Source: an uncultured Pseudomonadota bacterium
GTDB lineage: Bacteria; Myxococcota_A; Polyangia; Fen-1088
NCBI GenBank assembly: GCA_963723305.1
Contig: CAVRRT010000046.1
Coordinates: forward strand, 239-64,238
Length of the DNA stretch: 64,000 nt
Direction of reading: 5' to 3'
Below are positions 1-64,000 of this stretch, piece after piece; the first letter of the stretch is position 1; every line of letters begins with the position of its first letter. Both the position numbers and the translations under genes were made by a program. A model generated the notes under the pieces. It was not told where the DNA came from. It saw only the letters and a list, made by a program, of their open reading frames with translations, and ran no database searches.

Positions 1-300
1 CTTTTGCCGTTGCAGGACATTAAAGAACCTACTGGCCTGTCTTTCTGTACTCGCTCTTTCAGATCTCGAATAGATGACGGGAAATTTGTATTCACGCCCC
101 TGTGTGTGGGGTCTCTCTATGCCTACGTATTTGGTAGGGCTTTTTGTTATTGATCAGGATTCTTACCTCAAGCCGTTCGAATAAGGGCCACGGGCCAGTA
201 CCAGTAAGCTGGCCAATTCTCGGCGGGGCTGAGATATGATGGAGTCGCAGAAGTTCTAGAAGGTGCGGCGCAGCTTAAAGGAGTTACTTGCCGGCGTCTA
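1..300. other. AT-rich non-coding segment downstream of the SOD gene
   Basis: No ORF >=60 aa before 168. By eye the G+C is far below the rest of the window. It contains AGATCT (61-66), TCTAGA (255-260) and TTACTTGCCG (284-293). The same three motifs occur in the same order in the second AT-rich segment at 4404-4485. Confidence 0.5.
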
Positions 301-312
301 TTGCGAGTTTGT

Positions 313-945
313 TCAGGCGTCGGTTGCGCCCCGCAAGGAGAGGTCGAGGCCGCGCACCTTTTCGAACCGCTGCGCAACGTCGATCCAATTCCAAATATTC
401 CAGACCGCCTCGAAGAAGCTCTTCTTGTCGGGGCCGTACTGTAAATAGAACGCGTGCTCCCAGGCGTCGAGCACCAGAAGCGGGATGCCGCCCTGATTGA
501 CGTTGCTCTGGTGATCGTAGATTTGCGTCGTTACCAATCGTTTGGCGACTGGCTCCCAGGTGAGCGCCGCCCATCCCGACCCCATGAGCGTCATCGCCGC
601 GTTGGTGAGCTGGGCACGGAACGGGGTGAACCCGCCGAAGTCCTGTTTGATCTGCTCGGCGAGCGGACCGGTCGGCTCGCCGCCCGCCTTGGGCGCCAGG
701 TTCTGCCAGAAGAGCGCGTGCAGGACGTGGCCGGAGGTGTGAAACGCCAGCGCCTTCTCGAGCGCCGCGATCTTCGCGAAGTCGTTCTTGGCGCGCGCCT
801 CGGCCAGCCCTTCGGCGGCGGTGTTGGCGCCGGTGACGTAGGCCTGATGATGCTTGTCGTGATGGAGTTGCATGATCTTGCCCGAGACGTGCGGCTCGAG
901 GGCGCCGTAGTCGTAGGCCAGCTCTGGGAGTGTGTACTTTGGCAT
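313..945 (-). CDS. Fe/Mn-family superoxide dismutase
   Basis: 210-aa ORF. It has MPKYTLPELAYDYGALEPH, HHDKHHQAY and DAWEHAFYLQY motifs typical of Fe/Mn SODs. Metal specificity cannot be decided from the sequence alone. Confidence 0.95.
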   Translation of the reverse strand: MPKYTLPELAYDYGALEPHVSGKIMQLHHDKHHQAYVTGANTAAEGLAEARAKNDFAKIAALEKALAFHTSGHVLHALFWQNLAPKAGGEPTGPLAEQIKQDFGGFTPFRAQLTNAAMTLMGSGWAALTWEPVAKRLVTTQIYDHQSNVNQGGIPLLVLDAWEHAFYLQYGPDKKSFFEAVWNIWNWIDVAQRFEKVRGLDLSLRGATDA

Positions 946-1051
946 GGCGCGAAATATGACAACCGCCCGCCGCGACGCAAGGGCGGATGAGCTTGCCCCC
1001 CGCCTGGTCGGCGCCGCGGCCGCGGCCCCCAGGCTCGGGTCGCGCCCCCGG

Positions 1052-2080
1052 TCAGGGACGAACGAGGCGTTTTTCCCGACGGAGCCGCTTGCGGACGACG
1101 GCGGCGGCGCGCCGGTCCATGGTGGCCTGCGTCGGTTGACGGCCCTGCATCGGCGCCTGCTCGGAGTGGTGCTCGACGAAGTCGCCCGGCGCGCAGCCGA
1201 GCTCGAACATCGTCACCTCGCGCTTGCCACGATCACCGAAGCGAAACGGCACCACCGCGGCGCCGATTCCGGCACCGACGTAAACCGCGCCGGCCGGCTC
1301 GCCCTGCGCGCCGGCGTGGTCGCGCGAGCCGTAGAGGCCGTGCACGTAGCGGTGGCCGGCGATCATCCCGACCGCCAGCTCGTGGAGCCGCGCCAGCGTG
1401 ACCTGCCCGCCGTGCGTGTGCCCCGACAAGACCAGGGGGATCCCATGAAGCCACAGACCGTCGGCCTCCTCGGCGATGTGTGACAGCGCGATGGAGGGCA
1501 GGTCGGTGCGCAGCCCTTTGACGGCGGCGTCGCGCTGCGCGTGGCCCGTGTACGCGTCGTCGAGGCCGACCACCTGCAGCCTCTCGCCGCGGAGAGTGAC
1601 CGTCGTGTGCCGATTGCGCAGCACCTCGGCGCCGCCCCGCTCGAGCGCGTGCTGAACCTCGTCGGCGCCGGACCAGTAGTCGTGGTTGCCGAGCACCGCG
1701 ATGACGGGCGCCTGGAACAAGCGGATCACCTCGGCCAGCTGATCGAGGTAGAGCTGGCTGTGGCAGACGAAGTCGCCAGAGAGCAGCACCAGGTCGGGGT
1801 GCTCGGCGTTGGTCATTTCCACCGCCGCGCGCTGCACCTCGAACGGCGTAATCCGGCCGACGTGCAAGTCGGTCAGGTGCGCCACGCGCAGATGGCTCAC
1901 CTGGTTTCGGTAGGCCGCCGGCCCTGCGAAGCGGCGCAGCGCAATTCCATACCGGCGGGCGCCGCTCGACGGGCGTGGGCCGGCATGCCCACGGCGGGCC
2001 GCCATGCGCGCGGCCCAGGCTGCTGCATCCTTGACCGTCGTGGGGACCGGCGCCGTAACAGTCGTAAACGAACCGCTCAC
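1052..2080 (-). CDS. Calcineurin-like metallophosphoesterase
   Basis: 342-aa ORF with DLHVG, GDFV, GNHDYW and GHTHGGQ motifs. GTG start at 2080 is preceded by GGAGG. Confidence 0.85.
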   Translation of the reverse strand: MSGSFTTVTAPVPTTVKDAAAWAARMAARRGHAGPRPSSGARRYGIALRRFAGPAAYRNQVSHLRVAHLTDLHVGRITPFEVQRAAVEMTNAEHPDLVLLSGDFVCHSQLYLDQLAEVIRLFQAPVIAVLGNHDYWSGADEVQHALERGGAEVLRNRHTTVTLRGERLQVVGLDDAYTGHAQRDAAVKGLRTDLPSIALSHIAEEADGLWLHGIPLVLSGHTHGGQVTLARLHELAVGMIAGHRYVHGLYGSRDHAGAQGEPAGAVYVGAGIGAAVVPFRFGDRGKREVTMFELGCAPGDFVEHHSEQAPMQGRQPTQATMDRRAAAVVRKRLRREKRLVRP

Positions 2081-2231
2081 GTAACACCTCCACTATAGCT
2101 CCGCCGTCGAAGCCGCGCGGCGAAATCGCCGCGCACCTCAGCCTACAACCTGGGCTGGGGCGCCGGGGCGCCGTGGGCGGCAGACCCCTGGCGCCAGCGC
2201 AAGGCTCGAAGCTCTGCCGTAGGGCCCGGCG

Positions 2232-3125
2232 CTAGAGCGCCTCGCCCTGCTGGACCAGTTCCAGGAAGGCGCGGGCGGCGTGGCTGAGCGTGCGGGCCTT
2301 GGCGTAGAGCAGCCGGACCTTGCGTTCGACGTGCAGCTCCTTGACGTTCACCTCGCGCACCACGCCGCTTTCGACGTCCTGGCGCACGCACATGCGGGGC
2401 AGGAAGGCGACCCCTTCCCCGTTCTGGACCAGCCGGCGGATCGTCTCCAGCGTCGGCATCTCGACGTCCATCCGCAAGGGGACCTTGTGGCGGCGGAACT
2501 CGCGCACCACCACCTCGCGGTAGGGGGAGATGACGTTGTGGGCGATGAAGGTCTCCTCGCCGAGCTCGCTGATCGAGACCGCGCGGCGCCTGGCGAAGCG
2601 GTGCTTGGGCGAGACGATAAAGGCCAGCGCGTCGGTGTAGATGACCTTGGCCACCAGGCGATCGTCGCCGGGATCGTAGCTGGCGACGCCGAGCTCGAGA
2701 TCGCCCTCCAGCAGCTCGACAGGGATGCGGCTCGACTGGCTTCTGCGAACCTGGACCTTGATCTTGGGGAAGCGGCCGCGGTAGCGCTGGATGTAGGGCA
2801 GGAGATAGAGCGTCGACGATTCGTTGGCGCCGATGATGAGTCGGCCGGACGACTTGTCGCGCAGCTCGGCCAGGGCGCCTTCCAGCTCATCTTCGAGGTT
2901 GCGGAAGCGCCGGGCGAAATCGAGCACGGTGCGACCGGTGTCGGTCGGCACCAGCTCCCTGGCGCCGCGATCTATCAGTTTTTCGCCCAGCTCGCTTTCC
3001 AGCCGTTGCACCGCCAGCGAGATGGCCGGCTGGGTGCGGAAGAGTTTTTCGGCGGCGCGTGAAAAACTGCGCTCACCGACGACGGTGGCAAAAACCTGCA
3101 GGGCGTGGAGCTCCATGGCCGGCAT
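2232..3125 (-). CDS. LysR-family transcriptional regulator
   Basis: N-terminal HTH MELHALQVFATVVGERSFSRAAEKLFRTQPAISLAVQRLE followed by a LysR substrate-binding region. The ORF is open to 3182, but homology starts at the ATG at 3125. Confidence 0.9.
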   Translation of the reverse strand: MPAMELHALQVFATVVGERSFSRAAEKLFRTQPAISLAVQRLESELGEKLIDRGARELVPTDTGRTVLDFARRFRNLEDELEGALAELRDKSSGRLIIGANESSTLYLLPYIQRYRGRFPKIKVQVRRSQSSRIPVELLEGDLELGVASYDPGDDRLVAKVIYTDALAFIVSPKHRFARRRAVSISELGEETFIAHNVISPYREVVVREFRRHKVPLRMDVEMPTLETIRRLVQNGEGVAFLPRMCVRQDVESGVVREVNVKELHVERKVRLLYAKARTLSHAARAFLELVQQGEAL

Positions 3126-3133
3126 GGTAGAGC

Positions 3134-3148
3134 ATAAGATTCGCTTAT
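3134..3148. promoter_or_regulatory. LTTR-box-like inverted repeat ATAAG-N5-CTTAT (T-N11-A) in the divergent LysR / IPMS-like intergenic region
   Basis: Perfect 5-bp arms ATAAG/CTTAT at 3134-3138 and 3144-3148. They lie in an AT-rich spacer between the two divergent genes. This is a pattern match only. Confidence 0.35.
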
Positions 3149-3210
3149 CGAACCAAGAATAATTATAAATTTGCGATATCAATCCTCAAGACCCAAGGTT
3201 GAGCCCCAGG

Positions 3211-4428
3211 ATGACGACAACGACGACGACGATGACCACGCCCACCATGTCGACCGCGACCCCCGAAAAAGTTCACATCTTCGACACCACCTTGCGCGAC
3301 GGCGAGCAGGCCCCCGGCTGCAGCATGACCGTGAGCGAGAAGCTGCGCCTGGCCCACAAACTCTGCGAGCTGGGCGTGGACATCATGGAGGCGGGGTTTC
3401 CCATCGCCTCGGTGGGCGACTTCGAGGCGGTGCAGAAGGTGAGCCACGAGGTCCCCGTCAAGGTCGCCGCGCTGGCGCGCGCCACCGCGCTCGATGTCGA
3501 GCGGGCGGTCAAGGCGCTGGAGGGGGCGCGCCTGGCTCCCCGCGTCCACGTCTTCCTGGCCACCAGCGACGTCCACCTCAAGTACAAGTTGAAGAAGACG
3601 CGCGCCCAGGTGCTGGACGAGGCGGCGGCCGCGGTGGCGCTGGCGCGCAAGCACGTCGCCGACGTCGAGTTCTCCGCCGAAGACGGCGGGCGCACGCCGA
3701 TCGAGTACCTGATCGAGGTTTCACGGGCGGTCGTCGCCGCCGGGGCGACGACGGTCAACATCCCCGACACCGTCGGTTACGGGATCCCGGCCGAGTACGG
3801 CGCGCTCATCGGCCAGGTGGTGGTCGCGCTCGGCAAGTCGGCCATCGTCAGCGTCCACTGCCACAACGATCTCGGGCTGGCGGTCGCCAACTCGCTGTCG
3901 GCCATCCAGAACGGCGCGCGCCAGGTCGAGTGCACGGTGAACGGCATCGGCGAGCGGGCCGGCAACTGCTCGTTGGAGGAGATCGTGATGGTCTTGAAGA
4001 CCCGCGCCGACAAGCTCCCCTACATGACCAGCATCAGGACGGAGCAGCTCTTTCCGGCCAGCCAGCTGCTCACCGAGATCATCGGCGTCGGCGTCCAGCC
4101 GAACAAGGCGATCGTCGGGGCCAACGCCTTCGCGCACGAGGCCGGCATCCACCAGGACGGCTTCCTCAAGGAGCGAACCACCTACGAGATCATCGAGCCG
4201 AGGAGCGTCGGGGTGCCGGAGAGCCGTCTGGTGCTCGGCAAGCACAGCGGCCGCCACGCCCTCGGCGCGCGCTGCAAGGACCTCGGCCTGGCCGTCGACA
4301 AGGCGCAGCTCGACGAGCTCTACACTCGGTTCACCGCGCTGGCCGACCGGCAAAAAGGGATCACGGATGACGAGATCCGCCGCCTCACGGCCCAGGTCGT
4401 TCAAGATCTATCTAGAAAAATAGCGTAA
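3211..4428 (+). CDS. 2-isopropylmalate synthase / homocitrate synthase family enzyme (HMGL-like TIM barrel) lacking the C-terminal LeuA allosteric domain
   Basis: Carries HIFDTTLRDGEQ, HCHNDLGLAVANS and LGKHSGRHA motifs. The protein ends (..QVVQDLSRKIA) where LeuA regulatory domains normally begin. The start is ambiguous (TTG 3199, ATG 3211, 3232, 3247), and the N-terminus is a Thr run, MTTTTTTMTTPTM. Confidence 0.85.
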   Translation: MTTTTTTMTTPTMSTATPEKVHIFDTTLRDGEQAPGCSMTVSEKLRLAHKLCELGVDIMEAGFPIASVGDFEAVQKVSHEVPVKVAALARATALDVERAVKALEGARLAPRVHVFLATSDVHLKYKLKKTRAQVLDEAAAAVALARKHVADVEFSAEDGGRTPIEYLIEVSRAVVAAGATTVNIPDTVGYGIPAEYGALIGQVVVALGKSAIVSVHCHNDLGLAVANSLSAIQNGARQVECTVNGIGERAGNCSLEEIVMVLKTRADKLPYMTSIRTEQLFPASQLLTEIIGVGVQPNKAIVGANAFAHEAGIHQDGFLKERTTYEIIEPRSVGVPESRLVLGKHSGRHALGARCKDLGLAVDKAQLDELYTRFTALADRQKGITDDEIRRLTAQVVQDLSRKIA

Positions 4429-4490
4429 TTTCAATTACTTGAAAAATATTATCGAAAGTTTGTAAGTACGCTAAATTACTTGCCGTGAGC
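4405..4490. other. Short AT-rich non-coding segment abutting the 3' end of the IPMS-like gene
   Basis: AGATCT 4404-4409, TCTAGA 4411-4416. AATTACTTG is directly repeated at 4433-4441 and 4474-4482. TTACTTGCCG at 4476-4485 is also present at 284-293. Confidence 0.5.
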
Positions 4491-4506
4491 CGCCGATGCT
4501 TCAGGC

Positions 4507-5331
4507 ATGGTCGCGAAGCGTGTGGCCCGAAGTGTGGGGTTCCTCTGGCTCGCAACTGCAGCTTTCGGTTGTGGCCAGCCGGGTGAAGGAGATGTCCGCA
4601 CGACGGACGTCGCTGTCGTCGCCGAGAACGGGCTGACGGCCAACGGCCTGACGGCCAACGGCCTGACCGCCAACGGCCTGACCGCCAACGGCTTGACCGC
4701 CAACGGCCTGACGGCCAACGGCCTGACGGCCAACGGCCTAACCGCCAATGGCCTGACCGCCAACGGGTTGACCGCGGGAGCGATGACCGATCCGCTGTCG
4801 CGCGAGCTCATGAAGTACATCGTGTCGTGCGCGCTCTCCGACCAGCAGAGCCTGTCGCTCACGATCGCCGGGACGGCCTACACCTTCCCCGGCTCGATCG
4901 GTCTGGCGCCGCAGTGGGGAGCGGCCAACGGATCGTGCGACGGGTCGTGCCAGCGCTGGGTCTCGGCCTGCGTCATCGCCCGCGTCGACGCGGCGGGGAT
5001 CGACCGCGAGATCTCCATCCGCGGGCCGAATTTGGCGTTGCTGCCGAGCTGGAGCGAGCTCTCCCAGTACACCCAGCGCGAGGCGACCTACTTCGGCAAC
5101 ATCTTCATCCCCGGTGAGCCTCGCTTTCTCTGTCTGTCGCCTGGCCAAACCGAGGACCAGCGCGCCTGCGGCCCTTCGCTCGCCGACTGCCCGATGACGG
5201 TCCTGGGGTCTTGCGCCCGCGACTGCCTCTTCCAGGGGCTGTTCGGTGACTTCGATATCTGCAGCGACGCGGGGCGCGTCGGTACGGGCAACACCTACCT
5301 CGAAAGTGTCACCGTCTATCTGCCGAAGTAA
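4507..5331 (+). CDS. Secreted lipoprotein with (NGLTA)x10 repeat and Cys-rich C-terminal domain, function unknown
   Basis: Signal peptide plus lipobox (LATAAFGC), ten NGLTA pentapeptides, then a ~180-aa domain with 10 Cys. The stop lies 5 nt before the kinase gene start. Confidence 0.7.
   Translation: MVAKRVARSVGFLWLATAAFGCGQPGEGDVRTTDVAVVAENGLTANGLTANGLTANGLTANGLTANGLTANGLTANGLTANGLTANGLTAGAMTDPLSRELMKYIVSCALSDQQSLSLTIAGTAYTFPGSIGLAPQWGAANGSCDGSCQRWVSACVIARVDAAGIDREISIRGPNLALLPSWSELSQYTQREATYFGNIFIPGEPRFLCLSPGQTEDQRACGPSLADCPMTVLGSCARDCLFQGLFGDFDICSDAGRVGTGNTYLESVTVYLPK
4627..4776 (+). repeat. 15-bp in-frame tandem repeat x10 (AACGGCCTGACSGCC, encodes NGLTA)
   Basis: Units start every 15 nt from 4627 to 4762. 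Only synonymous third-position variation is seen (acg/acc, ctg/ttg/cta, aac/aat). Confidence 0.95.
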
Positions 5332-5336
5332 ACGGT

Positions 5337-8300
5337 GTGATCGAGCGGGTCGTCGCCGGGCGGTTCCAACTCCTCGCCGAGGCCGGCGCGGGCGGCATGG
5401 GTGCGGTCTATCGCGCGCGCGATCTGGCCACCGGCGCCACCGTGGCGGTGAAGATCCTCACCGGCCGCGAGGTGCGTGAGGCGCAGCGGTTCGATCAGGA
5501 GGCGGCCATCCTGGCCGGCCTCGTCCATCCGGCGATCGTCCGCTACATCACCCACGGCGTCGCCGACAACGGGGCGCGCTACATCGCCATGGAGTGGCTG
5601 GACGGGGAGGATCTGGCGGCGCGCCTCGAGCGCGAGCACCCGACGATCGCCGAGACCGTCGCCATCGCCCGCCGCACGGCGGAGGCGCTGGCGCACGCGC
5701 ACAAGGAGGGGGTGGTCCATCGCGACGTGAAGCCGGGGAACCTTTTTCTTCCCGGCGGCGCCATCGAACGGCTCAAGGTGCTCGACTTCGGCATCGCGCG
5801 GTTGACGAGCGGGGCGCGCAAGCTGACCCGTACCGGCGCGGTGATCGGGACGCCCGGCTACATGGCGCCGGAGCTGGTGCGCGGCGCGCGCGACATCACC
5901 CCGCGCGCCGACGTCTTCTCGCTGGGCTGCGTGCTGTTTCAGTGTCTGACCGGCCGCGCGGTGTTCGAGGCCGAGGCCCCCACGGCGCTGCTGGCCAAGA
6001 TCCTCCTCGTGGAGGCGCCCCGCGTCCGCGACTTCGCGCCGCACGTCCCGGCGGCGGTCGACGACTGCGTGGCCCGCATGCTGGCCAAGGACCCCGAGCG
6101 GCGGCTCCCCGACGCGGGCGCCGTCCTCGAGGCGCTCGCCTCGCTGGGCCCGCTCGGCGACGGCCGGGTGACCGGCGGCGCGCGCCGGGGCGAGGCGACG
6201 ATGGCGCTCACCGCCAGCGAGCGGCGGATCGCCTGCGTCGTCATCGCCGGCCCGTCGCTGACGGGGGAGCGGCGCTGGAGCGGTGAGACACCGCCGCCGT
6301 CTGCTACACCCCCCGCCGAGGAGGCTTTGCTGGCCGGGCGGCTGCGCCGCCTGCTCGCCATCGAAGACAATCTGGCCCGCGTGCACGGCGCCCGGATCCA
6401 CCCGCTCCCCGACGGCTCGGTGGTGGTCTCGCTGCCGGAGGTCGAGCGCGCGGCCGATCAGGCGGCGCGGGCCGCCCGCTGCGCGCTGGCGATGCGCAGC
6501 GTTCTCCCGGACGTCGCGCTCGTGGTGTCGACCGGCCAGGGGCGCTTTTCGACCTGGTCGGCGGTGGGGACGGTGATCGACGACGGGATGCGGCTCCTGC
6601 GGGGGACGCCTCCGGGCGCCATCCGTCTCGACGACGTGGCCGCTGGCCTCCTCGACGCGCGCTTCGACGTCCGCCGCGACGGCACGGCGCCCTACCTGCG
6701 CGCGGAGCGCGATGCCTTCGGGGTTCAGCGCCCGTTGCTGGGGAAGGCCACGCCGCTCGTCGGCCGCGGGCGGGAGATGTCGATGCTGACCACGCTCTTC
6801 GCCGGCACGGTGGCCGAGTCGGTCGCCACGCCGGTGCTGGTGATCGGCGCGGCCGGCGTCGGCAAGTCGCGGCTGCGGCAGGAGCTGGTCGAGTGGGTGC
6901 AGCGCCAGCCCGATCACGCCGAGGTGCTGTTCGGCGGCGTCGACTCGGTCGGCGCCGGATCGCCCTTCGCCATGCTGGCCCGTGCGATCCGACGGGCGGC
7001 GGGGATCGTCGAGGGCGAGCCGCTCGAGGCGCGGCGCGAGAAGCTGGCCGCGCGCGTCGCGCGCCACGTCGATCGCGAGGCGCGCGATCGCGTGGCCGAG
7101 TTTCTGGGCGAGATCGCCGACGTGCGGTGCGCGGAGGGGAGCGAGGCGCTGCGCACGGCGCGCGGCAACCCGCAGCTGATGGGCGACGGCATGCGCCGCG
7201 CCTTCGAGGACTGGCTGCTGGCCGAGTGCGCGGCCCACCCGGTGCTGCTGGTGCTGGAGGATCTGCACTGGGGCGATCTGGGAACGGTGAGCTTTCTCGA
7301 CGGCGCGCTGCGCAACCTGCACGACCAGCCGCTCATGGTGCTGGCGATGGCGCGTCCGGAGGTGGAGGAGCGCTTCCCGGAGATCTGGACGGCGCGCCAT
7401 CTGCAGACGGTTCGCCTGGGGCCGCTCTCTCTGCGCGCGAGCGAGCAGCTGGTGCGGCAGGCGCTGGGGACCATCGGCGACGATCTGCTGGCCCGGCTGG
7501 TCGAGCGCGCCGACGGCAACGCGTTCTATCTGGAGGAGCTGGTCCGCGCGACGGCGGCCGGCCGCGCCGACGCGCTGCCCGATTCGGTGCTGGCCATGGT
7601 GCAGGCGCGCCTCGACGCCGAGGGGAGCGGCGGCAAGCGCGTGCTGCGGGCGGCGGCCGTCTTCGGCGAGAGGTTTTCGCGGGCCGGCCTGGCCGCGCTC
7701 TTGGGCGAGGCGGCCGAGATCGACGACGTCTCGGACGCGGTCGAGCGACTGGCGGCGCACGAGCTGGTGGTGCGCACCTCGACCCCGGCCCGCGCGGGGG
7801 ACGTCGAGTTCGTGTTCGCGCACGCGCTGGTCCGCGAGGCGGCGTACGCCATGCTCACCGACGAGGATCGCCTCCTCGGTCATCGCTTGGCCGGCGCCTG
7901 GCTCGAAACGGCCGGGGCCACCGACGCCATGGTGATGGCCGAGCACTTCCGGCGCGGCGCCGAGCCTGCGCGCGCCGTGCGCTGGTACGAGCGGGCGGCC
8001 GCGCAGGCGCTGAGCGCCAACGATCTCGGCGCCGCGATCGGGCGCGCCGAGCTGGGGATCGAGGGCGGCGCCGCCGGCGAGCTGGCAGGGAACCTGCGTC
8101 TGATCGCCGCCGAGGCCCATGTCTGGCGGGGCGAGTTGGAGGAGGCCGAGCGGCTGGCCCTGGAGGCGGCGGTGGATCTGCCGTCCGGCGGCGCGGCCTG
8201 GCTGCGGGCCCTGGCGCAAGCGATCATCGCCGCCGGCAAGCACGGGCGGCTGGAGGTGGTCGAGCAGCAGGTCGGCCTGGTCGAGGCATCGCCGCTCACC

Positions 8301-9344
8301 GCGGAGCCCACCGTGCGCAGCGCGCGGATCATCTGCTTGGCCTGGGGCGCGAACTTTCTGGTCTTCGGCGGCCGCCACGCCGTCGCCGATCCGCTGATCG
8401 CCACCATCGGGGCGCTGTCCGGCGAGCGGGACGCCGCCCTCGATCCGCGGGCGCTGGGCCTCCTCCATCAGGTGCGGGCGGTGCGGGCGTCGGCGGCCGG
8501 CGATCTGGGGCGCTGCCTGACCGGCCTCGAGTCGGCGCTGCAGTCGTTCGAGCAGGCGGGCGATCTGCGCAACGCCTGCGCGGTCCGCACCAACCTCGGC
8601 TACCTCTACTCAGAGCTCGGCGATCATCAGCGCGCCGAGGCGGCGCTGCGCCAGGCGCTGCTGGCCTCGGATCGCATGGGCCTCTTCGATCTGTCGGCGG
8701 CGGCGCTGCACAACCTCGGTCGCGTGCTGGGGTGCGGGGCCGAGCTCGCCGAGGCCGAACGGCTCGAGCGGCTGGCCATCGAGGCCTTCCGGCGGCAAGG
8801 GGATCCGCGGCTCGAAGGGCTGGCGCGGATCTATCTGGCCGAGATCCTGATCGCCCGCCGGGACTTCGCCGCCGGGGCGGAGGAGGCGGCGGCGGCCATC
8901 GCCGCGCTGGCCGTCGCCCCTTCCACCCAGGTCGCGGCGGTTGGCGCGCTGGCCCGGGCGCGGCTGGGGGCGGGCGATCTGGCCGGCGGCCTGGCCGCCG
9001 CCCGCGACGCCCATCTGGCGCTCGAGCGGCTGGGTGAGATCGAGGAGGGGGAGTCGATGGTGCGGCTGACCTACGCCGAGGCGCTGGCCGCCGCCGGAGA
9101 GCACGATCAGGCCGACGCCGCGCTGGCGACGGCACGCCAGCGCCTGCTGGCGCGCGCGGATCGCGTCGCGGATCCGGGCTGGCGGCACCGCTTCCTGCAC
9201 GACGTGCCGGTCAACGCGCGCATCCTGGCTCTCTCCGCTGCCCCGCGTCCTCCCAAAGTCGGCAACTCCGGCGAGGTCGGCAACTCCGGCGAGTCCGGCA
9301 ACTCCGGCGAGTCCGGCGAGTCCGGATCGAACGCTGCCGCCTGA
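5337..9344 (+). CDS. Ser/Thr protein kinase fused to a degenerate nucleotidyl-cyclase-like domain, a P-loop (AAA/STAND-type) NTPase and TPR-like repeats
   Basis: 1335 aa. Kinase motifs are [22 protein letters not shown] and GTPGYMAPE. Walker A is [10 protein letters not shown]. The helical C-terminus has TPR-like periodicity. The C-terminal GNSGE/SGE repeats are encoded by 18-bp repeats at 9258-9320. Confidence 0.9.
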
Positions 9345-9416
9345 GCCGAGCCCGCCGGCGTAACGTAAGACGTTTGAAACTTGGCGCCGGGCGACTATGC
9401 TCCGCGACGACCAGCC

Positions 9417-10220
9417 ATGGCCACCGTCGACGTTTCACTGAAGAGGGTTCGTTTCGGCCACACCGCGCGCAAGGACGGGTGGTGGGTCATGCCGCTCACC
9501 ACGTTCGTGGTGTTCAGCTCGTTCATCGCCTACACGACCTGGGCGCTGTTCCAGGGGGACAACTACTCGTACGGCAACTACCTGTCGCCGTTCTACTCGC
9601 CCGAGCTCTTCGGCAACTCGCCGCACGCCTGGTTCGGGCCCTGGCGCTGGCCCTGGCCTTCGTTCATCAAGTACTCGCCGGCGATGCTGATCCTGGTCTT
9701 CCCGCTGGCCTTTCGGATGACCTGCTACTACTACCGCGGCGCTTACTACAAGGCGTTCTGGGCCGACCCGCCCGCCTGTGCCGTCGGCGAGCCTCGCCAC
9801 GACTACCGCGGTGAGGCCAAGTGGCCGCTGCTGATTCAGAACCTGCACCGTTACGCGCTCTACTTCGCGCTGGTCTTCATCGTGCTGCTCTCGATCGACG
9901 TGGTGAAGGGGTTCTGCTTCAACGACCCCAAGACCGGGCACGCCACGTTCGGCGTCGGCGTCGGCTCGCTGGTGCTGCTCCTCAACGTCGTGCTCATCGG
10001 CGGCTACACGCTCGGCTGCCACTCGTTCCGCCACCTGGTGGCGGGGTTCATGGACACCTTCTCGAAGTCGCCGCTGCGCAAGAAGGCCTACGACTGCGCC
10101 AGCTGCCTCAACCGCCATCACCCCAAGTGGGCCTGGTGCTCGCTGGTCTGGGTGGCGCTCACCGACGTCTACATTCGCCTCTGCGCCAGCGGCGTCATCA
10201 CCGACCCGAGGATCTTTTAA
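9417..10220 (+). CDS. sdhC: Succinate dehydrogenase/fumarate reductase membrane anchor (cytochrome b-type, multi-TM)
   Basis: ~267-aa polytopic membrane protein directly upstream of sdhA, with TAATG stop/start overlap. The layout resembles three-subunit C-A-B operons. The ORF is also open from TTG 9381. Confidence 0.7.
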   Translation: MATVDVSLKRVRFGHTARKDGWWVMPLTTFVVFSSFIAYTTWALFQGDNYSYGNYLSPFYSPELFGNSPHAWFGPWRWPWPSFIKYSPAMLILVFPLAFRMTCYYYRGAYYKAFWADPPACAVGEPRHDYRGEAKWPLLIQNLHRYALYFALVFIVLLSIDVVKGFCFNDPKTGHATFGVGVGSLVLLLNVVLIGGYTLGCHSFRHLVAGFMDTFSKSPLRKKAYDCASCLNRHHPKWAWCSLVWVALTDVYIRLCASGVITDPRIF

Positions 10221-12043
10221 TGCCCGTTCACGAGACACACGAGCACGACGTCCTGATCATCGGCGCCGGTGGCGCCGGGCTGCGCGCGGCCATCGAGGCC
10301 TCGGCTGCGGGAATGTCGGTCGGCCTGGTCTGCAAGTCGCTGCTCGGCAAGGCGCACACGGTCATGGCCGAGGGCGGTGTCGCCGCCGCGATGGCTCACG
10401 TCGACGATCGCGACAGCTGGAAGGTCCACTTCTCGGACACCATGCGCGGGGGCCAGTACCTCAACAACTGGCGGATGGCCGAGCTGCACGCCAAGGAGGC
10501 ACCCGACCGGGTGCGCGAGCTCGAGGCCTGGGGCGCGGTCTTCGATCGCACCAAGGACGGCCGCATCCTGCAGCGCAACTTCGGCGGCCACCGCTACCCG
10601 CGGCTGGCCCACGTCGGCGATCGCACCGGCCTGGAGATGATCCGCACGCTCCAGGACCACGGCGTCCACCAGGGCTTCAAGGTCTACATGGAGCACACCA
10701 TCACCAAGCTGTTCGTCGACGCCGGGCGGATCGCCGGCGCGTTCGGCTACGATCGCGAGCGCGGCAACCTCCGCGTCTTCAAGGCCAAGGCCATCGTGAT
10801 CGCCACCGGCGGCGTGGGACGCGCCTTCAAGATCACCAGCAACAGCTGGGAGTACACCGGCGACGGCTACGCGCTGGCCTACGACGCCGGCGCCGACCTG
10901 ATGGACATGGAGTTCATCCAGTTCCACCCCACCGGGATGGTCTGGCCGCCGTCGGTGAAGGGGATCCTCGTCACCGAAGGCGTCCGCGGCGAGGGGGGCG
11001 TGCTGCGCAACAAGGAAGGCAAGCGCTTCATGTTCGACGACATCCCGGAGAACTACAAAGCGCAGACGGCCGACAGCGAGGAAGAGGGCTGGAAGTACAC
11101 CCAGGGGGACAAGAACTCCCGCCGTCCGCCCGAGCTGCTCACCCGCGACCACGTGGCGCGCAAGATCGTGAAAGAGGTGCGCGAGGGCCGCGGCAGCCCG
11201 CACGGCGGCGTCTTCCTCGACATCGCCTGGATCAAGGCGCGGCTGCCGAAGGGGGCCGAGGTCATCAAGAAGAAGCTCCCCAGCATGTACCACCAGTTCA
11301 AGGAGCTGGCCGACATCGACATCACCGAGGTGCCGATGGAGGTGGGGCCGACCACCCACTACACGATGGGCGGCATCCGCGTCGACGGCGACTCGCAGAT
11401 GTCGACGGTCCCTGGCCTCTTCGCGGCCGGCGAGTGCGCCGCCGGATTGCACGGCGCCAATCGTCTGGGCGGAAACTCCCTGTCGGACCTGCTGGTGTTC
11501 GGCAAGCGGGCCGGCGAGCACGCGGCCAAGTTCGCGCGCGAGCGCACCGCCGCCAACATCGATCAGACGGCGATCGACGCCGCCGAGCGGATGGCGCTGG
11601 CGCCGTTCGAGCGCGCGGCGGGCAGTGGCGACGCCGAGGCGCCGTACAAGATTCAATACGAGCTGCAGGATCTCATGCAGGACAACGTCGGCATCGTGCG
11701 CAACGAGGCCGACATCCGGAAGGCCCTCGAAGGGATCCAGGGGCTCAAGGCGCGCGCCGCCAGGGTCGCCTCGGTCGGCAACCGCGAGTACAACCCCGGC
11801 TGGCACACGGCGCTCGATCTGGCCAGCCTGCTCGCCTGCGCCGAGGTGATCGCCACCTCGGCGCTCGAGCGCAAGGAGAGCCGCGGCGGACACTTTCGCG
11901 AGGACCACCCCGACAAGGACCCGAATTTCTCGACCTTCAACCACGTGGTGCGCAAAGGGGCAGGGGGGCGGCCCGAGCTGCGGCGGGAGACGATCTCCCC
12001 GCTGCGCGAGGATCTGAAGCAGGTCATCGAGGAGAACAAGTAA
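10220..12043 (+). CDS. sdhA: Succinate dehydrogenase/fumarate reductase flavoprotein subunit
   Basis: MPVHETHEHDVLIIGAGGAGLRAA FAD-binding N-terminus plus HPTG, RLGGNSL and ESRGGHFRED motifs. The ATG at 10220 overlaps the upstream TAA. Confidence 0.95.
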   Translation: MPVHETHEHDVLIIGAGGAGLRAAIEASAAGMSVGLVCKSLLGKAHTVMAEGGVAAAMAHVDDRDSWKVHFSDTMRGGQYLNNWRMAELHAKEAPDRVRELEAWGAVFDRTKDGRILQRNFGGHRYPRLAHVGDRTGLEMIRTLQDHGVHQGFKVYMEHTITKLFVDAGRIAGAFGYDRERGNLRVFKAKAIVIATGGVGRAFKITSNSWEYTGDGYALAYDAGADLMDMEFIQFHPTGMVWPPSVKGILVTEGVRGEGGVLRNKEGKRFMFDDIPENYKAQTADSEEEGWKYTQGDKNSRRPPELLTRDHVARKIVKEVREGRGSPHGGVFLDIAWIKARLPKGAEVIKKKLPSMYHQFKELADIDITEVPMEVGPTTHYTMGGIRVDGDSQMSTVPGLFAAGECAAGLHGANRLGGNSLSDLLVFGKRAGEHAAKFARERTAANIDQTAIDAAERMALAPFERAAGSGDAEAPYKIQYELQDLMQDNVGIVRNEADIRKALEGIQGLKARAARVASVGNREYNPGWHTALDLASLLACAEVIATSALERKESRGGHFREDHPDKDPNFSTFNHVVRKGAGGRPELRRETISPLREDLKQVIEENK

Positions 12044-12883
12044 ATGTCCGAAGCGAACAACTCAGGGGACCCTGGAAGGGTCCCCGCACCCCCCCGCGAC
12101 GGGCTCCGCTCGGCGGAGCCGAGCTCCGCCCACGCGACTTCGGCGACCTCCGCGACATTCAGGGTTTGGCGCGGCGAGAAAGGCGAGGGGGAGTTCCGCG
12201 ACTACGAGACGCCCGTCTCGGAGGGGATGGTCGTCCTCGACGCCATTCATCAAATACAGGCCGAGCAGGCCAACGATCTGGCGGTGCGCTGGAACTGCAA
12301 GGCCGGAAAGTGCGGGTCGTGCTCGGCCGAGGTGAACGGCATGCCCAAGCTGATGTGCATGACGCGCCTCTCGGACCTGCCGCTCGAAAAGCCGGTGACA
12401 GTGCAGCCGATGCACACCTTCCCCTCGATCCGCGATCTCGTCACCGACGTGTCGTGGAACTTCCGCGTGAAGAAGGAGATCAAGCCCTTCAAGCCGCGCA
12501 AGCCCGACGCACCTGATGGCACGTGGCGCATGCAGCAGGAAGACATCGAGCGCGTGCAGGAGTTCCGCAAGTGCATCGAGTGCTTTCTCTGCCAGGACGT
12601 CTGCCACGTGCTGCGCGACCACCACAAGCACGAGGAGTTCATCGGCCCGCGCTTCCTGGTGCACGTCGCCGCGCTCGAGATGCACCCGCTCGACACCGAA
12701 GATCGCCTGCCCGAGCTCAAGACCGCGCAGGGCATCGGCTACTGCAACATCACCAAGTGCTGCACCAAGGTCTGCCCCGAGCACATCACCATCACCGACA
12801 ACGCGATCATTCCGCTCAAGGAGCGGGTGGTCGACCGCTACTACGACCCGCTGAAGAAACTATTTGGCATCGGCCGGAAGTGA
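12044..12883 (+). CDS. sdhB: Succinate dehydrogenase/fumarate reductase iron-sulfur subunit
   Basis: 2Fe-2S CKAGKCGSCS, and 4Fe-4S/3Fe-4S CIECFLCQDVC and CTKVCP cysteine clusters. It starts 1 nt after the sdhA stop. Confidence 0.95.
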   Translation: MSEANNSGDPGRVPAPPRDGLRSAEPSSAHATSATSATFRVWRGEKGEGEFRDYETPVSEGMVVLDAIHQIQAEQANDLAVRWNCKAGKCGSCSAEVNGMPKLMCMTRLSDLPLEKPVTVQPMHTFPSIRDLVTDVSWNFRVKKEIKPFKPRKPDAPDGTWRMQQEDIERVQEFRKCIECFLCQDVCHVLRDHHKHEEFIGPRFLVHVAALEMHPLDTEDRLPELKTAQGIGYCNITKCCTKVCPEHITITDNAIIPLKERVVDRYYDPLKKLFGIGRK

Positions 12884-13432
12884 GTCGACGCCGGCATCTT
12901 TGGCGCCGGCGTCCGCGCCGCTGTCGGCCCCGCCATCCCGGACGATGACGATGGCGTCGTAGTCCATGAGGCCTGCGTCGGTGGTGCTGTAGATCTCGCC
13001 CCCGGACGGGTGGTCAGGGATGGTGTAGACGGACGGGCCGATGACCGGGAAGCCGGAGCAGCAAGTGCCAGGGGCACTGTAAGGCTGGCCGAAGAAGAGC
13101 TGGACGATCTCGGAGGGGCGCCCGTCGGAGTAGGGATCGAACTGGACCAGCACGTCGCAGCGGCCGGGGGCCTGCCCGGTGACGGTGGTGTGCGTGCAGT
13201 AGGTGGTGTTTTCATCCCCGGTGCAGATGACGGTCGACGCCGGGGGACAGGCCGGGCCATTCACCTGGAAGTTGAGGGAGAGCTCGTAGTTGTCGCTGGA
13301 GCCGATGAAGACCGTGTTGGTGGGGCAGGAGGCCTCGCAGTTGCTGGCGCAGCCGTGCTGCGCGGTGAAGACCGCCAGGAGAAATCCAACCAGGGCGGCG
13401 ACAGTCAACGACGAGAACAGCTTCAGCTTCAT
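12860..13432 (-). CDS. Secreted Cys-containing hypothetical protein
   Basis: Signal peptide MKLKLFSSLTVAALVGFLLAVFTA. No recognisable domain. Its 3' end overlaps the convergent sdhB by 24 nt. Confidence 0.55.
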   Translation of the reverse strand: MKLKLFSSLTVAALVGFLLAVFTAQHGCASNCEASCPTNTVFIGSSDNYELSLNFQVNGPACPPASTVICTGDENTTYCTHTTVTGQAPGRCDVLVQFDPYSDGRPSEIVQLFFGQPYSAPGTCCSGFPVIGPSVYTIPDHPSGGEIYSTTDAGLMDYDAIVIVRDGGADSGADAGAKDAGVDSLPADAK

Positions 13433-13574
13433 CGGGGGGAGGGGGAGCATATCTTCGGGAGGGCCGGCGCCGAGACTAATTCATCGCGCGCCCGGAGCGC
13501 GGTGACCGGGCGCACGTCGCATTTTCTCTTGGCGGCGGCTTGGTCTATGCTCGCCGCCCTCGGAGGGTCAGAAG

Positions 13575-14774
13575 ATGAGCCGTCTCAATGCGTCGGTCCT
13601 TGGTCTTGCAGCTGTTCTTGGTCTTGCTTTCGGCGTCGCGGCCTGCGCGGGCGCGATAAAACCGGTGGCCGTCGTACCCGCCACCACGCCGCACGCGCCC
13701 ACCGACGTGAACCCGTTCGCCGGGGCGCGGATGTACGTGAACCCGGAGTACAACGCCACCGTCAAGGCGATGGCCGAGCGCCACGCCGATCAGGCGCCGC
13801 TCTTGAAGAAGCTGGCCGACATGTCGACGGCCATCTGGTTTTCGAAGATCGCCGATCTGGCGCTGCTGCCGAAGGATCTGGACGACGCGCTGGCCGAGCA
13901 GACCGCGGGAGGCAAGCCGGTGGTGCCGGTGTTCGTCGTCTACGACATGCCCGGGCGCGACTGCGCGGCGGCGGCCTCGGCCGGGGAGCTCGGCGCGAAC
14001 GAGGCGGGCGAGGCGCGCTATCAGAAGGAGTACATCGACGTCATCGCGGCGGCGCTGGCGGCGCACCCCACGCTGAACGCGGCCCTGATCCTCGAGCCTG
14101 ACTCGCTGGCCAACCTGGTCACCAACCTGGAGAAGCCGGCCTGCGCCGCCTCCGAGGGGATCTACAAGCGCAGCATCGCCTATGCGATCGCCAAGCTGTC
14201 GCTCCCCAACGCCTTCCTCTACGTCGATGCGGCGCACGCCGGCTGGCTGGGATGGCCCAGGAACCTGGTCAAGAGCGTCGCGCTCTACAAGGAAGTGCTG
14301 GCGATGGCCGGTGGCCCCGATCGGATCCGCGGCTTCGCGGTCGACGTCTCGAACTACGACCCGGCCAAGGACCCCACCGCGCCGAAGCGCGATCCGGCCG
14401 CCGCCCCCAACGATGAGCTCGGCTACGTCGAGGATCTCGCCAAGGCGTTGCCGACGGTCGGGATCACCGGCAAGGCCTTCGTGATCGACACCAGCCGCGA
14501 TGGAGTTCCCAGCGTCCGCACCGAGCCGGGCAACTGGTGCAACATCAAGGGCGCCGGCCTGGGCGAGCGCCCGCAGGCCGCGCCGGCCCCCAACGTCGAC
14601 GCCTACCTCTGGATCAAGGTCCCGGGCGAGTCCGACGGAACCGCCGACGCCAAGGCGGCGCGCTTCGACGCCAACTGCGTCTCCGACGACGCCACCCCGG
14701 GCGCGCCCGAGGCCGGGCTGCTGTTCGAGCCCTACCTCCTCGACCTCGTCAAGAACGCCAAACCGCCGCTTTAG
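13575..14774 (+). CDS. Glycoside hydrolase family 6 (cellulase: endoglucanase/cellobiohydrolase), lipoprotein
   Basis: Both GH6 signatures are present: VVYDMPGRDCAAAASAGE and ALILEPDSLA. WIKVPGESDG is also present. Lipobox is GVAAC. Confidence 0.9.
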   Translation: MSRLNASVLGLAAVLGLAFGVAACAGAIKPVAVVPATTPHAPTDVNPFAGARMYVNPEYNATVKAMAERHADQAPLLKKLADMSTAIWFSKIADLALLPKDLDDALAEQTAGGKPVVPVFVVYDMPGRDCAAAASAGELGANEAGEARYQKEYIDVIAAALAAHPTLNAALILEPDSLANLVTNLEKPACAASEGIYKRSIAYAIAKLSLPNAFLYVDAAHAGWLGWPRNLVKSVALYKEVLAMAGGPDRIRGFAVDVSNYDPAKDPTAPKRDPAAAPNDELGYVEDLAKALPTVGITGKAFVIDTSRDGVPSVRTEPGNWCNIKGAGLGERPQAAPAPNVDAYLWIKVPGESDGTADAKAARFDANCVSDDATPGAPEAGLLFEPYLLDLVKNAKPPL

Positions 14775-14850
14775 GGCTGTGGCCGAGGTGCCGGGGCGGT
14801 CGCTCGCGCTGTAGTGTTTTCCTGCCGCCGCCGGCGGCGCCCGCCGCCGG

Positions 14851-16095
14851 TTGGTGCTAAACCGAAGGCCAGCTTTGTCTGAACCAACCCAGCCGAAACA
14901 GCGAATCGGGCCGCGCCGGCGCGGGCGGTTCACGCTGATGGTCCTGCTGATCGCGCTCGGCGTTCAGCTCCCGTTGGTGGCGGCGCTCGGCCATCTCAGC
15001 GGGCACCGCGGCGTGGTGCTGGCGGTCGCGGCCGCGATCACCTTCGGCTTCCTGTCGACGGTGTTCGGGGGACGCAGCGCCTTCGGATCGCCGGGGCGGC
15101 TGCGCCTCTACCTGGTGCTGTGGCCGTTCTTCATCTGGTGGACGTTGGGGCTGCTGTTCGCCGTGTTCGCGCCGCTGGCGTTCGTGGTGGCCCTGGCGGT
15201 GCACGCGCCGCTCGACGTCGGGTGGGCGGCCGCCCTGGCGGCTGCGGCGCTGGGTACCTTGGTGGCGTTTTCCAACCGGCCTCGGCTGCGTCAGCACGAC
15301 ATCGCTATCGCCGGCCTCCCCGCCGCCTTCGACGGTTACCGGGTGGCGCAGATCTCCGATCTGCACTGCGGCCCGTTCGCCGGCGGAGCGCGGGTCGACC
15401 GCTGGGTCGCCGCGGTCAACCGCCTGGACGTCGACCTGGTGGCGGTCACCGGCGATCTGATCGCCAGCGGCTCGACCTTCGTCCCCGTCGTGGCAGCATC
15501 CCTCGGCAGGCTGCGTGGGCGCGACGGCGTGTTCGCCTGCATGGGGAACCACGACTACTTCACCGACGGCGAGGAGATGGCGCAGGCGCTGGAGCGGGCG
15601 GGGCTGACGCTGCTCCGCAACCGCGGCGTCGCAGTTCGCCGCGGCGGCGCCACGCTCTACGTCGCCGGCGTCGACGACACCTGGACCGGGCGTCACGATC
15701 TCGAGCGCGCGCTGGCCGACCGGCCCCCCGCCGCGCCGACGCTGCTGCTGGCGCACGATCCGGTCCTGTTTCCCGCGGCGGCGGAGCGCGCGGTCGCCCT
15801 GACGCTGTCGGGGCACACGCACGGTGGGCAGCTCGGCGTGCCGTTCTTCGCCAAGCGCTTCAACCTGGCGCGGGTCATCACCCGCTTCACCACCGGCCTC
15901 TATCAGATGGGGGACGCGACGCTCTACGTGAACCGGGGCCTGGGGACGACCGGGATGCCGATCCGGCTGTTCGTGCCGCCCGAGATCGCGGTCATCACGC
16001 TCCGCCGCGCTTCGGTCTCGGCGGAGGCGCGCTCCACGGCCGCCGCCATAGCACCTGATTCAGCCCCCGCAATGGCCGGGAACAACTTTCAGTAG
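14851..16095 (+). CDS. Membrane-anchored metallophosphoesterase (N-terminal TM helices plus calcineurin-like domain)
   Basis: Four hydrophobic segments followed by DLHCG, GDLI, GNHDYF and GHTHGGQ. Alternative start ATG 14938. Confidence 0.8.
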   Translation: MVLNRRPALSEPTQPKQRIGPRRRGRFTLMVLLIALGVQLPLVAALGHLSGHRGVVLAVAAAITFGFLSTVFGGRSAFGSPGRLRLYLVLWPFFIWWTLGLLFAVFAPLAFVVALAVHAPLDVGWAAALAAAALGTLVAFSNRPRLRQHDIAIAGLPAAFDGYRVAQISDLHCGPFAGGARVDRWVAAVNRLDVDLVAVTGDLIASGSTFVPVVAASLGRLRGRDGVFACMGNHDYFTDGEEMAQALERAGLTLLRNRGVAVRRGGATLYVAGVDDTWTGRHDLERALADRPPAAPTLLLAHDPVLFPAAAERAVALTLSGHTHGGQLGVPFFAKRFNLARVITRFTTGLYQMGDATLYVNRGLGTTGMPIRLFVPPEIAVITLRRASVSAEARSTAAAIAPDSAPAMAGNNFQ

Positions 16096-16129
16096 ATTTC
16101 TTAGTCTCGATAGTTGCCAGGGGGCGGAA

Positions 16130-17293
16130 ATGGTACCGTACCCCACGGTGCCCCCTACTTTTGCCCCCTGTACAGGGTTTCGGCGCGATCTCGAAGCGCG
16201 CGTGGCGCAGTATTTCGACGCCGGTCCGCGCTCGCGTCATGGATCCGCGAGGCTCTATCTCAAGACCGGGATCCTGATCTGCTGGCTGGCCGCATCGTAC
16301 GTCGGGCTCGTTTTCCTGGCGACGACATGGTGGCAGGTCGTGCCGCTCTCGCTTTCACTCGCGCTGGCGATGGCGGGCGTCGGGTTCAACGTCCAGCACG
16401 ACGGGAACCACGGCGCCTACTCGAAGCACGACGGCGTGAACAAGGCGGCGGCGTTGTCGCTCAACCTGCTGGGCGGCGACGCCTACTTCTGGCACTTCAA
16501 GCACAACATCGCCCATCACAGCTACCCGAACGTCACCGGCTCCGACGACGACATCCGTCTCGGCCCCCTGGCGCGCATGTCGCCGCATCAGCGGCGCTAC
16601 TGGTTCCACCGGTTCCAGCACTTCTACATCTGGGGTCTCTACTCTCTCTTGGCGATCAACTGGCAGCTCTCGGGCGACTTCCGCTCGATCATCAAGCCCG
16701 GCGTCGGCGACACGCGGGTGTCCCGGCCACGCGGCTGGGATCTGATCTGTTTCTGGGCCGGCAAGGTCTGGTTTCTGACGCTGGTGTTCGTGGTGCCGCT
16801 CTGGCGCCATCGGGTGGCGCCGATGATCGGCGTCTACTTTTTGACCATGACGGTCCTCGGGCTGACGCTGGCGATCGTCTTCCAGCTCGCCCACTGCGTC
16901 GAGGAGGCCCAGTTTCGGGTTCCCCTCACCGGCACCAAGCGCATCGATCGCGACTTCACGGCGCATCAGGTGGAGACCTCGGTCGACTTCGCCCGCGACA
17001 GCCGCGTTTTGACCTGGTACCTCGGCGGGCTCAACTTCCAGGTCGAGCACCACCTCTTCCCCAAGATCAGCCACATTCACTATCCGGCGCTCTCCCCCAT
17101 CGTCGAGGCGACCTGCCAGGCGCACGGGATCACGCACCTGTCGCACCGCACGATGCGTGGCGCGTTGCGCTCGCACGTCCGCTGGCTGAGGCGGATGGGG
17201 CGCAAGGGTGAGGTCGCCCTGGCGGCCGCCACGACCGGCGAGGCCGGGAGCGCCCCCGAGGGCGAGCGCGCCGGCGAGCTTCAGCCCGCCTGA
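16130..17293 (+). CDS. Membrane fatty-acid desaturase (three His boxes)
   Basis: His boxes HDGNHG, HNIAHHSYPN and QVEHHLFP, plus TM segments. Confidence 0.9.
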   Translation: MVPYPTVPPTFAPCTGFRRDLEARVAQYFDAGPRSRHGSARLYLKTGILICWLAASYVGLVFLATTWWQVVPLSLSLALAMAGVGFNVQHDGNHGAYSKHDGVNKAAALSLNLLGGDAYFWHFKHNIAHHSYPNVTGSDDDIRLGPLARMSPHQRRYWFHRFQHFYIWGLYSLLAINWQLSGDFRSIIKPGVGDTRVSRPRGWDLICFWAGKVWFLTLVFVVPLWRHRVAPMIGVYFLTMTVLGLTLAIVFQLAHCVEEAQFRVPLTGTKRIDRDFTAHQVETSVDFARDSRVLTWYLGGLNFQVEHHLFPKISHIHYPALSPIVEATCQAHGITHLSHRTMRGALRSHVRWLRRMGRKGEVALAAATTGEAGSAPEGERAGELQPA

Positions 17294-18105
17294 AGCTTGA
17301 AGTCGAACCCGACCCGGGGCGGCTCGTGATTGGGGTCGCAGCGGTAGCGCGCGAAGTCGGTCACCCCCTCGGCGCGCAGGAAGTCCTCGTCGATGAGCGC
17401 CTGGCCGGTCAGTGTCTCGGGGGGCTTGCTGAAGATGGCCACCATCGCGTCGGCGACGATGTCGGGCTTGCGCCAGAGCGTCCTGTCGCCGAGCCCCCAG
17501 CGGATGGTCGCCTGGCTCTCGATCATCGTCGCTGGCCACAGAGCGTTGGCCGCCACGCCCTGTCCGCGCACCTCCTCGGCGACACCCTGCGCGACCAGCG
17601 TCATCCCGAACTTGCTGAGCGCGTAGGCGACCTTCCCGCTGCCGGCCCGCGGATCGACCGGCGGCGAGAGCATCAGGATGTGCCCGAACTTGCGCGCCAG
17701 CATGGAGGGCAAGAGGAAACGGGTGCAGGCGAAGGCGCCGCGGGCGTTCACCCCCATGACCAGATCGAACCGCTTCATCTCCGTCTCGGCGACCGAGCGC
17801 CAGTAGAGCGCCCCGGCGTTGTTGACCAGGAAGTCGACGTGGCCGAAGTGCTCGAGCGCCAGCTTGGCCACCCGCTCGACCGCGGCGTCGTCCCGCACGT
17901 CGAGCTCGGCGGCCAGGGCCCGCCGGCCGAGCGCCTCGATCTCGCGCGCCGTCTCATGGATCGTCCCCGGCAGCCTCGGATCGGGCGCCACCGTCTTGGC
18001 GGCGACCACGACGTCGCACCCCTCGGCCGCCAGGCGCAGGGCCAGCGCCTTCCCCACGCCGCGGGAGGCACCGGTCACGAAGGCGACCCGACCGGGAAAG
18101 CGCAT
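17281..18105 (-). CDS. Short-chain dehydrogenase/reductase (SDR) family oxidoreductase
   Basis: TGASRGVGKA cofactor motif, NNAG, and the YALSK catalytic motif. Confidence 0.9.
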   Translation of the reverse strand: MRFPGRVAFVTGASRGVGKALALRLAAEGCDVVVAAKTVAPDPRLPGTIHETAREIEALGRRALAAELDVRDDAAVERVAKLALEHFGHVDFLVNNAGALYWRSVAETEMKRFDLVMGVNARGAFACTRFLLPSMLARKFGHILMLSPPVDPRAGSGKVAYALSKFGMTLVAQGVAEEVRGQGVAANALWPATMIESQATIRWGLGDRTLWRKPDIVADAMVAIFSKPPETLTGQALIDEDFLRAEGVTDFARYRCDPNHEPPRVGFDFKLQAG

Positions 18106-18327
18106 GCCGAGATCTTACCCCAACCAGAGGCTCCCCACGCCCCGCGGATGCAAGAGCGCGCCGGTCAGGCGTTCGCTCTGTACGATGTGCCCGTGACCCG
18201 GAGCGACGCGCGGACGACCGCCCAGATGCGCCAGGCGTCCCCCAGTTCGCGTCGGCGGTGACCCAAGACGGGGTCGCCCACTGAGCGGAGAGCTTGCTCT
18301 CGGGCGCCGTTCGTGGGAGAGGGGCGC

Positions 18328-19445
18328 ATGGCCGCCGCTGAGACCTTGGTACGAGAGTTGTTCGAGCACGCCGGAATCAAGATCGGCGGGCCCGGTCCCG
18401 GCGACATCCAGGTCCACGACAAGCGCTTCTACGGCCGCGTGATCCGCGAGGCGTCGATGGGGTTCGGCGAGTCGTACATGGACGGCTGGTGGGACACCGA
18501 CGCGCTCGACGTGCTGCTGGAGAAGATCATGCGCGGCGGCCTGCGGCAGAAGATGACCGGCAGCCCCCGGATGCGCCTGCTGACCGCCAAGGCGTTCGTG
18601 ATGAACCTGCAGTCGAAGGCGCGCTCCGGCAAATCGGTCGAGGCGCACTACGACATCGGCAACGATCTCTACACCAAGATGCTCGACCCGCGCATGGTCT
18701 ACACCTGCGGCTACTGGAAGAACGCCACCACGCTGGCCGAGGCGCAGGAGGCCAAGCTGGACCTCGTCTGCCGCAAGCTGGGGCTGCAAAAGGGGATGCG
18801 GGTGCTCGATCTCGGCTGCGGCTGGGGCGGGTTCGCGGCCTTCGCCGCCGAGAAGTACGGCTGCTCGGTGGTGGGCGTCACCCTGTCGAAGGATCAGCAC
18901 GCGCTGGGGCGCGAGCTCTGGAAGCACCTCGACGTCGACCTGCGCCTCTGCGACTACCGCGACGTCACCGGGACGTTCGATCGCGTCTCCTCGATCGGCA
19001 TGATGGAGCACGTCGGCCCCAAGAATCACCGCCACGTCATGGAGGTGGTCCACCGCAGCCTGGTCGACGACGGCGTCGCCGTCATCCACACCATCGCCAA
19101 CAACCGCAGCCGCACCCACGGCACGCCGTTCGTCGAGAAGTACATCTTCCCGAACGCCGTCGCGCCGTCGATCGCGCAGCTGGGCGCGCGCCATCGAGGG
19201 GCTGTTCGTGCTGGAGGATCTGCAGAACATCGGCCCCGACTACGAGCGGACGCTGCTGGCCTGGTGGGAGAACTTCGACCGCGCCTACCCGGAGCTCAAG
19301 GCACAAGTACGACCAGCGCTTTTACCGGATGTGGAAGTTCTACCTGCTGGCGGCGGCCGGCGCCTCGCGCGCCCGCGACGGCCAGCTCTATCACCTGGTG
19401 CTGACCAAGATCGGCCGCAAGCAGCCCGACTGCCGCGTCAGCTAG
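18328..19445 (+). pseudogene. cfa: Cyclopropane-fatty-acyl-phospholipid synthase with two +1 frame disruptions
   Basis: Cfa homology (VLDLGCGWGG SAM motif etc.) runs in frame 1 to ~19190. It continues as LFVLEDLQNIGPDYERTLLAWWENFDRAYPELKA in frame 2, then as KYDQRFYRMWKFYLLAAAGASRARDGQLYHLVLTK in frame 0. One extra nucleotide is needed within 19184-19192 and another within 19301-19304. Confidence 0.85.
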
Positions 19446-19954
19446 TCCTGCGGCAGCGGGCTGTCGCCGTCGAGCACCGCGCAATCCATCGCCAGCGCGG
19501 ACGCCGCGGCGGTGGGGTTCTCGAGGCACTGCAGGTCGCCGCTGGGGTGCCCGTTGGCTGTCACCGTCGTCGTCGTCCCGAAGGAGACCGACTTGGCGCA
19601 CTGGCCGATGGGGATCGCCGAGACGTTCCCCACGGCGGTGAGATCGGCGAGGAACGCGACGACTTCTGGAGAGCCCACCGGGAACATCGCGGGCGATACG
19701 CTGAGCGAGCCGAGCGGTGGGCCGAGGGTGCGGTTGGCGCTCCCGTCGCTGTAGACGGTCACGTCGACCTCGGCGGCGTTGGTCGACGCGGACTCTACGA
19801 TGAGCGCCACCACGCCGCCATCGCCCACGGTCAGGCCCGCCCGGCCGAGGGAGTCGCTGTTGCTGCACCCGAGGGCCAGCGCCAGCGACGCACACCCGAT
19901 CACGCCGCGCCAGTCCATGAGCAAGAGCGTCGCGCCGGTCGGGGTGTCAGTCAA
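19442..19954 (-). CDS. Hypothetical lipoprotein
   Basis: Lipobox LALALGCS. No recognisable domain. Alternative start at 19918. Confidence 0.5.
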   Translation of the reverse strand: MTDTPTGATLLLMDWRGVIGCASLALALGCSNSDSLGRAGLTVGDGGVVALIVESASTNAAEVDVTVYSDGSANRTLGPPLGSLSVSPAMFPVGSPEVVAFLADLTAVGNVSAIPIGQCAKSVSFGTTTTVTANGHPSGDLQCLENPTAAASALAMDCAVLDGDSPLPQD

Positions 19955-20087
19955 CCCGGGGCCTGAACGGAGAGCGACCGCGTCAACTCGACCGCCGGAT
20001 TATTTTCGGGTGGGTCGGAGGGAGGTACAGCGCGCTCGATCCCCTTGTCGCAGGGGACGTCCCGGGTCAGCCATCTCGTCAGATCGT

Positions 20088-20963
20088 TCAGGACTTGCCG
20101 TAGATGCGCACCAAGGTGCCGCCGTTCTCGGACGTGAACAACGTGAAGGTCGTGGCGGTCGCGGTGAACCCGGCGCTCCCCCCGTTGTCGCCGCCGTCGC
20201 CGGGCGGCGGGCAGGTCTGGGTGTAGGTGATCATCGTTCCCGAAATCGCCGCCGTCCCCTCCTCGCTCGTCGCCAGCGTCCCATCGAGGGCGTATTTGTC
20301 GAGCGTGAACGAGCTGGCGGTCGCGTCGGTGATTACGAACGTCTGGCGTCGGGCTGCCAAGTCCCCGGTAAGGTTGCCGGCCGCGTCCGGCATCGGTCCA
20401 TAAAAGGAGCTGGACCCCAGCTGGTAGGTCCCGTTGCTGACCGTGCCACCCTCCGGCGTCGGCGTCGTGGTGTAGGAGAAGATATTCGTCGGGATGCAAT
20501 AGCCCCCCGTCACAGACCCGGTGAGGGTGCTGCACTGCTCAGCCGCTCCCGCCCCGTCACCACAGATCGGGAGCGCGCCACTGGCCCCACCCGCACCGCC
20601 GTTCGAGCCAGCGCTCCCGCCGCCGGCACCTGCGCTGCCATTCGAGCCGGCGGTGCCGTTCGAGCCCGCGGTGCCGTTCGAGCCCGCGCTGCCGTTCGAG
20701 CCGGCGGTGCCGTTCGAGCCGGCGGTGCCGTTCGAGCCGGCGGTGCCGTTCGAGCCCGCGGTGCCGTTCGAGCCGGCGGTGCCGTTCGAGCCCGCGCTGC
20801 CGTTCGAGCCGGCGGTGCCGTTCGAGCCCGCGCTGCCGCCGGTCCCCGTCGTGCCGCCCTTGGCGCCCGCACCGCCGCCCCCGCCTGTTCCGCCGCCCCC
20901 CGATGAACCGCACCCGTTCAGAGCCAAGGCCAGCAACCCAACACCGAGACCGAATCGACGCAT
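20088..20963 (-). CDS. Lipoprotein with G(T/S)AGSN x11 repeat linker, function unknown
   Basis: MRRFGLGVGLLALALNGCGS lipobox at the ATG at 20963. The ORF is open to 21131, but that extension lacks a signal peptide. Confidence 0.65.
   Translation of the reverse strand: MRRFGLGVGLLALALNGCGSSGGGGTGGGGGAGAKGGTTGTGGSAGSNGTAGSNGSAGSNGTAGSNGTAGSNGTAGSNGTAGSNGTAGSNGSAGSNGTAGSNGTAGSNGSAGAGGGSAGSNGGAGGASGALPICGDGAGAAEQCSTLTGSVTGGYCIPTNIFSYTTTPTPEGGTVSNGTYQLGSSSFYGPMPDAAGNLTGDLAARRQTFVITDATASSFTLDKYALDGTLATSEEGTAAISGTMITYTQTCPPPGDGGDNGGSAGFTATATTFTLFTSENGGTLVRIYGKS
20636..20836 (-). repeat. 18-bp in-frame tandem repeat, ~11 copies (encodes G[TS]AGSN); coordinates approximate
   Basis: Plus-strand unit GCCGTTCGAGCCGGCGGT/GCCGTTCGAGCCCGCGCT, repeated head to tail. 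Confidence 0.85.
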
Positions 20964-21208
20964 GAGTCCTCCGCTGGAGACGTGTGGGCGGCGCAAGTTC
21001 CCCGCCGCGCCGCATTTTAGACCGACCCGAAGCGACGAGGCGAGGGTGGTGGCGCGCGCGTCGGGACCCCTCGGCTTCGCGGTGTCGAGCCGTCGCGCCA
21101 CGGCGGCACCGTGATAGACATGGCGACCCACCGCGCCGAGGGTGCGGGCAGATGCGGTTGACGCGGCGGCATCTGATAGCGTAAGTACCGACGCGCACTT
21201 AAGTCTTC

Positions 21209-21280
<72 letters not shown>

Positions 21281-21558
21281 CAAGGTTTCACAGCGTCTGG
21301 GCACCTCGGGATGGCTGCCCGTCTCCCTGGGCAGTCCAACCCATCCCGTCCGTGGACAGCGCCGCGACGACCGACCACCCGCTGTGCCTTCGGGAGCAGC
21401 CGATCTGCGCGCGTCGTCAGCCGCCCGAGGCGACCCTCTGCCGGGCGCCTGGTTTCGCGACGCCTTGGACGAACGTGAGACGCTACGTCTCGTGAAGAGC
21501 GTGCCTGGCCGAGATCGAGAGGCGGTTGGCGGCGCGAACGAATGGCGCCGGCCGGATC

Positions 21559-21771
21559 TCAGCCCCCGACTCCGAGGTCGACGCGGCGTCGATAGAACCT
21601 CCCGAGGTAGTACAGGATGTCGGGATTGCCCTGGAAGGTACTCCACATGGCCTGTCGAGCCTGCCTTCGCTCGGCGTCGGACATTCCCGGCCGGACGTCC
21701 TCTAGGCGGTCGTAGGTCAGCCCGGAGGACGAAACGATCTTCACAGGTGTTCCATGACCAATCATAGGCAT
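21559..21771 (-). CDS. Small hypothetical protein (70 aa)
   Basis: Only the C-terminal 70 codons of a longer shadow ORF look coding (MPMIGHGTPVKIV...FQGNPDILYYLGRFY). No homology recognised. Confidence 0.3.
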   Translation of the reverse strand: MPMIGHGTPVKIVSSSGLTYDRLEDVRPGMSDAERRQARQAMWSTFQGNPDILYYLGRFYRRRVDLGVGG

Positions 21772-21849
21772 GCACGCAAGCAAGTGGCGGCACACGCGGC
21801 AAAAGACCCGCTTGGCAACCGATGGCGCCTGCCTGGTAAGCTCATCCTC

Positions 21850-22155
21850 ATGGAGACGTGGTCGGCCATGCTGGCGGTCGGTTTCTTGCTGGTCCTCCCG
21901 CAGGTCGTCGGGCTCGCCGCCGCCCGCGTCGGTCGACACCGTTCGGCGGCCGCCTGGCCGTTGGGCGCTGCGGGCGTCGTTGGCCTGCCCTTGGCGATCA
22001 TGGCCATCTTCGAGCACTACCCGATCCAGCAGACTCGGGCGGAGGACAGCTCGTGCGTATCGTCCTGGCTCTACGCCATTTCTCTGATGGCGCTGCACTT
22101 TGCGGTCGGAAGCATTTTCGGCGCGCTCGACCGACGTGCGCGGGCGCGGCGATGA
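21850..22155 (+). CDS. Small membrane protein (about 3 TM)
   Basis: METWSAMLAVGFLLVLPQVVGLAAA... hydrophobic segments. ATGA stop/start overlap with the next ORF. Confidence 0.45.
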   Translation: METWSAMLAVGFLLVLPQVVGLAAARVGRHRSAAAWPLGAAGVVGLPLAIMAIFEHYPIQQTRAEDSSCVSSWLYAISLMALHFAVGSIFGALDRRARARR

Positions 22156-22361
22156 GGTTTGCTTGGATGGTCGCGGGTGGGTTCGGCGGCTTCGTCGCGG
22201 GCGAGGTCGTCGGTCTCATGATCGGCGGTATCGGTCCCTGCAGCGTCTCGGGCTGGGCGTTCCTGGGGCTCGTCACTGGGCCCGTTGGCGCCGTGGCGTA
22301 TCCGCTCTGGAAGCACTACCTCAGGAAGCGCCGACCCTTGGAATGGGACGGCAGTCGTTAG
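22152..22361 (+). CDS. Small Gly-zipper membrane protein (69 aa)
   Basis: MRFAWMVAGGFGGFVAGEVVGLMIGGIG... Translationally coupled to the upstream ORF. Confidence 0.45.
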   Translation: MRFAWMVAGGFGGFVAGEVVGLMIGGIGPCSVSGWAFLGLVTGPVGAVAYPLWKHYLRKRRPLEWDGSR

Positions 22362-22488
22362 CGGAGGTAAGCCGGTCTTTACACCCGGGCGGTCCTCGAG
22401 AAGGTCGAGCTTCCCTCGCTCATCTGCCGAACGCGCCGCCGCGCGCGGCCGAATCGTCACATGTCGGTCGCGCGCGGCTCACGGCGTC

Positions 22489-25400
22489 CTAGAAGATGAT
22501 GTCGTTGCAATCACCGGTGATCGGGAAGGACGTCGTCGCGGCGTCAGCCTTGACGAAGGTGACCTGAGGGTTCGTGGCCGACGCGTCGCCCGGGTTGAGA
22601 CTGTAACTTAGGAAGAAAGACCCTACCGTCGTGCTGGACGCCGTGGGAAGGGTGGCGATACCGACGATGGCGTCAATTTGGAACTCGAGATTGCCCCCCG
22701 CCGCGATGAGCTGACTCTGGGGCTCGGCGCCTGGCGCGTAGACGGACTCCTCGAGGTCGCTGCCGATGGAAGAGGCGAACACTCCCGGCGGAACGAACAT
22801 GTTGCTGAGCTGGACGGTGAACGGAGCCGTCCCCTCATTCTCGATGCTGGTTATGCCGAAGAAGACGAAAGCGACGCCGGGTCCCCCCGCGCTGACCAAG
22901 TCGTTGGGAGGTTCGATGTCTGTATAGCCGTTGCAGGCGCCGATCTGCACGTAATTGATGGTTACGGCGGGCGTCGGCGGCGGTGGTGGTGGTGGCGGCG
23001 GTGGTGGCGGGCTCAGGCTCGGGGCCAGGGCGGCCAGGAGGCTGCAGGTCGGGGTCCCCAAACCCGTCGCCAGGTCGTAGCCCTGCACGGCGTGATAGAG
23101 GCCCGGCGTCTCCGAGGTGCCGGCGGCCGGAGCGCCGGGAAGAGCGACGGAGGTCGTCACGGAAGGCGTGGTGTTCGAGATCGTTTGCGCGATCGGTGCC
23201 GACGGCGTGCCCGCCCCATCGCTGGAGCCCTCGATCTTTTGCCCGTCGTCGAACCAATCGTTGTTGCTGCCGTCCGCGATGTCGTTGAAGTTGGAAGCGC
23301 TCGCCGCGGCAAGGCGATAGAGCGTGGGGTTCAGGAAACCGACCGGAGTGGTCGAGGACACGCCTCCGACGCCGTTCGCCTGGTTGATGAGCGCCGTGAA
23401 CGCCGCCCACAACGGCGCACCCGCGCTCGTGCCCCATGAGCAAGCGCTGCCGCCGTTGAGAACGGTCCCCAGGTTGGTCGCGACCAGCGACACATCGGGG
23501 ATCATGCGCGCGTTCGAGGGATTGTTGTTCACCTCCCCGTTCGTCGAATTGACACCCACCTGCCAGCTCGGGAGGGGAAGGGCGGTCAGCGGAGGGCTGC
23601 CCTGAACGCTGGGCGAGGTTCCCGTGCAAAAGCCACCGCCGGTGACCGAGTTCTGCGGAACGTTGGTCTGCAGCCGACCGTTGACGGTGCTGGTGACGGT
23701 TCGTGGGATGTTGGTGGCGTTCCAGGTCGTCTCCGACGAATAGGCACCGAGCGTTCCGGCGGAGCCCGTGGTCGTCAGCTCGGTCCCGCCGACGATGGTG
23801 ATGTAGGGGCTATCGATCATCGGCTCCGGTACATTCGGCAGCGGGCTGGCTGAGGCGCTGTTGTACGGAGAGCTCGGAATGTACGCGCCCTTGTCCATGG
23901 ACGCTTCGAAGAACGACTGACTTTGACACGCATACTGGTAGAAGATGTTTTGCTCGGACAGCTGCTCGTTGTTCGTGCTGAACCCCCAATACCAAGAGGA
24001 GCTGATGGTCTTCGCCACGTCGTCATCGGCGATTTGCCCGAGAACCAAGGTGTTGGCGACGTTGTTGTTCTCGTAGACGATGAGGTTGGCTTGGGGCGCC
24101 ACGCTGAGGACCATGCTCATATCCAACGCCACTTCGCTGTCGTCTCCCTTGCCGTTCCCCCCGTTCGGAGGGAACGTGACGGTGCCGAACGGAATCGACT
24201 TGCTGGAGGGGGGGACCTCCTGGGTGACGTTCGACAGATTGGTCGGGACGTTGAGCGCGGTCTCGCCCAGGAGTGTGCCCTGCGCGAAGGCCGTGATGTC
24301 GCTCGCGATGTAGCTGTCTTGCTCGAAGAGAGCCACCGTCTGTCCCTGGCCTTGTCCCAACGAAGACGCGCAACTCGCGAAGTACGCGTTCGCGAAATCC
24401 GAGCCGTAAAAGGCGTTCTGGGAGCCGATGGGGGACTGCGTACAGTTGTAGGACACGGTTCCTCCGCCGTGAAAGGTCTCGGCAGAGTCGTCCAAGCCCG
24501 AAATGTCGAGGATGGGAATGCTCGCCACCGAGGGACCGGGGTTGATGGAGGGATCGTTGGCCGGTGCGTAGAACGTCGTGCCGTCGGGGCGTTGGTAGAC
24601 GTTCAAGGTGACGAAGAAAGCATTTTCGATGGCCGCCGCGGTCCCCGTCACGGCCAGCATGTTCCGCGCCGTGAACGTGCGGGCGATGGTCAAGCCGTTG
24701 GCGGTGACGAAGCTCGTCAGGTGGTTGTAGTCCGTCGTCGTCGGGCCGTAGGCGGCGGCGAATCCCGTCGGCGTCAGGGGCGCCGGTCGGGAGGACACCG
24801 TCGGGTTGGAGAGCTCGTCGATGAAGGTCGTAATGGGCGGGGCTCCGGAGCCGGGAGCTCCGTTCACTTGGAGCTGCAGCGCGATGTTAAGGGTCAGCAT
24901 CGTCGTGCCCGGGAGGTTTCCCACCAGCGGCGCGGTGGCGATGACCGGAGGTACGTTTCCGGTGATCGGCTGGCTCCCGCTCGGGGCGCGGCAGGCGGGA
25001 GGTACGCCCGTGGAGCTCCTCACCAGCTGGCCGGCGTCGTAGAGCGCGAACGTGCCCGTGTCGACGTAGCTCCCGCTCCCGCCCGAGACGCACGAGCTGT
25101 ACCAAGCCGCCGTTCCCGGGGTGAAATTCCCGTAGTTGGCCAAGTGGACCTGGCTTTGAATGTTGCTCCAGGTGGCGCCGGGGGGGAGTAGCGCGTTGTC
25201 GGTGTTGGAGATGGTGATCTCCCAGTTGGCTTGTTGTTGCGGGCCCGGTCCGCAGGCGGAGAACGAGGTCGGTGGCGCGGCTGTCACGCCCGACACCTGA
25301 TGCACGCAGCTCGGGTTTCCAGCGTCGCTCACGCAGCCGCCGTAGAAGACTTGCGGCACGACTTTTTGGCCGCTGGTGTCGTCCGGCCAGAACTTGATCT

Positions 25401-25770
25401 GGATCGCCGAGAGGGGCAGGGCGGTCGAGCCGTTGTTGGTCACCTGGAAGAAGTTCTGCACCTGATTTGCCCCGCAGGAGTTGGTGAGTACCTGCAGCGT
25501 CAGGCCGGTCGAGGCAGCAGATCCCGACAGTGCGGACGTGACTGCGTCGACGCTGATGGGGGCGTTGTTTTGAGGACGGTCGCAAGCAACCAAGAGGCTG
25601 CCCCCGGCCAGCAAGCCCAAAACCAACGAAGCGAGGACTGTTGGGCCGCGCCGGAACGTTCCGAGCAATGTGATCACGACCCCGTTCTGTCTGCGGAGAT
25701 GGCGCGCCGCCGTACCCGTGATCACCGCCACTCCACGTTGACACCTCAAATACCGGTCAAAAAGACGCAT
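22489..25770 (-). CDS. Secreted multidomain S53 (sedolisin/kumamolisin-type) serine peptidase with N-terminal carbohydrate-binding-like module, poly-Pro linker and unknown C-terminal domain
   Basis: Pro-kumamolisin-like activation segment (FAAAYGPTTTDYNHLTSFVTANGLTI...). S53 catalytic Ser motif WGTSAGAPLWAAFTALI. P12 linker. The ATG at 25770 is preceded by GGAGG. Lipobox-like LLVAC. Confidence 0.85.
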   Translation of the reverse strand: MRLFDRYLRCQRGVAVITGTAARHLRRQNGVVITLLGTFRRGPTVLASLVLGLLAGGSLLVACDRPQNNAPISVDAVTSALSGSAASTGLTLQVLTNSCGANQVQNFFQVTNNGSTALPLSAIQIKFWPDDTSGQKVVPQVFYGGCVSDAGNPSCVHQVSGVTAAPPTSFSACGPGPQQQANWEITISNTDNALLPPGATWSNIQSQVHLANYGNFTPGTAAWYSSCVSGGSGSYVDTGTFALYDAGQLVRSSTGVPPACRAPSGSQPITGNVPPVIATAPLVGNLPGTTMLTLNIALQLQVNGAPGSGAPPITTFIDELSNPTVSSRPAPLTPTGFAAAYGPTTTDYNHLTSFVTANGLTIARTFTARNMLAVTGTAAAIENAFFVTLNVYQRPDGTTFYAPANDPSINPGPSVASIPILDISGLDDSAETFHGGGTVSYNCTQSPIGSQNAFYGSDFANAYFASCASSLGQGQGQTVALFEQDSYIASDITAFAQGTLLGETALNVPTNLSNVTQEVPPSSKSIPFGTVTFPPNGGNGKGDDSEVALDMSMVLSVAPQANLIVYENNNVANTLVLGQIADDDVAKTISSSWYWGFSTNNEQLSEQNIFYQYACQSQSFFEASMDKGAYIPSSPYNSASASPLPNVPEPMIDSPYITIVGGTELTTTGSAGTLGAYSSETTWNATNIPRTVTSTVNGRLQTNVPQNSVTGGGFCTGTSPSVQGSPPLTALPLPSWQVGVNSTNGEVNNNPSNARMIPDVSLVATNLGTVLNGGSACSWGTSAGAPLWAAFTALINQANGVGGVSSTTPVGFLNPTLYRLAAASASNFNDIADGSNNDWFDDGQKIEGSSDGAGTPSAPIAQTISNTTPSVTTSVALPGAPAAGTSETPGLYHAVQGYDLATGLGTPTCSLLAALAPSLSPPPPPPPPPPPPTPAVTINYVQIGACNGYTDIEPPNDLVSAGGPGVAFVFFGITSIENEGTAPFTVQLSNMFVPPGVFASSIGSDLEESVYAPGAEPQSQLIAAGGNLEFQIDAIVGIATLPTASSTTVGSFFLSYSLNPGDASATNPQVTFVKADAATTSFPITGDCNDIIF

Positions 25771-26140
25771 CGGAACCTCCCACGTTGTGTTCGTGACCCA
25801 TGCACTGTTGGTGGAGCGTGTGGCCATCACCACTGCGCGCCCGTAAATGAATGAAATATGGCGAACGCATGCCGTTCAAAAAGGGGTCGGCCAACCACCG
25901 TCGCAGTGGTAATCCGCCCCCCAGGTCGACTTCATGGCAGAAGGGGATCTCTTGATACTTGTCATCACGCCGGGCATCTGTGGTCTTGCGGACAGTGAGA
26001 GAGGAGAGATCGCAGTTTGTGAAGGTCGACGGTCTCAATTGTTTCCGTTCAACGCCCCCCCCCCACCGCATTTCGTCATCCCCTCATCAACGCCGCGTGA
26101 TAGGCTGCCTCGGCCGGGAGGGGGAGAAGGCGTGGCCGTG

Positions 26141-26749
26141 ATGTGGCACGAGACTGAAAGCGGCATTCGCCAGTTGTGCGAGGCGAAGGAGTTCGATCGG
26201 GCCGCTACGTGGACAATCGAGGTCTACGGCGCCGAGATAGGCCGTTTCCTTTCGGGTCGAACCGGGAACGAGGCGGACGCCAAAGACGTCTTTGCGATAT
26301 TTTGCGAGGATCTCTGGCGAGGGCTTCCTCGTTTCGAGTGGCGCTGCACGCTCAGAGGGTGGGCCTACACGATCGCGCGCCACTCGGAGCTGCGGTACGC
26401 CGCTTCGCCCCAGCGTCGGAAGGATCAAATTATTACGCTTTCTGATGCCCATACCGTGATGCGCCCGGACACACGTACGCCACCTTACAGAAGGACGGAC
26501 GTCAAGGATCGGTTCCGCGAGATTCGCTCGCGTCTCGGCGACGAGGATCAGTTGATCCTGATTCTGAGGGTTGATCGAAACTTGGGGTGGAAGGACATCG
26601 CCTGCGTCTTGGGGGGCCCGGAGGCGCCCTCAACGAGTGACGGTGGCCGAGAGGAGGCGCGGATCCGAAAGCGATTTCAATTGGTCAAAGAACGGCTGCG
26701 CCGATGGGCCGAGCAGGATGGATTATTGCCGTCAGAACGAACGACGTAG
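26141..26749 (+). CDS. ECF-type sigma-70 family RNA polymerase sigma factor
   Basis: Region 2 (DAKDVFAIFCEDLWRGLPRFEW...RGWAYTIARH) and region 4 (DQLILILRVDRNLGWKDIACVLG). ATG 26141 follows a GGGAGGGGGAG purine tract. Confidence 0.85.
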   Translation: MWHETESGIRQLCEAKEFDRAATWTIEVYGAEIGRFLSGRTGNEADAKDVFAIFCEDLWRGLPRFEWRCTLRGWAYTIARHSELRYAASPQRRKDQIITLSDAHTVMRPDTRTPPYRRTDVKDRFREIRSRLGDEDQLILILRVDRNLGWKDIACVLGGPEAPSTSDGGREEARIRKRFQLVKERLRRWAEQDGLLPSERTT

Positions 26750-29700
26750 CGTATCGTTGGCGCGAAACGGAGAGATCCTGGTGAAGGCGGGGCCGGCCAA
26801 ACTGGAGGGACAGCCTGGTCACGAGAGCGACGGCCGGACTGCGGAGTGGCTGAGAAGCACGCGCGCGCCGGGCCAGGGAGCGACCGGAACTCCGTCGACG
26901 CAGATCGAGAGCTGGCTTCGCGCGGCAGCCCAGCTTTCGGCCGGCCCCCCCGCTCGGGAAGCCCCGCTGCTGCGGACCGGCGCCCGCTTGCGGGGCGGTC
27001 GCTTCGTCGTCGGCAAGGTGCTCGGCAAGGGCGGGATGGGTGCAGTTTACGAGGTGCGCGATCTCGAGAGAGGGGCCAACCTCGCGCTCAAGACGTTGCT
27101 CGACACGCGCTCTGAGCGACTCCTCGACTTAAAAAATGAGTTCAGGGCGCTGCAAGATCTCATGCACCCGAACCTCGTCCGCCTCGATGAGCTGTTCGAG
27201 AGCGACGGTCTCTGGTTCTTTACGATGGAACGGATCCACGGCACGCCGTTCTCGAGCTTCGTACGTCCATGCGGTCTCGATCCCCAACGGCTACGCCAGA
27301 GCCTCAAGGAGCTCGCCCAAGGATTGCTGGCCCTACATGGCGCCGACAAGATTCACCGTGACGTGAAACCGTCCAACACCCTCGTCGAGAGGGGCGGTCG
27401 GGTGGTATTGCTCGACTTTGGTTTGGTCGGAGATACCAGAAGCACGCGAGAAGGACGTAGGCCTGGGATCGGTACGGCCGCGTACATGGCGCCGGAACAG
27501 GCAAGTGGCGACGGCGGCCGGCCAGCCGACTGGTACAGCGTGGGAGTCATGCTCTACGAGGCGTTGACCGGCGTGGTTCCCTTCGAAGGCCGGCCCGAGG
27601 ATGTCCTGACCCGCAAGTTGGTGGAGGCTGTACATCCTCCTTCGACCCGCGCCGAGGGCGTGCCGCTCGACCTGGAAAACCTTTGTCTCGATCTTCTGCG
27701 GTTGGAACCAGGTCGACGCCCCACGGGCGAAGAGGTTTTGCAACGCATCGTCGGACGGGAGCTCACCCTGGCGCGGCAGAGCACACCGAAGCCCGAAACG
27801 AGGCGGTTCGTCGGCCGCTCGCACGAGCTCCACCTCCTTCGAGAGGCGCTGGCGAAGACCGGCCACGCGGGGCCCGTCACGGTCCTGATTCAAGGTGAAT
27901 CTGGGGTTGGAAAGACGGCCCTGCTCGACGCGTTCGTTCAGCAGTTGGAAAGGTCGGTCATCGTACTGGCCGGTCGTTGCTACGAACGGGAGTTCGTCCC
28001 GTTCAAGGCACTGGACGGATTGATCGATTCCCTGGCACGGCACCTCGATCGGATCGACGACTCCGCTCTGCCCCGGCTCCTTCCGTCGGGCTGCCACGCC
28101 CTGGCACGAATCTTCCCGGTGCTGGAGCGCGTCTGCCGGCGTGCCAACCTGCCCACCGATGAAGCCGAGCCGGCATGGCCGATCGAGGCGCGGCACACTG
28201 CATTCGAGGCGTTGCGGGAGCTGCTGGCGGGGTTGGCGCGAAGCGGGCCGGTCGTGTTGGCGATCGACGACCTTCATTGGGCCGACGTCGATAGCCTCGC
28301 CGTCCTCGAGGACCTGCTGCACGGTCCTCTACCCCGCAACGTGCTCCTCATTCTGTTGGGGCGATCTGGAACGAGGCCGCCCGAGGTGTCCGGCGAGCTC
28401 CTGCTCCTCGAGCTCGGAGCGCTACCCGCGGGCGAGGCCAGGGAACTGGCCTGTTGTCTTCTCGCCGAAAGGCCGGGAGAGGCTCCATTCGATCCTGCTT
28501 GGCTGGCAGAGGAAGCCGGCCGCCATCCACTGTTCATGGAGGCGATGCTGCGTCATGGTCCGGCCGCCGGTGGCGGTCGTATCCGTCTGGAGGACGCGCT
28601 CGCCGCCCAGGTGAAAGCCCTTCCGCCGCCCGCCCGTGCCGTGCTCGAGATCGTCAGCATCGCCACTCAGCCGCTCTCGCCGGCAACTATCGCCCGGGCA
28701 ACCGGTCTCTTCGCAGAGCCCCTCTTCAAAGTGGTCCGCGACTTGCAAACCGAGCGTCTGCTTCTATCGCGGAGCGAGGGGGCGCTGGCATCCATCGAGC
28801 CCTACCACGATCAGGTGAGGCGCGCGGTCAGCGGGTGCATGGCGCCGGAACGGCAGTTGAACTGCCATCGCAGCGTCGCCGAGGCGTTGGAGGTCACGGC
28901 GCCTGAAGGCTCGGAGGCGCTCGCAATCCACTGGCGAACGGCGGGCAACACGGAGCGTGCCCGCCTGCATGCCATCGCCGCCGGTCACACGGCCCGTCGC
29001 GCGCTGGCCTTCGACCGAGCTGCAACCTTTTATCGTTGGGCGCTCGATCTCCAAACGGGGAGGGGGGAGATGGCGGCCGACCTGCATCGCTGGCACGCCG
29101 AGGCGCTGGCCAACGCTGGCCGCGGGGCGGAATCGGCAGCGTCCTATCGAGCAGCCGCCGATTTGGCAGGCGGGAACGAGAAGACGGACCTTCTCCGCTG
29201 CCGGGCGGAGCAATTGCTGCGCGCCGGGCATGTCGACGAGGGACTGTCTGCGCTCGACGCCGTCCTCGCGTCGCTGGGTATGTCACGACCCCGGAGCCTC
29301 GCCAATGCGATCCGCATACTGGTCCAGGAGCGGTTCCTGGAAGCGTGCGGCGCCCTGGCCCGTCGCTTCGTCCCTCTCGGCGATCGGCGGGCGGCGGCAC
29401 TGGCACGCCGCGCTGACGCATGTTGGACGACGGGCCTTGGTCTTTCGTGGATCGACCCCGTCGTGGCAGCCGTCTTCCATTCACGCTACCTGCGTCTGAG
29501 CCGCCGCCTCGGCGATCCGGTCCGCGTCGCGCTCGGGTTGTGCATGCGGGCTCCGAGTGGCGCATTCGGCGGCCCTCCGGCCGGGCGCGCGCGACGGACG
29601 CTGGAGCTCGCGCGTGAGGTGATGGGCGGCCGAACCGATCCGTTCGTCGACGGCTACCAGGCGCTCTCCGCCGGAATGGTCGCGTTTCTCCTCGGCGAGT

Positions 29701-30548
29701 GGGACAACGCGGGTCTTCACAGCGAACGCGCGATCACGCTGTTCCGCCAACATGACGGCGGCGTCAGCTGGGAGATGGCAACCGCCGAGCGCCTCGTGCT
29801 CGATTGCTTGTGGCACACGGGTCAGATCCGCCGGCTTCGCGAGCGAGCCTGGAGTGTGTGGCGCGAGGCGACGCGGAGGGGCGACAGGTATGCTGCGGCG
29901 CAGTTCGAGACCACGGTGCTCCCCGTGGTGCACCTGGCGAACGACGACGCTGCTTCCGCTTCGGCGGTCCTCGATCGGGCACTTCTGGATTCATCACGCG
30001 AGCCGCTGTCGATGCAACACTGGCAATATTCACAGACGCGCTCGCTGGTGGAGCTTTACGCCGGACGGCCTGCCGAAGCGCTCCGCATCCTCGAGACCCA
30101 ACAGGCCGCGCCCGTACATGCCTTGATTTCGCGAATCAAGGCCGTTCGAGTGTTTTCGGGTTTTCTACGTGCGACCGCGCTGCTCGGCGCGGCGCTCCAC
30201 CGACCGCACGACCTCCATGCCTTGTTACGCCGTGCAGATGGCGAGGCTCGCCGTATCGAAAAGGAACGGATCGCCCCCGAGACGGTGCACCTCCTGCGCG
30301 GGCAGATCGATCTCCTGTGCGATTGTCCGGGCAAGGCCGTCAAACAGTTCTCTTCGGCGGAGACCCTGTTCGCGCAGAAGGGCATGAAGTTCCTCGCCGC
30401 CGCAGCCGCCCACGGACGTGGTGTCGCGCTGGGCGGAACCGACGGTGTGGCTATTTGCGAGGAAGCCGGGCGCCGGTTGGAGGCCGAGGAGATTCGCTGT
30501 CCGGAGAAATTTCTCTTTCTGTTCGCCCCCGTCTCGGCACGGCGATAG
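26718..30548 (+). CDS. Ser/Thr protein kinase fused to a P-loop (AAA/STAND-type) NTPase and a long helical C-terminal region
   Basis: Kinase motifs GKGGMGAVYEV, HRDVKPSN, DFG and GTAAYMAPE. Walker A GESGVGKTAL. The start is either ATG 26718 (32-nt overlap with the sigma gene) or GTG 26781 (GGAGAG 6 nt upstream). Confidence 0.85.
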   Translation: MDYCRQNERRSVSLARNGEILVKAGPAKLEGQPGHESDGRTAEWLRSTRAPGQGATGTPSTQIESWLRAAAQLSAGPPAREAPLLRTGARLRGGRFVVGKVLGKGGMGAVYEVRDLERGANLALKTLLDTRSERLLDLKNEFRALQDLMHPNLVRLDELFESDGLWFFTMERIHGTPFSSFVRPCGLDPQRLRQSLKELAQGLLALHGADKIHRDVKPSNTLVERGGRVVLLDFGLVGDTRSTREGRRPGIGTAAYMAPEQASGDGGRPADWYSVGVMLYEALTGVVPFEGRPEDVLTRKLVEAVHPPSTRAEGVPLDLENLCLDLLRLEPGRRPTGEEVLQRIVGRELTLARQSTPKPETRRFVGRSHELHLLREALAKTGHAGPVTVLIQGESGVGKTALLDAFVQQLERSVIVLAGRCYEREFVPFKALDGLIDSLARHLDRIDDSALPRLLPSGCHALARIFPVLERVCRRANLPTDEAEPAWPIEARHTAFEALRELLAGLARSGPVVLAIDDLHWADVDSLAVLEDLLHGPLPRNVLLILLGRSGTRPPEVSGELLLLELGALPAGEARELACCLLAERPGEAPFDPAWLAEEAGRHPLFMEAMLRHGPAAGGGRIRLEDALAAQVKALPPPARAVLEIVSIATQPLSPATIARATGLFAEPLFKVVRDLQTERLLLSRSEGALASIEPYHDQVRRAVSGCMAPERQLNCHRSVAEALEVTAPEGSEALAIHWRTAGNTERARLHAIAAGHTARRALAFDRAATFYRWALDLQTGRGEMAADLHRWHAEALANAGRGAESAASYRAAADLAGGNEKTDLLRCRAEQLLRAGHVDEGLSALDAVLASLGMSRPRSLANAIRILVQERFLEACGALARRFVPLGDRRAAALARRADACWTTGLGLSWIDPVVAAVFHSRYLRLSRRLGDPVRVALGLCMRAPSGAFGGPPAGRARRTLELAREVMGGRTDPFVDGYQALSAGMVAFLLGEWDNAGLHSERAITLFRQHDGGVSWEMATAERLVLDCLWHTGQIRRLRERAWSVWREATRRGDRYAAAQFETTVLPVVHLANDDAASASAVLDRALLDSSREPLSMQHWQYSQTRSLVELYAGRPAEALRILETQQAAPVHALISRIKAVRVFSGFLRATALLGAALHRPHDLHALLRRADGEARRIEKERIAPETVHLLRGQIDLLCDCPGKAVKQFSSAETLFAQKGMKFLAAAAAHGRGVALGGTDGVAICEEAGRRLEAEEIRCPEKFLFLFAPVSARR

Positions 30549-30872
30549 GCCCCAGGTCGAAAGTCGACCCTCCGACCCCGTCTGGTGACAAACCCGTCGC
30601 CTTCAAGGCCCGGTGAGCTGGCCCGGTGAGCTCGACTCCGGCGCCGACGGGCGCCTCAATGGGGTGAACATCCGTGAAATGCGCCGGCCACGAGGACCGG
30701 TCGCGGCCTGTGAGGTCACTACCGCGATCCTCGCTCGGCGCCGAACCTGAGACGGCAGCCAGGGGCCGTCTGGCGGCACGAAGTGCGATCGGCGATTCGC
30801 CCCTTGTGGGTAGACCCCTCGTTCCTATTTTTCGCACGGGCCTCTCGCGGTGCCGGGTAAAGGAGCCATCAC

Positions 30873-32276
30873 ATGCTACTCAAGAAAGCGGTATCGACTT
30901 TTTATCTCTCCGCTGTGATTGCCGTTGGCTGTGGCGGGAGCAATGCCACCACCGGCTCTGGCGGCGGCGGCGGCTCGGTCGGAGGTTTAGGAGGCACCGG
31001 TGGTAAGGCGGGCGGCACCGCAGGGACCACCGGCGCGGCGGGCGGCACCGCGGGCACCACCGGCGCGGCGGGCGGCACCGCGGCCACCACCGGCGCGGGC
31101 GGTAACGGCGGCTCGGCCGGTGGTCCTCCCGCCACGCCAATCCTCAGCAGCTTGAATACCATCGCCACGATCGGATCGACCATCGATCCGATCAACAACC
31201 CCGCCATCGACCCGACCGGATCGTCAACCAACCCCTACGGGTTGGTGATCGCCCCGATATCTGCGGGACTGATCACCGCGCGCGATCTGGTGGTCTGCAA
31301 CTTCAACAATGGCCCCAATACGGTTCCGGGAAGCCCGGCGCCCAACACCCAGGGACAAGGAACCACCATCGTCGGCTTGCATCCAGTGGCAAGCGCGGCG
31401 GATGCCGGAATCGCAAACCCTTATCACATTGCGCAGTCGGCGAGCTTGCTGGGATGCAGTTCCTTGAGCATGTTGGCCGACGACAGCATTGCCGCCACCG
31501 CCTTTTCCGCCGGCATCGTTCCGCTGGTGGCACCCACCGGGTCTATCAGTTCCCCTTTTGCCGCCGACAACCTCGCGAAGCCATGGGGTTCAGCATACGT
31601 CGCCGCCGCCAATGGTCAGCCTCCCGCGTTGTACGTCTCGACCGCTGCTGGTTCGATCAACCGTATCACTCTGGACAACCCGAACAGCAGCGACGCTCAG
31701 ACCGCCTTCGCGCAAGTTGTCACGGGCTTTTGCGTCTCCGGAGTTGTCCAAGGCGGGACGGATTCGTTGCACGCTCCCTCCGGACTGACTTATGACCCCA
31801 AGAAGGACACGCTGTATGTCGTCGATACAAGTTCCTACAGCGTGGTGGCGCTCGCTCACGTGTCGAGTATCTCCGCCGACGGCATCACCGTGAATGGCGG
31901 CGATTGCACTGCCGGCCCTCCCACGGCCATCCCGACGTTCACGGGTCCCTCGATGTCCTCGGCCAGCGTCATTGCCAGCCCAAGCAGCCCCAACGGTGGA
32001 CAGCTGTTCAATGCGCCGATCAGTGCGGCACTGCTGCTGAATGGCGATGTGGTGGTCGGAAACGCTGACCAGGATCTGACGGTCAACGACGCCGGCACGA
32101 ATGAGAACCTGCTGTTCGAGATCTCGCCCACCGCGGGCATCGTCGGCTCGAAGCAGCTCGATCCAGGTTCTCCCGGTGCGCTGTTCGGAATTGCCGCCGG
32201 GCCAGACGGCAATGGCAACCAGCTGATTTACTTCAACGATGACAACGACAACACCGTGAAAGTGCTTTCGAAATAG
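30873..32276 (+). CDS. Lipoprotein with GGTAGTTGAA repeats and a possible beta-propeller-like body, function unknown
   Basis: Lipobox AVGCGG. 30-bp repeats at ~31000-31090. The repetitive beta-rich sequence is NHL-like by eye only. Confidence 0.65.
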   Translation: MLLKKAVSTFYLSAVIAVGCGGSNATTGSGGGGGSVGGLGGTGGKAGGTAGTTGAAGGTAGTTGAAGGTAATTGAGGNGGSAGGPPATPILSSLNTIATIGSTIDPINNPAIDPTGSSTNPYGLVIAPISAGLITARDLVVCNFNNGPNTVPGSPAPNTQGQGTTIVGLHPVASAADAGIANPYHIAQSASLLGCSSLSMLADDSIAATAFSAGIVPLVAPTGSISSPFAADNLAKPWGSAYVAAANGQPPALYVSTAAGSINRITLDNPNSSDAQTAFAQVVTGFCVSGVVQGGTDSLHAPSGLTYDPKKDTLYVVDTSSYSVVALAHVSSISADGITVNGGDCTAGPPTAIPTFTGPSMSSASVIASPSSPNGGQLFNAPISAALLLNGDVVVGNADQDLTVNDAGTNENLLFEISPTAGIVGSKQLDPGSPGALFGIAAGPDGNGNQLIYFNDDNDNTVKVLSK

Positions 32277-32473
32277 CCGCCTGCGCCGCACGGCCTTCGG
32301 CTGCCCCCCCCCGACAGCGTAAGCGCCCGAACATGCTGGACCGGGCGTTCAACGTGTCGGCGCCGAGCCGCGTCTGGGCCAGCGACTCACGAGGACCACA
32401 CGCCGGCCTGTCCCGTGCAATTTGTGCCGACTTGGCCGGTGCGCCCATAAAAAACCGTGCATAGGCTCCGCAG

Positions 32474-32749
32474 GTGGAAAAGGTGTGTGGGCGATGTGCG
32501 GAACCCGTCACGGACGTCTTCTGGCGGTGCTGGTGGTGTGGCTGCTACCTTTGCGCGGCGTGTGGGGACGCGGTCGGCCAGTGCGGTCACCCCGAGGCCG
32601 ACCGCGTGAACGAGGCGTCGCTGCGGGCCGAGAGCTACGAGGACCGGCCGCGCATCATCGAGCTTCTCAAGGGCGCCGGCTTCGACGCTCCACGCGCTCG
32701 CGGTGTCCTCGGGCTTCTGCCCCTGCGTCCGCGCGGCAAGCCGAACTAG
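32474..32749 (+). CDS. Small Cys-rich zinc-ribbon-like protein
   Basis: CGRC...CWWCGCYLCAACGDAVGQCGH, that is CxxC-N9-CxxCxC-N2-CxxC. GTG start, weak RBS. Confidence 0.4.
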   Translation: MEKVCGRCAEPVTDVFWRCWWCGCYLCAACGDAVGQCGHPEADRVNEASLRAESYEDRPRIIELLKGAGFDAPRARGVLGLLPLRPRGKPN

Positions 32750-32801
32750 AGCCGGGAGGCGGCCTTTCCGTTGGCGCTCAAAGCGGTTTAGTATTGGCCG
32801 A

Positions 32802-33233
32802 ATGATTCGCTTCTTGACTGGGGTGGCCCTGGTGGCTGGCGCGGTGAGCTTGGGTTGCGGAGGGAGCAGCGGACCAACGCGCGGCATGCAGTGCCAGGAG
32901 GTCATGCAGGTCTACTGCAACCGCGCCGCGGATCCGTGCCAGATCATCCCCACCGGCCAGGCGGTTTCAAATTGCATCAGCTCCGGAGTATCCGCCTGTT
33001 GCGATGGAGACTGTGGGGCAAGCGTGATCAGCACGGAGGCGCAGATCGACACCTGCATCGCCGACATCGAAGCGGCGTCCTGTGCCAGCTTGGACGTCTA
33101 CACCGGTGGATCGGTGCCTGCGAGTTGCGTCGGGGTGGTGGAGTCTGATCTCGTCCTCGGGGGCGGGACGTCCGGTTTGGGGAGCATCGACACCAATGTC
33201 GCGTCGCACGTCGGACAACTGATCTCACGATAG
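32802..33233 (+). CDS. Cys-rich lipoprotein, function unknown
   Basis: MIRFLTGVALVAGAVSLGCGG lipobox, then 12 further Cys in 124 aa. Confidence 0.55.
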   Translation: MIRFLTGVALVAGAVSLGCGGSSGPTRGMQCQEVMQVYCNRAADPCQIIPTGQAVSNCISSGVSACCDGDCGASVISTEAQIDTCIADIEAASCASLDVYTGGSVPASCVGVVESDLVLGGGTSGLGSIDTNVASHVGQLISR

Positions 33234-33290
33234 CCGGGCGATCGCGACCGTGGGCTCAGCCGGTCGACAAATCGTGCACAGGATCTGAAC

Positions 33291-33527
33291 GTGTCCACAC
33301 CTCGCTTCGGTCGATCCTGGGCGGTCATCGCCGGCTTTCTCGCTCTTGTCGCCTGCGCTTTGGCCGCGGAGGGATGTAGCGGCGGGTGTCCGGCGCCAAA
33401 TCCGGGGATGTGCGCGCCCAACCTCACCTGCGTCGATGGGTTTCGCCAAACGGGTGGCGCGTCTTGCGAAAACGGCGGGTGGGTTTGCGCGCAGGTCGCG
33501 TGCACGTCCGACTCGGGTACGGACTAG
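33291..33527 (+). CDS. Small secreted Cys-rich protein (78 aa)
   Basis: Signal/lipobox-like LALVACALAAEGCSGGC, 9 Cys, GTG start. Confidence 0.45.
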   Translation: MSTPRFGRSWAVIAGFLALVACALAAEGCSGGCPAPNPGMCAPNLTCVDGFRQTGGASCENGGWVCAQVACTSDSGTD

Positions 33528-33553
33528 ACGCGCGGACGAGGAGCGGCCTCGCG

Positions 33554-33877
33554 CTAAGCCTTAACGCGCCAGCTGACGTCGCATCCGACGGTGCCCTCGT
33601 GGTGGTCGCAGGCAAACTCACCGGTGCACCGTTGCAGCGCCCTGTCAGCGCGCTCCCCGAGCTCCGCCCAGGGCTGGCCGCGCTCCAGATCGTCGGCGAC
33701 AAAGATTTCTACCCCTCGAACCTGGAGCATCCAGCCGCGGGGGTTCACCGATCGCCGGCGGAGCTTGAGAGCCTCCCGCGCGGTCGGGTCGGTGCCATCG
33801 GATCGATCAATGAGGGCAGCCATCGCGTGCTGGATGCCCTCCTCTTCGCTGGTCGCGATGTGGATGTCACTGCTCAT
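33554..33877 (-). CDS. Hypothetical protein (107 aa)
   Basis: ORF with coding-like third-position G+C. No motif recognised. Confidence 0.4.
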   Translation of the reverse strand: MSSDIHIATSEEEGIQHAMAALIDRSDGTDPTAREALKLRRRSVNPRGWMLQVRGVEIFVADDLERGQPWAELGERADRALQRCTGEFACDHHEGTVGCDVSWRVKA

Positions 33878-33975
33878 AGCTGGCCCGTCGCCTGTCGCGC
33901 ATCTTGCTGCGCTTCTTCATAGCCGACGTCCGGCGCGCGGGCGCGGATTTTACGAGGCGAGGGTAAAGGCCTCGG

Positions 33976-34134
33976 CTACATGGACGATTGGACGTTGTTG
34001 AAGGTGTTCACCACCTTGCCGCCGAGGGTGAACACCACCGCGATGATGAGACCGGCTATGGCGGCCACGATCAGCCCATATTCCACCGCCGTTGCCCCTT
34101 GCTCGTCTCGAACCAAGTCAACCAGACTTGCCAT
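33976..34134 (-). CDS. flp: Flp/Fap-family type IVb pilin prepeptide
   Basis: MASLVDLVRDEQGATAVEYGLIVAAIAGLIIAVVF. This has the G/ATAVEYGLI Flp processing motif followed by a hydrophobic helix, 52 aa in total. Confidence 0.75.
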   Translation of the reverse strand: MASLVDLVRDEQGATAVEYGLIVAAIAGLIIAVVFTLGGKVVNTFNNVQSSM

Positions 34135-34263
34135 CTCTCGCTGCTCCCGCGTTGTTTGTCCGCTTACAGGTCCGCACCCTATCGCCACGGCCGCCCGGCT
34201 CGCTAGTGATGAACATCAAGCCGTTGCGCGTCACGAGCGGTCGGAACGCGGCGGAGTCTGAGC

Positions 34264-34560
34264 TCAGGCCGAGCGCCGGATCCGGTACGAGCGGAGCGTC
34301 GGCGGGCCAGCGAAGAAAGCCTTCACCTTGGCGACGACCTCCTTGGCGGTGCCGCTCGCGTCATAGGCGCGGGCGTGCTCCTCGGACTGCCAGACGGTGC
34401 AAGCGATGATCGGACCGGCGCCGTCGGCCGGCTCGAGCAGGTAGACGTCGAGGTTGCCGGGCGCGGCGCGCACGATGGGGACGCAGTCGCGGGTGTACGT
34501 TTCGCGGAGCGCGTCGAGCGTCCCCGGGAGCACCTCGAACGAGCCTTGCCGAACGAACAT
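34264..34560 (-). CDS. Antibiotic-biosynthesis-monooxygenase (ABM/Dabb-fold) domain protein
   Basis: 98 aa. The pattern ...CTVWQSEEHARAY... is typical of ABM domain proteins. Confidence 0.65.
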   Translation of the reverse strand: MFVRQGSFEVLPGTLDALRETYTRDCVPIVRAAPGNLDVYLLEPADGAGPIIACTVWQSEEHARAYDASGTAKEVVAKVKAFFAGPPTLRSYRIRRSA

Positions 34561-34635
34561 GAAGCGAGACTAGCAAATCCTGGTTGGGATAAAATGCAGC
34601 GGCCCGCCGGCTTGCTGCCGCTGGCCTTCGCTCCC

Positions 34636-36130
34636 ATGACGACGACCAACGACAGGATTCGGCTCCCAATGGTGCTCGTGCTGGCTGCCGTCGTCGGCGC
34701 TTGCCAGGGGAAGTCGGGCAACACCAGCGACGCGTCCGGCGCTGGAGCCCAGACAGCGACGGGCGGCGTGACGGGACGGGCGGCGTGACGGGGACGGGGG
34801 CGCGACGGGGACGGGCGGCACGACGGGGACGGGCGGCGCGACGGGGACGGGCGGTACGACGGGGACGGGCGGCGCGACAGGGACTGGCGGCGCGACGGGG
34901 ACGGGCGGTACGACAGCGACTGGCGGCGCTGCGGGCAGTTGCATCGGGGCGTCCATGCTCGGCAAGCTTGGCCTCAACCGGCTCCTCGTCGGCGTCAGCA
35001 CGTCGGACGCGACCGCCGCGATGGCGCCGTTCGACATCCGCTACATCTATCTGTCGGGTGGGCTGTTCGATTCGCCCACGCCCTGCACGGCGTGTGGGAG
35101 CGCCTGCACCGCCTCGGGGAATGTCTGCACCAATGGCTGCGCCTGGTGGGGTTGCTACGACAGCCCGCCCGGCATGTACGTCGGCTACTTCGTGCAGGCC
35201 GCCGCCAAGCCGTCGCCGCCGCAGATCCCGATGTTCACCTACTACGAGATCCTGCAGACGGCGCAGGCGACGTTCACCAACTTCGCCGAGGGGACCGCGG
35301 AGGCGACGCAGGCGGCGGCCAGCACGGCGCTCATGACCCGCTACTACGCCGACTGGCGGTTCTTGCTGCAGACGATCGGTCAGAACAAGGCGCTGCTCCA
35401 CATCGAACCGGACTTTTGGGGATACGCGCGCCAGGCCGGATCGCCGACCGCGGTGGCCGCCGCGGTGGCCAGCGCCAACCCTTCCGATTGCGCCGCGCTG
35501 CCAAACACCATCGCCGGCATGGGGCAGTGCTTGATCGCGATGGTGCGCAAGTACGCGCCGAACGCGTTCGTCGGCCTGAGCGCCTCGGCCTGGAACGTGG
35601 CTGGCAACACCAACAAGAGCGTCGACGTCACCACCGACGCCAAGTCGGCCGCCGCGTTCCTGGCCGCCTGCGGACAGAGCGGCGCCGACTTCATCGCCGT
35701 CGAGACCAGCGATCGAGACGCCGGCTACTACCAGACCGTGAAGAGCACGGACAACTGGTGGGACGCCACCGACGCGACGCTGCCGGACTACGCGCAGGAT
35801 CTGGCCTGGGTAAAGGCGCTCACCGAGGCGCTGGGGACGCCGGCGCTCTACTGGCAGACGCCGCTCGGCAACGCCAGCCAGAACAACACGGCCGACCATT
35901 ACCAGGACAACCGCGTCGACTATTTCTTCGGCGGCAGCGCGGCCGGCGTCGAGAGCGGCGCGCCGACGACCGTCCCCGCGCACTGGAGCGCGCTCGCCGC
36001 GGCGCACGTCATCGGCGTGGCGTTCGGCGCCGGCGCCGGCGATCAGACCACCCCCGACAGCGACGGTGGCTACCTGGTCTCGAAGACCAAGGCCTACCTC
36101 TCGGCGGGCGGCCAGTCGCTCTGTCCGTAG
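34636..36130 (+). pseudogene. Secreted lipoprotein with GTGG(A/T)T repeat linker and glycosidase-like C-terminal domain, interrupted by a 1-nt frameshift in the repeat
   Basis: Signal/lipobox MTTTNDRIRLPMVLVLAAVVGAC is in one frame and stops at 34786-34788. The repeat and a 391-aa domain continue in the frame of 34955..36130. ACGGGACG at 34771-34778 stands where every other unit has ACGGGGACG. Alternative start at 34594. Confidence 0.65.
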
Positions 36131-36321
36131 GCCGCCGCGATGACCGCCGCGTGCCGCCACCCGCCGCCGTGCGCGGCGAGGCGCGCGCCATCGCGCCGGG
36201 GACGTAAGGCGGTTCCCCTATTTCTCGCCGGCGGCGCCCCGAGCAATGGTGGCGCGGGCGAGCCTCCGTCCGTCGCGTCGCCGGAAATTGGCCGTCGCGC
36301 GCCCGGTGCTAAGGTATCCCG

Positions 36322-36828
36322 GTGCGAACGCTCGCGACGCTGGTGTGCCTGCTCGGGCTGACGGCATCCGCCCGGGCGCAGACCGCGCCGGCGGGGGCGG
36401 CGGAGAGCTACGAGGCGCAGAAGAAGAGCACCGCCCTGGCGGTGACGCTGGAGGCCCTCTCGCCGATCGCCGGCATGGGCGCTTTCTACGCGCACGACAG
36501 CGACCGGGCGACGGTGCTGGCGATCCTGAGCGCCGTTTCGGGGGGCGCCGTCGTCGGATCGGTGTTCTGGCTCGTCCACCTCGACGGGCAGCCGGCGGGG
36601 ACCACCGATCGCGTGATCACGGACGTCGAGCAGGGCGCGGCGATCACGATTCTGGCGACGGCGGCGGTCGTCTATCTCATCGCGCGCATCTCCGGACTGG
36701 CGCTGGCACCCGATGCGACGGCGGCCTTCAACCAAGACCTCCGGCGGAAGCTGGGGCTGCCGCCGCCCGAGCCGCTGATCCCCTTCCACGCCCTGGCGCC
36801 GGGCGCGATGTTGACCCTTCACTTCTGA
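36322..36828 (+). CDS. Hypothetical exported/membrane protein
   Basis: Signal peptide MRTLATLVCLLGLTASARAQ, followed by hydrophobic segments. GTG start. Confidence 0.5.
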   Translation: MRTLATLVCLLGLTASARAQTAPAGAAESYEAQKKSTALAVTLEALSPIAGMGAFYAHDSDRATVLAILSAVSGGAVVGSVFWLVHLDGQPAGTTDRVITDVEQGAAITILATAAVVYLIARISGLALAPDATAAFNQDLRRKLGLPPPEPLIPFHALAPGAMLTLHF

Positions 36829-37000
36829 GGGCCGACGGCGCGGCGGTCGTCGAAAGATGGCCCGCCGCGCGATCCGCTGCTCCCGCCAACCGGTGACCGC
36901 CCGCATGATGGACCGAGAGTCGGTCCCCGATTATCGGACCACGGCCTCCGTTTTTCGAAGAGTCAGCGCCGCTACCCCGGGGCAGGACGAGCGGGCATCA

Positions 37001-38914
37001 TCAAGGGATGCTGATGCCGGCGCTGCACTGGCCGGCGAGGCACAGGTCGCCCGCATTGCAGCAGACGCACCCGCACTGAACGACGTCGGGGTCGCAGATG
37101 AGCGCCAGGCACTGCCCGTTGTTGCAGATTTGGCCGCACCCGCAGGTCGGTGAGCAGGTCTTGCCGGGGCAGAGGCCGGCGCTGGTGCAGGTGCCGCCGC
37201 CAGCGCAGCCGCAGGTTCCGCCGCAACCGTCGGCGCTGCCGCAGGTCCCGTCGGTGGGGCAGTGCGGGGTGCAGCAGGCGCTGTCGTACGGCGTCTCGCC
37301 CCCCGGGCAGTTGCAGAGCTTGCCGCAGCCGTCGGACATACCGCCGCGGCTGCCGTCCGAGGGGCAGTTGGGGGTGCAGCAGGCGCCGCTGTAGAGCGCG
37401 CTGCCGGTCGGGCAGGCGCAGGTGTTGCCGCACCCGTCCGGCATGCCGCCCTCGCCCGACGGACAGCTGGGCTTGCAGCAGCCCGCTTTGTAGGTGACGT
37501 CGCCGCTGGGGCAGGCGCAGGTCTTGCCGCAGCCGTCGGACATGTCGCCGCGGCTGCCGTCGGAGGGGCAGTTGGGCTTGCAGCAGGCGCCCATGTAGAG
37601 GGTGGTGCCGGTGGCGCAGCTGCAGGTGTTGCCGCAGCTGTCGGACATCCCGGCGCGGCTGCCGTCGGAGGGGCAGTTGGGCTTGCAGCAGGCGTTCTGG
37701 TAGGTGACGTCGCCGCTGGGGCAGGCGCAGGTCTTGCCGCAGCCGTCGGACATGTCGCCGCGGCTGCCGTCGGAGGGGCAGTTGGGCTTGCAGCAGGCAC
37801 CCATGTAGAGGGTGGTGCCGGTGGCGCAGCCGCAGGTGTTGCCGCAGCCGTCGGACATGCCCCCGCGGCTGCCGTCGGAGGGGCAGTTGGGCTTGCAGCA
37901 GGCGCCCTGGTAGGTGACGTCGCCGGTCGGGCAGGCGCAGGTGCCGCCGCAGCCGTCGGACATGTCGCCGCGGCTGCCGTCGGAGGGGCAGTTCGGCATG
38001 CAGCAGCCATTGGTGGCCTGCTTGCTGCCGGTCGGGCAGGGGCACTTGGCGTTGCAGCCGTTGTCCATCCCGGCGCGGCTGCCGTCCGCGGGGCAGGTGG
38101 GCGTGCAGACGCAGGCGCCCTGGACGCAGGCGCCGGCGGTGCCGCAGCTGGTGCTGCAGTGACAGGTGTCGATGCAGGCGCCGTTGCTGCAGAGCTGGCC
38201 CCCGGGGCAGGTCACGCCGGCGCACAGGTTCTCCACGCACTGACCGTTGCTGCAGACCTGCTTGGCGCCGCAGGTGACGTTGGCGCAGGGATTCGCGCCG
38301 AGGCAGGTCAAGTTGCACGCCATCCCAGGACCGCAGGCGGCATCGCAGGCGTTGAGCGCCACGCACTTGCCGCTTCCGGGGCTGCAGTACTGACCGGTCG
38401 GGCAGGTGACGCCGTTGCAGGGCTGGGCGAAGCAGCCGGCGATGCAAAGTCCGTCGACGCAGGTGAGGCCCGCCTGACAGACCTTACCAGCGCAGGGATC
38501 GACCACCGCTACGCAGGTCGCGTGACAGGTGGTGCCGGTGGCGCAGCTCATCGCCGCGGCGGCGAGACAGGGATCCGGCTGGCAGCTGCTGCCCAGGCAG
38601 ACCTGACCGCTCGGGCACTGCGCCGGGCAGCCGACCGGCGCCGCGCCGCCCTGTCCGGCCACGCCGCCGTCGGATCCGTTCCCGCTGGCGCTGCCGGTGA
38701 CGCTGCCGCTTCCTTTGCCGGTGGTCGAGCCGCCGCCGAGCTTCGGATTGTCGCCCGAGGAGCCCGCCGCGCCACCGCCGGTGCCGAGGGACATCGACTG
38801 CGTCGCCGACTGCTGGAAACCGCATCCGAGCGCCACCAGCGCCAGCAACGAGAGCCCGGAAAAAAACCCGACGGTGGCGCGAGGAGCGAAAACGATCCGC
38901 ATATCGAATTTCAT
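37001..38914 (-). CDS. Large Cys-rich repeat lipoprotein (EGF-like modules plus nine 35-aa six-Cys repeats, three RGD motifs)
   Basis: MKFDMRIVFAPRATVGFFSGLSLLALVALGCG lipobox at ATG 38914, then a G/S linker, CxxxxCxxGxxC modules, and 9x CKPNCPSDGSRGDMSDGCGKTCACPSGDVTYQNAC-type units. Confidence 0.8.
   Translation of the reverse strand: MKFDMRIVFAPRATVGFFSGLSLLALVALGCGFQQSATQSMSLGTGGGAAGSSGDNPKLGGGSTTGKGSGSVTGSASGNGSDGGVAGQGGAAPVGCPAQCPSGQVCLGSSCQPDPCLAAAAMSCATGTTCHATCVAVVDPCAGKVCQAGLTCVDGLCIAGCFAQPCNGVTCPTGQYCSPGSGKCVALNACDAACGPGMACNLTCLGANPCANVTCGAKQVCSNGQCVENLCAGVTCPGGQLCSNGACIDTCHCSTSCGTAGACVQGACVCTPTCPADGSRAGMDNGCNAKCPCPTGSKQATNGCCMPNCPSDGSRGDMSDGCGGTCACPTGDVTYQGACCKPNCPSDGSRGGMSDGCGNTCGCATGTTLYMGACCKPNCPSDGSRGDMSDGCGKTCACPSGDVTYQNACCKPNCPSDGSRAGMSDSCGNTCSCATGTTLYMGACCKPNCPSDGSRGDMSDGCGKTCACPSGDVTYKAGCCKPSCPSGEGGMPDGCGNTCACPTGSALYSGACCTPNCPSDGSRGGMSDGCGKLCNCPGGETPYDSACCTPHCPTDGTCGSADGCGGTCGCAGGGTCTSAGLCPGKTCSPTCGCGQICNNGQCLALICDPDVVQCGCVCCNAGDLCLAGQCSAGISIP
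37165..38108 (-). repeat. 105-bp (35-aa) in-frame tandem repeat x9 with alternating A/B subtypes (210-bp super-repeat); coordinates approximate
   Basis: Subtype A is ..GKTCACPSGDVTYQNA and subtype B is ..GNTCGCATGTTLYMGA. They alternate in units 2-6. Confidence 0.85.
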
Positions 38915-39180
38915 CGGCGCTCTCGACGGTGAGGTGAGGAAAATAAGTTGGCGCCAAACAACGACCTCGACCCAGATCACCGCTGGTGGTGGCGGGCGCA
39001 CAGGTGGGCAGGCCGGGAAGTGCGCCAGCGTCGCGCCGCGCTCGACGCGCCTGCTCACGTCAGGGCGCTGACGGCCACCGTCGCGACGGCGATCGTTGCC
39101 GCTCGCCGCCACGAACCTGACGACGAACGGCGCCCGCCCCGGCCGTCGAAACAGCCTCCGGCGGCGGCTGGCGATTCGGC

Positions 39181-39214
39181 TTGACACCAGGTCGCGACCG
39201 AATACGATATATCG
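39181..39214 (+). promoter_or_regulatory. Candidate sigma-70-like promoter (TTGACA-N16-TACGAT) overlapping the 10-bp palindrome CGATATATCG, upstream of padR
   Basis: TTGACA at 39181-39186, TACGAT at 39203-39208, palindrome at 39205-39214. This is a pattern match only, and myxobacterial promoters are poorly predicted this way. Confidence 0.25.
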
Positions 39215-39221
39215 GAACAGG

Positions 39222-39767
39222 ATGCGACACAGACACCCAGGACAGGAAGCCAAAATTGAGAATCCCGATCCCGCCCGCCGGCGCGGCCACCGGCAGGCCC
39301 GCGACCACGGCCACCAGCGGGAGCGCGGGCGCCTGCGCCACGGCGACGTCCGGACGGCGCTCCTCATGGCGCTCACGGAAGGGCCAGCCCACGGCTACGA
39401 GCTGGGGCAGCGCCTCGAACGCGCCAGCCAGGGGGCCTGGCGCCCCAGCCCGGGGTCGATCTACCCGACGCTGCAGATGCTGGCCGACGAGGAGTTGGTC
39501 TCGTCCGAAGAACGCGACGGCAAGCGGATCTACACGCTCACGCGCCGGGGCGAGGCCGAGCACAAGGAGCGGGGCCGGCGCGGCGAGGGCGCCCCCTGGC
39601 AAGGGGCTTACGACGACCAGTCGCGCGATCTGCGGGCGTCGTCGCTGGCGGTGCGCATGGCGGTCAAGCAGGTGGCGCTGGTGGGGACGATCGATCAGCA
39701 GACGCGGGCCACGGCCATCCTCGTCGAGGCGCGCCGCAAGCTCTACGATCTTCTGGCGGTCGCGTGA
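39222..39767 (+). CDS. PadR-family transcriptional regulator
   Basis: RHGDVRTALLMALTEGPAHGYELGQRL...GSIYPTLQMLADEELV winged-helix signature, with an Arg/His-rich N-terminal extension. Confidence 0.85.
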   Translation: MRHRHPGQEAKIENPDPARRRGHRQARDHGHQRERGRLRHGDVRTALLMALTEGPAHGYELGQRLERASQGAWRPSPGSIYPTLQMLADEELVSSEERDGKRIYTLTRRGEAEHKERGRRGEGAPWQGAYDDQSRDLRASSLAVRMAVKQVALVGTIDQQTRATAILVEARRKLYDLLAVA

Positions 39768-39884
39768 GCGCGGGCGCCGCCGGCGCTTCGGCCGCCGCAG
39801 CCAAGCCAGGAGCGCGCTGTACGCCGTGCCGGGATCGCCGTGGCCGGCCACGGCGCGCGACGGACGCCGTCGTCCCCGCCCCGG

Positions 39885-42413
39885 TTACGCCGGGCCGGTG
39901 ACGAGGCCGATGATGCGGCCGGCCTTGTAGATGAGCTTCTTGATCACGCGCCCTTCGAGGTGCTTGGCGACGTTCGGAATGGCGAGCGCCGCGGCGCGGG
40001 CCTCTTCTTCGGAGGCGTCGCGGCCGAGCTCGACGCTGCCGCGCAGCTTGCCGTCGACCTGGACGCCCACGGTGACGCGCTCGTCGATGGTCAGCGCGTC
40101 GTCGTAGCTCGGCCACGGCGCGTCGATCAGGAAGATCGCACCGGCATCGCCGCGGAGCCGCTCCCAGGCCTCGTCGCCGAGATGGGGCGCGAACGGTCCA
40201 GCCAGCTTGATCAGCGTGCGGAGATCTTCCAGCGTCGCGCCCCCGGCCACCAGGTCGTTGACGTACTCCATCAGCGCGGCGATGACGGTGTTGAACTGCA
40301 TCCGCTCCAGATCGGCGGTGACGCGCTTGATGGTCTTGTGGCGCAGGCGCAGGTGCGGATCGCCGGCCGGGAGGCGGGCGGAATCGTGCTCCTCGACGAG
40401 ACGCCAGACGCGCCTCACGAAGCGGTTCACCCCTTCGATGGCGCGCGAGTCCCACGGCTTGGGGAGCTCGAACTCGCCCATGAACATCTCGTAGAGACGC
40501 ATCACGTCGGCGCCGTAGTCGCGGATGACGTCGTCGGGGTTGACCCCGTTCAGCTTCGACTTGGCCATCTTCTCGACGGCCATGGTCAGCGCCTCTCCGG
40601 TCGCCGCCAGCACCGGCTGGTCGTTCTTCATCGCCACCTCGGACGGCTCGTGGTAGCGGCCGAGGCTGTCCTGGTAGGAGTACGAGAGCACCGTTCCCTG
40701 GTGGCGCAGCTTCTGGAACGGCTCCTTGGTGGAGACCAACCCCATGTCGAAGAGCACCTTGTGCCAGAAGCGCGCGTAGAGCAGGTGCAGCACCGCGTGC
40801 TCGGCGCCGCCGACGTAGAGATCGACGGCCATCCATTCCTTCTCGGCCTGCGGGTCGAAGGCGCGCGCGTCGTCCTTCGGATCGAGGTAGCGCAGGTAGT
40901 ACCAGCACGACCCCGCCCACTGCGGCATCGTGTTCGTCTCCCGCTTGGCCGGCCCGCCGCACTTCGGGCAGGTGGTCGCGACCCAGTCGGCGATCCCCGC
41001 CAGCGGCGACTCGCCCGTGCCGGTCGGGGCGTAGGTCTCGACGTCGGGGAGGCGAACCGGCAGCTGCGACTCCGGCACCGGCACGACGCCGTCGGTGGGG
41101 CAGTGGACCAGCGGGATCGGCTCGCCCCAGTAGCGCTGGCGCGAGAAGACCCAATCGCGCAGCCGGTAGCTGACGGCCGCCTTGCCGACGCCGCGCTCCT
41201 CGAGGTCACGTGTGATGGCCCGCTTGGCCTCGGGCGTCGGCAGTCCGTCGAGCGGCCCGGAGTTGACGTTGACGCCTTCGTCGGTGAAAGCGGCGTCGGG
41301 ATCGGGCGCGCTCCCGTCCTTCGGCCTAATCACCTGAACTATCGGCAGGTCGAACTTCCGGGCGAAGGCGAAGTCGCGCTCGTCGTGCGCCGGGACCGCC
41401 ATGATGGCGCCGGTGCCGTAGCTGGCCAGGACATAGTCGGCGATCCAGATCGGGATCGGCTTGCCGGTGACCGGGTTGGTCGCCGTGGCGCCGGTGAAGA
41501 CGCCGGTCTTGTCCTTGGCCAGATCGGTCCGCTCGAGATCGCTCTTGCGGCGCGCCTCTTCCTGATACGCCGTCACGGCCGCGCGCTGGGCCGGCGTGGT
41601 GAGCGCGTCGACCAGCGCATGTTCGGGCGAGAGCACCATGTAGGTTGCGCCGTAGAGCGTGTCGGGCCTGGTCGTGAAGACGCGGATCTCCTTGCCGGCC
41701 ACCGGCGTCGCCGAGGTGAACAGCACCTCGGCCCCTTCGCTGCGGCCGATCCAGTTGCGCTGCATCGCCAGCGTCGAGGCCGGCCAGTCGACCTCGTTCA
41801 GATCCTCCAGCAGGCGATCGGCGTAGCGGGTGATCCGCAGCAGCCACTGCCGCATGTCCTTGCGCACCACGGCCGTCCCGCAGCGCTCGCAGCGCCCCTG
41901 GCTCACCTCTTCATTGGCCAGGCCGGTCTTGTCGACGGGGCACCAGTTGATGGGGATGACCCCTTCGTAGGCCAGGCCGCGCTCGTAGAGCTTCAAGAAG
42001 ATCCACTGCGTCCACTTCACGTACCCGGGATCAGTGGTGTCGATCTCGCGGGTCCAGTCGTAGGCGAACCCGACGGCGTCGATCTGCCGCTTGAAGTTGG
42101 CGATGGCCGCCTCGGTCGTCACGCGGGGGTGGACGCCGTGCTTGATGGCGTAGTTCTCGGCCGGCAGGCCGAAGGCGTCCCACCCCATCGGGTGCAGGAC
42201 GCGAAACCCCTGCATCCGCTTCCAGCGGGTGATGACGTCGGTCGCGGTGTAGCCCTCGCAGTGGCCCACGTGCAGCCCGGCGCCGGACGGGTAGGGGAAC
42301 ATGTCGAGCGCGTAGAACTTCGGCTTCGCCCGGTCAGCGGGCGTCTTGTGGAGGCCGGCCTCCCGCCAGCGGGCCTGCCACTTCGGCTCGACGGTGCTTG
42401 GGTCGTAAGGCAT
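39885..42413 (-). CDS. leuS: Leucine--tRNA ligase
   Basis: MPYDPSTVEPKWQARW, the HVGH (HIGH) and KMAKS (KMSKS) class I motifs, and full-length homology (842 aa from ATG 42413). Confidence 0.97.
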   Translation of the reverse strand: MPYDPSTVEPKWQARWREAGLHKTPADRAKPKFYALDMFPYPSGAGLHVGHCEGYTATDVITRWKRMQGFRVLHPMGWDAFGLPAENYAIKHGVHPRVTTEAAIANFKRQIDAVGFAYDWTREIDTTDPGYVKWTQWIFLKLYERGLAYEGVIPINWCPVDKTGLANEEVSQGRCERCGTAVVRKDMRQWLLRITRYADRLLEDLNEVDWPASTLAMQRNWIGRSEGAEVLFTSATPVAGKEIRVFTTRPDTLYGATYMVLSPEHALVDALTTPAQRAAVTAYQEEARRKSDLERTDLAKDKTGVFTGATATNPVTGKPIPIWIADYVLASYGTGAIMAVPAHDERDFAFARKFDLPIVQVIRPKDGSAPDPDAAFTDEGVNVNSGPLDGLPTPEAKRAITRDLEERGVGKAAVSYRLRDWVFSRQRYWGEPIPLVHCPTDGVVPVPESQLPVRLPDVETYAPTGTGESPLAGIADWVATTCPKCGGPAKRETNTMPQWAGSCWYYLRYLDPKDDARAFDPQAEKEWMAVDLYVGGAEHAVLHLLYARFWHKVLFDMGLVSTKEPFQKLRHQGTVLSYSYQDSLGRYHEPSEVAMKNDQPVLAATGEALTMAVEKMAKSKLNGVNPDDVIRDYGADVMRLYEMFMGEFELPKPWDSRAIEGVNRFVRRVWRLVEEHDSARLPAGDPHLRLRHKTIKRVTADLERMQFNTVIAALMEYVNDLVAGGATLEDLRTLIKLAGPFAPHLGDEAWERLRGDAGAIFLIDAPWPSYDDALTIDERVTVGVQVDGKLRGSVELGRDASEEEARAAALAIPNVAKHLEGRVIKKLIYKAGRIIGLVTGPA

Positions 42414-42438
42414 GGGCGCCGAATATATACTGCGCGCC

Positions 42439-43425
42439 ATGAAGATCCTGTTCATCGGCGGCACGGGGAACATCAGCTCGACCCTGAGCAAGCTGGTGGT
42501 CGAGCGTGGCCACGAGCTGCACCTCCTGAACCGCGGCAAGAGCAGCAAGCACCCGCTCCCCGCCGGCGTCCAGGTCATCAACCATGATGTTCACAGCAGC
42601 GGCGGCCCGCCGGCGGCGCTGCGCGGCGCCCGCTACGACGTGGTGGTCAACTGGATCGCCTTCCTGCCGTCCGACGTCGAGCGCGACATCGCCTGGTTCG
42701 CAGCGACGACCGGGCAGTACATCTTCATCTCCTCGGCCTCGGCCTACCAGAAGCCGCCGGCGCACCCGATGATCACCGAGTCGACGCCGCTGGCGAATCC
42801 CTACTGGGAGTATTCGCGCAACAAGATCGCCTGCGAAGAGACGCTGATGCGCGCCCACCGCGCCAGCGGCTTCCCCTTCACCGTCGTGCGGCCGTCGCAC
42901 ACCTACGACACCATCGTGCCGGTGGCGGTCGGCAAGTCGGACTTCACCATCATCGATCGGATAAGGCGGGGCGCGCCCGTCATCATCCACGGCGAGGGGA
43001 CGTCGCTCTGGACGCTCACCCACGCCGACGACTTCGCGCGCGCCTTCCTGGGCCTGTGCGGCAACCCGCGCGCCATCGGCCACGCCTTCCACGTGACGTC
43101 GGACGAGTGGCTGACCTGGGACCAGATCCTGCGCCTGGTCGGCCGCGCCGTGGGCGCCGAGCCGAACCTGGTCCACGTCCCGAGCGCGTTCATCGCCAAG
43201 CTCGACCCCGACACGGGCGCCGGCCTGCTCGGCGACAAGAGCTGGTGCGCGCTCTTCGACAACAGCAAGGTGAAGTCGTTCGTGCCCGGCTGGGAAGCAG
43301 AGATCCCCTTCGCCGAAGGGATCCGCCGCACCGTCGCCTGGTTCGACGCCGACCCCGCGCGCCAGGCCGTCGACGCCGCCGCGAACACCCGGGTCGACGA
43401 GATCCTGCGCGCCTGGAAGCGCTAG
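42439..43425 (+). CDS. NAD-dependent epimerase/dehydratase family protein
   Basis: MKILFIGGTGNISSTL Rossmann motif; 328 aa. Confidence 0.85.
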   Translation: MKILFIGGTGNISSTLSKLVVERGHELHLLNRGKSSKHPLPAGVQVINHDVHSSGGPPAALRGARYDVVVNWIAFLPSDVERDIAWFAATTGQYIFISSASAYQKPPAHPMITESTPLANPYWEYSRNKIACEETLMRAHRASGFPFTVVRPSHTYDTIVPVAVGKSDFTIIDRIRRGAPVIIHGEGTSLWTLTHADDFARAFLGLCGNPRAIGHAFHVTSDEWLTWDQILRLVGRAVGAEPNLVHVPSAFIAKLDPDTGAGLLGDKSWCALFDNSKVKSFVPGWEAEIPFAEGIRRTVAWFDADPARQAVDAAANTRVDEILRAWKR

Positions 43426-43844
43426 CGCAGCGCCCAGCGTTCTTCCGCGCCCTTCCGCGCCGCGTCGCGATCGACATTCGCGCGGGCAGTAATCTGAGCC
43501 TGTGTCCCATATCACCGCAGGCGTCCCCCGCTCGTGAGCGGTGGCGAGTCCCCGTTTGACGGGGATGGCGAGCGTCAATTCATCAGGCCTGGAGACACCG
43601 CGTTCGAGCGGGAGTCTCGGCCGCTGACGCGTCGGGCTGGGATCGTCCCCCAACGTAAATATTTTCGATGAAAAATGACCCGATCGGGATCACCCCTCGA
43701 TTCGTCGGGAATCTAGAGGCGGAACGGGCGGGTGGCGACGGGTCGGTTCGACCGGTCGCTCTCAACGCCGCTCCGATCCCCAGCGGCCCCCCGCGCGAGC
43801 GCGCTTGTCGCTGCTGGTGATTCCTGTCCGAAAGGAGCCCCGCG

Positions 43845-45455
43845 ATGTCCCCCAAGAGTACTCCTCTCCTGTTCCTGTTGGCCGCGTCCCTTCTCGGTTC
43901 TTGCGCCAGCCCGGGAACCGCCGACACCGGCACGGGCGGTTCCGGCTCCGGCGGATCATCCAGTGGCACCGGCGGCACGTCGCAGACCGGCGGAGCGACG
44001 GGGACGGGCGGAACAACCAGCACCGGCGGCACGGGCACGGGCGGCGGCCTCGGCACCGGCGGCATCTTGGGCACCGGCGGAAAGGGGACGGGGGGGACTG
44101 CAACAGGCGGAACCGGCACGGGTGGATCGCCCGGGACCGGCGGTGCAGGCACAGGCGGCGCTGGCGCAGGTGGAACAGGGACCGGCGGGAAAGCAGGGAC
44201 CAGTGGATCGACCGGCGGCACCACGGGCACGGGTGGCGGCACGGGCACGGGCGGCGCCACGGGCACGGGCGGCGCCACGGGCACGGGCGGCGCCACGACC
44301 GGTACTGGCGGTGCTGGCACCGCAGGCGCATCTGGTAGCGCGGAGAACAGCGGCTCCAACTGCACGGTGGCTGCCGGCGCCTTGCTGTCCGCGGACAACA
44401 AGGACCTGCCCAATCCGTTCGCCATGCACGACGGCACGGTCATCTCCACCAAAGCGCAATGGGAATGCCGAAGAAACGAGGTCAAAGCAGATCTCGAGCA
44501 ATACGAGATTGGTCCCAAGCAGGATCCGGGAACAGTTGTAGCCACCTTGTCCGGGGGCACGTTGAGCGTGAAGGTAACGACCAGCGCAGGCACCATCACC
44601 CTCACCTCGCCCGTAACCGGGAGTGGCAGCTGCGCGGTCATCGGCATGAACGGGCCCTCGTCAATGGTGACGGGCTGCACGCAGGTCCCTTTCATGCACG
44701 ATCAGGTGGTCAAGTACGACTCGAGCGACAGCACTCAATACCAGAGCGATCCGTTCTACAAAGTGTACCCCGCGATGTGGGGCAAGATCGGCAACTACAG
44801 CGCCTGGGCCTGGGGCATCAGCCGCATCATCGACGGTATCCAGCAGGTGGCCAGTCAGCTCAAGGTCGACCCCACGAAGATCGCGGTACACGGCTGCTCG
44901 TACGCTGGAAAGATGGCGCTGTTTGGGGGGGCGCTCGACGAACGCGTGGCCTTGACGGTCGCGGAGGAATCAGGGGGCGGGGGAATCAACTCCTGGAGAA
45001 CGTCGCAGGAGTACGTGGACCGCACGGGCACCCAGATTGAAAAGATCGACAACACCAACTTCGGTTGGTTCATGCCCAGCATGCAGAAGCTGGATCCGTA
45101 CAAGCTGCCCCACGATCATCACGAGCTCATCGCCATGATCGCCCCCCGGGCCGTCATTGCCCTGGGGAACGACACCTACATCTGGTTGGGCGACGAGTCC
45201 GGATACAAGTCGGTCATGGCCGCCATGGAGGTCTTCAAGGCCATGGGCGTCCCGAACAATCTCGGCTACGACTTCACCTCCAACCACAACCACTGCGTGC
45301 CCCCCACAATCCAACAGAACAGCGTCAATGCGTACGTCAACAGGTTCCTCAAAGGGGGGACGACCGACCCCAACGTGGCCATCAAGCCCCCCGACACCAG
45401 CTACGACCTGAATTATCAGGACGTGATCAACTGGACGACGCCGACCCTGCAGTAG
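43845..45455 (+). CDS. Carbohydrate esterase family 15 (4-O-methyl-glucuronoyl methylesterase), lipoprotein with Gly/Thr-rich linker
   Basis: Lipobox LLGSC and a GTGG repeat linker (43930-44320). LPNPFAMHDGTVISTKAQWECRRNEV and the nucleophile motif HGCSYAGKMA are typical of CE15. AAAGGAG lies 7 nt before the ATG. Confidence 0.85.
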   Translation: MSPKSTPLLFLLAASLLGSCASPGTADTGTGGSGSGGSSSGTGGTSQTGGATGTGGTTSTGGTGTGGGLGTGGILGTGGKGTGGTATGGTGTGGSPGTGGAGTGGAGAGGTGTGGKAGTSGSTGGTTGTGGGTGTGGATGTGGATGTGGATTGTGGAGTAGASGSAENSGSNCTVAAGALLSADNKDLPNPFAMHDGTVISTKAQWECRRNEVKADLEQYEIGPKQDPGTVVATLSGGTLSVKVTTSAGTITLTSPVTGSGSCAVIGMNGPSSMVTGCTQVPFMHDQVVKYDSSDSTQYQSDPFYKVYPAMWGKIGNYSAWAWGISRIIDGIQQVASQLKVDPTKIAVHGCSYAGKMALFGGALDERVALTVAEESGGGGINSWRTSQEYVDRTGTQIEKIDNTNFGWFMPSMQKLDPYKLPHDHHELIAMIAPRAVIALGNDTYIWLGDESGYKSVMAAMEVFKAMGVPNNLGYDFTSNHNHCVPPTIQQNSVNAYVNRFLKGGTTDPNVAIKPPDTSYDLNYQDVINWTTPTLQ

Positions 45456-45507
45456 GCCTGTTGCGCGGCTGAACGGCGCCTCTGGGCGCTGTCCGGCCCG
45501 GCGCGGC

Positions 45508-46989
45508 TCATAGACGGAGGGGCGGGCCGTACAGCGTCGGGCGCCAGCTGGAATATCCGACGCGCACGGTGAACGTCTGCACTTCGTTCCAGCTCGGATC
45601 GAGCTCGACAATCGTTCCGGCGTTCGAGTAGGTGACCAGCGTGTTGCCGTTCGGGAGGCGCTGCACGTCCCCCAGCGTCGCGCTGGCGGCGGTGCCCGTG
45701 TAGTCCTGGATCGGGGTGGCCGACAGCGCGCTCGCCGTGTCGTCCAGCTGGAATTCGAGCACGTGCGCCACGCCGTACGTATCGGTGTTGTTGAACAGCA
45801 GAAACGTCCCGTCGTCGAGCAGTTGGTGGCCGTGATTGACCTGCCAGGTCTGCGGCGAACAGTGGTTTCCGGTGGGCGCGCCGGTGCACACGCCGCCGAG
45901 CTGCCACTGTGGGACTCCCGCCGCGCTGACCTTCACGATCAGGTTCGGGTTGCGATCCGAGATGGTGAAGCTGTCGTCGGACAGGATGTAATGAATCGCG
46001 TTGGCGTGAAAGGTGGCCGACTGGTAAAGGTTGCTCCCAATCGTGAAGGCCGTGGTCACCTGTCCGTCCGGTGTGCGAATCACCAGGTCGCTGGGAGGAT
46101 CGTTGTCCGAGCTGCTCCAAACGAGGGCCGCCACCTTGCCCCCCGGCATCACGGTGAGGTCGTGGTGCGCGGATTCGAAGCCGGGGACGTTCAGATACGA
46201 TTGCTCGCCGTCCATCGACACATAGCGCATTTCACCCATCTCGTTGATAGGGTTGAGCGTGATCATCCACATGTTGTTCCCCTCGTAGTCCATTTGGGCG
46301 CGGCCGGTGTTGAGCGGACCGGGGAAGAACCAGACGATCTCGCCGTCGGCATCGATGATGAAGGCGCTGTCCGGCACGAAGGTTCCCGAGCTGGTCACGA
46401 TGAATCCCGGCTCTCGCTGGGCGGCCTGGGCGACGTTCACCGTGACGTTCGGCGCGTTGGTCAAGCTGCCGGTGGTGGGGAGCGCGTAGTCGGGGCTGAC
46501 GCAGGTCGCTCCGCCGCGGACGGCCTCGATGTGAAACGTGTAGCTCTGGGACTGCTTGAGGCCGAGCAGCAGGGTTCGATAGTTGGCGGTGCTGAGTGAA
46601 ACCGGAGCTTCTCCGCCCAGATTCAAGAGCGAAGGGTCGGCATTGTTCAGCGTATAGACAATCTTGGCGCTCGCCGGGGGCTCCCCCGCCAAGGACCACT
46701 CGACCACCCCGACCGTCGGGATCTGGGCGCTCACCTCGTTGGTGCTGACGGTGAACGCACAAGCGGTCGTGCTGCTCCCTCCATCGGTCGTGCTGCTCCC
46801 TCCATCGGTCGTGCTGCTCCCTCCATCGGTCGTGCTGCTCCCTCCATCGGTCGTGCTGCTCCCTCCATCAGTCGTGCCCGAGGGCCGCCCCTCGCTCCCT
46901 CCGCAGCCAGCCGATCCGAGCAGAACCAGCACGCCGAGAAGGAGACGACGACATGGCCTCGGGCGAAGGACGGAGGGGCGCACGCGCAC
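45508..46989 (-). CDS. Arylsulfotransferase (ASST)-like beta-propeller lipoprotein
   Basis: Lipobox LLGSAGCGG and (TDGGSST)x5. HHD..., FHANAIHY..ISDRNPNLIVKV...WQLGG and NHGHQLLDDGTFLLFNN resemble ASST family blocks. Confidence 0.6.
   Translation of the reverse strand: MRVRPSVLRPRPCRRLLLGVLVLLGSAGCGGSEGRPSGTTDGGSSTTDGGSSTTDGGSSTTDGGSSTTDGGSSTTACAFTVSTNEVSAQIPTVGVVEWSLAGEPPASAKIVYTLNNADPSLLNLGGEAPVSLSTANYRTLLLGLKQSQSYTFHIEAVRGGATCVSPDYALPTTGSLTNAPNVTVNVAQAAQREPGFIVTSSGTFVPDSAFIIDADGEIVWFFPGPLNTGRAQMDYEGNNMWMITLNPINEMGEMRYVSMDGEQSYLNVPGFESAHHDLTVMPGGKVAALVWSSSDNDPPSDLVIRTPDGQVTTAFTIGSNLYQSATFHANAIHYILSDDSFTISDRNPNLIVKVSAAGVPQWQLGGVCTGAPTGNHCSPQTWQVNHGHQLLDDGTFLLFNNTDTYGVAHVLEFQLDDTASALSATPIQDYTGTAASATLGDVQRLPNGNTLVTYSNAGTIVELDPSWNEVQTFTVRVGYSSWRPTLYGPPLRL
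46765..46869 (-). repeat. Perfect 21-bp in-frame tandem repeat x5 (GGTCGTGCTGCTCCCTCCATC on plus strand; encodes TDGGSST)
   Basis: Five identical units start at 46765, 46786, 46807, 46828 and 46849. Confidence 0.95.
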
Positions 46990-47078
46990 CCCTAAGGTAG
47001 CCGATCGCGAACGCCGAAAGACGCTCTACGGTCCGTCGCCGAGGGGACGGACCGCTTCCAGGCCGGGTGACGTCCAGG

Positions 47079-47240
47079 CTACCGGATCGTGCGGAACCAA
47101 GCGTCGATCAGGAACTGGCAGACCACCAGGAGCAATCCGGCGAGAAGGCCCACGCCGATGACTTTGGCCGCGAACCCCGCTCCGCCCATCACTCCCCGAT
47201 CCCCGAGCCGCCCGCTGAACCGCCGCGCCAGTACCGACAT
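47079..47240 (-). CDS. Small hydrophobic protein (53 aa)
   Basis: MSVLARRFSGRLGDRGVMGGAGFAAKVIGVGLLAGLLLVVCQFLIDAWFRTIR. The ATG at 47240 has AGGAGG 8 nt upstream. Confidence 0.5.
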   Translation of the reverse strand: MSVLARRFSGRLGDRGVMGGAGFAAKVIGVGLLAGLLLVVCQFLIDAWFRTIR

Positions 47241-47285
47241 CGCGTGTACCTCCTGTTGCCTGAAGCTAACGCGCGGGCTGTCAAC

Positions 47286-49208
47286 GTGTGGTTTCGGCGC
47301 GGAGCGAGGTGTGTAAAACCTGTCGGCAGTGCTAGCGTTCGAGATCTGACCCTCCGGACCGAGCTTTCGCTGGTGCTGTCGTCGCTGCTGGTCGTTTCGA
47401 TCGGCCTGGCGGGCGGCACCACCATCTATCAGTCGGCGCGCACCATGCGGCGGGAGCTGACGACGGAGTACCAGCTGTTCGCCGAGAACCGGGCCTTCGC
47501 GCTGCGCGACAACTTCGAGATCCTCGAAGACGAGCTGAAGCGCCTGGCGCTCCTGCCCGAGATGAACCCGACCGATCCGGACTATCTGCAGGAGGAGCAG
47601 ATTCTGTCCGGCGCGCACGCCCACTCGGTCCTCTACAACACCGCCGTCCTGCTGCTCGACCGCGAAGGGCACTGCGTCCGCTCGGTCCCCGATCGGTCGG
47701 CGTTCCGCGGGCAGTCATTCGGCGACCGCGCCTGGTTCGCGGCCGTGCAGGGGGGCGCCGCGGGCCCGCTGTTCCGGATCACCGACGAGCCGGCGCTGGG
47801 GCAGACGCTGAAGATCGTCCAGCCGGTGATCCGGGGCGGGGCGTTCTCCGGCGCCCTGGTCGGCATCATCGCGCTGGGGGAGAACAACCTCATCTCGCCG
47901 ACCTTCCACGAGAACCTGCCGCCTGACACCGACGCCGTCCTGGTCGACCAGGAGGGGCAAGAGGGGGAAGAGGGGCAGGTCATCTATCCCCCCGGACGTC
48001 CGCTGCCGGCGATGGGGTCGAGCTGGTCGGAGGCGATCACCGCCTCCTCGCGCGGCGGCAGCGGAACGCTGGTCGGCGATGTGCGCGGGCAGAAGACGCT
48101 CTTTGCCTATTCTCCCGTCGGCGGGGGGACGAAGTACGCGGTCGTGTTCTCCTGGCCCTGGCGGACGCTCACCGCCAACATCGAGCAGCAAGGGGCGACG
48201 CTGGCCGGCGTCCTGGTGTTCGGTATCATCGTGGCCACGCTGGCGGGCGTCCTCTTGTCGGCCTACCTGTCGCGGCCGCTGCAGGCGCTGGCCGACGGTG
48301 CGATCCGCATCGCGCGCGGGGAACGGATCCCGGCGACGTCGGCGCCGCGGCCGGCCGGGACCGAAGAGATCTCCACCCTGCTCGGCGCGTTCGAGCACAT
48401 GGAGCAATCGATCCAGAAGCGGGATCAGGAGCTGCGCGAAGCGGCCGGGATGCTGGAGCAGCGGGTGCACGACCGGACGCAGGAGTTGGTGGCGACGCAG
48501 GCGGCGCTGGTCGAGGCCGAGCGCTTCGCGGCGATGGGGAAGACCTCCGCGGCGATCGCGCACGAGTTGAAGAACGCCCTCAATGGCCTGGGGATGGCGG
48601 TCGAGCTCATCGCCCAGGACCCCGCCAACACGACCCGGGTGGCCCGGCTGCGGCCGCAGGTGGTCGGCGAGATCGCGCGGCTGCGCGACGTGGTCGACTC
48701 GCTGCTCTCGTTCTCGCGTTCGCCGCGCATCGATCGCGCCCCCGCCGATCTGGCGGCGGTGGTGGCGCGCGCCGCCGAGGCGGTGGCCGATCTGGTCGCC
48801 GACCGCGGCGTGGCGTTGACGGTCAACGCGCCGGCCACGCTCCCCGTCCGCTGCGACGCGCACAAGGTCCAGGGGGTGATGGTGAACCTCATCAAGAACG
48901 CCGTGGAAGCGGGGCGCGTCGTCACCGTCACCGTCGGCGCGCGCGATGGCGAGGCGATTATCGAGGTGACCGACGATGGCCCGGGCCTCTCCCCGGAGGC
49001 GCGCGCGCACCTGTTCGAACCGTTCTTCACCACCAAGCCCAACGGCACCGGCCTCGGGCTGCCGACCTCGCGCCGGTTCATCGCGGCGCACGGCGGCACC
49101 ATCGAGGTCGGCACCTCGGCGCTGGGCGGCGCGCTGTTTCGGGTCAGGCTGCCGCTCGACGTCGGTGTTGAAACCGAGGCGCCGGTGATGGAGGCTCGTT
49201 CCACTTGA
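47286..49208 (+). CDS. Sensor histidine kinase (TM, extracytoplasmic Cache-like domain, HAMP, HisKA, HATPase)
   Basis: H box AAIAHELKNALNGL and G box GTGLGL. The start is uncertain: GTG 47286 is the first plausible start before the TM segment LSLVLSSLLVVSIGL. Confidence 0.85.
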   Translation: MWFRRGARCVKPVGSASVRDLTLRTELSLVLSSLLVVSIGLAGGTTIYQSARTMRRELTTEYQLFAENRAFALRDNFEILEDELKRLALLPEMNPTDPDYLQEEQILSGAHAHSVLYNTAVLLLDREGHCVRSVPDRSAFRGQSFGDRAWFAAVQGGAAGPLFRITDEPALGQTLKIVQPVIRGGAFSGALVGIIALGENNLISPTFHENLPPDTDAVLVDQEGQEGEEGQVIYPPGRPLPAMGSSWSEAITASSRGGSGTLVGDVRGQKTLFAYSPVGGGTKYAVVFSWPWRTLTANIEQQGATLAGVLVFGIIVATLAGVLLSAYLSRPLQALADGAIRIARGERIPATSAPRPAGTEEISTLLGAFEHMEQSIQKRDQELREAAGMLEQRVHDRTQELVATQAALVEAERFAAMGKTSAAIAHELKNALNGLGMAVELIAQDPANTTRVARLRPQVVGEIARLRDVVDSLLSFSRSPRIDRAPADLAAVVARAAEAVADLVADRGVALTVNAPATLPVRCDAHKVQGVMVNLIKNAVEAGRVVTVTVGARDGEAIIEVTDDGPGLSPEARAHLFEPFFTTKPNGTGLGLPTSRRFIAAHGGTIEVGTSALGGALFRVRLPLDVGVETEAPVMEARST

Positions 49209-50605
49209 AACCAACGGTGCTGGTGATCGACGACGAGAAGACGTTCCGCATCGTCGCCGAGGAGGCGCTGGCGGCCGAAGGCTTCCTGGTCACCACGGCG
49301 TCGAGCGGGCATGCCGGCCTGGCGGCCTGGCAGCGCGAGCCATGCGACCTGGTGATCCTCGATCGGCATCTCCCCGACACCGACGGGATCGTGGTCCTCG
49401 AGGCGATGACGCGCGAGGCGCGCGAGCGCAACCTCGACACGCTGGTGGTGATCGCCACGGCCTACGCCGACGTGGCCAGCGCGGTGCAGGCGCTCAAGCT
49501 GGGCGCGTTCGACTATCTGTCGAAGCCGCTGCAGCTCCCCGAGTTCGTGGTGACCGTCGGCAAGGCGATCGAGGCGCAGCGGTTGCGCGCCCAGGTGCGC
49601 CAGCTGGCCGGGCGCGCGCAGGCGGCGATGGGTGACTTCGTGGTCGGCGCCTCGGCCCCGATGCAGAGGGTGATCGACATGGTCGACAAGGTCGCCGAGG
49701 CGCCCGACACGACGGTGTTGATTCAGGGCGAATCGGGGACCGGCAAGGAGATCATCGCCGACCTGATCGCCCGCCGGACCGTGGGGCGCAAGGACGGCCC
49801 GTTCGTGGAGATCAACTGCGCCTCGGTCCCCGAGAACCTGCTGGAGAGCGAGCTCTTCGGCTACGAGCGCGGCGCCTTCACCGACGCCAAGGCGCAGAAG
49901 CGGGGCTTGTTCGAGGAGGCCGACGGCGGGACGCTGCTGCTCGACGAGGTCGGTGACATGCCGATCGCCACGCAGGCCAAGCTGCTCAAGGTCCTCGAGG
50001 AGATGACCTTCCGCCGGCTGGGCGGCACCCGCGATCTGTCGGTCAACGTGCGGGTCGTGGCGGCCACCAACAAGGAGCTGGCCGACGAAGTGGAGCGGGG
50101 CGCCTTCCGGCTCGACCTCTACCACCGCCTCGACGTCTTTCACATCCGCGTGCCGCCGCTGCGCGAGCGCCCCGAGGACATCCTGCCGCTGGCGACGCAC
50201 TTCTTGGCCCGCTTCGCCACGCGCATGCGCAAGCCGGCCGCCAAGTTCGCCCCCGAGACCGAGCGCCTGCTGCTCGCTTACGACTACCCCGGCAACGTCC
50301 GCGAGCTGCGCAACGTGATCGAACGGGCGGTGATCCTCTCGACCCGCGAGGTGATCGAGACCGACTGCATCGTGCTGTCGGGGCCGTCGCGCGCGGGCGC
50401 CGCTGGCCCCGTGGCGCCGACACCGTCGTTCTTCGCCGTCGACGTCGACGACGCCGGGAAGCCGCCCGATCTGGAGCGGCTCGAGCGCGCCTACATCGCG
50501 CGCCTGTTGGATTTCACCGCCGGCAACCGGACCGCCGTCGCCCGCCTGCTGGGCGTCTCGTACCCGACCGTCGCCAAGAAGATCGCCGACTACGGTCTGG
50601 CCTAG
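49205..50605 (+). CDS. Sigma-54-dependent response regulator (NtrC family: REC, AAA+, Fis-type HTH)
   Basis: VLVIDDE...DLVILD receiver, GESGTGKE Walker A, ESELFGYERGAFTDA (GAFTGA-type loop), and a C-terminal HTH. The TTG start overlaps the kinase stop (TTGA). Confidence 0.93.
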   Translation: MKPTVLVIDDEKTFRIVAEEALAAEGFLVTTASSGHAGLAAWQREPCDLVILDRHLPDTDGIVVLEAMTREARERNLDTLVVIATAYADVASAVQALKLGAFDYLSKPLQLPEFVVTVGKAIEAQRLRAQVRQLAGRAQAAMGDFVVGASAPMQRVIDMVDKVAEAPDTTVLIQGESGTGKEIIADLIARRTVGRKDGPFVEINCASVPENLLESELFGYERGAFTDAKAQKRGLFEEADGGTLLLDEVGDMPIATQAKLLKVLEEMTFRRLGGTRDLSVNVRVVAATNKELADEVERGAFRLDLYHRLDVFHIRVPPLRERPEDILPLATHFLARFATRMRKPAAKFAPETERLLLAYDYPGNVRELRNVIERAVILSTREVIETDCIVLSGPSRAGAAGPVAPTPSFFAVDVDDAGKPPDLERLERAYIARLLDFTAGNRTAVARLLGVSYPTVAKKIADYGLA

Positions 50606-50667
50606 CGGTCGCCAGCCCGGCGACGCCGGCCGAGGATCTGGTTGCCGCCAGGCCGCCAGGCGGCCGC

Positions 50668-51426
50668 TCAGCCGCCGCTGCCGGTGGCCGGGATCGAGTA
50701 GCTGGTCAGCTCCTCGAGGTGTCCGGTGGTGTTCGACTCCCGGATCTTGCCGACGCCGGGGACGAACCACTGGCTCTTGGCGGTTCCGTCGGCGGTGTTG
50801 GTGCGGGTGATCTTGAGCGCGCTGAAGGTGCCGGCCGGCTCGGTGACCGTCTCGTTGACGGCGTCGGTGGTCCAGTTCTCGGTGACGGTGCTGGTCGAGG
50901 CCGGCTTGCTGCTGGAGGTGTGCGCGTCCATGTAGCTCATCGTCCAGGCGGCGCCCGCCATCAGGTGGTCAGGCGCCTCGTCGACGCGCAGGTCGTACGG
51001 CGTGTACCAGTCCTCCGACGACAGGAGGCCGTTGGCGTCCAGCATCTGATCGTGCAGGCGGCGCACGTCGGTGTCGGTCATCTGGTACCAGGTCAGCTGC
51101 GTGCTGGTCTTGATCGTCTCGCTGACCTTGTAGCCCATGGTGCCGGCGAACATCCCGCCGACGTCCTCGAAGGACTCGACCGCGCTGTTCTTGGTGTAGG
51201 CGATCCCCGTGTCGGTGACGTTGTAGACCCAGGTCGTGCCGACCACCAGCGGCTGGTAGCGCCCGCTGGTCATGAGGGGGACGGCGCCGTCGGCGGCCAG
51301 AGCCCCGGTCGTCCCGCCCGAGCCGGACTGGGCGCCGCCGCCGCCGCTGCCGCCGCCGCATCCGCCCGCCATCGTCGCCACCGCCGCCAACGCTGCCCAA
51401 GGAATCGTCGTCACCAAGAAACGCAT
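50668..51426 (-). CDS. Hypothetical lipoprotein
   Basis: MRFLVTTIPWAALAAVATMAGGCGG lipobox. AAGGAG is suitably spaced for the ATG at 51426. The ORF is open to 51444. Confidence 0.6.
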   Translation of the reverse strand: MRFLVTTIPWAALAAVATMAGGCGGGSGGGGAQSGSGGTTGALAADGAVPLMTSGRYQPLVVGTTWVYNVTDTGIAYTKNSAVESFEDVGGMFAGTMGYKVSETIKTSTQLTWYQMTDTDVRRLHDQMLDANGLLSSEDWYTPYDLRVDEAPDHLMAGAAWTMSYMDAHTSSSKPASTSTVTENWTTDAVNETVTEPAGTFSALKITRTNTADGTAKSQWFVPGVGKIRESNTTGHLEELTSYSIPATGSGG

Positions 51427-51487
51427 GCTCATTCTCCTTCGCAATCAGCCCATCGTCCCACTCCGCCGCCACCACCTCGCGCCGCGC

Positions 51488-52174
51488 TCAGGCGGCGAGA
51501 CCATTCTTCCCTTCGTCGAGCGTCACCGTGTGAACGCCCGAGATCTGAGCCTCGCCGAGCGCGCGCAGGACCCCGGCGGCGTCCTGCGTCTCGCCGAGGA
51601 CCGTCTCGATCACCAGGCGCCCCGAGCCGGGGCCGGCGTCGGGCAGCTCGAGCACGCGGGAGCCGGGGAACGTCAGCTTGATCCGCCCCCAGGCGTTGCG
51701 CGCGTCCTCGACCTGCACCGCCACGCGCACCAGACGCAGCCGCGCCCGCCGGCCGACGTCAAACAACGCCAGCACGATTCCCGCGAACAACGTGGCCACC
51801 ACCGCCATGGGGACCGCGCCCAGGCCGCAGGCCATGCCGAGGCCGATCATCACGAACATCACCGCGGCATCGCGGGTGTCCTTGATCCCCGAGCGAAAGC
51901 GGATGAAGCCCCCCAGGCCAACCAGGCCGAAGGCGCGCGCGGTGCTGTGGCCGATCACCACCACCATGAGCGCGCCCGCCACCGCGATGAGCGTCTGCGC
52001 CTGGGCCACCTCGCGCGCCGGCGGCAGCGCGTTCGGGAGGAGGCGCCGCCAGGGGCGAAACCCCAGGAACGCGCCGAGCAGCGCGGCGATCGCCAGGCGG
52101 ATGAGCACGATCTCGAAACGCGCGGTCCCCATCGTGTCGAGGCCGAGCGTGTCGTTGAGATCGAATGGCGACAT
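51488..52174 (-). CDS. DUF4956-like membrane protein (usual partner of bacterial VTC-domain proteins)
   Basis: 228 aa, N-terminal multi-TM region plus soluble C-terminal domain. Family assignment is from memory of DUF4956 architecture and the VTC neighbourhood. Confidence 0.6.
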   Translation of the reverse strand: MSPFDLNDTLGLDTMGTARFEIVLIRLAIAALLGAFLGFRPWRRLLPNALPPAREVAQAQTLIAVAGALMVVVIGHSTARAFGLVGLGGFIRFRSGIKDTRDAAVMFVMIGLGMACGLGAVPMAVVATLFAGIVLALFDVGRRARLRLVRVAVQVEDARNAWGRIKLTFPGSRVLELPDAGPGSGRLVIETVLGETQDAAGVLRALGEAQISGVHTVTLDEGKNGLAA

Positions 52175-52176
52175 GC

Positions 52177-53922
52177 TCAGGCCGCCATCACCGACCGCGT
52201 GAGGTTGGCGCCGGTGGCGATGATGGCCGCCTGCTTGAGCAGCGAGATCTGGTCGGCGAACCCGCGCAGCGCGCGGGCGAGCAGATCCTGCCCGCGCGCG
52301 CCGCTCACCAGCACGCCCAGGCTCTTGACCACGGTGGGGGGCCAGATCTCCAGGCAGCTCTCGCGGATCTCCCAGGCCGTCTGGTGGTCGAGGCCGATCA
52401 TCGAGTCGAGCGCCTCGCGGCAGCGCAGAGCGGTCCCGGTGCGCAGCGCCCAGGCGCGCGCGTCGTCCATCCCGGCGATCGTCGCCAGCACCGCCTTGGG
52501 GGCGCGGCTCGCGGCGCGGTCGCGCCAGAGCCAGGCCCGATCGCCGGTCAGCCCCTTCAGCGAGACGACGGCGGCGACCGGCGCGGCGTCGCGCGCCAGC
52601 TTGCGCAGCTTCCAGGCCTCCGGGCTGTCGATGCCGGTCACCGAGCGCGCGATGGCGCGGGCCCGAAAATAGTTGGCGGCCGCGCGGCCGGGACCGCCGC
52701 GATCGGCGAGCCAGCGCGTTCGGAAATCCCAGGCGCGCGGCACGTCGAGCAGCGCCAGCGAGCCGAGCACCGACTCCGGGACGCGCGGATAGAGCTCGGC
52801 GCGCAGGGCCCAGGCGGTCTCGTCGTCGAGCCCCTCCAGGCTGGAGGCGACCTCGGCGGGGGCGATGTCGGCCAGCAGCTCGCGCAGAGCCCAGGCCTCG
52901 CTCGCCTCCGCCGCCATGTCGGTGAGCGACAGCGCCACCTCGGCCGGGGCGGTTTCCAGCAGCAGCCGGCGCAGCTGCCAGGAGATCGCGTCGGAGAGCC
53001 CGCGCAGGCCGCGGGCGACGATCCGCGGCGCCACCGCCGCCAGGTCGAGGCGCCGCTTGTCGATCCCGACCCCCGCCGTCCCCGCCAGCACGTACGCCGC
53101 CAGCTCGGGCTCGGTGAGCGCGCGCCGATCGACCCAGGCCAGGAACGCCGCCAGCGCCGTGCGGACGTCGTCGATCGGCGCGGCGGGGGCGAGCGCGAGG
53201 GCGCGGGCGGGGGAGGGACCGGACGCCGGAGCGACGGCCGCCGCCAGACGCGACCGTGCCTCGCGCAGCGCCGCCGGGCGATCGGTCCGTGCCCCGATGA
53301 CGGCGTCGACGATGGCGGCGACCACCCGCCCCAGCTCAGCGTCGGTGTTCTCGACGAGGACCCAGCGATCGGGGTCGCGCCCGGCCAGCGCGCGATAGCC
53401 GGCGCGCAGGCGGAGCTGAAGACCGCTGCCGGTCAGCCCCTTGCGCGAGACAGGGCGGCGATCGGGCGCCAGGATCTTGGCCACCTTGCGGCGCCCGCGC
53501 GCCACCGACGGATCGACATCGATCAGGAAGACGAGATCCGGCCAGAGCCCGCCGGCCGCCGCGGCCAGCACCGGGGCGGTCTCCGCGTCCGGAAGATCGC
53601 GCCCCGCCTGCGCCAGGACCTCCGCGGTGTAGAAGTAGCGATCGGCGATGACCACGTCCGCCCGCGCCAGCGCCGGGCGGAGCACCTCGTCGGCCAGCTG
53701 GACCTCACGCGCCACGTAGAGCATCAGCTCGGCCCGGGGCGAGAGGGCCATGTTGCGCGCGTCGCGACAGAAATCGCGAATCCCCTGCGTCACCTTGGAG
53801 GCGAACGCCCCCTCCTCGCGCAGGTGCTCGACCGTCAGGCCGCGCTCACGCAGCTCCTTGGCGACCCGGTTGGAGATGGTCGTCTTTCCGCTGCCGTCGA
53901 TTCCTTCGAAGACCACGAACAT
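52177..53922 (-). CDS. Thymidylate kinase (dTMP kinase) domain fused to a ~390-aa helical repeat domain
   Basis: MFVVFEGIDGSGKTT P-loop and the ADRYFYT (DRY/F) motif. The remainder is ~30-aa repeats with an AW-x-LR core. ATG 53922 follows GAGGTGA. The stop lies 2 nt before the next gene's start. Confidence 0.8.
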   Translation of the reverse strand: MFVVFEGIDGSGKTTISNRVAKELRERGLTVEHLREEGAFASKVTQGIRDFCRDARNMALSPRAELMLYVAREVQLADEVLRPALARADVVIADRYFYTAEVLAQAGRDLPDAETAPVLAAAAGGLWPDLVFLIDVDPSVARGRRKVAKILAPDRRPVSRKGLTGSGLQLRLRAGYRALAGRDPDRWVLVENTDAELGRVVAAIVDAVIGARTDRPAALREARSRLAAAVAPASGPSPARALALAPAAPIDDVRTALAAFLAWVDRRALTEPELAAYVLAGTAGVGIDKRRLDLAAVAPRIVARGLRGLSDAISWQLRRLLLETAPAEVALSLTDMAAEASEAWALRELLADIAPAEVASSLEGLDDETAWALRAELYPRVPESVLGSLALLDVPRAWDFRTRWLADRGGPGRAAANYFRARAIARSVTGIDSPEAWKLRKLARDAAPVAAVVSLKGLTGDRAWLWRDRAASRAPKAVLATIAGMDDARAWALRTGTALRCREALDSMIGLDHQTAWEIRESCLEIWPPTVVKSLGVLVSGARGQDLLARALRGFADQISLLKQAAIIATGANLTRSVMAA

Positions 53923-53932
53923 CGTTCTCACC

Positions 53933-54772
53933 TCACGCAGCGACGAAGGATCCCAGGGCAAACGGCGGCGATTCGGGGGCGGCGGACGCGGCGCGGCCGG
54001 CGCCGCTGGGCACTTCGGCGCCGTGGCCGAAGGCGGTCATTCCCATGCGGAACTTGGAGAAGGAGTCCGCCGGCTGCAGCGCCTCCAGCGCCGGCCCCAG
54101 CCAGAGCGGCATCTCGCCGCAGTGCTTGACCTCCAGGACCCGCGCGGGAAAGGCGGCGACCACCTCGCGCGCGCGCGGCGCGGCGGCGTCGCCCGCCGCC
54201 CCGATCGGTTGCGGCCGGCAGAAGGTCAGATGCTCGTCGAGCGTGATGCGGACGCGGCGTCCTTCGGCGGTCAGACAAAGCCGCCGGTACCAGGTCGCCA
54301 GGCGGGGGGCCATGGTGGGGAGCGCCAGCTCACGGGCGATCGCCGCCAGCGCGCCGTTCGGCGCCGTCTCCTGTTCGAGGGCGCCGCGCGCGTCGACGAG
54401 GCGCGCGATCTCGGACGGCGTGGCGGCGAGGCGCACCTTGCTGCGCGCGTCGCCGGCGTGCTGCTTGAGCTCGATGAAGGCGACGCCGGAGAGGACCGGA
54501 TCGTCCTTCGGCGCGGCCGCCACGGCGTACTCACGCACCCGGAGCCGGCGCGCCGGCTCTCCTTCGCCGGAGCGGAAGTAGCCGAGGTCGTCGGTGTCGA
54601 GGTAGGTCGTCCGCGTGTACGAGATCGGCCGCGCAGGGTCGTAGATCTCGACGGCGGCGCGCGGGGCGATCGCGTCGAGAAAGCGCCGCATCTCGGCGCG
54701 CGAGAGCAGAAACCGCAGCTCGTGATCGAACGGATCGTTACTCGGCGTTGACGTTTCGACGGCACCACCCAT
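53933..54772 (-). CDS. VTC-domain (CYTH-like, polyphosphate-polymerase-type tunnel fold) protein
   Basis: ELRFLL...SYTRTTYLDTDDLGYF...RRLRVREY...FIELKQH pattern of bacterial VTC domain proteins. ATG 54772 follows GGGAGGTGG. Confidence 0.75.
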   Translation of the reverse strand: MGGAVETSTPSNDPFDHELRFLLSRAEMRRFLDAIAPRAAVEIYDPARPISYTRTTYLDTDDLGYFRSGEGEPARRLRVREYAVAAAPKDDPVLSGVAFIELKQHAGDARSKVRLAATPSEIARLVDARGALEQETAPNGALAAIARELALPTMAPRLATWYRRLCLTAEGRRVRITLDEHLTFCRPQPIGAAGDAAAPRAREVVAAFPARVLEVKHCGEMPLWLGPALEALQPADSFSKFRMGMTAFGHGAEVPSGAGRAASAAPESPPFALGSFVAA

Positions 54773-54923
54773 ATCGCCCCACCTCCCGCTTGAGATACCT
54801 GCCCGGACGGAAACCGCAGCGCACGAGCGTGGGCATGTGCAAGTCAAATGCCGATCGCCGCGGCGCGCGTGTGCCGCGCCAGGGCCGGTCGGCCCGGGCG
54901 GCCGTTACCGCGGCGTAATCCGC

Positions 54924-56801
54924 TCAGCCGGGCGGGGTTACCGTTCGTCGATGGTTCAGACGATCGGCAAGACCAGACGAGCGTTCGAGCGGCCGCGCGG
55001 CCGCCCGCGCGACGAGCGCGCGGCGTCCCACCACCACCATCGATCGGCGCGCCCGGGTCACCGCGGTGTAGACCAGCTCGCGCGAGAGAAGCGGCAGGTC
55101 GACCTCGGGCAGGATCAGCGCCGCCTGATCGAGCTCGCTCCCCTGCGACTTGTGGACCGTGGTCGCGTAGGAGACTGCCAGGGCACCGCGCAAGGTGGCG
55201 GCCGGGAAAAGCGCCAGCGTCGTCTCGCGCGGAAAGGCCACCAATGACTGCGGCGGGCCGGCCCCGGCGTCCCCCGCCCCGCGCGCCAAGAGAACGATCC
55301 CCTGATCGCCGTTCATGAGGCCCCGGTCGTAGTCGTTCTCGGTCATCATGATCGGCGTGCCGGTGGCGAGATCACCGCCGGCGGCGTCGCGCCCCGCTCG
55401 TGCGCCGCCGGCGGCGAGGGCGGCGTTGATGCGATCGGAGCCGGTCGGGCCGACGCGGGTGACGGTCAGCAGGCGTGCGCGCGGTGGCGATCGAGGAGCG
55501 CGCCGGCCAGGGCGAGCGGCGGCGCGATCGAGCCCGCCGCGGTCGAGGTGGAGGACGCCGGCCGCGCCGATCTCGCCAGCGCCGGCACGACGTGCGTCGC
55601 GTACCACCGGTCGACGAAGGCGGCGACCAGCCGACGGCCGTTGAAGTCGCGGGCGTCGGGCTCGCAGAGCTCGAAGCCCACGAACCTGAGCGCGGCGATC
55701 CCGGCTTGGCCGGCGGCCGGTCGCGCGGGGGCGCTTCCCCGCGGCGATCCTGTGCGCGGCCTCGAGCACTCCGCGCCGGCGGGATCGTCCGGGCTCATGC
55801 GGTGGCTCTCGGTCAGCCGGAGGGCCAAGGGGCCGAGATCGCGGAAGACGCTGCCCGCCTCGATCGCCGGGAGCTGGTCGGCGTCGCCGATCAGCACGAG
55901 GCGCGCGTCCGGACGCAACGCGCGCGAGAGCTGCTCGAGGAGCACCAGGTCGACCATCGACGCCTCGTCGACGACGACGGCCGCGTGCGGCAGCCGGTTG
56001 TTCTCGTGGTGGCGGAACTCGCCGCCGCGCAGCGACCGCTGCGCAGAGTCTCCGAGCAAGCGGTGCAGGGTGCCGGGGGCCGGCGTCGCCTGGCCCTCGG
56101 CCAGCAGCGCCTCGGCGATCCGATGGGCCGCCTTGCCGGTCGGCGCGGCGACGGCGATCGCCTCGGCGGCGATTCCCGCGGCACGCCAGGCGCGGACGAT
56201 GCCGCCGATGAGCGCCGTCTTCCCGCTGCCGGGCCCGCCGGTCACCACCGTCAACGGCCGCGCCAGGGCGGCCGCGATCGCCGCGCTCTGCGCGGGCGTC
56301 CAGCGGCGCTGCGTCCCCTGGCCCGGGGGAGCGGCGGCCGCCAACGCCCCTTCCGGATCGGAGAGCGCCGGCGCGGGGGTGGCGATCCGCGCGGCCAGCG
56401 CCTCGGCCAGGCGCTCTTCGAGCCGCAGGTCGCGCTCCTGATAGAGGTACTCGCCGTCGACGATGAACGGCCGGAAGTCGCCCGGGCGCCCGACCAGCGG
56501 CGCCAGCGCCGGATTTTCCGCCAGCCCGGCGACGAGCGCGGCGACCGCCGCGCGATCGTCGGGGCGGGCCCCCAGCCGTTCGAGGCGCCCGTCGAGCCCG
56601 CCACCGAGCCCGAGCCGCGTCGCCCCCTCTCCGCGCCTGCACGAGGCCAGCACCAGCAGCGCGAAGGCGCGGCGCGCGGGACGGCAGGTCGACCGGCCAG
56701 CCGGCGGCCTCGAGGGCCAGGTAGAGCGACGCCTCGTCGACGTCGTGGGCGGCGAGCTCCCCCGCCCAGGCGGGCGGCCAGCGGCGGTCGCGCGCGCTCA
56801 C
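54924..56801 (-). pseudogene. recD: recD (exodeoxyribonuclease V alpha) copy 1, needs >=2-3 frame switches
   Basis: The N-terminus VSARDRRWPPAWA... is in one frame. TVVTGGPGSGKT, VVVDEASMVD and LIGDADQLP are in a second frame. The C-terminus ...SYATTVHKSQGSE...VYTAVTRA returns to the first frame. Confidence 0.8.
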
Positions 56802-59800
56802 GTGGTCTCCTCCGCACCGAGCTTCTCGGCGATTCCTGGCCCCAGGCCTCACCTCGCCTAACTCGGCCGGCGGCTGCGGACCGCGGCCGGCATGCCGCGC
56901 ACGAAGAGGTAGAGCGTGCCGCCGAAGCGCGCTTCGTAGCTGGCTGCGTCGGTGACGCCCAACATCTGCACGAGCGCGAGCGCGTAGAGCTGCTCCTGCA
57001 GGGCGTAGTTCCTCGCCACGTGCGCCTCGATGACCGCCGCGTCCCAGGCCGGCAGGCGATCGGTCTTCCAGTCGCCGAAGTAGGCCCGCCCCTCGTGCTC
57101 GAAGAGAACGTCGACGAATCCTTTGACGAACCCCCGATCGGCGCCGCCCGCGGCGGCGGGGAAGGGGAAGAGGAACTCCATCTCGCGGGCCACGCGCGTG
57201 GCGTGCGCGAGGCCGGGGATGGCGCCACCCACGATCGGCAACGGCGCGGTGAGCGCCGCGTAGACCAGGCGCGCGGCCGCGAAGGGCTGGCGCGGATCGC
57301 GGCCGTGTCGGCGCAGGGTCGACTCGATCATCGCGTGGATCTCCGGCTGCGCCGTCCAGCTCTCGAACCCGGCGGCCGCGCGCAGCCCCTCGAGCGGCGC
57401 CTTCTCCAGCAGGTCGTGCAGGAAGATGCCGGTGCGCGCGCCGCCCGGCAGTTGGTCGTCGCCCAGCGGCGGCGCGTCGGTCGTCTCGTCGTGGATCTCG
57501 GTGGGCGGACGATAGCCGCCTTCCGACTGTTTGATTCGGCTGTACGAGGTGAGCGTGGGGCCGAGCCGCTCCCGGCGGAGGCGCCCCAGCGCCGCTTCGG
57601 GCACCGCCGTCTCCTTGTCGGCCTCGGGGCGCCAGCTGAAGAACGGCAGCGTGACGCGCGGGCGGTCGCCGTCGCCGGCGCCGCGTCGATCGATCAGGAC
57701 GTCGCGCGTCTCGAAGTGTCGTCGTTGCGTCTCGTCGGCGCGCAGCGCACGCAGCCGCCGGTTGACGTGGGGGTATCCGCCGGTGATCTTCCAGCGGTCT
57801 TCCTGACCCGGCCGCCATCCAAGGCTCCTCGCCCTCGGCTTCACCCGAGAACGGCAGGTAGAGCCGCCGCCGGGCGCGGGTCAGCGCCACGTAGAACAGG
57901 CGCTGGTCTTCGCTGTCGCGCTCGCGCTTGATGAGGTCGACGATCGCCTTGCGACGAGGTCGCCCGGCGGTCGCCAGCGCGGGCGCCCGCTTCGACGTAC
58001 TGGCGCACGCCCCGGTTCGGCGAGGGGCTGAAGCCGCCGTAGAGAAAGACCACCTCGGCCTCCAGCCCCTTCGCCTTGTGCATGGTCATGATCTGGACGG
58101 CGTCGCGATCGCTCTCGAGCCGCTGCACGTTGCCCTCCTCGGCCTCCGGCACCACCAGCTTCTCGCACAGCGCCGAGAGTCGGCGGACGACGTCGCCGAG
58201 CGGCCGCGCCACCCGGGCGGCCTCGGCCGCCAGCATCTCCAGGAGGTGGCGGATGTTCGTGAGGCGCCGCGCGCTCTCTCCCAGGAACAGCTCGCGCAAG
58301 ATGACGCCGCTGTCGTCCAGGATGCGCGCGTAGAGCACGTCGAGCGGCTCGCGTGGCGGCGACCGCGTGCCAGTCGGCCAGGCGCGCATAGAGCGGATGC
58401 TCGGGGCCCGCGCCGACGGCCGCCGGCAGATCGCCCAGGGCCAACCCGAAGAACGGCGTCAGCCAAGCCCGCAGCCGCTTGGCGCGATCGTGCGGGTCGG
58501 CGATGGCGCGCAGCAGATCGCGGATCTGCCGCGCCTCGGGCGACAGATAGAGGCCCTCCTGGTTGTAGAGCACCTGGGGGACGCCGCGCGCGGCGAGCGC
58601 GGTCGCCGCGGCCCGCCTCCCGCCAGGTCCGCGTGAGCACGAAGATCTCGCGGGCCGGCGGCGCGTTCGGCGCGCTCAGCAGGCCGGCGATCTCGTCGGC
58701 GATGGCCCGGGAGAGCCCCGCGCGCACGGCGCGCATGGGCAGGCGCGCCACGTCCCCCTCGGCGGTCACGCGCAGGAGCGTGAGCGCGGCGCGCGGATCG
58801 CCCCGACCCGGCCGCGCGCGCCGCCGTAGGTCACCGGGGGCCGGTAGTCGCCGCCGGCGCTGAAGAACGGCTCGGCGACCTCTGATCGAGGATTGCGTTG
58901 TAGGCGTCGATCACGGCCGCGGTGGAACGAAAGTTCCGCGACAGCGCGTGCGGTCTCCGGCGGCGCGAGCTCGGCGCAGGCCTGCGTGAAGGTGGCCACG
59001 TCGGCGCCGCGGAACCCGTAGATCGACTGCTTGGGATCGCCGACCAGGTAGAGCGGGCTCGCCACCCGCTCCCGCAGATCGTCCGGAAGATCTGCCACTG
59101 GACCGGATCGGTGTCCTGAAATTCGTCGACGATGGCCAGCTTGAAGCGGCGGCGCAGCGACGCTGATGAGCTCCGCGCCGCGCGGACCCTGGAGCGCGTC
59201 GCGCACCAGCTCCAGCATGTCGTCGAAGTCGTAGAGCCCGGCCGCCGGCTTGCGCGCCGCCAGCCGTTCGGCGACCGGCGGCACGAACTGCTGGGCGATC
59301 GCCGTCTCGAGAGGGACCGCCGCGTCGGCCAGCTCGGCGACGGCGCGGGCGACCTCGGTCGGCTTGAGGTTGAAGCGCTCGACCACGAACGCCAGCTGGT
59401 CCTCACTGGAGACGGGAACGTCGAGCGCCGCCAGGAAACGCGCCGTGTTTCCGTCGCCCTCCAGCTTGCGCGCCGCCGCGTGCACGGTCAGGAGGCGCTT
59501 CCTCACCGCGGCCGCCGAGCGTCCGCCCACGCCGATCTTGATGGCCAGATCGATCGTTGCGGGCGTGAAGCTGGCGAAGGCGCGGGCGGCGGCGGCGACG
59601 CGCGCCGGATCGAACGTGGTCGCCCAGCGCGCGCGAAGTTGATGCGCCTGGTAGAGCAGCCGCTCCAGGTTGGCGACCGATCCCCCCGCGCCAGGTAGGC
59701 CTCGAGGTAGGGGGCCTGCTCGGGCGCGACGGCCAGCTGCTGGCGCAGGACCTCGGCGAAGGCGGCCGCGAACGCCGCCCGGCTCTCGACGCTCTGCTGA

Positions 59801-59943
59801 ATGAGCAGTCGTCCGCCCGCGAAGGCCTGTTCGGTGAGGACGCGCTGGCAGAACGAATGGATGGTGGAGATCGGCGCACCGTCGATGGCGCGCGCGGCGG
59901 CGGCCAGGCGGAGACGCGCGCCGTCGTCGATCGCCCAGGCGCG
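55929..59943. repeat. Left arm of large inverted repeat (in-window counterpart of 59985-64000; outer limit approximate)
   Basis: It is the reverse complement of the right arm. It is near-identical from ~59276 to 59943 and diverged, with indels, further out. Left-copy homology actually continues to 54924. Confidence 0.85.
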
Positions 59944-59984
59944 GTCGCCGGTGACTGGCTTTGCCGGCTCTCCCGCCAGGCGGA
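56798..59984 (-). pseudogene. recB: recB (exodeoxyribonuclease V beta) copy 1, 5'-truncated and needing >=10 frame switches
   Basis: RecB blocks are spread over minus-strand ORFs 59503..60069, 58766..59530, 58831..59406, 58086..58769, 57881..58573, 57841..58389, part of 54924..57890, and 56858..57844. The blocks are ISTIHSFCQ, IVDEFQDTD, YLVGDPKQSIYGFRGA, MTMHKAKGLEAEVVF, ALTRARRRLYLPF, and the nuclease motif GFVDVLFEHEGRAYFGDWKTD. There is no Walker-A N-terminus. Confidence 0.8.
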
Positions 59985-62900
59985 CGCGCCTGGGCGATCG
60001 ACGACGGCGCGCGTCTCCGCCTGGCCGCCGCCGCGCGCGCTCGACGGTGCGCCGATCTCCACCATCCATTCGTTCTGCCAGAGCGTCCTCACCGAACAGG
60101 CCTTCGCGGGCGGACGACTGCTCATTCAGCAGAGCGTCGAGAGCCGGGCGGCGTTCGCGGCCGCCTTCGCCGAGGTCCTGCGCCAGCAGCTGGCCGTCGC
60201 GCCCGAGCAGGCCCCCTACCTCGAGGCCTACCTGGCGCGGGGGGATCGGTCGCCAACCTGGAGCGGCTGCTCTACCAGGCGCATCAACTTCGCGCGCGCT
60301 GGGCGACCACGTTCGATCCGGCGCGCGTCGCCGCCGCCGCCCGCGCCTTCGCCAGCTTCACGCCCGCAACGATCGATCTGGCCATCAAGATCGGCGTGGG
60401 CGGACGCTCGGCGGCCGCGGTGAGGAAGCGCCTCCTGACCGTGCACGCGGCGGCGCGCAAGCTGGAGGGCGACGGAAACACGGCGCGTTTCCTGGCGGCG
60501 CTCGACGTTCCCGTCTCCAGTGAGGACCAGCTGGCGTTCGTGGTCGAGCGCTTCAACCTCAAGCCGACCGAGGTCGCCCGCGCCGTCGCCGAGCTGGCCG
60601 ACGCGGCGGTCCCTCTCGAGACGGCGATCGCCCAGCAGTTCGTGCCGCCGGTGGCCGAACGGCTGGCGGCGCGCAAGCGGGCGGCCGGGCTCTACGATTT
60701 CGACGACATGCTGGCCCTGGTGCGCGACGCCCTCCGGGGGCCGCGCGGCGCGGAGCTGGTGAGCAACCTGCGGCGGCGCTTCAAGCTGGCGATCGTCGAC
60801 GAATTCCAGGACACCGATCCGATCCAGTGGGAGATCTTCCGGACGATCTGGGGAGAGGGTGGCGGCCCGCTCTACCTGGTCGGCGATTCCAAGCAGGCGA
60901 TCTACGGATTTCGGGGCGCCGACGTGGCGACCTACATCGCCGCCTGCGACAGCATCGCGCCGCCGGAAGATCGGCACGCCCTGCGGCGAAACCACCGCTC
61001 CACCCGGGCCGTGATCGACGCCTACAACGCGATCCTCGATCAGAGCGCCGAGAACCCCTTCTTCACCGGGAGCGTCCGCTACGACGCCCCCGTCAGCTTC
61101 GGCGGCGCGGACGACGTGCCGGTCGAAGCGTCCGCCCCCATCACTCTCCTGCGCGTGACCACCGCCGACGATGAGGTCGGACGCCTGCCGATGCGGGCGG
61201 TGCGCGAAGGGCTGGCGCGCGCCATCGCCGGCGAGGTCGCCGGGCTGCTCGCCGCCGGCGACCCGCCGCGCGCCAGCGACATCTTCGTCCTCACGCGCAC
61301 CTGGATCGAAGCCAAGGCCGCGGCGACCGCGCTCGCCGCGCGCGGCGTCGCGGCGGTGATCTACAACCAGGAGGGGTTGTACGGTTCACCGGAGGCGCGG
61401 CAGGTGCGCGATCTGCTGCGCGCCATCGCCGATCCGCGCGATCCGGCCAAGCGGCTGCGCGCCTGGCTGACCCGTTCTTCGGGCTCACGCTGGCGATCTC
61501 CCTGCCGCGGCCGCCGCCGATGGTGACCATCCGCTGTTCGCGCGCCTCTTCGCCTGGCACGCCGCCGCCGCCCGCGAGCCTCTCGGGCGGCTCTACGGAC
61601 GCATCCTCGAGGAGAGCGGCGTCATCTTGCGCGAGCTGTTCCTGGGAGAGAGCGCGCGCCGCCTGGTGAACATCGGGCACCTCCTGGAGATCCTGGCGGC
61701 GGAGGACGCCCGGGTGGCGCGGCCGCTCGGCGACGTCATCCGCCGACTCTCGGCGCTGTGCGAGAAGCTGGTGGTGCCGGAGGCCGAGGAGGGGAACGTG
61801 CAGCGGCTCGAGGGGGAGCGCGACGCCGTCCAGATCATGACGATGCACAAGGTGAAGGGGCTGGAAGCGGAGGTGGTCTTTCTCTACGGCGGCTTCGGCC
61901 CCTCGCCGAACCGGGGCGTGCGCCAGTACGTCGAAGCGGGCGCCCGCGTGGCGACTGCCGGGCGACCTCGTCGCAAGGCGATCGTCGACCTCATCAAGCG
62001 CGAGCGCGACAGCGAAGACCAGCGCCTGTTCTACGTGGCGCTGACCCGCGCACGGCGGCGGCTCTACCTGCCGTTCTCGGGTGAAGCCGAGGGCGAGGAG
62101 CCTTGGGATGGCGGCCGGGGTCAGGAAGACCGCTGGAAGATCGCCGGCGGATACTCCCACGTCAACCGGCGGCTGCGTGCCCTGCGCGCCGACGAGACGC
62201 AACGACGACACTTCGAGACGCGCGACGTCCTGATCGATCGACGCGGCGCCGGCGACGGCGGCCGCCCGCGCGTCACGCTGCCGTTCTTCAGCTGGCGCCC
62301 CGAGGCCGACAAGGAGACGGCGGTGCCCGAAGCGGCGCTGGGGCGCCTCCGCCGGGAGCGGCTCGGCCCCACGCTCACCTCGTACAGCCGAATCAAACAG
62401 TCGGAAGGCGGCTATCGTCCGCCCACCGAGATCCACGACGAGACGACCGACGCGCCGCCGCTGGGCGACGACGAGCTCCCGGGCGGCGCGGGCGCCGGCG
62501 TCTTCGTGCACGATCTGCTGGAGCACGTTCCGCTCGAGACGGTGCGCGGCGCAGGCGGGTTCGAGGCCTGGGGGGCGCGGGCGGACGTCCGCGCGTTGCT
62601 CGAGTCGACCCTGCGCCGACACGGGCGCGATCCGCGACAGCTCCTTCCCGCCGCGCGCCTGGCCTACGCCGCGCTCACTGCGCCGCTGCCGGTCGTCGGA
62701 GGCGTCATCCCCGGCCTCTCCCACGCCGCGCGCGAGGCGCGCGAGATGGAGTTCCTCTTCCCCTTCCCCGCCGCGGCCGGCGGCGCCGATGGGGGTACGT
62801 GAAGGGATTCGTCGACGTTCTGTTCGAGCACCAGGGGCGGGTCTACTTCGGAGACTGGAAGACCGACCGCCTCCCCAGCTGGGACGCGGCGGTCATCGAG

Positions 62901-63131
62901 GCGCACGTCGCCAAGAACTACGCGCTGCAGGAGCAGCTCTACGCGCTGGCGCTGGTGCGTATGCTCGGCATCACCAGCGCCGCCGACTACGAGGCCCGCT
63001 TCGGCGGCACGCTCTACCTGTTCGTGCGCGGCCTTCCGAGCGCGGTCCGCAGCCGGCGGCCGACGTTCGGCGAGATCGAGGCCTGGGGCCAGGAGATCGC
63101 CCAGCGGCTCGGTGCGGAGGAGACGACGTGA
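59985..63131 (+). pseudogene. recB: recB copy 2, 5'-truncated at the palindrome junction, with >=4 single-base frame disruptions
   Basis: RecB homology threads through plus-strand frames 59857..60423, 59961..61526, 61627..62802 and 62103..63131. The disruptions are at the G run 60239-60244, the C run 61471-61473, CTGGCG at ~61490-61495, and the G run 62791-62795. Confidence 0.8.
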
Positions 63132-64000
63132 GCGCGCCGGAGCGACGGTGGCCGCCCGCCTGGGCGGAGGTGCTCGTCGGCCTCGACGTCGACGAGGCGG
63201 CGCTGCATCTGGCGCTGGAGGCCGCCGGCTGGCCGGGCGCTCTCGCCGGTCCCGCGCGCCGCGCCTTCGCGCTGTTGGTCCTCGCCTCGTGCACGGCGCG
63301 GATGGAAGGGGCGACGCGGCTCGCGCTCGGTGGCGGGCTCGACGGGCGCCTCGAACGGCTGGGGGCCCGCCCCGACGATCGCGCGGCGGTCGCCGCGCTC
63401 GTCGCCGGGCTGGCGGAAAATCCGGCGCTGGCGCCGCTGGTCGGGCGCCCGGGCGACTTCCGGCCGTTCATCGTCGACGGCGCGTACCTCTATCAGGAGC
63501 GCGACCTGCGGCTCGAAGAGCGCCTGGCCGAGGCGCTGGCCGCGCGGATCGCCACCCCCGCGCCGGCGCTCTCCGATCCGGAAGGGGCGTTGGCGGCCGC
63601 CGCTCCCCCGGGCCAGGGGACGCAGCGCCGCTGGACGCCCGCGCAGAGCGCGGCGATCGCGGCCGCCCTGGCGCGGCCGTTGACGGTGGTGACCGGCGGG
63701 CCCGGCAGCGGGAAGACGTCGCTCATCGGCGGCATCGTCCGCGCCTGGCGTGCCGCGGGAATCGCCGCCGAGGCGATCGCCGTCGCCGCGCCGACCGGCA
63801 AGGCGGCCCATCGGATCGCCGAGGCGCTGCTGGCCGAGGGCCAGGCGACGCCGGTCCCCGGCACCCTGCACCGCTTGCTCGGATACTCTGCGCAGCGGTC
63901 GCTGCGCGGCGGCGCGTTCCGCCACCACGAGAACAACCGGCTGCCGCACGCGGCCGTCGTCGTCGACGAGGCGTCGATGGTCGACCTGGTGCTCGTCGAG
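63128..64000 (+). CDS. recD: recD copy 2 (partial, continues beyond the window); uninterrupted for the 291 codons visible
   Basis: GTG at 63128 overlaps the recB stop (GTGA). Hand translation gives VSAPERRWPPAWAEVLVGLDVDEAALHLALEAAGWP...TVVTGGPGSGKTSL...VVVDEASMVDLVLVE with no stop. Confidence 0.85.
   Translation, partial: MSAPERRWPPAWAEVLVGLDVDEAALHLALEAAGWPGALAGPARRAFALLVLASCTARMEGATRLALGGGLDGRLERLGARPDDRAAVAALVAGLAENPALAPLVGRPGDFRPFIVDGAYLYQERDLRLEERLAEALAARIATPAPALSDPEGALAAAAPPGQGTQRRWTPAQSAAIAAALARPLTVVTGGPGSGKTSLIGGIVRAWRAAGIAAEAIAVAAPTGKAAHRIAEALLAEGQATPVPGTLHRLLGYSAQRSLRGGAFRHHENNRLPHAAVVVDEASMVDLVLVE

Follow-up and report, generated by a model that had tools for sequence, protein, structure and literature searches.

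The head-to-head recB-recD pair at the end of the window (the whole stretch of DNA analyzed here, 64,000 bp from the metagenome assembly of an uncultured Polyangia bacterium, Myxococcota) is very probably a contig-terminal fold-back misassembly with a chimeric, indel-rich consensus, and not a real feature of the genome. A preliminary description of this DNA had read the pair as a palindrome of at least 8 kb that inactivates recBD, and had itself named an assembly fold-back artifact as the competing explanation; it is the artifact that the evidence favors. Against a real palindrome stand the position of the repeat at a contig end, its indel-rich consensus, the presence of tracts from a second lineage, and the intact operon in relatives.

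Geometry and gene content of the inverted repeat

Comparison of the window with its own minus strand by BLAST yields one inverted match, that of positions 55934-64000 to themselves (91.05% identity over 8112 columns, with 636 mismatches, 70 gap openings, and a score of 11122 bits), and a repeat search of the window breaks this match up into a run of collinear inverted pairs. The two arms, 55934-59943 and 59985-64000, are reverse complements of each other and meet at 59943/59985 around a spacer of 41 nt or, when two mismatches are tolerated, at 59949/59979 around a loop of 29 nt. The center of the repeat folds into a perfect stem, with the spacer at 59944-59984 as its loop, and the spacer region holds a 4-bp inverted microhomology (59946-49 and 59979-82) as well as a small hairpin. 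Sequences of the ONT ligation adapter and of the SMRTbell adapter have no match anywhere in the window at up to 3 mismatches.

The inverted duplication reported in the preliminary description is thereby confirmed as a property of the assembled sequence, together with the 41-nt spacer, which the repeat search found again, and a 2-nt indel near the center (TG at 59886-59887, absent from the right arm). The same description took the arms to be near-identical, which does not hold over their whole length: arm-to-arm identity is a mosaic, in which blocks of 100% alternate with blocks of 68 to 90% (Table 1).

The source contig, identified through the window's own proteins P0001 and P0014, which lie on it, measures 65,312 bp, so that the window covers almost all of it. 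At most 1.3 kb of right arm can therefore lie outside the window, which limits each arm, the inverted copy included, to about 5.3 kb. Searches of contig collections for this source contig had no success: protein scans reached at most 70% amino acid identity among genome contigs and 75% among metagenome contigs, and an exact 60-mer had no match among the latter. On the left side, unique flank extends for 55 kb. The right arm runs out of the window toward the nearby contig end, and no unique sequence follows it within the window. The extra arm is thus located at a contig terminus and is no longer than a read.

Table 1. Features of the window and of the inverted repeat at its right end
Feature	Position	Strand	Description
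Intact flank ORFs			LeuRS (898 aa); SdhA-like flavoprotein; two Pkinase-AAA_16 proteins (about 1330 aa)
Further intact flank ORFs			Histidine kinase; sigma-54 activator
VTC, thymidylate-kinase-like, DUF4956	51488-54847	minus	Intact, 3' of left recD; Pfam matches
Left recD (native copy)	54924-56801	minus	Full length, about 626 codons; broken by indels
Left recB	56801-59943	minus	Residues about 94-1179; without Walker A; two-lineage mosaic
L008-like tract 2	56650-57550	minus	84% identity to L008
L008-like tract 1	58300-59350	minus	Left arm vs L008, 88-95%; left arm vs right arm, 71-85%
Shared frameshift	59682-59687, mirrored at 60239-60244	C6 on plus	G6 where relative L003 has G7
Spacer (hairpin loop)	59944-59984	none	41 nt, unique; minus-strand recB frame reads LAGEPAKPVTGD
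Right recB (fold-back copy)	59985-63131	plus	Residues about 94-1179; 5 indel events
Right recD	63128-64000	plus	First 291 codons, in frame; remainder cut off by window edge
100% block 1	left 59864-59300; right 60062-60660		From arm-to-arm comparison
100% block 2	left about 57770-57500; right about 62150-62450		From arm-to-arm comparison
100% block 3	left 56600-55934; right 63330-64000		From arm-to-arm comparison

Both arms carry the same gene series, a recB that lacks the N-terminal Walker A region followed by recD. Homology to RecB begins at residue 94 in each arm, and after frame correction each retains the helicase core (DEFQDT and GDxKQxIYxFRGA) and a C-terminal PD-(D/E)XK nuclease; the recD starts, at 56801 on the minus strand and 63128 on the plus strand, overlap the recB stop in a GTGA junction. 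In frameshift-aware alignments, the left recB is 71% identical to a composite RecB of relatives (P0002 plus P0020) and holds about 15 indels of 1 to 2 nt, and the left recD shows 75% amino acid identity to RecD of L021, a Polyangia/Myxococcota relative described below, and holds about 7 indels (at sites including about 56684, 55767, 55739, 55554, 55514, and 55482). The indels of the right recB fall at 60040, 60236, 61471, 61493, and 62790, and its frame-corrected product is matched by the TIGR00609 recB model with an E value of 4e-107, which is under the curated cutoff of that model. The right recD is 76.5% identical to RecD of L021 and is matched by TIGR01447 recD (E value of 4e-32). A protein search with RecD recovered from this locus the left-arm fragment P0121 alone (395 aa, a piece of the left recD copy), with no entry for the right-arm recD.

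Of the features that characterize a RecBCD locus, the window has the RecB helicase core with its nuclease and a recD directly 3' of recB, and it lacks uninterrupted frames, the Walker A motif (GxGKT), and an adjacent recC. Searches by tblastn with the proteins of a relative found no match in the window to recC or to RecB residues 1-100 (best E value of 0.29). An alignment of RecB residues 14-90 across the repeat center was rejected as spurious, the GxGKT motif being absent from that stretch.

With respect to gene content, the preliminary description proves accurate in what it lists: a RecB without its Walker A region and then RecD in both arms, overlapping GTGA starts of recD at the positions given above, neither recC nor a RecB N terminus in the window, and a spacer that extends the minus-strand recB frame. 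What it overlooked is the damage to the frames, since both copies are broken by many indels of 1 to 2 nt.

The native locus and its counterparts in relatives

The closest relatives of these genes come from Polyangia/Myxococcota MAGs, at 65 to 76% amino acid identity. In L021 (CAWFVU010000002.1, a contig of 2.29 Mb), recC (1164 aa, with domains PF04257 and TIGR01450), recB (1181 aa), and recD (633 aa) are intact and overlapping, and the same recC-recB-recD order occurs in L005 (DATNDC010000131.1), which is an Illumina assembly; in both genomes, recC lies directly upstream of recB. The order VTC, thymidylate-kinase-like gene, and DUF4956 gene after recD is shared by L001, L005, and L021. Because the genes downstream of the left copy match those of the relatives, the left copy is the native one, which agrees with its earlier designation as the parent. 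The comparison of the orthologous locus that the preliminary description had proposed thus returns a single intact recC-recB-recD operon, the outcome that it had linked to an assembly artifact.

The window resembles the operon of L021 and L005 in its RecB (superfamily 1 helicase motifs plus a PD-(D/E)XK nuclease), its RecD, the GTGA junction between the two, and the VTC, thymidylate-kinase-like, and DUF4956 genes that come after the left arm. It differs from that operon in the absence of recC and of RecB residues 1-93, which include Walker A, in its frameshifts, and in the presence of a second, inverted copy. In its true form, the locus is most likely a recC-recB-recD operon of the ordinary kind, with VTC and further genes after it; in the assembled sequence, the inverted copy takes the place of recC and of recB codons 1-93.

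Consensus quality and the source of the differences between the arms

The region at 55.4-63 kb contains 25 or more small indels, compared to none detected at 1-54.9 kb. Throughout this flank, the third-position GC phase of long genes is constant and the large ORFs are intact, with full-length Pfam coverage, and homopolymers of 7 nt lie within intact ORFs; a suspected frameshift at about 44350 turned out to be a Gly/Thr-rich linker in an intact ORF of 536 aa. The clean flank therefore confines the drop in consensus quality to the duplicated zone, at about 55.4-63 kb. Small indels of 1 to 2 nt number about 20 in the left arm (4.5 kb) and 5 in the right arm, and 21 of the 22 arm-to-arm indels are of this size, with no large one. 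Deletions that are private with respect to every homolog occur in the right arm and likewise in the left, and the G6/G7 frameshift (Table 1), which is common to both arms, sits within a block in which the arms are 100% identical. The type of indel (small deletions and a homopolymer undercall), together with the fact that recB gene calls are also broken in related long-read MAGs, suggests a long-read consensus, the platform itself being deduced indirectly.

The substitutions tell the arms apart by lineage. The arms differ by substitution at 341 sites; L008 (DASRLC010000025.1, another Polyangia MAG) agrees with the left arm at 287 of these, with the right arm at 28, and with neither arm at 26. 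L021, L003, and L004 lean in the opposite direction, with 179 to 183 matches to the right arm and 115 to 119 to the left. From the ratio of 287 to 28 it follows that the left arm is right-arm sequence patched with tracts of a second lineage (Table 1). Over 58300-59200, the left arm is 90.7% identical to L008/L091 and at most 79% identical to any other relative. For the right-arm mirror of tract 1, the upper limit among relatives is about 80% identity, and for the flank and the identical blocks it is about 81%; the arm-identical blocks show just 55 to 75% identity to L008. In tract 2, right-arm-type bases are interleaved more finely than in tract 1. At 58354, the left arm has a 1-nt insertion of L008 and lacks the compensating deletion that L008 has 4 nt later, this position being a switch point between lineages that creates a frameshift.

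Several properties of the substitutions bear on where they arose. Counted by codon position, those between the arms are distributed 86:85:163, with a dN/dS of 0.45, and none of them is a nonsense substitution. Once indels are removed, each arm encodes an authentic RecB, and columns that are invariant among 20 relatives are violated at 0 of 151 positions in the left arm and 2 of 153 in the right. The third-position bias, the lack of nonsense changes, and the preserved invariant columns together indicate that the substitutions arose in functional genes and not in truncated copies. Substitutions private to the left arm have a similar bias (8:3:14 by codon position), and the second-lineage allele is therefore real and not noise. 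Random sequencing error was dropped as a source of the substitutions on account of the third-position bias and of the 84% of differences that match L008.

The second-lineage tracts occur in the left arm only, and their borders do not track the similarity of the right arm to L008. Cross-mapping within the most conserved windows was considered as the factor setting these borders and was dropped, as the right arm and L008 are no more similar within the tracts than outside them.

Probable fold-back assembly, its rivals, and what follows

The sequence of events that we envisage begins with a fold-back molecule or read, or a hairpin in the assembly graph, that would have extended the contig beyond about recB residue 90. 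The second half of a fold-back read is the reverse complement of its first, and such a read would thus have supplied a second, inverted recB-recD of at most 5.3 kb. A single real locus would then have had two places to which its reads could map, with the consequence that the duplicated zone was poorly polished and small deletions and insertions may have been left in both arms after ambiguous mapping. Reads of a related species in the sample were probably recruited to one arm, the consensus of which would have adopted their sequence there. This polishing account does not fully explain why the tracts are confined to the left arm or where their borders lie.

Fold-back artifacts make up about 0.55 to 0.6% of ONT genomic DNA reads; the defining feature is a pair of segments that map to opposite strands no more than 200 bp apart, and in most cases no adapter separates the two (PMC12870357). 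The repeat described here has its breakpoints on opposite strands at 59943 and 59985, well inside that distance, and resembles the artifact reads of Heinz, Meyerson & Li 2026 (PMC12870357) in that its halves derive from the same place, no adapter is present, and the arm is of read scale, in this case at a contig end. It is unlike those reads in being an assembled consensus as opposed to a single read and in its arm-to-arm identity of just 91%, which results from second-lineage tracts in the consensus of one arm. A further likeness is to the palindromes generated by whole-genome amplification (Pacasus; bioRxiv 10.1101/173872 / PMC6218980), which are chimeric products of strand or template switching with a short loop or none; unlike the material of that study, the present sample gives no sign of amplification.

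The strongest competitor, which we nevertheless regard as unlikely, is a real and recent fold-back inversion in the genome of this Polyangia bacterium or of part of its population, produced by a template switch at a short inverted repeat in recB, with loss of recC and the recB 5' end and with arms of 4 to 5 kb, the indels and patches being secondary assembly noise. The clean junction, at which a native 41-nt loop and not an adapter separates the arms, is just as compatible with a real template switch, and both the 4-bp microhomology and the small hairpin in the spacer are in its favor. Moreover, beneath the foreign tracts, both arms consist of identical right-arm-type sequence, as a recent event predicts. 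A true inverted repeat would likewise divide the mapped reads between its arms and impair polishing, and a contig could terminate there. Genuine inverted duplications that arise at short inverted repeats have the geometry seen here, with two long arms around a short unique spacer and microhomology at the point of turning, but they are supported by independent molecules and by unique flanks on both sides, whereas here the second arm meets the contig end and the consensus is chimeric. The contig-terminal position, an inverted arm no longer than a read, and a right arm that is followed by no unique sequence in the window all speak against the real event, and fold-back reads are a common and documented artifact. 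In Escherichia coli, palindromes are processed by SbcCD and RecBCD, and in bacteria with SbcCD a long palindrome is unstable when its spacer is short, which also counts against a real fold-back. Loss of RecBCD would in addition be costly, and the relatives all retain an intact operon. There is little probability that a wild Polyangia population carries a palindrome of about 8 to 10 kb and is recBCD null, with related-species tracts taken up later by one arm; if this were true, the case would be an uncommon natural example of a long palindrome, with a spacer of 41 nt, whose host had disabled its own pathway for palindrome repair.

Highly improbable, by comparison, is a join of two co-occurring strains, brought head to head by a hairpin path through strain bubbles of the assembly graph, in which the left arm would be a natural recombinant allele with L008-like tracts and the right arm the allele of the other strain. 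The 8:3:14 distribution of private substitutions agrees with this, in that the tracts would be a real allele with about 91% identity to L008/L091, and the exact blocks with their shared homopolymer error resemble collapsed repeat edges used twice. Yet the switch within 4 nt at 58354 and the finely interleaved bases of tract 2 are a better fit to a mixed consensus built column by column, and a fold-back link at the center is still required. Such a join is also an artifact, and the verdict on the palindrome is unchanged by it. Barely credible at all is a long-standing genomic palindrome with arms that diverged in situ and were partly made identical again by gene conversion: although the alternation of 100% and 68-90% blocks resembles conversion tracts, the divergent blocks of the left arm are nearer to L008 than to their partner arm (Table 1), L008 has the left-arm base at most of the differing sites, the constrained pattern of substitution is unlike that of promoterless copies without Walker A, and the larger deletions typical of pseudogene decay are absent among indels of 1 to 2 nt.

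If, as we consider most probable, the repeat is a fold-back misassembly, gene calls at 55.4-64 kb (including P0001, P0014, and P0121) are unfit for analyses of pseudogenes, of recBCD loss, or of recombination. The case is instructive for quality control, in that an inverted duplication at the end of a metagenome contig can mimic an old, mosaic palindrome of pseudogenes, and comparison of the arm-differing sites with other genomes reveals the mosaic to be a consensus of two lineages. For the bacterium itself, the biological weight of the finding is small: it has an ordinary recC-recB-recD operon that the assembly truncated and doubled back upon itself.

The turn of the recB-recD fold

The spacer that separates the inverted recB-recD arms contains a small imperfect hairpin with the core GGC-TTT-GCC, and a 4-bp inverted microhomology lies at the turn of the fold. 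Snap-back could be nucleated by either the hairpin or the microhomology, in the test tube or in the cell.

recB and the neighbors of recD in related genomes

Among related metagenome-assembled genomes whose contigs are named contig_N, recB is likewise broken up, being annotated as multiple separate genes whose tails run out of frame (database proteins P0003, P0007, and P0009), as at locus L001 (ENA ERZ25039562 contig_12102, positions 9532-13067), and small indel errors seem common in these high-GC assemblies. In L008, a locus of another Polyangia genome (DASRLC010000025.1), positions 8015-8560 match 50090-50598 of the window, part of the sigma-54 activator; the activator homolog appears to follow recD directly, and the cluster of VTC, thymidylate-kinase-like, and DUF4956 genes is missing there.

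Composition and other features of the window

The first 300 nt are AT-rich (roughly 45% GC by eye; 63-76% in the remainder), look noncoding, and may represent the start of the contig. The tandem repeat looks, by eye, rich in Cys codons on its minus strand; a Pfam search with the plus-strand ORF at this position returned no match. Two very large Ser/Thr-kinase proteins with AAA_16 domains (each about 1330 aa) are encoded by unbroken ORFs, the first additionally carrying TPR repeats. The second lies, together with the Pro-kumamolisin ORF, in a region of about 22000-34000 where GC content drops to 63-65% after the tRNA-Thr(CGT) gene, and this region could be an island adjoining that gene.

Coordinates of features in the window
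Feature	Position	Strand	Description
Ser/Thr kinase 1	5337-9344
tRNA-Thr(CGT)	21209-21281
Pro-kumamolisin ORF	22489-25833	minus	1114 aa; activation domain
Ser/Thr kinase 2	26571-30548	plus	1325 aa; Pkinase+AAA_16
Tandem repeat	37195-38123		105-nt unit, about 7.7 copies, 75-84% copy-to-copy identity
ORF at repeat	37262-38932	plus
Sigma-54 activator	49205-50605
VTC to DUF4956 cluster	51488-54847	minus
Spacer with hairpin	59945-59984
Microhomology	59946-49 and 59979-82
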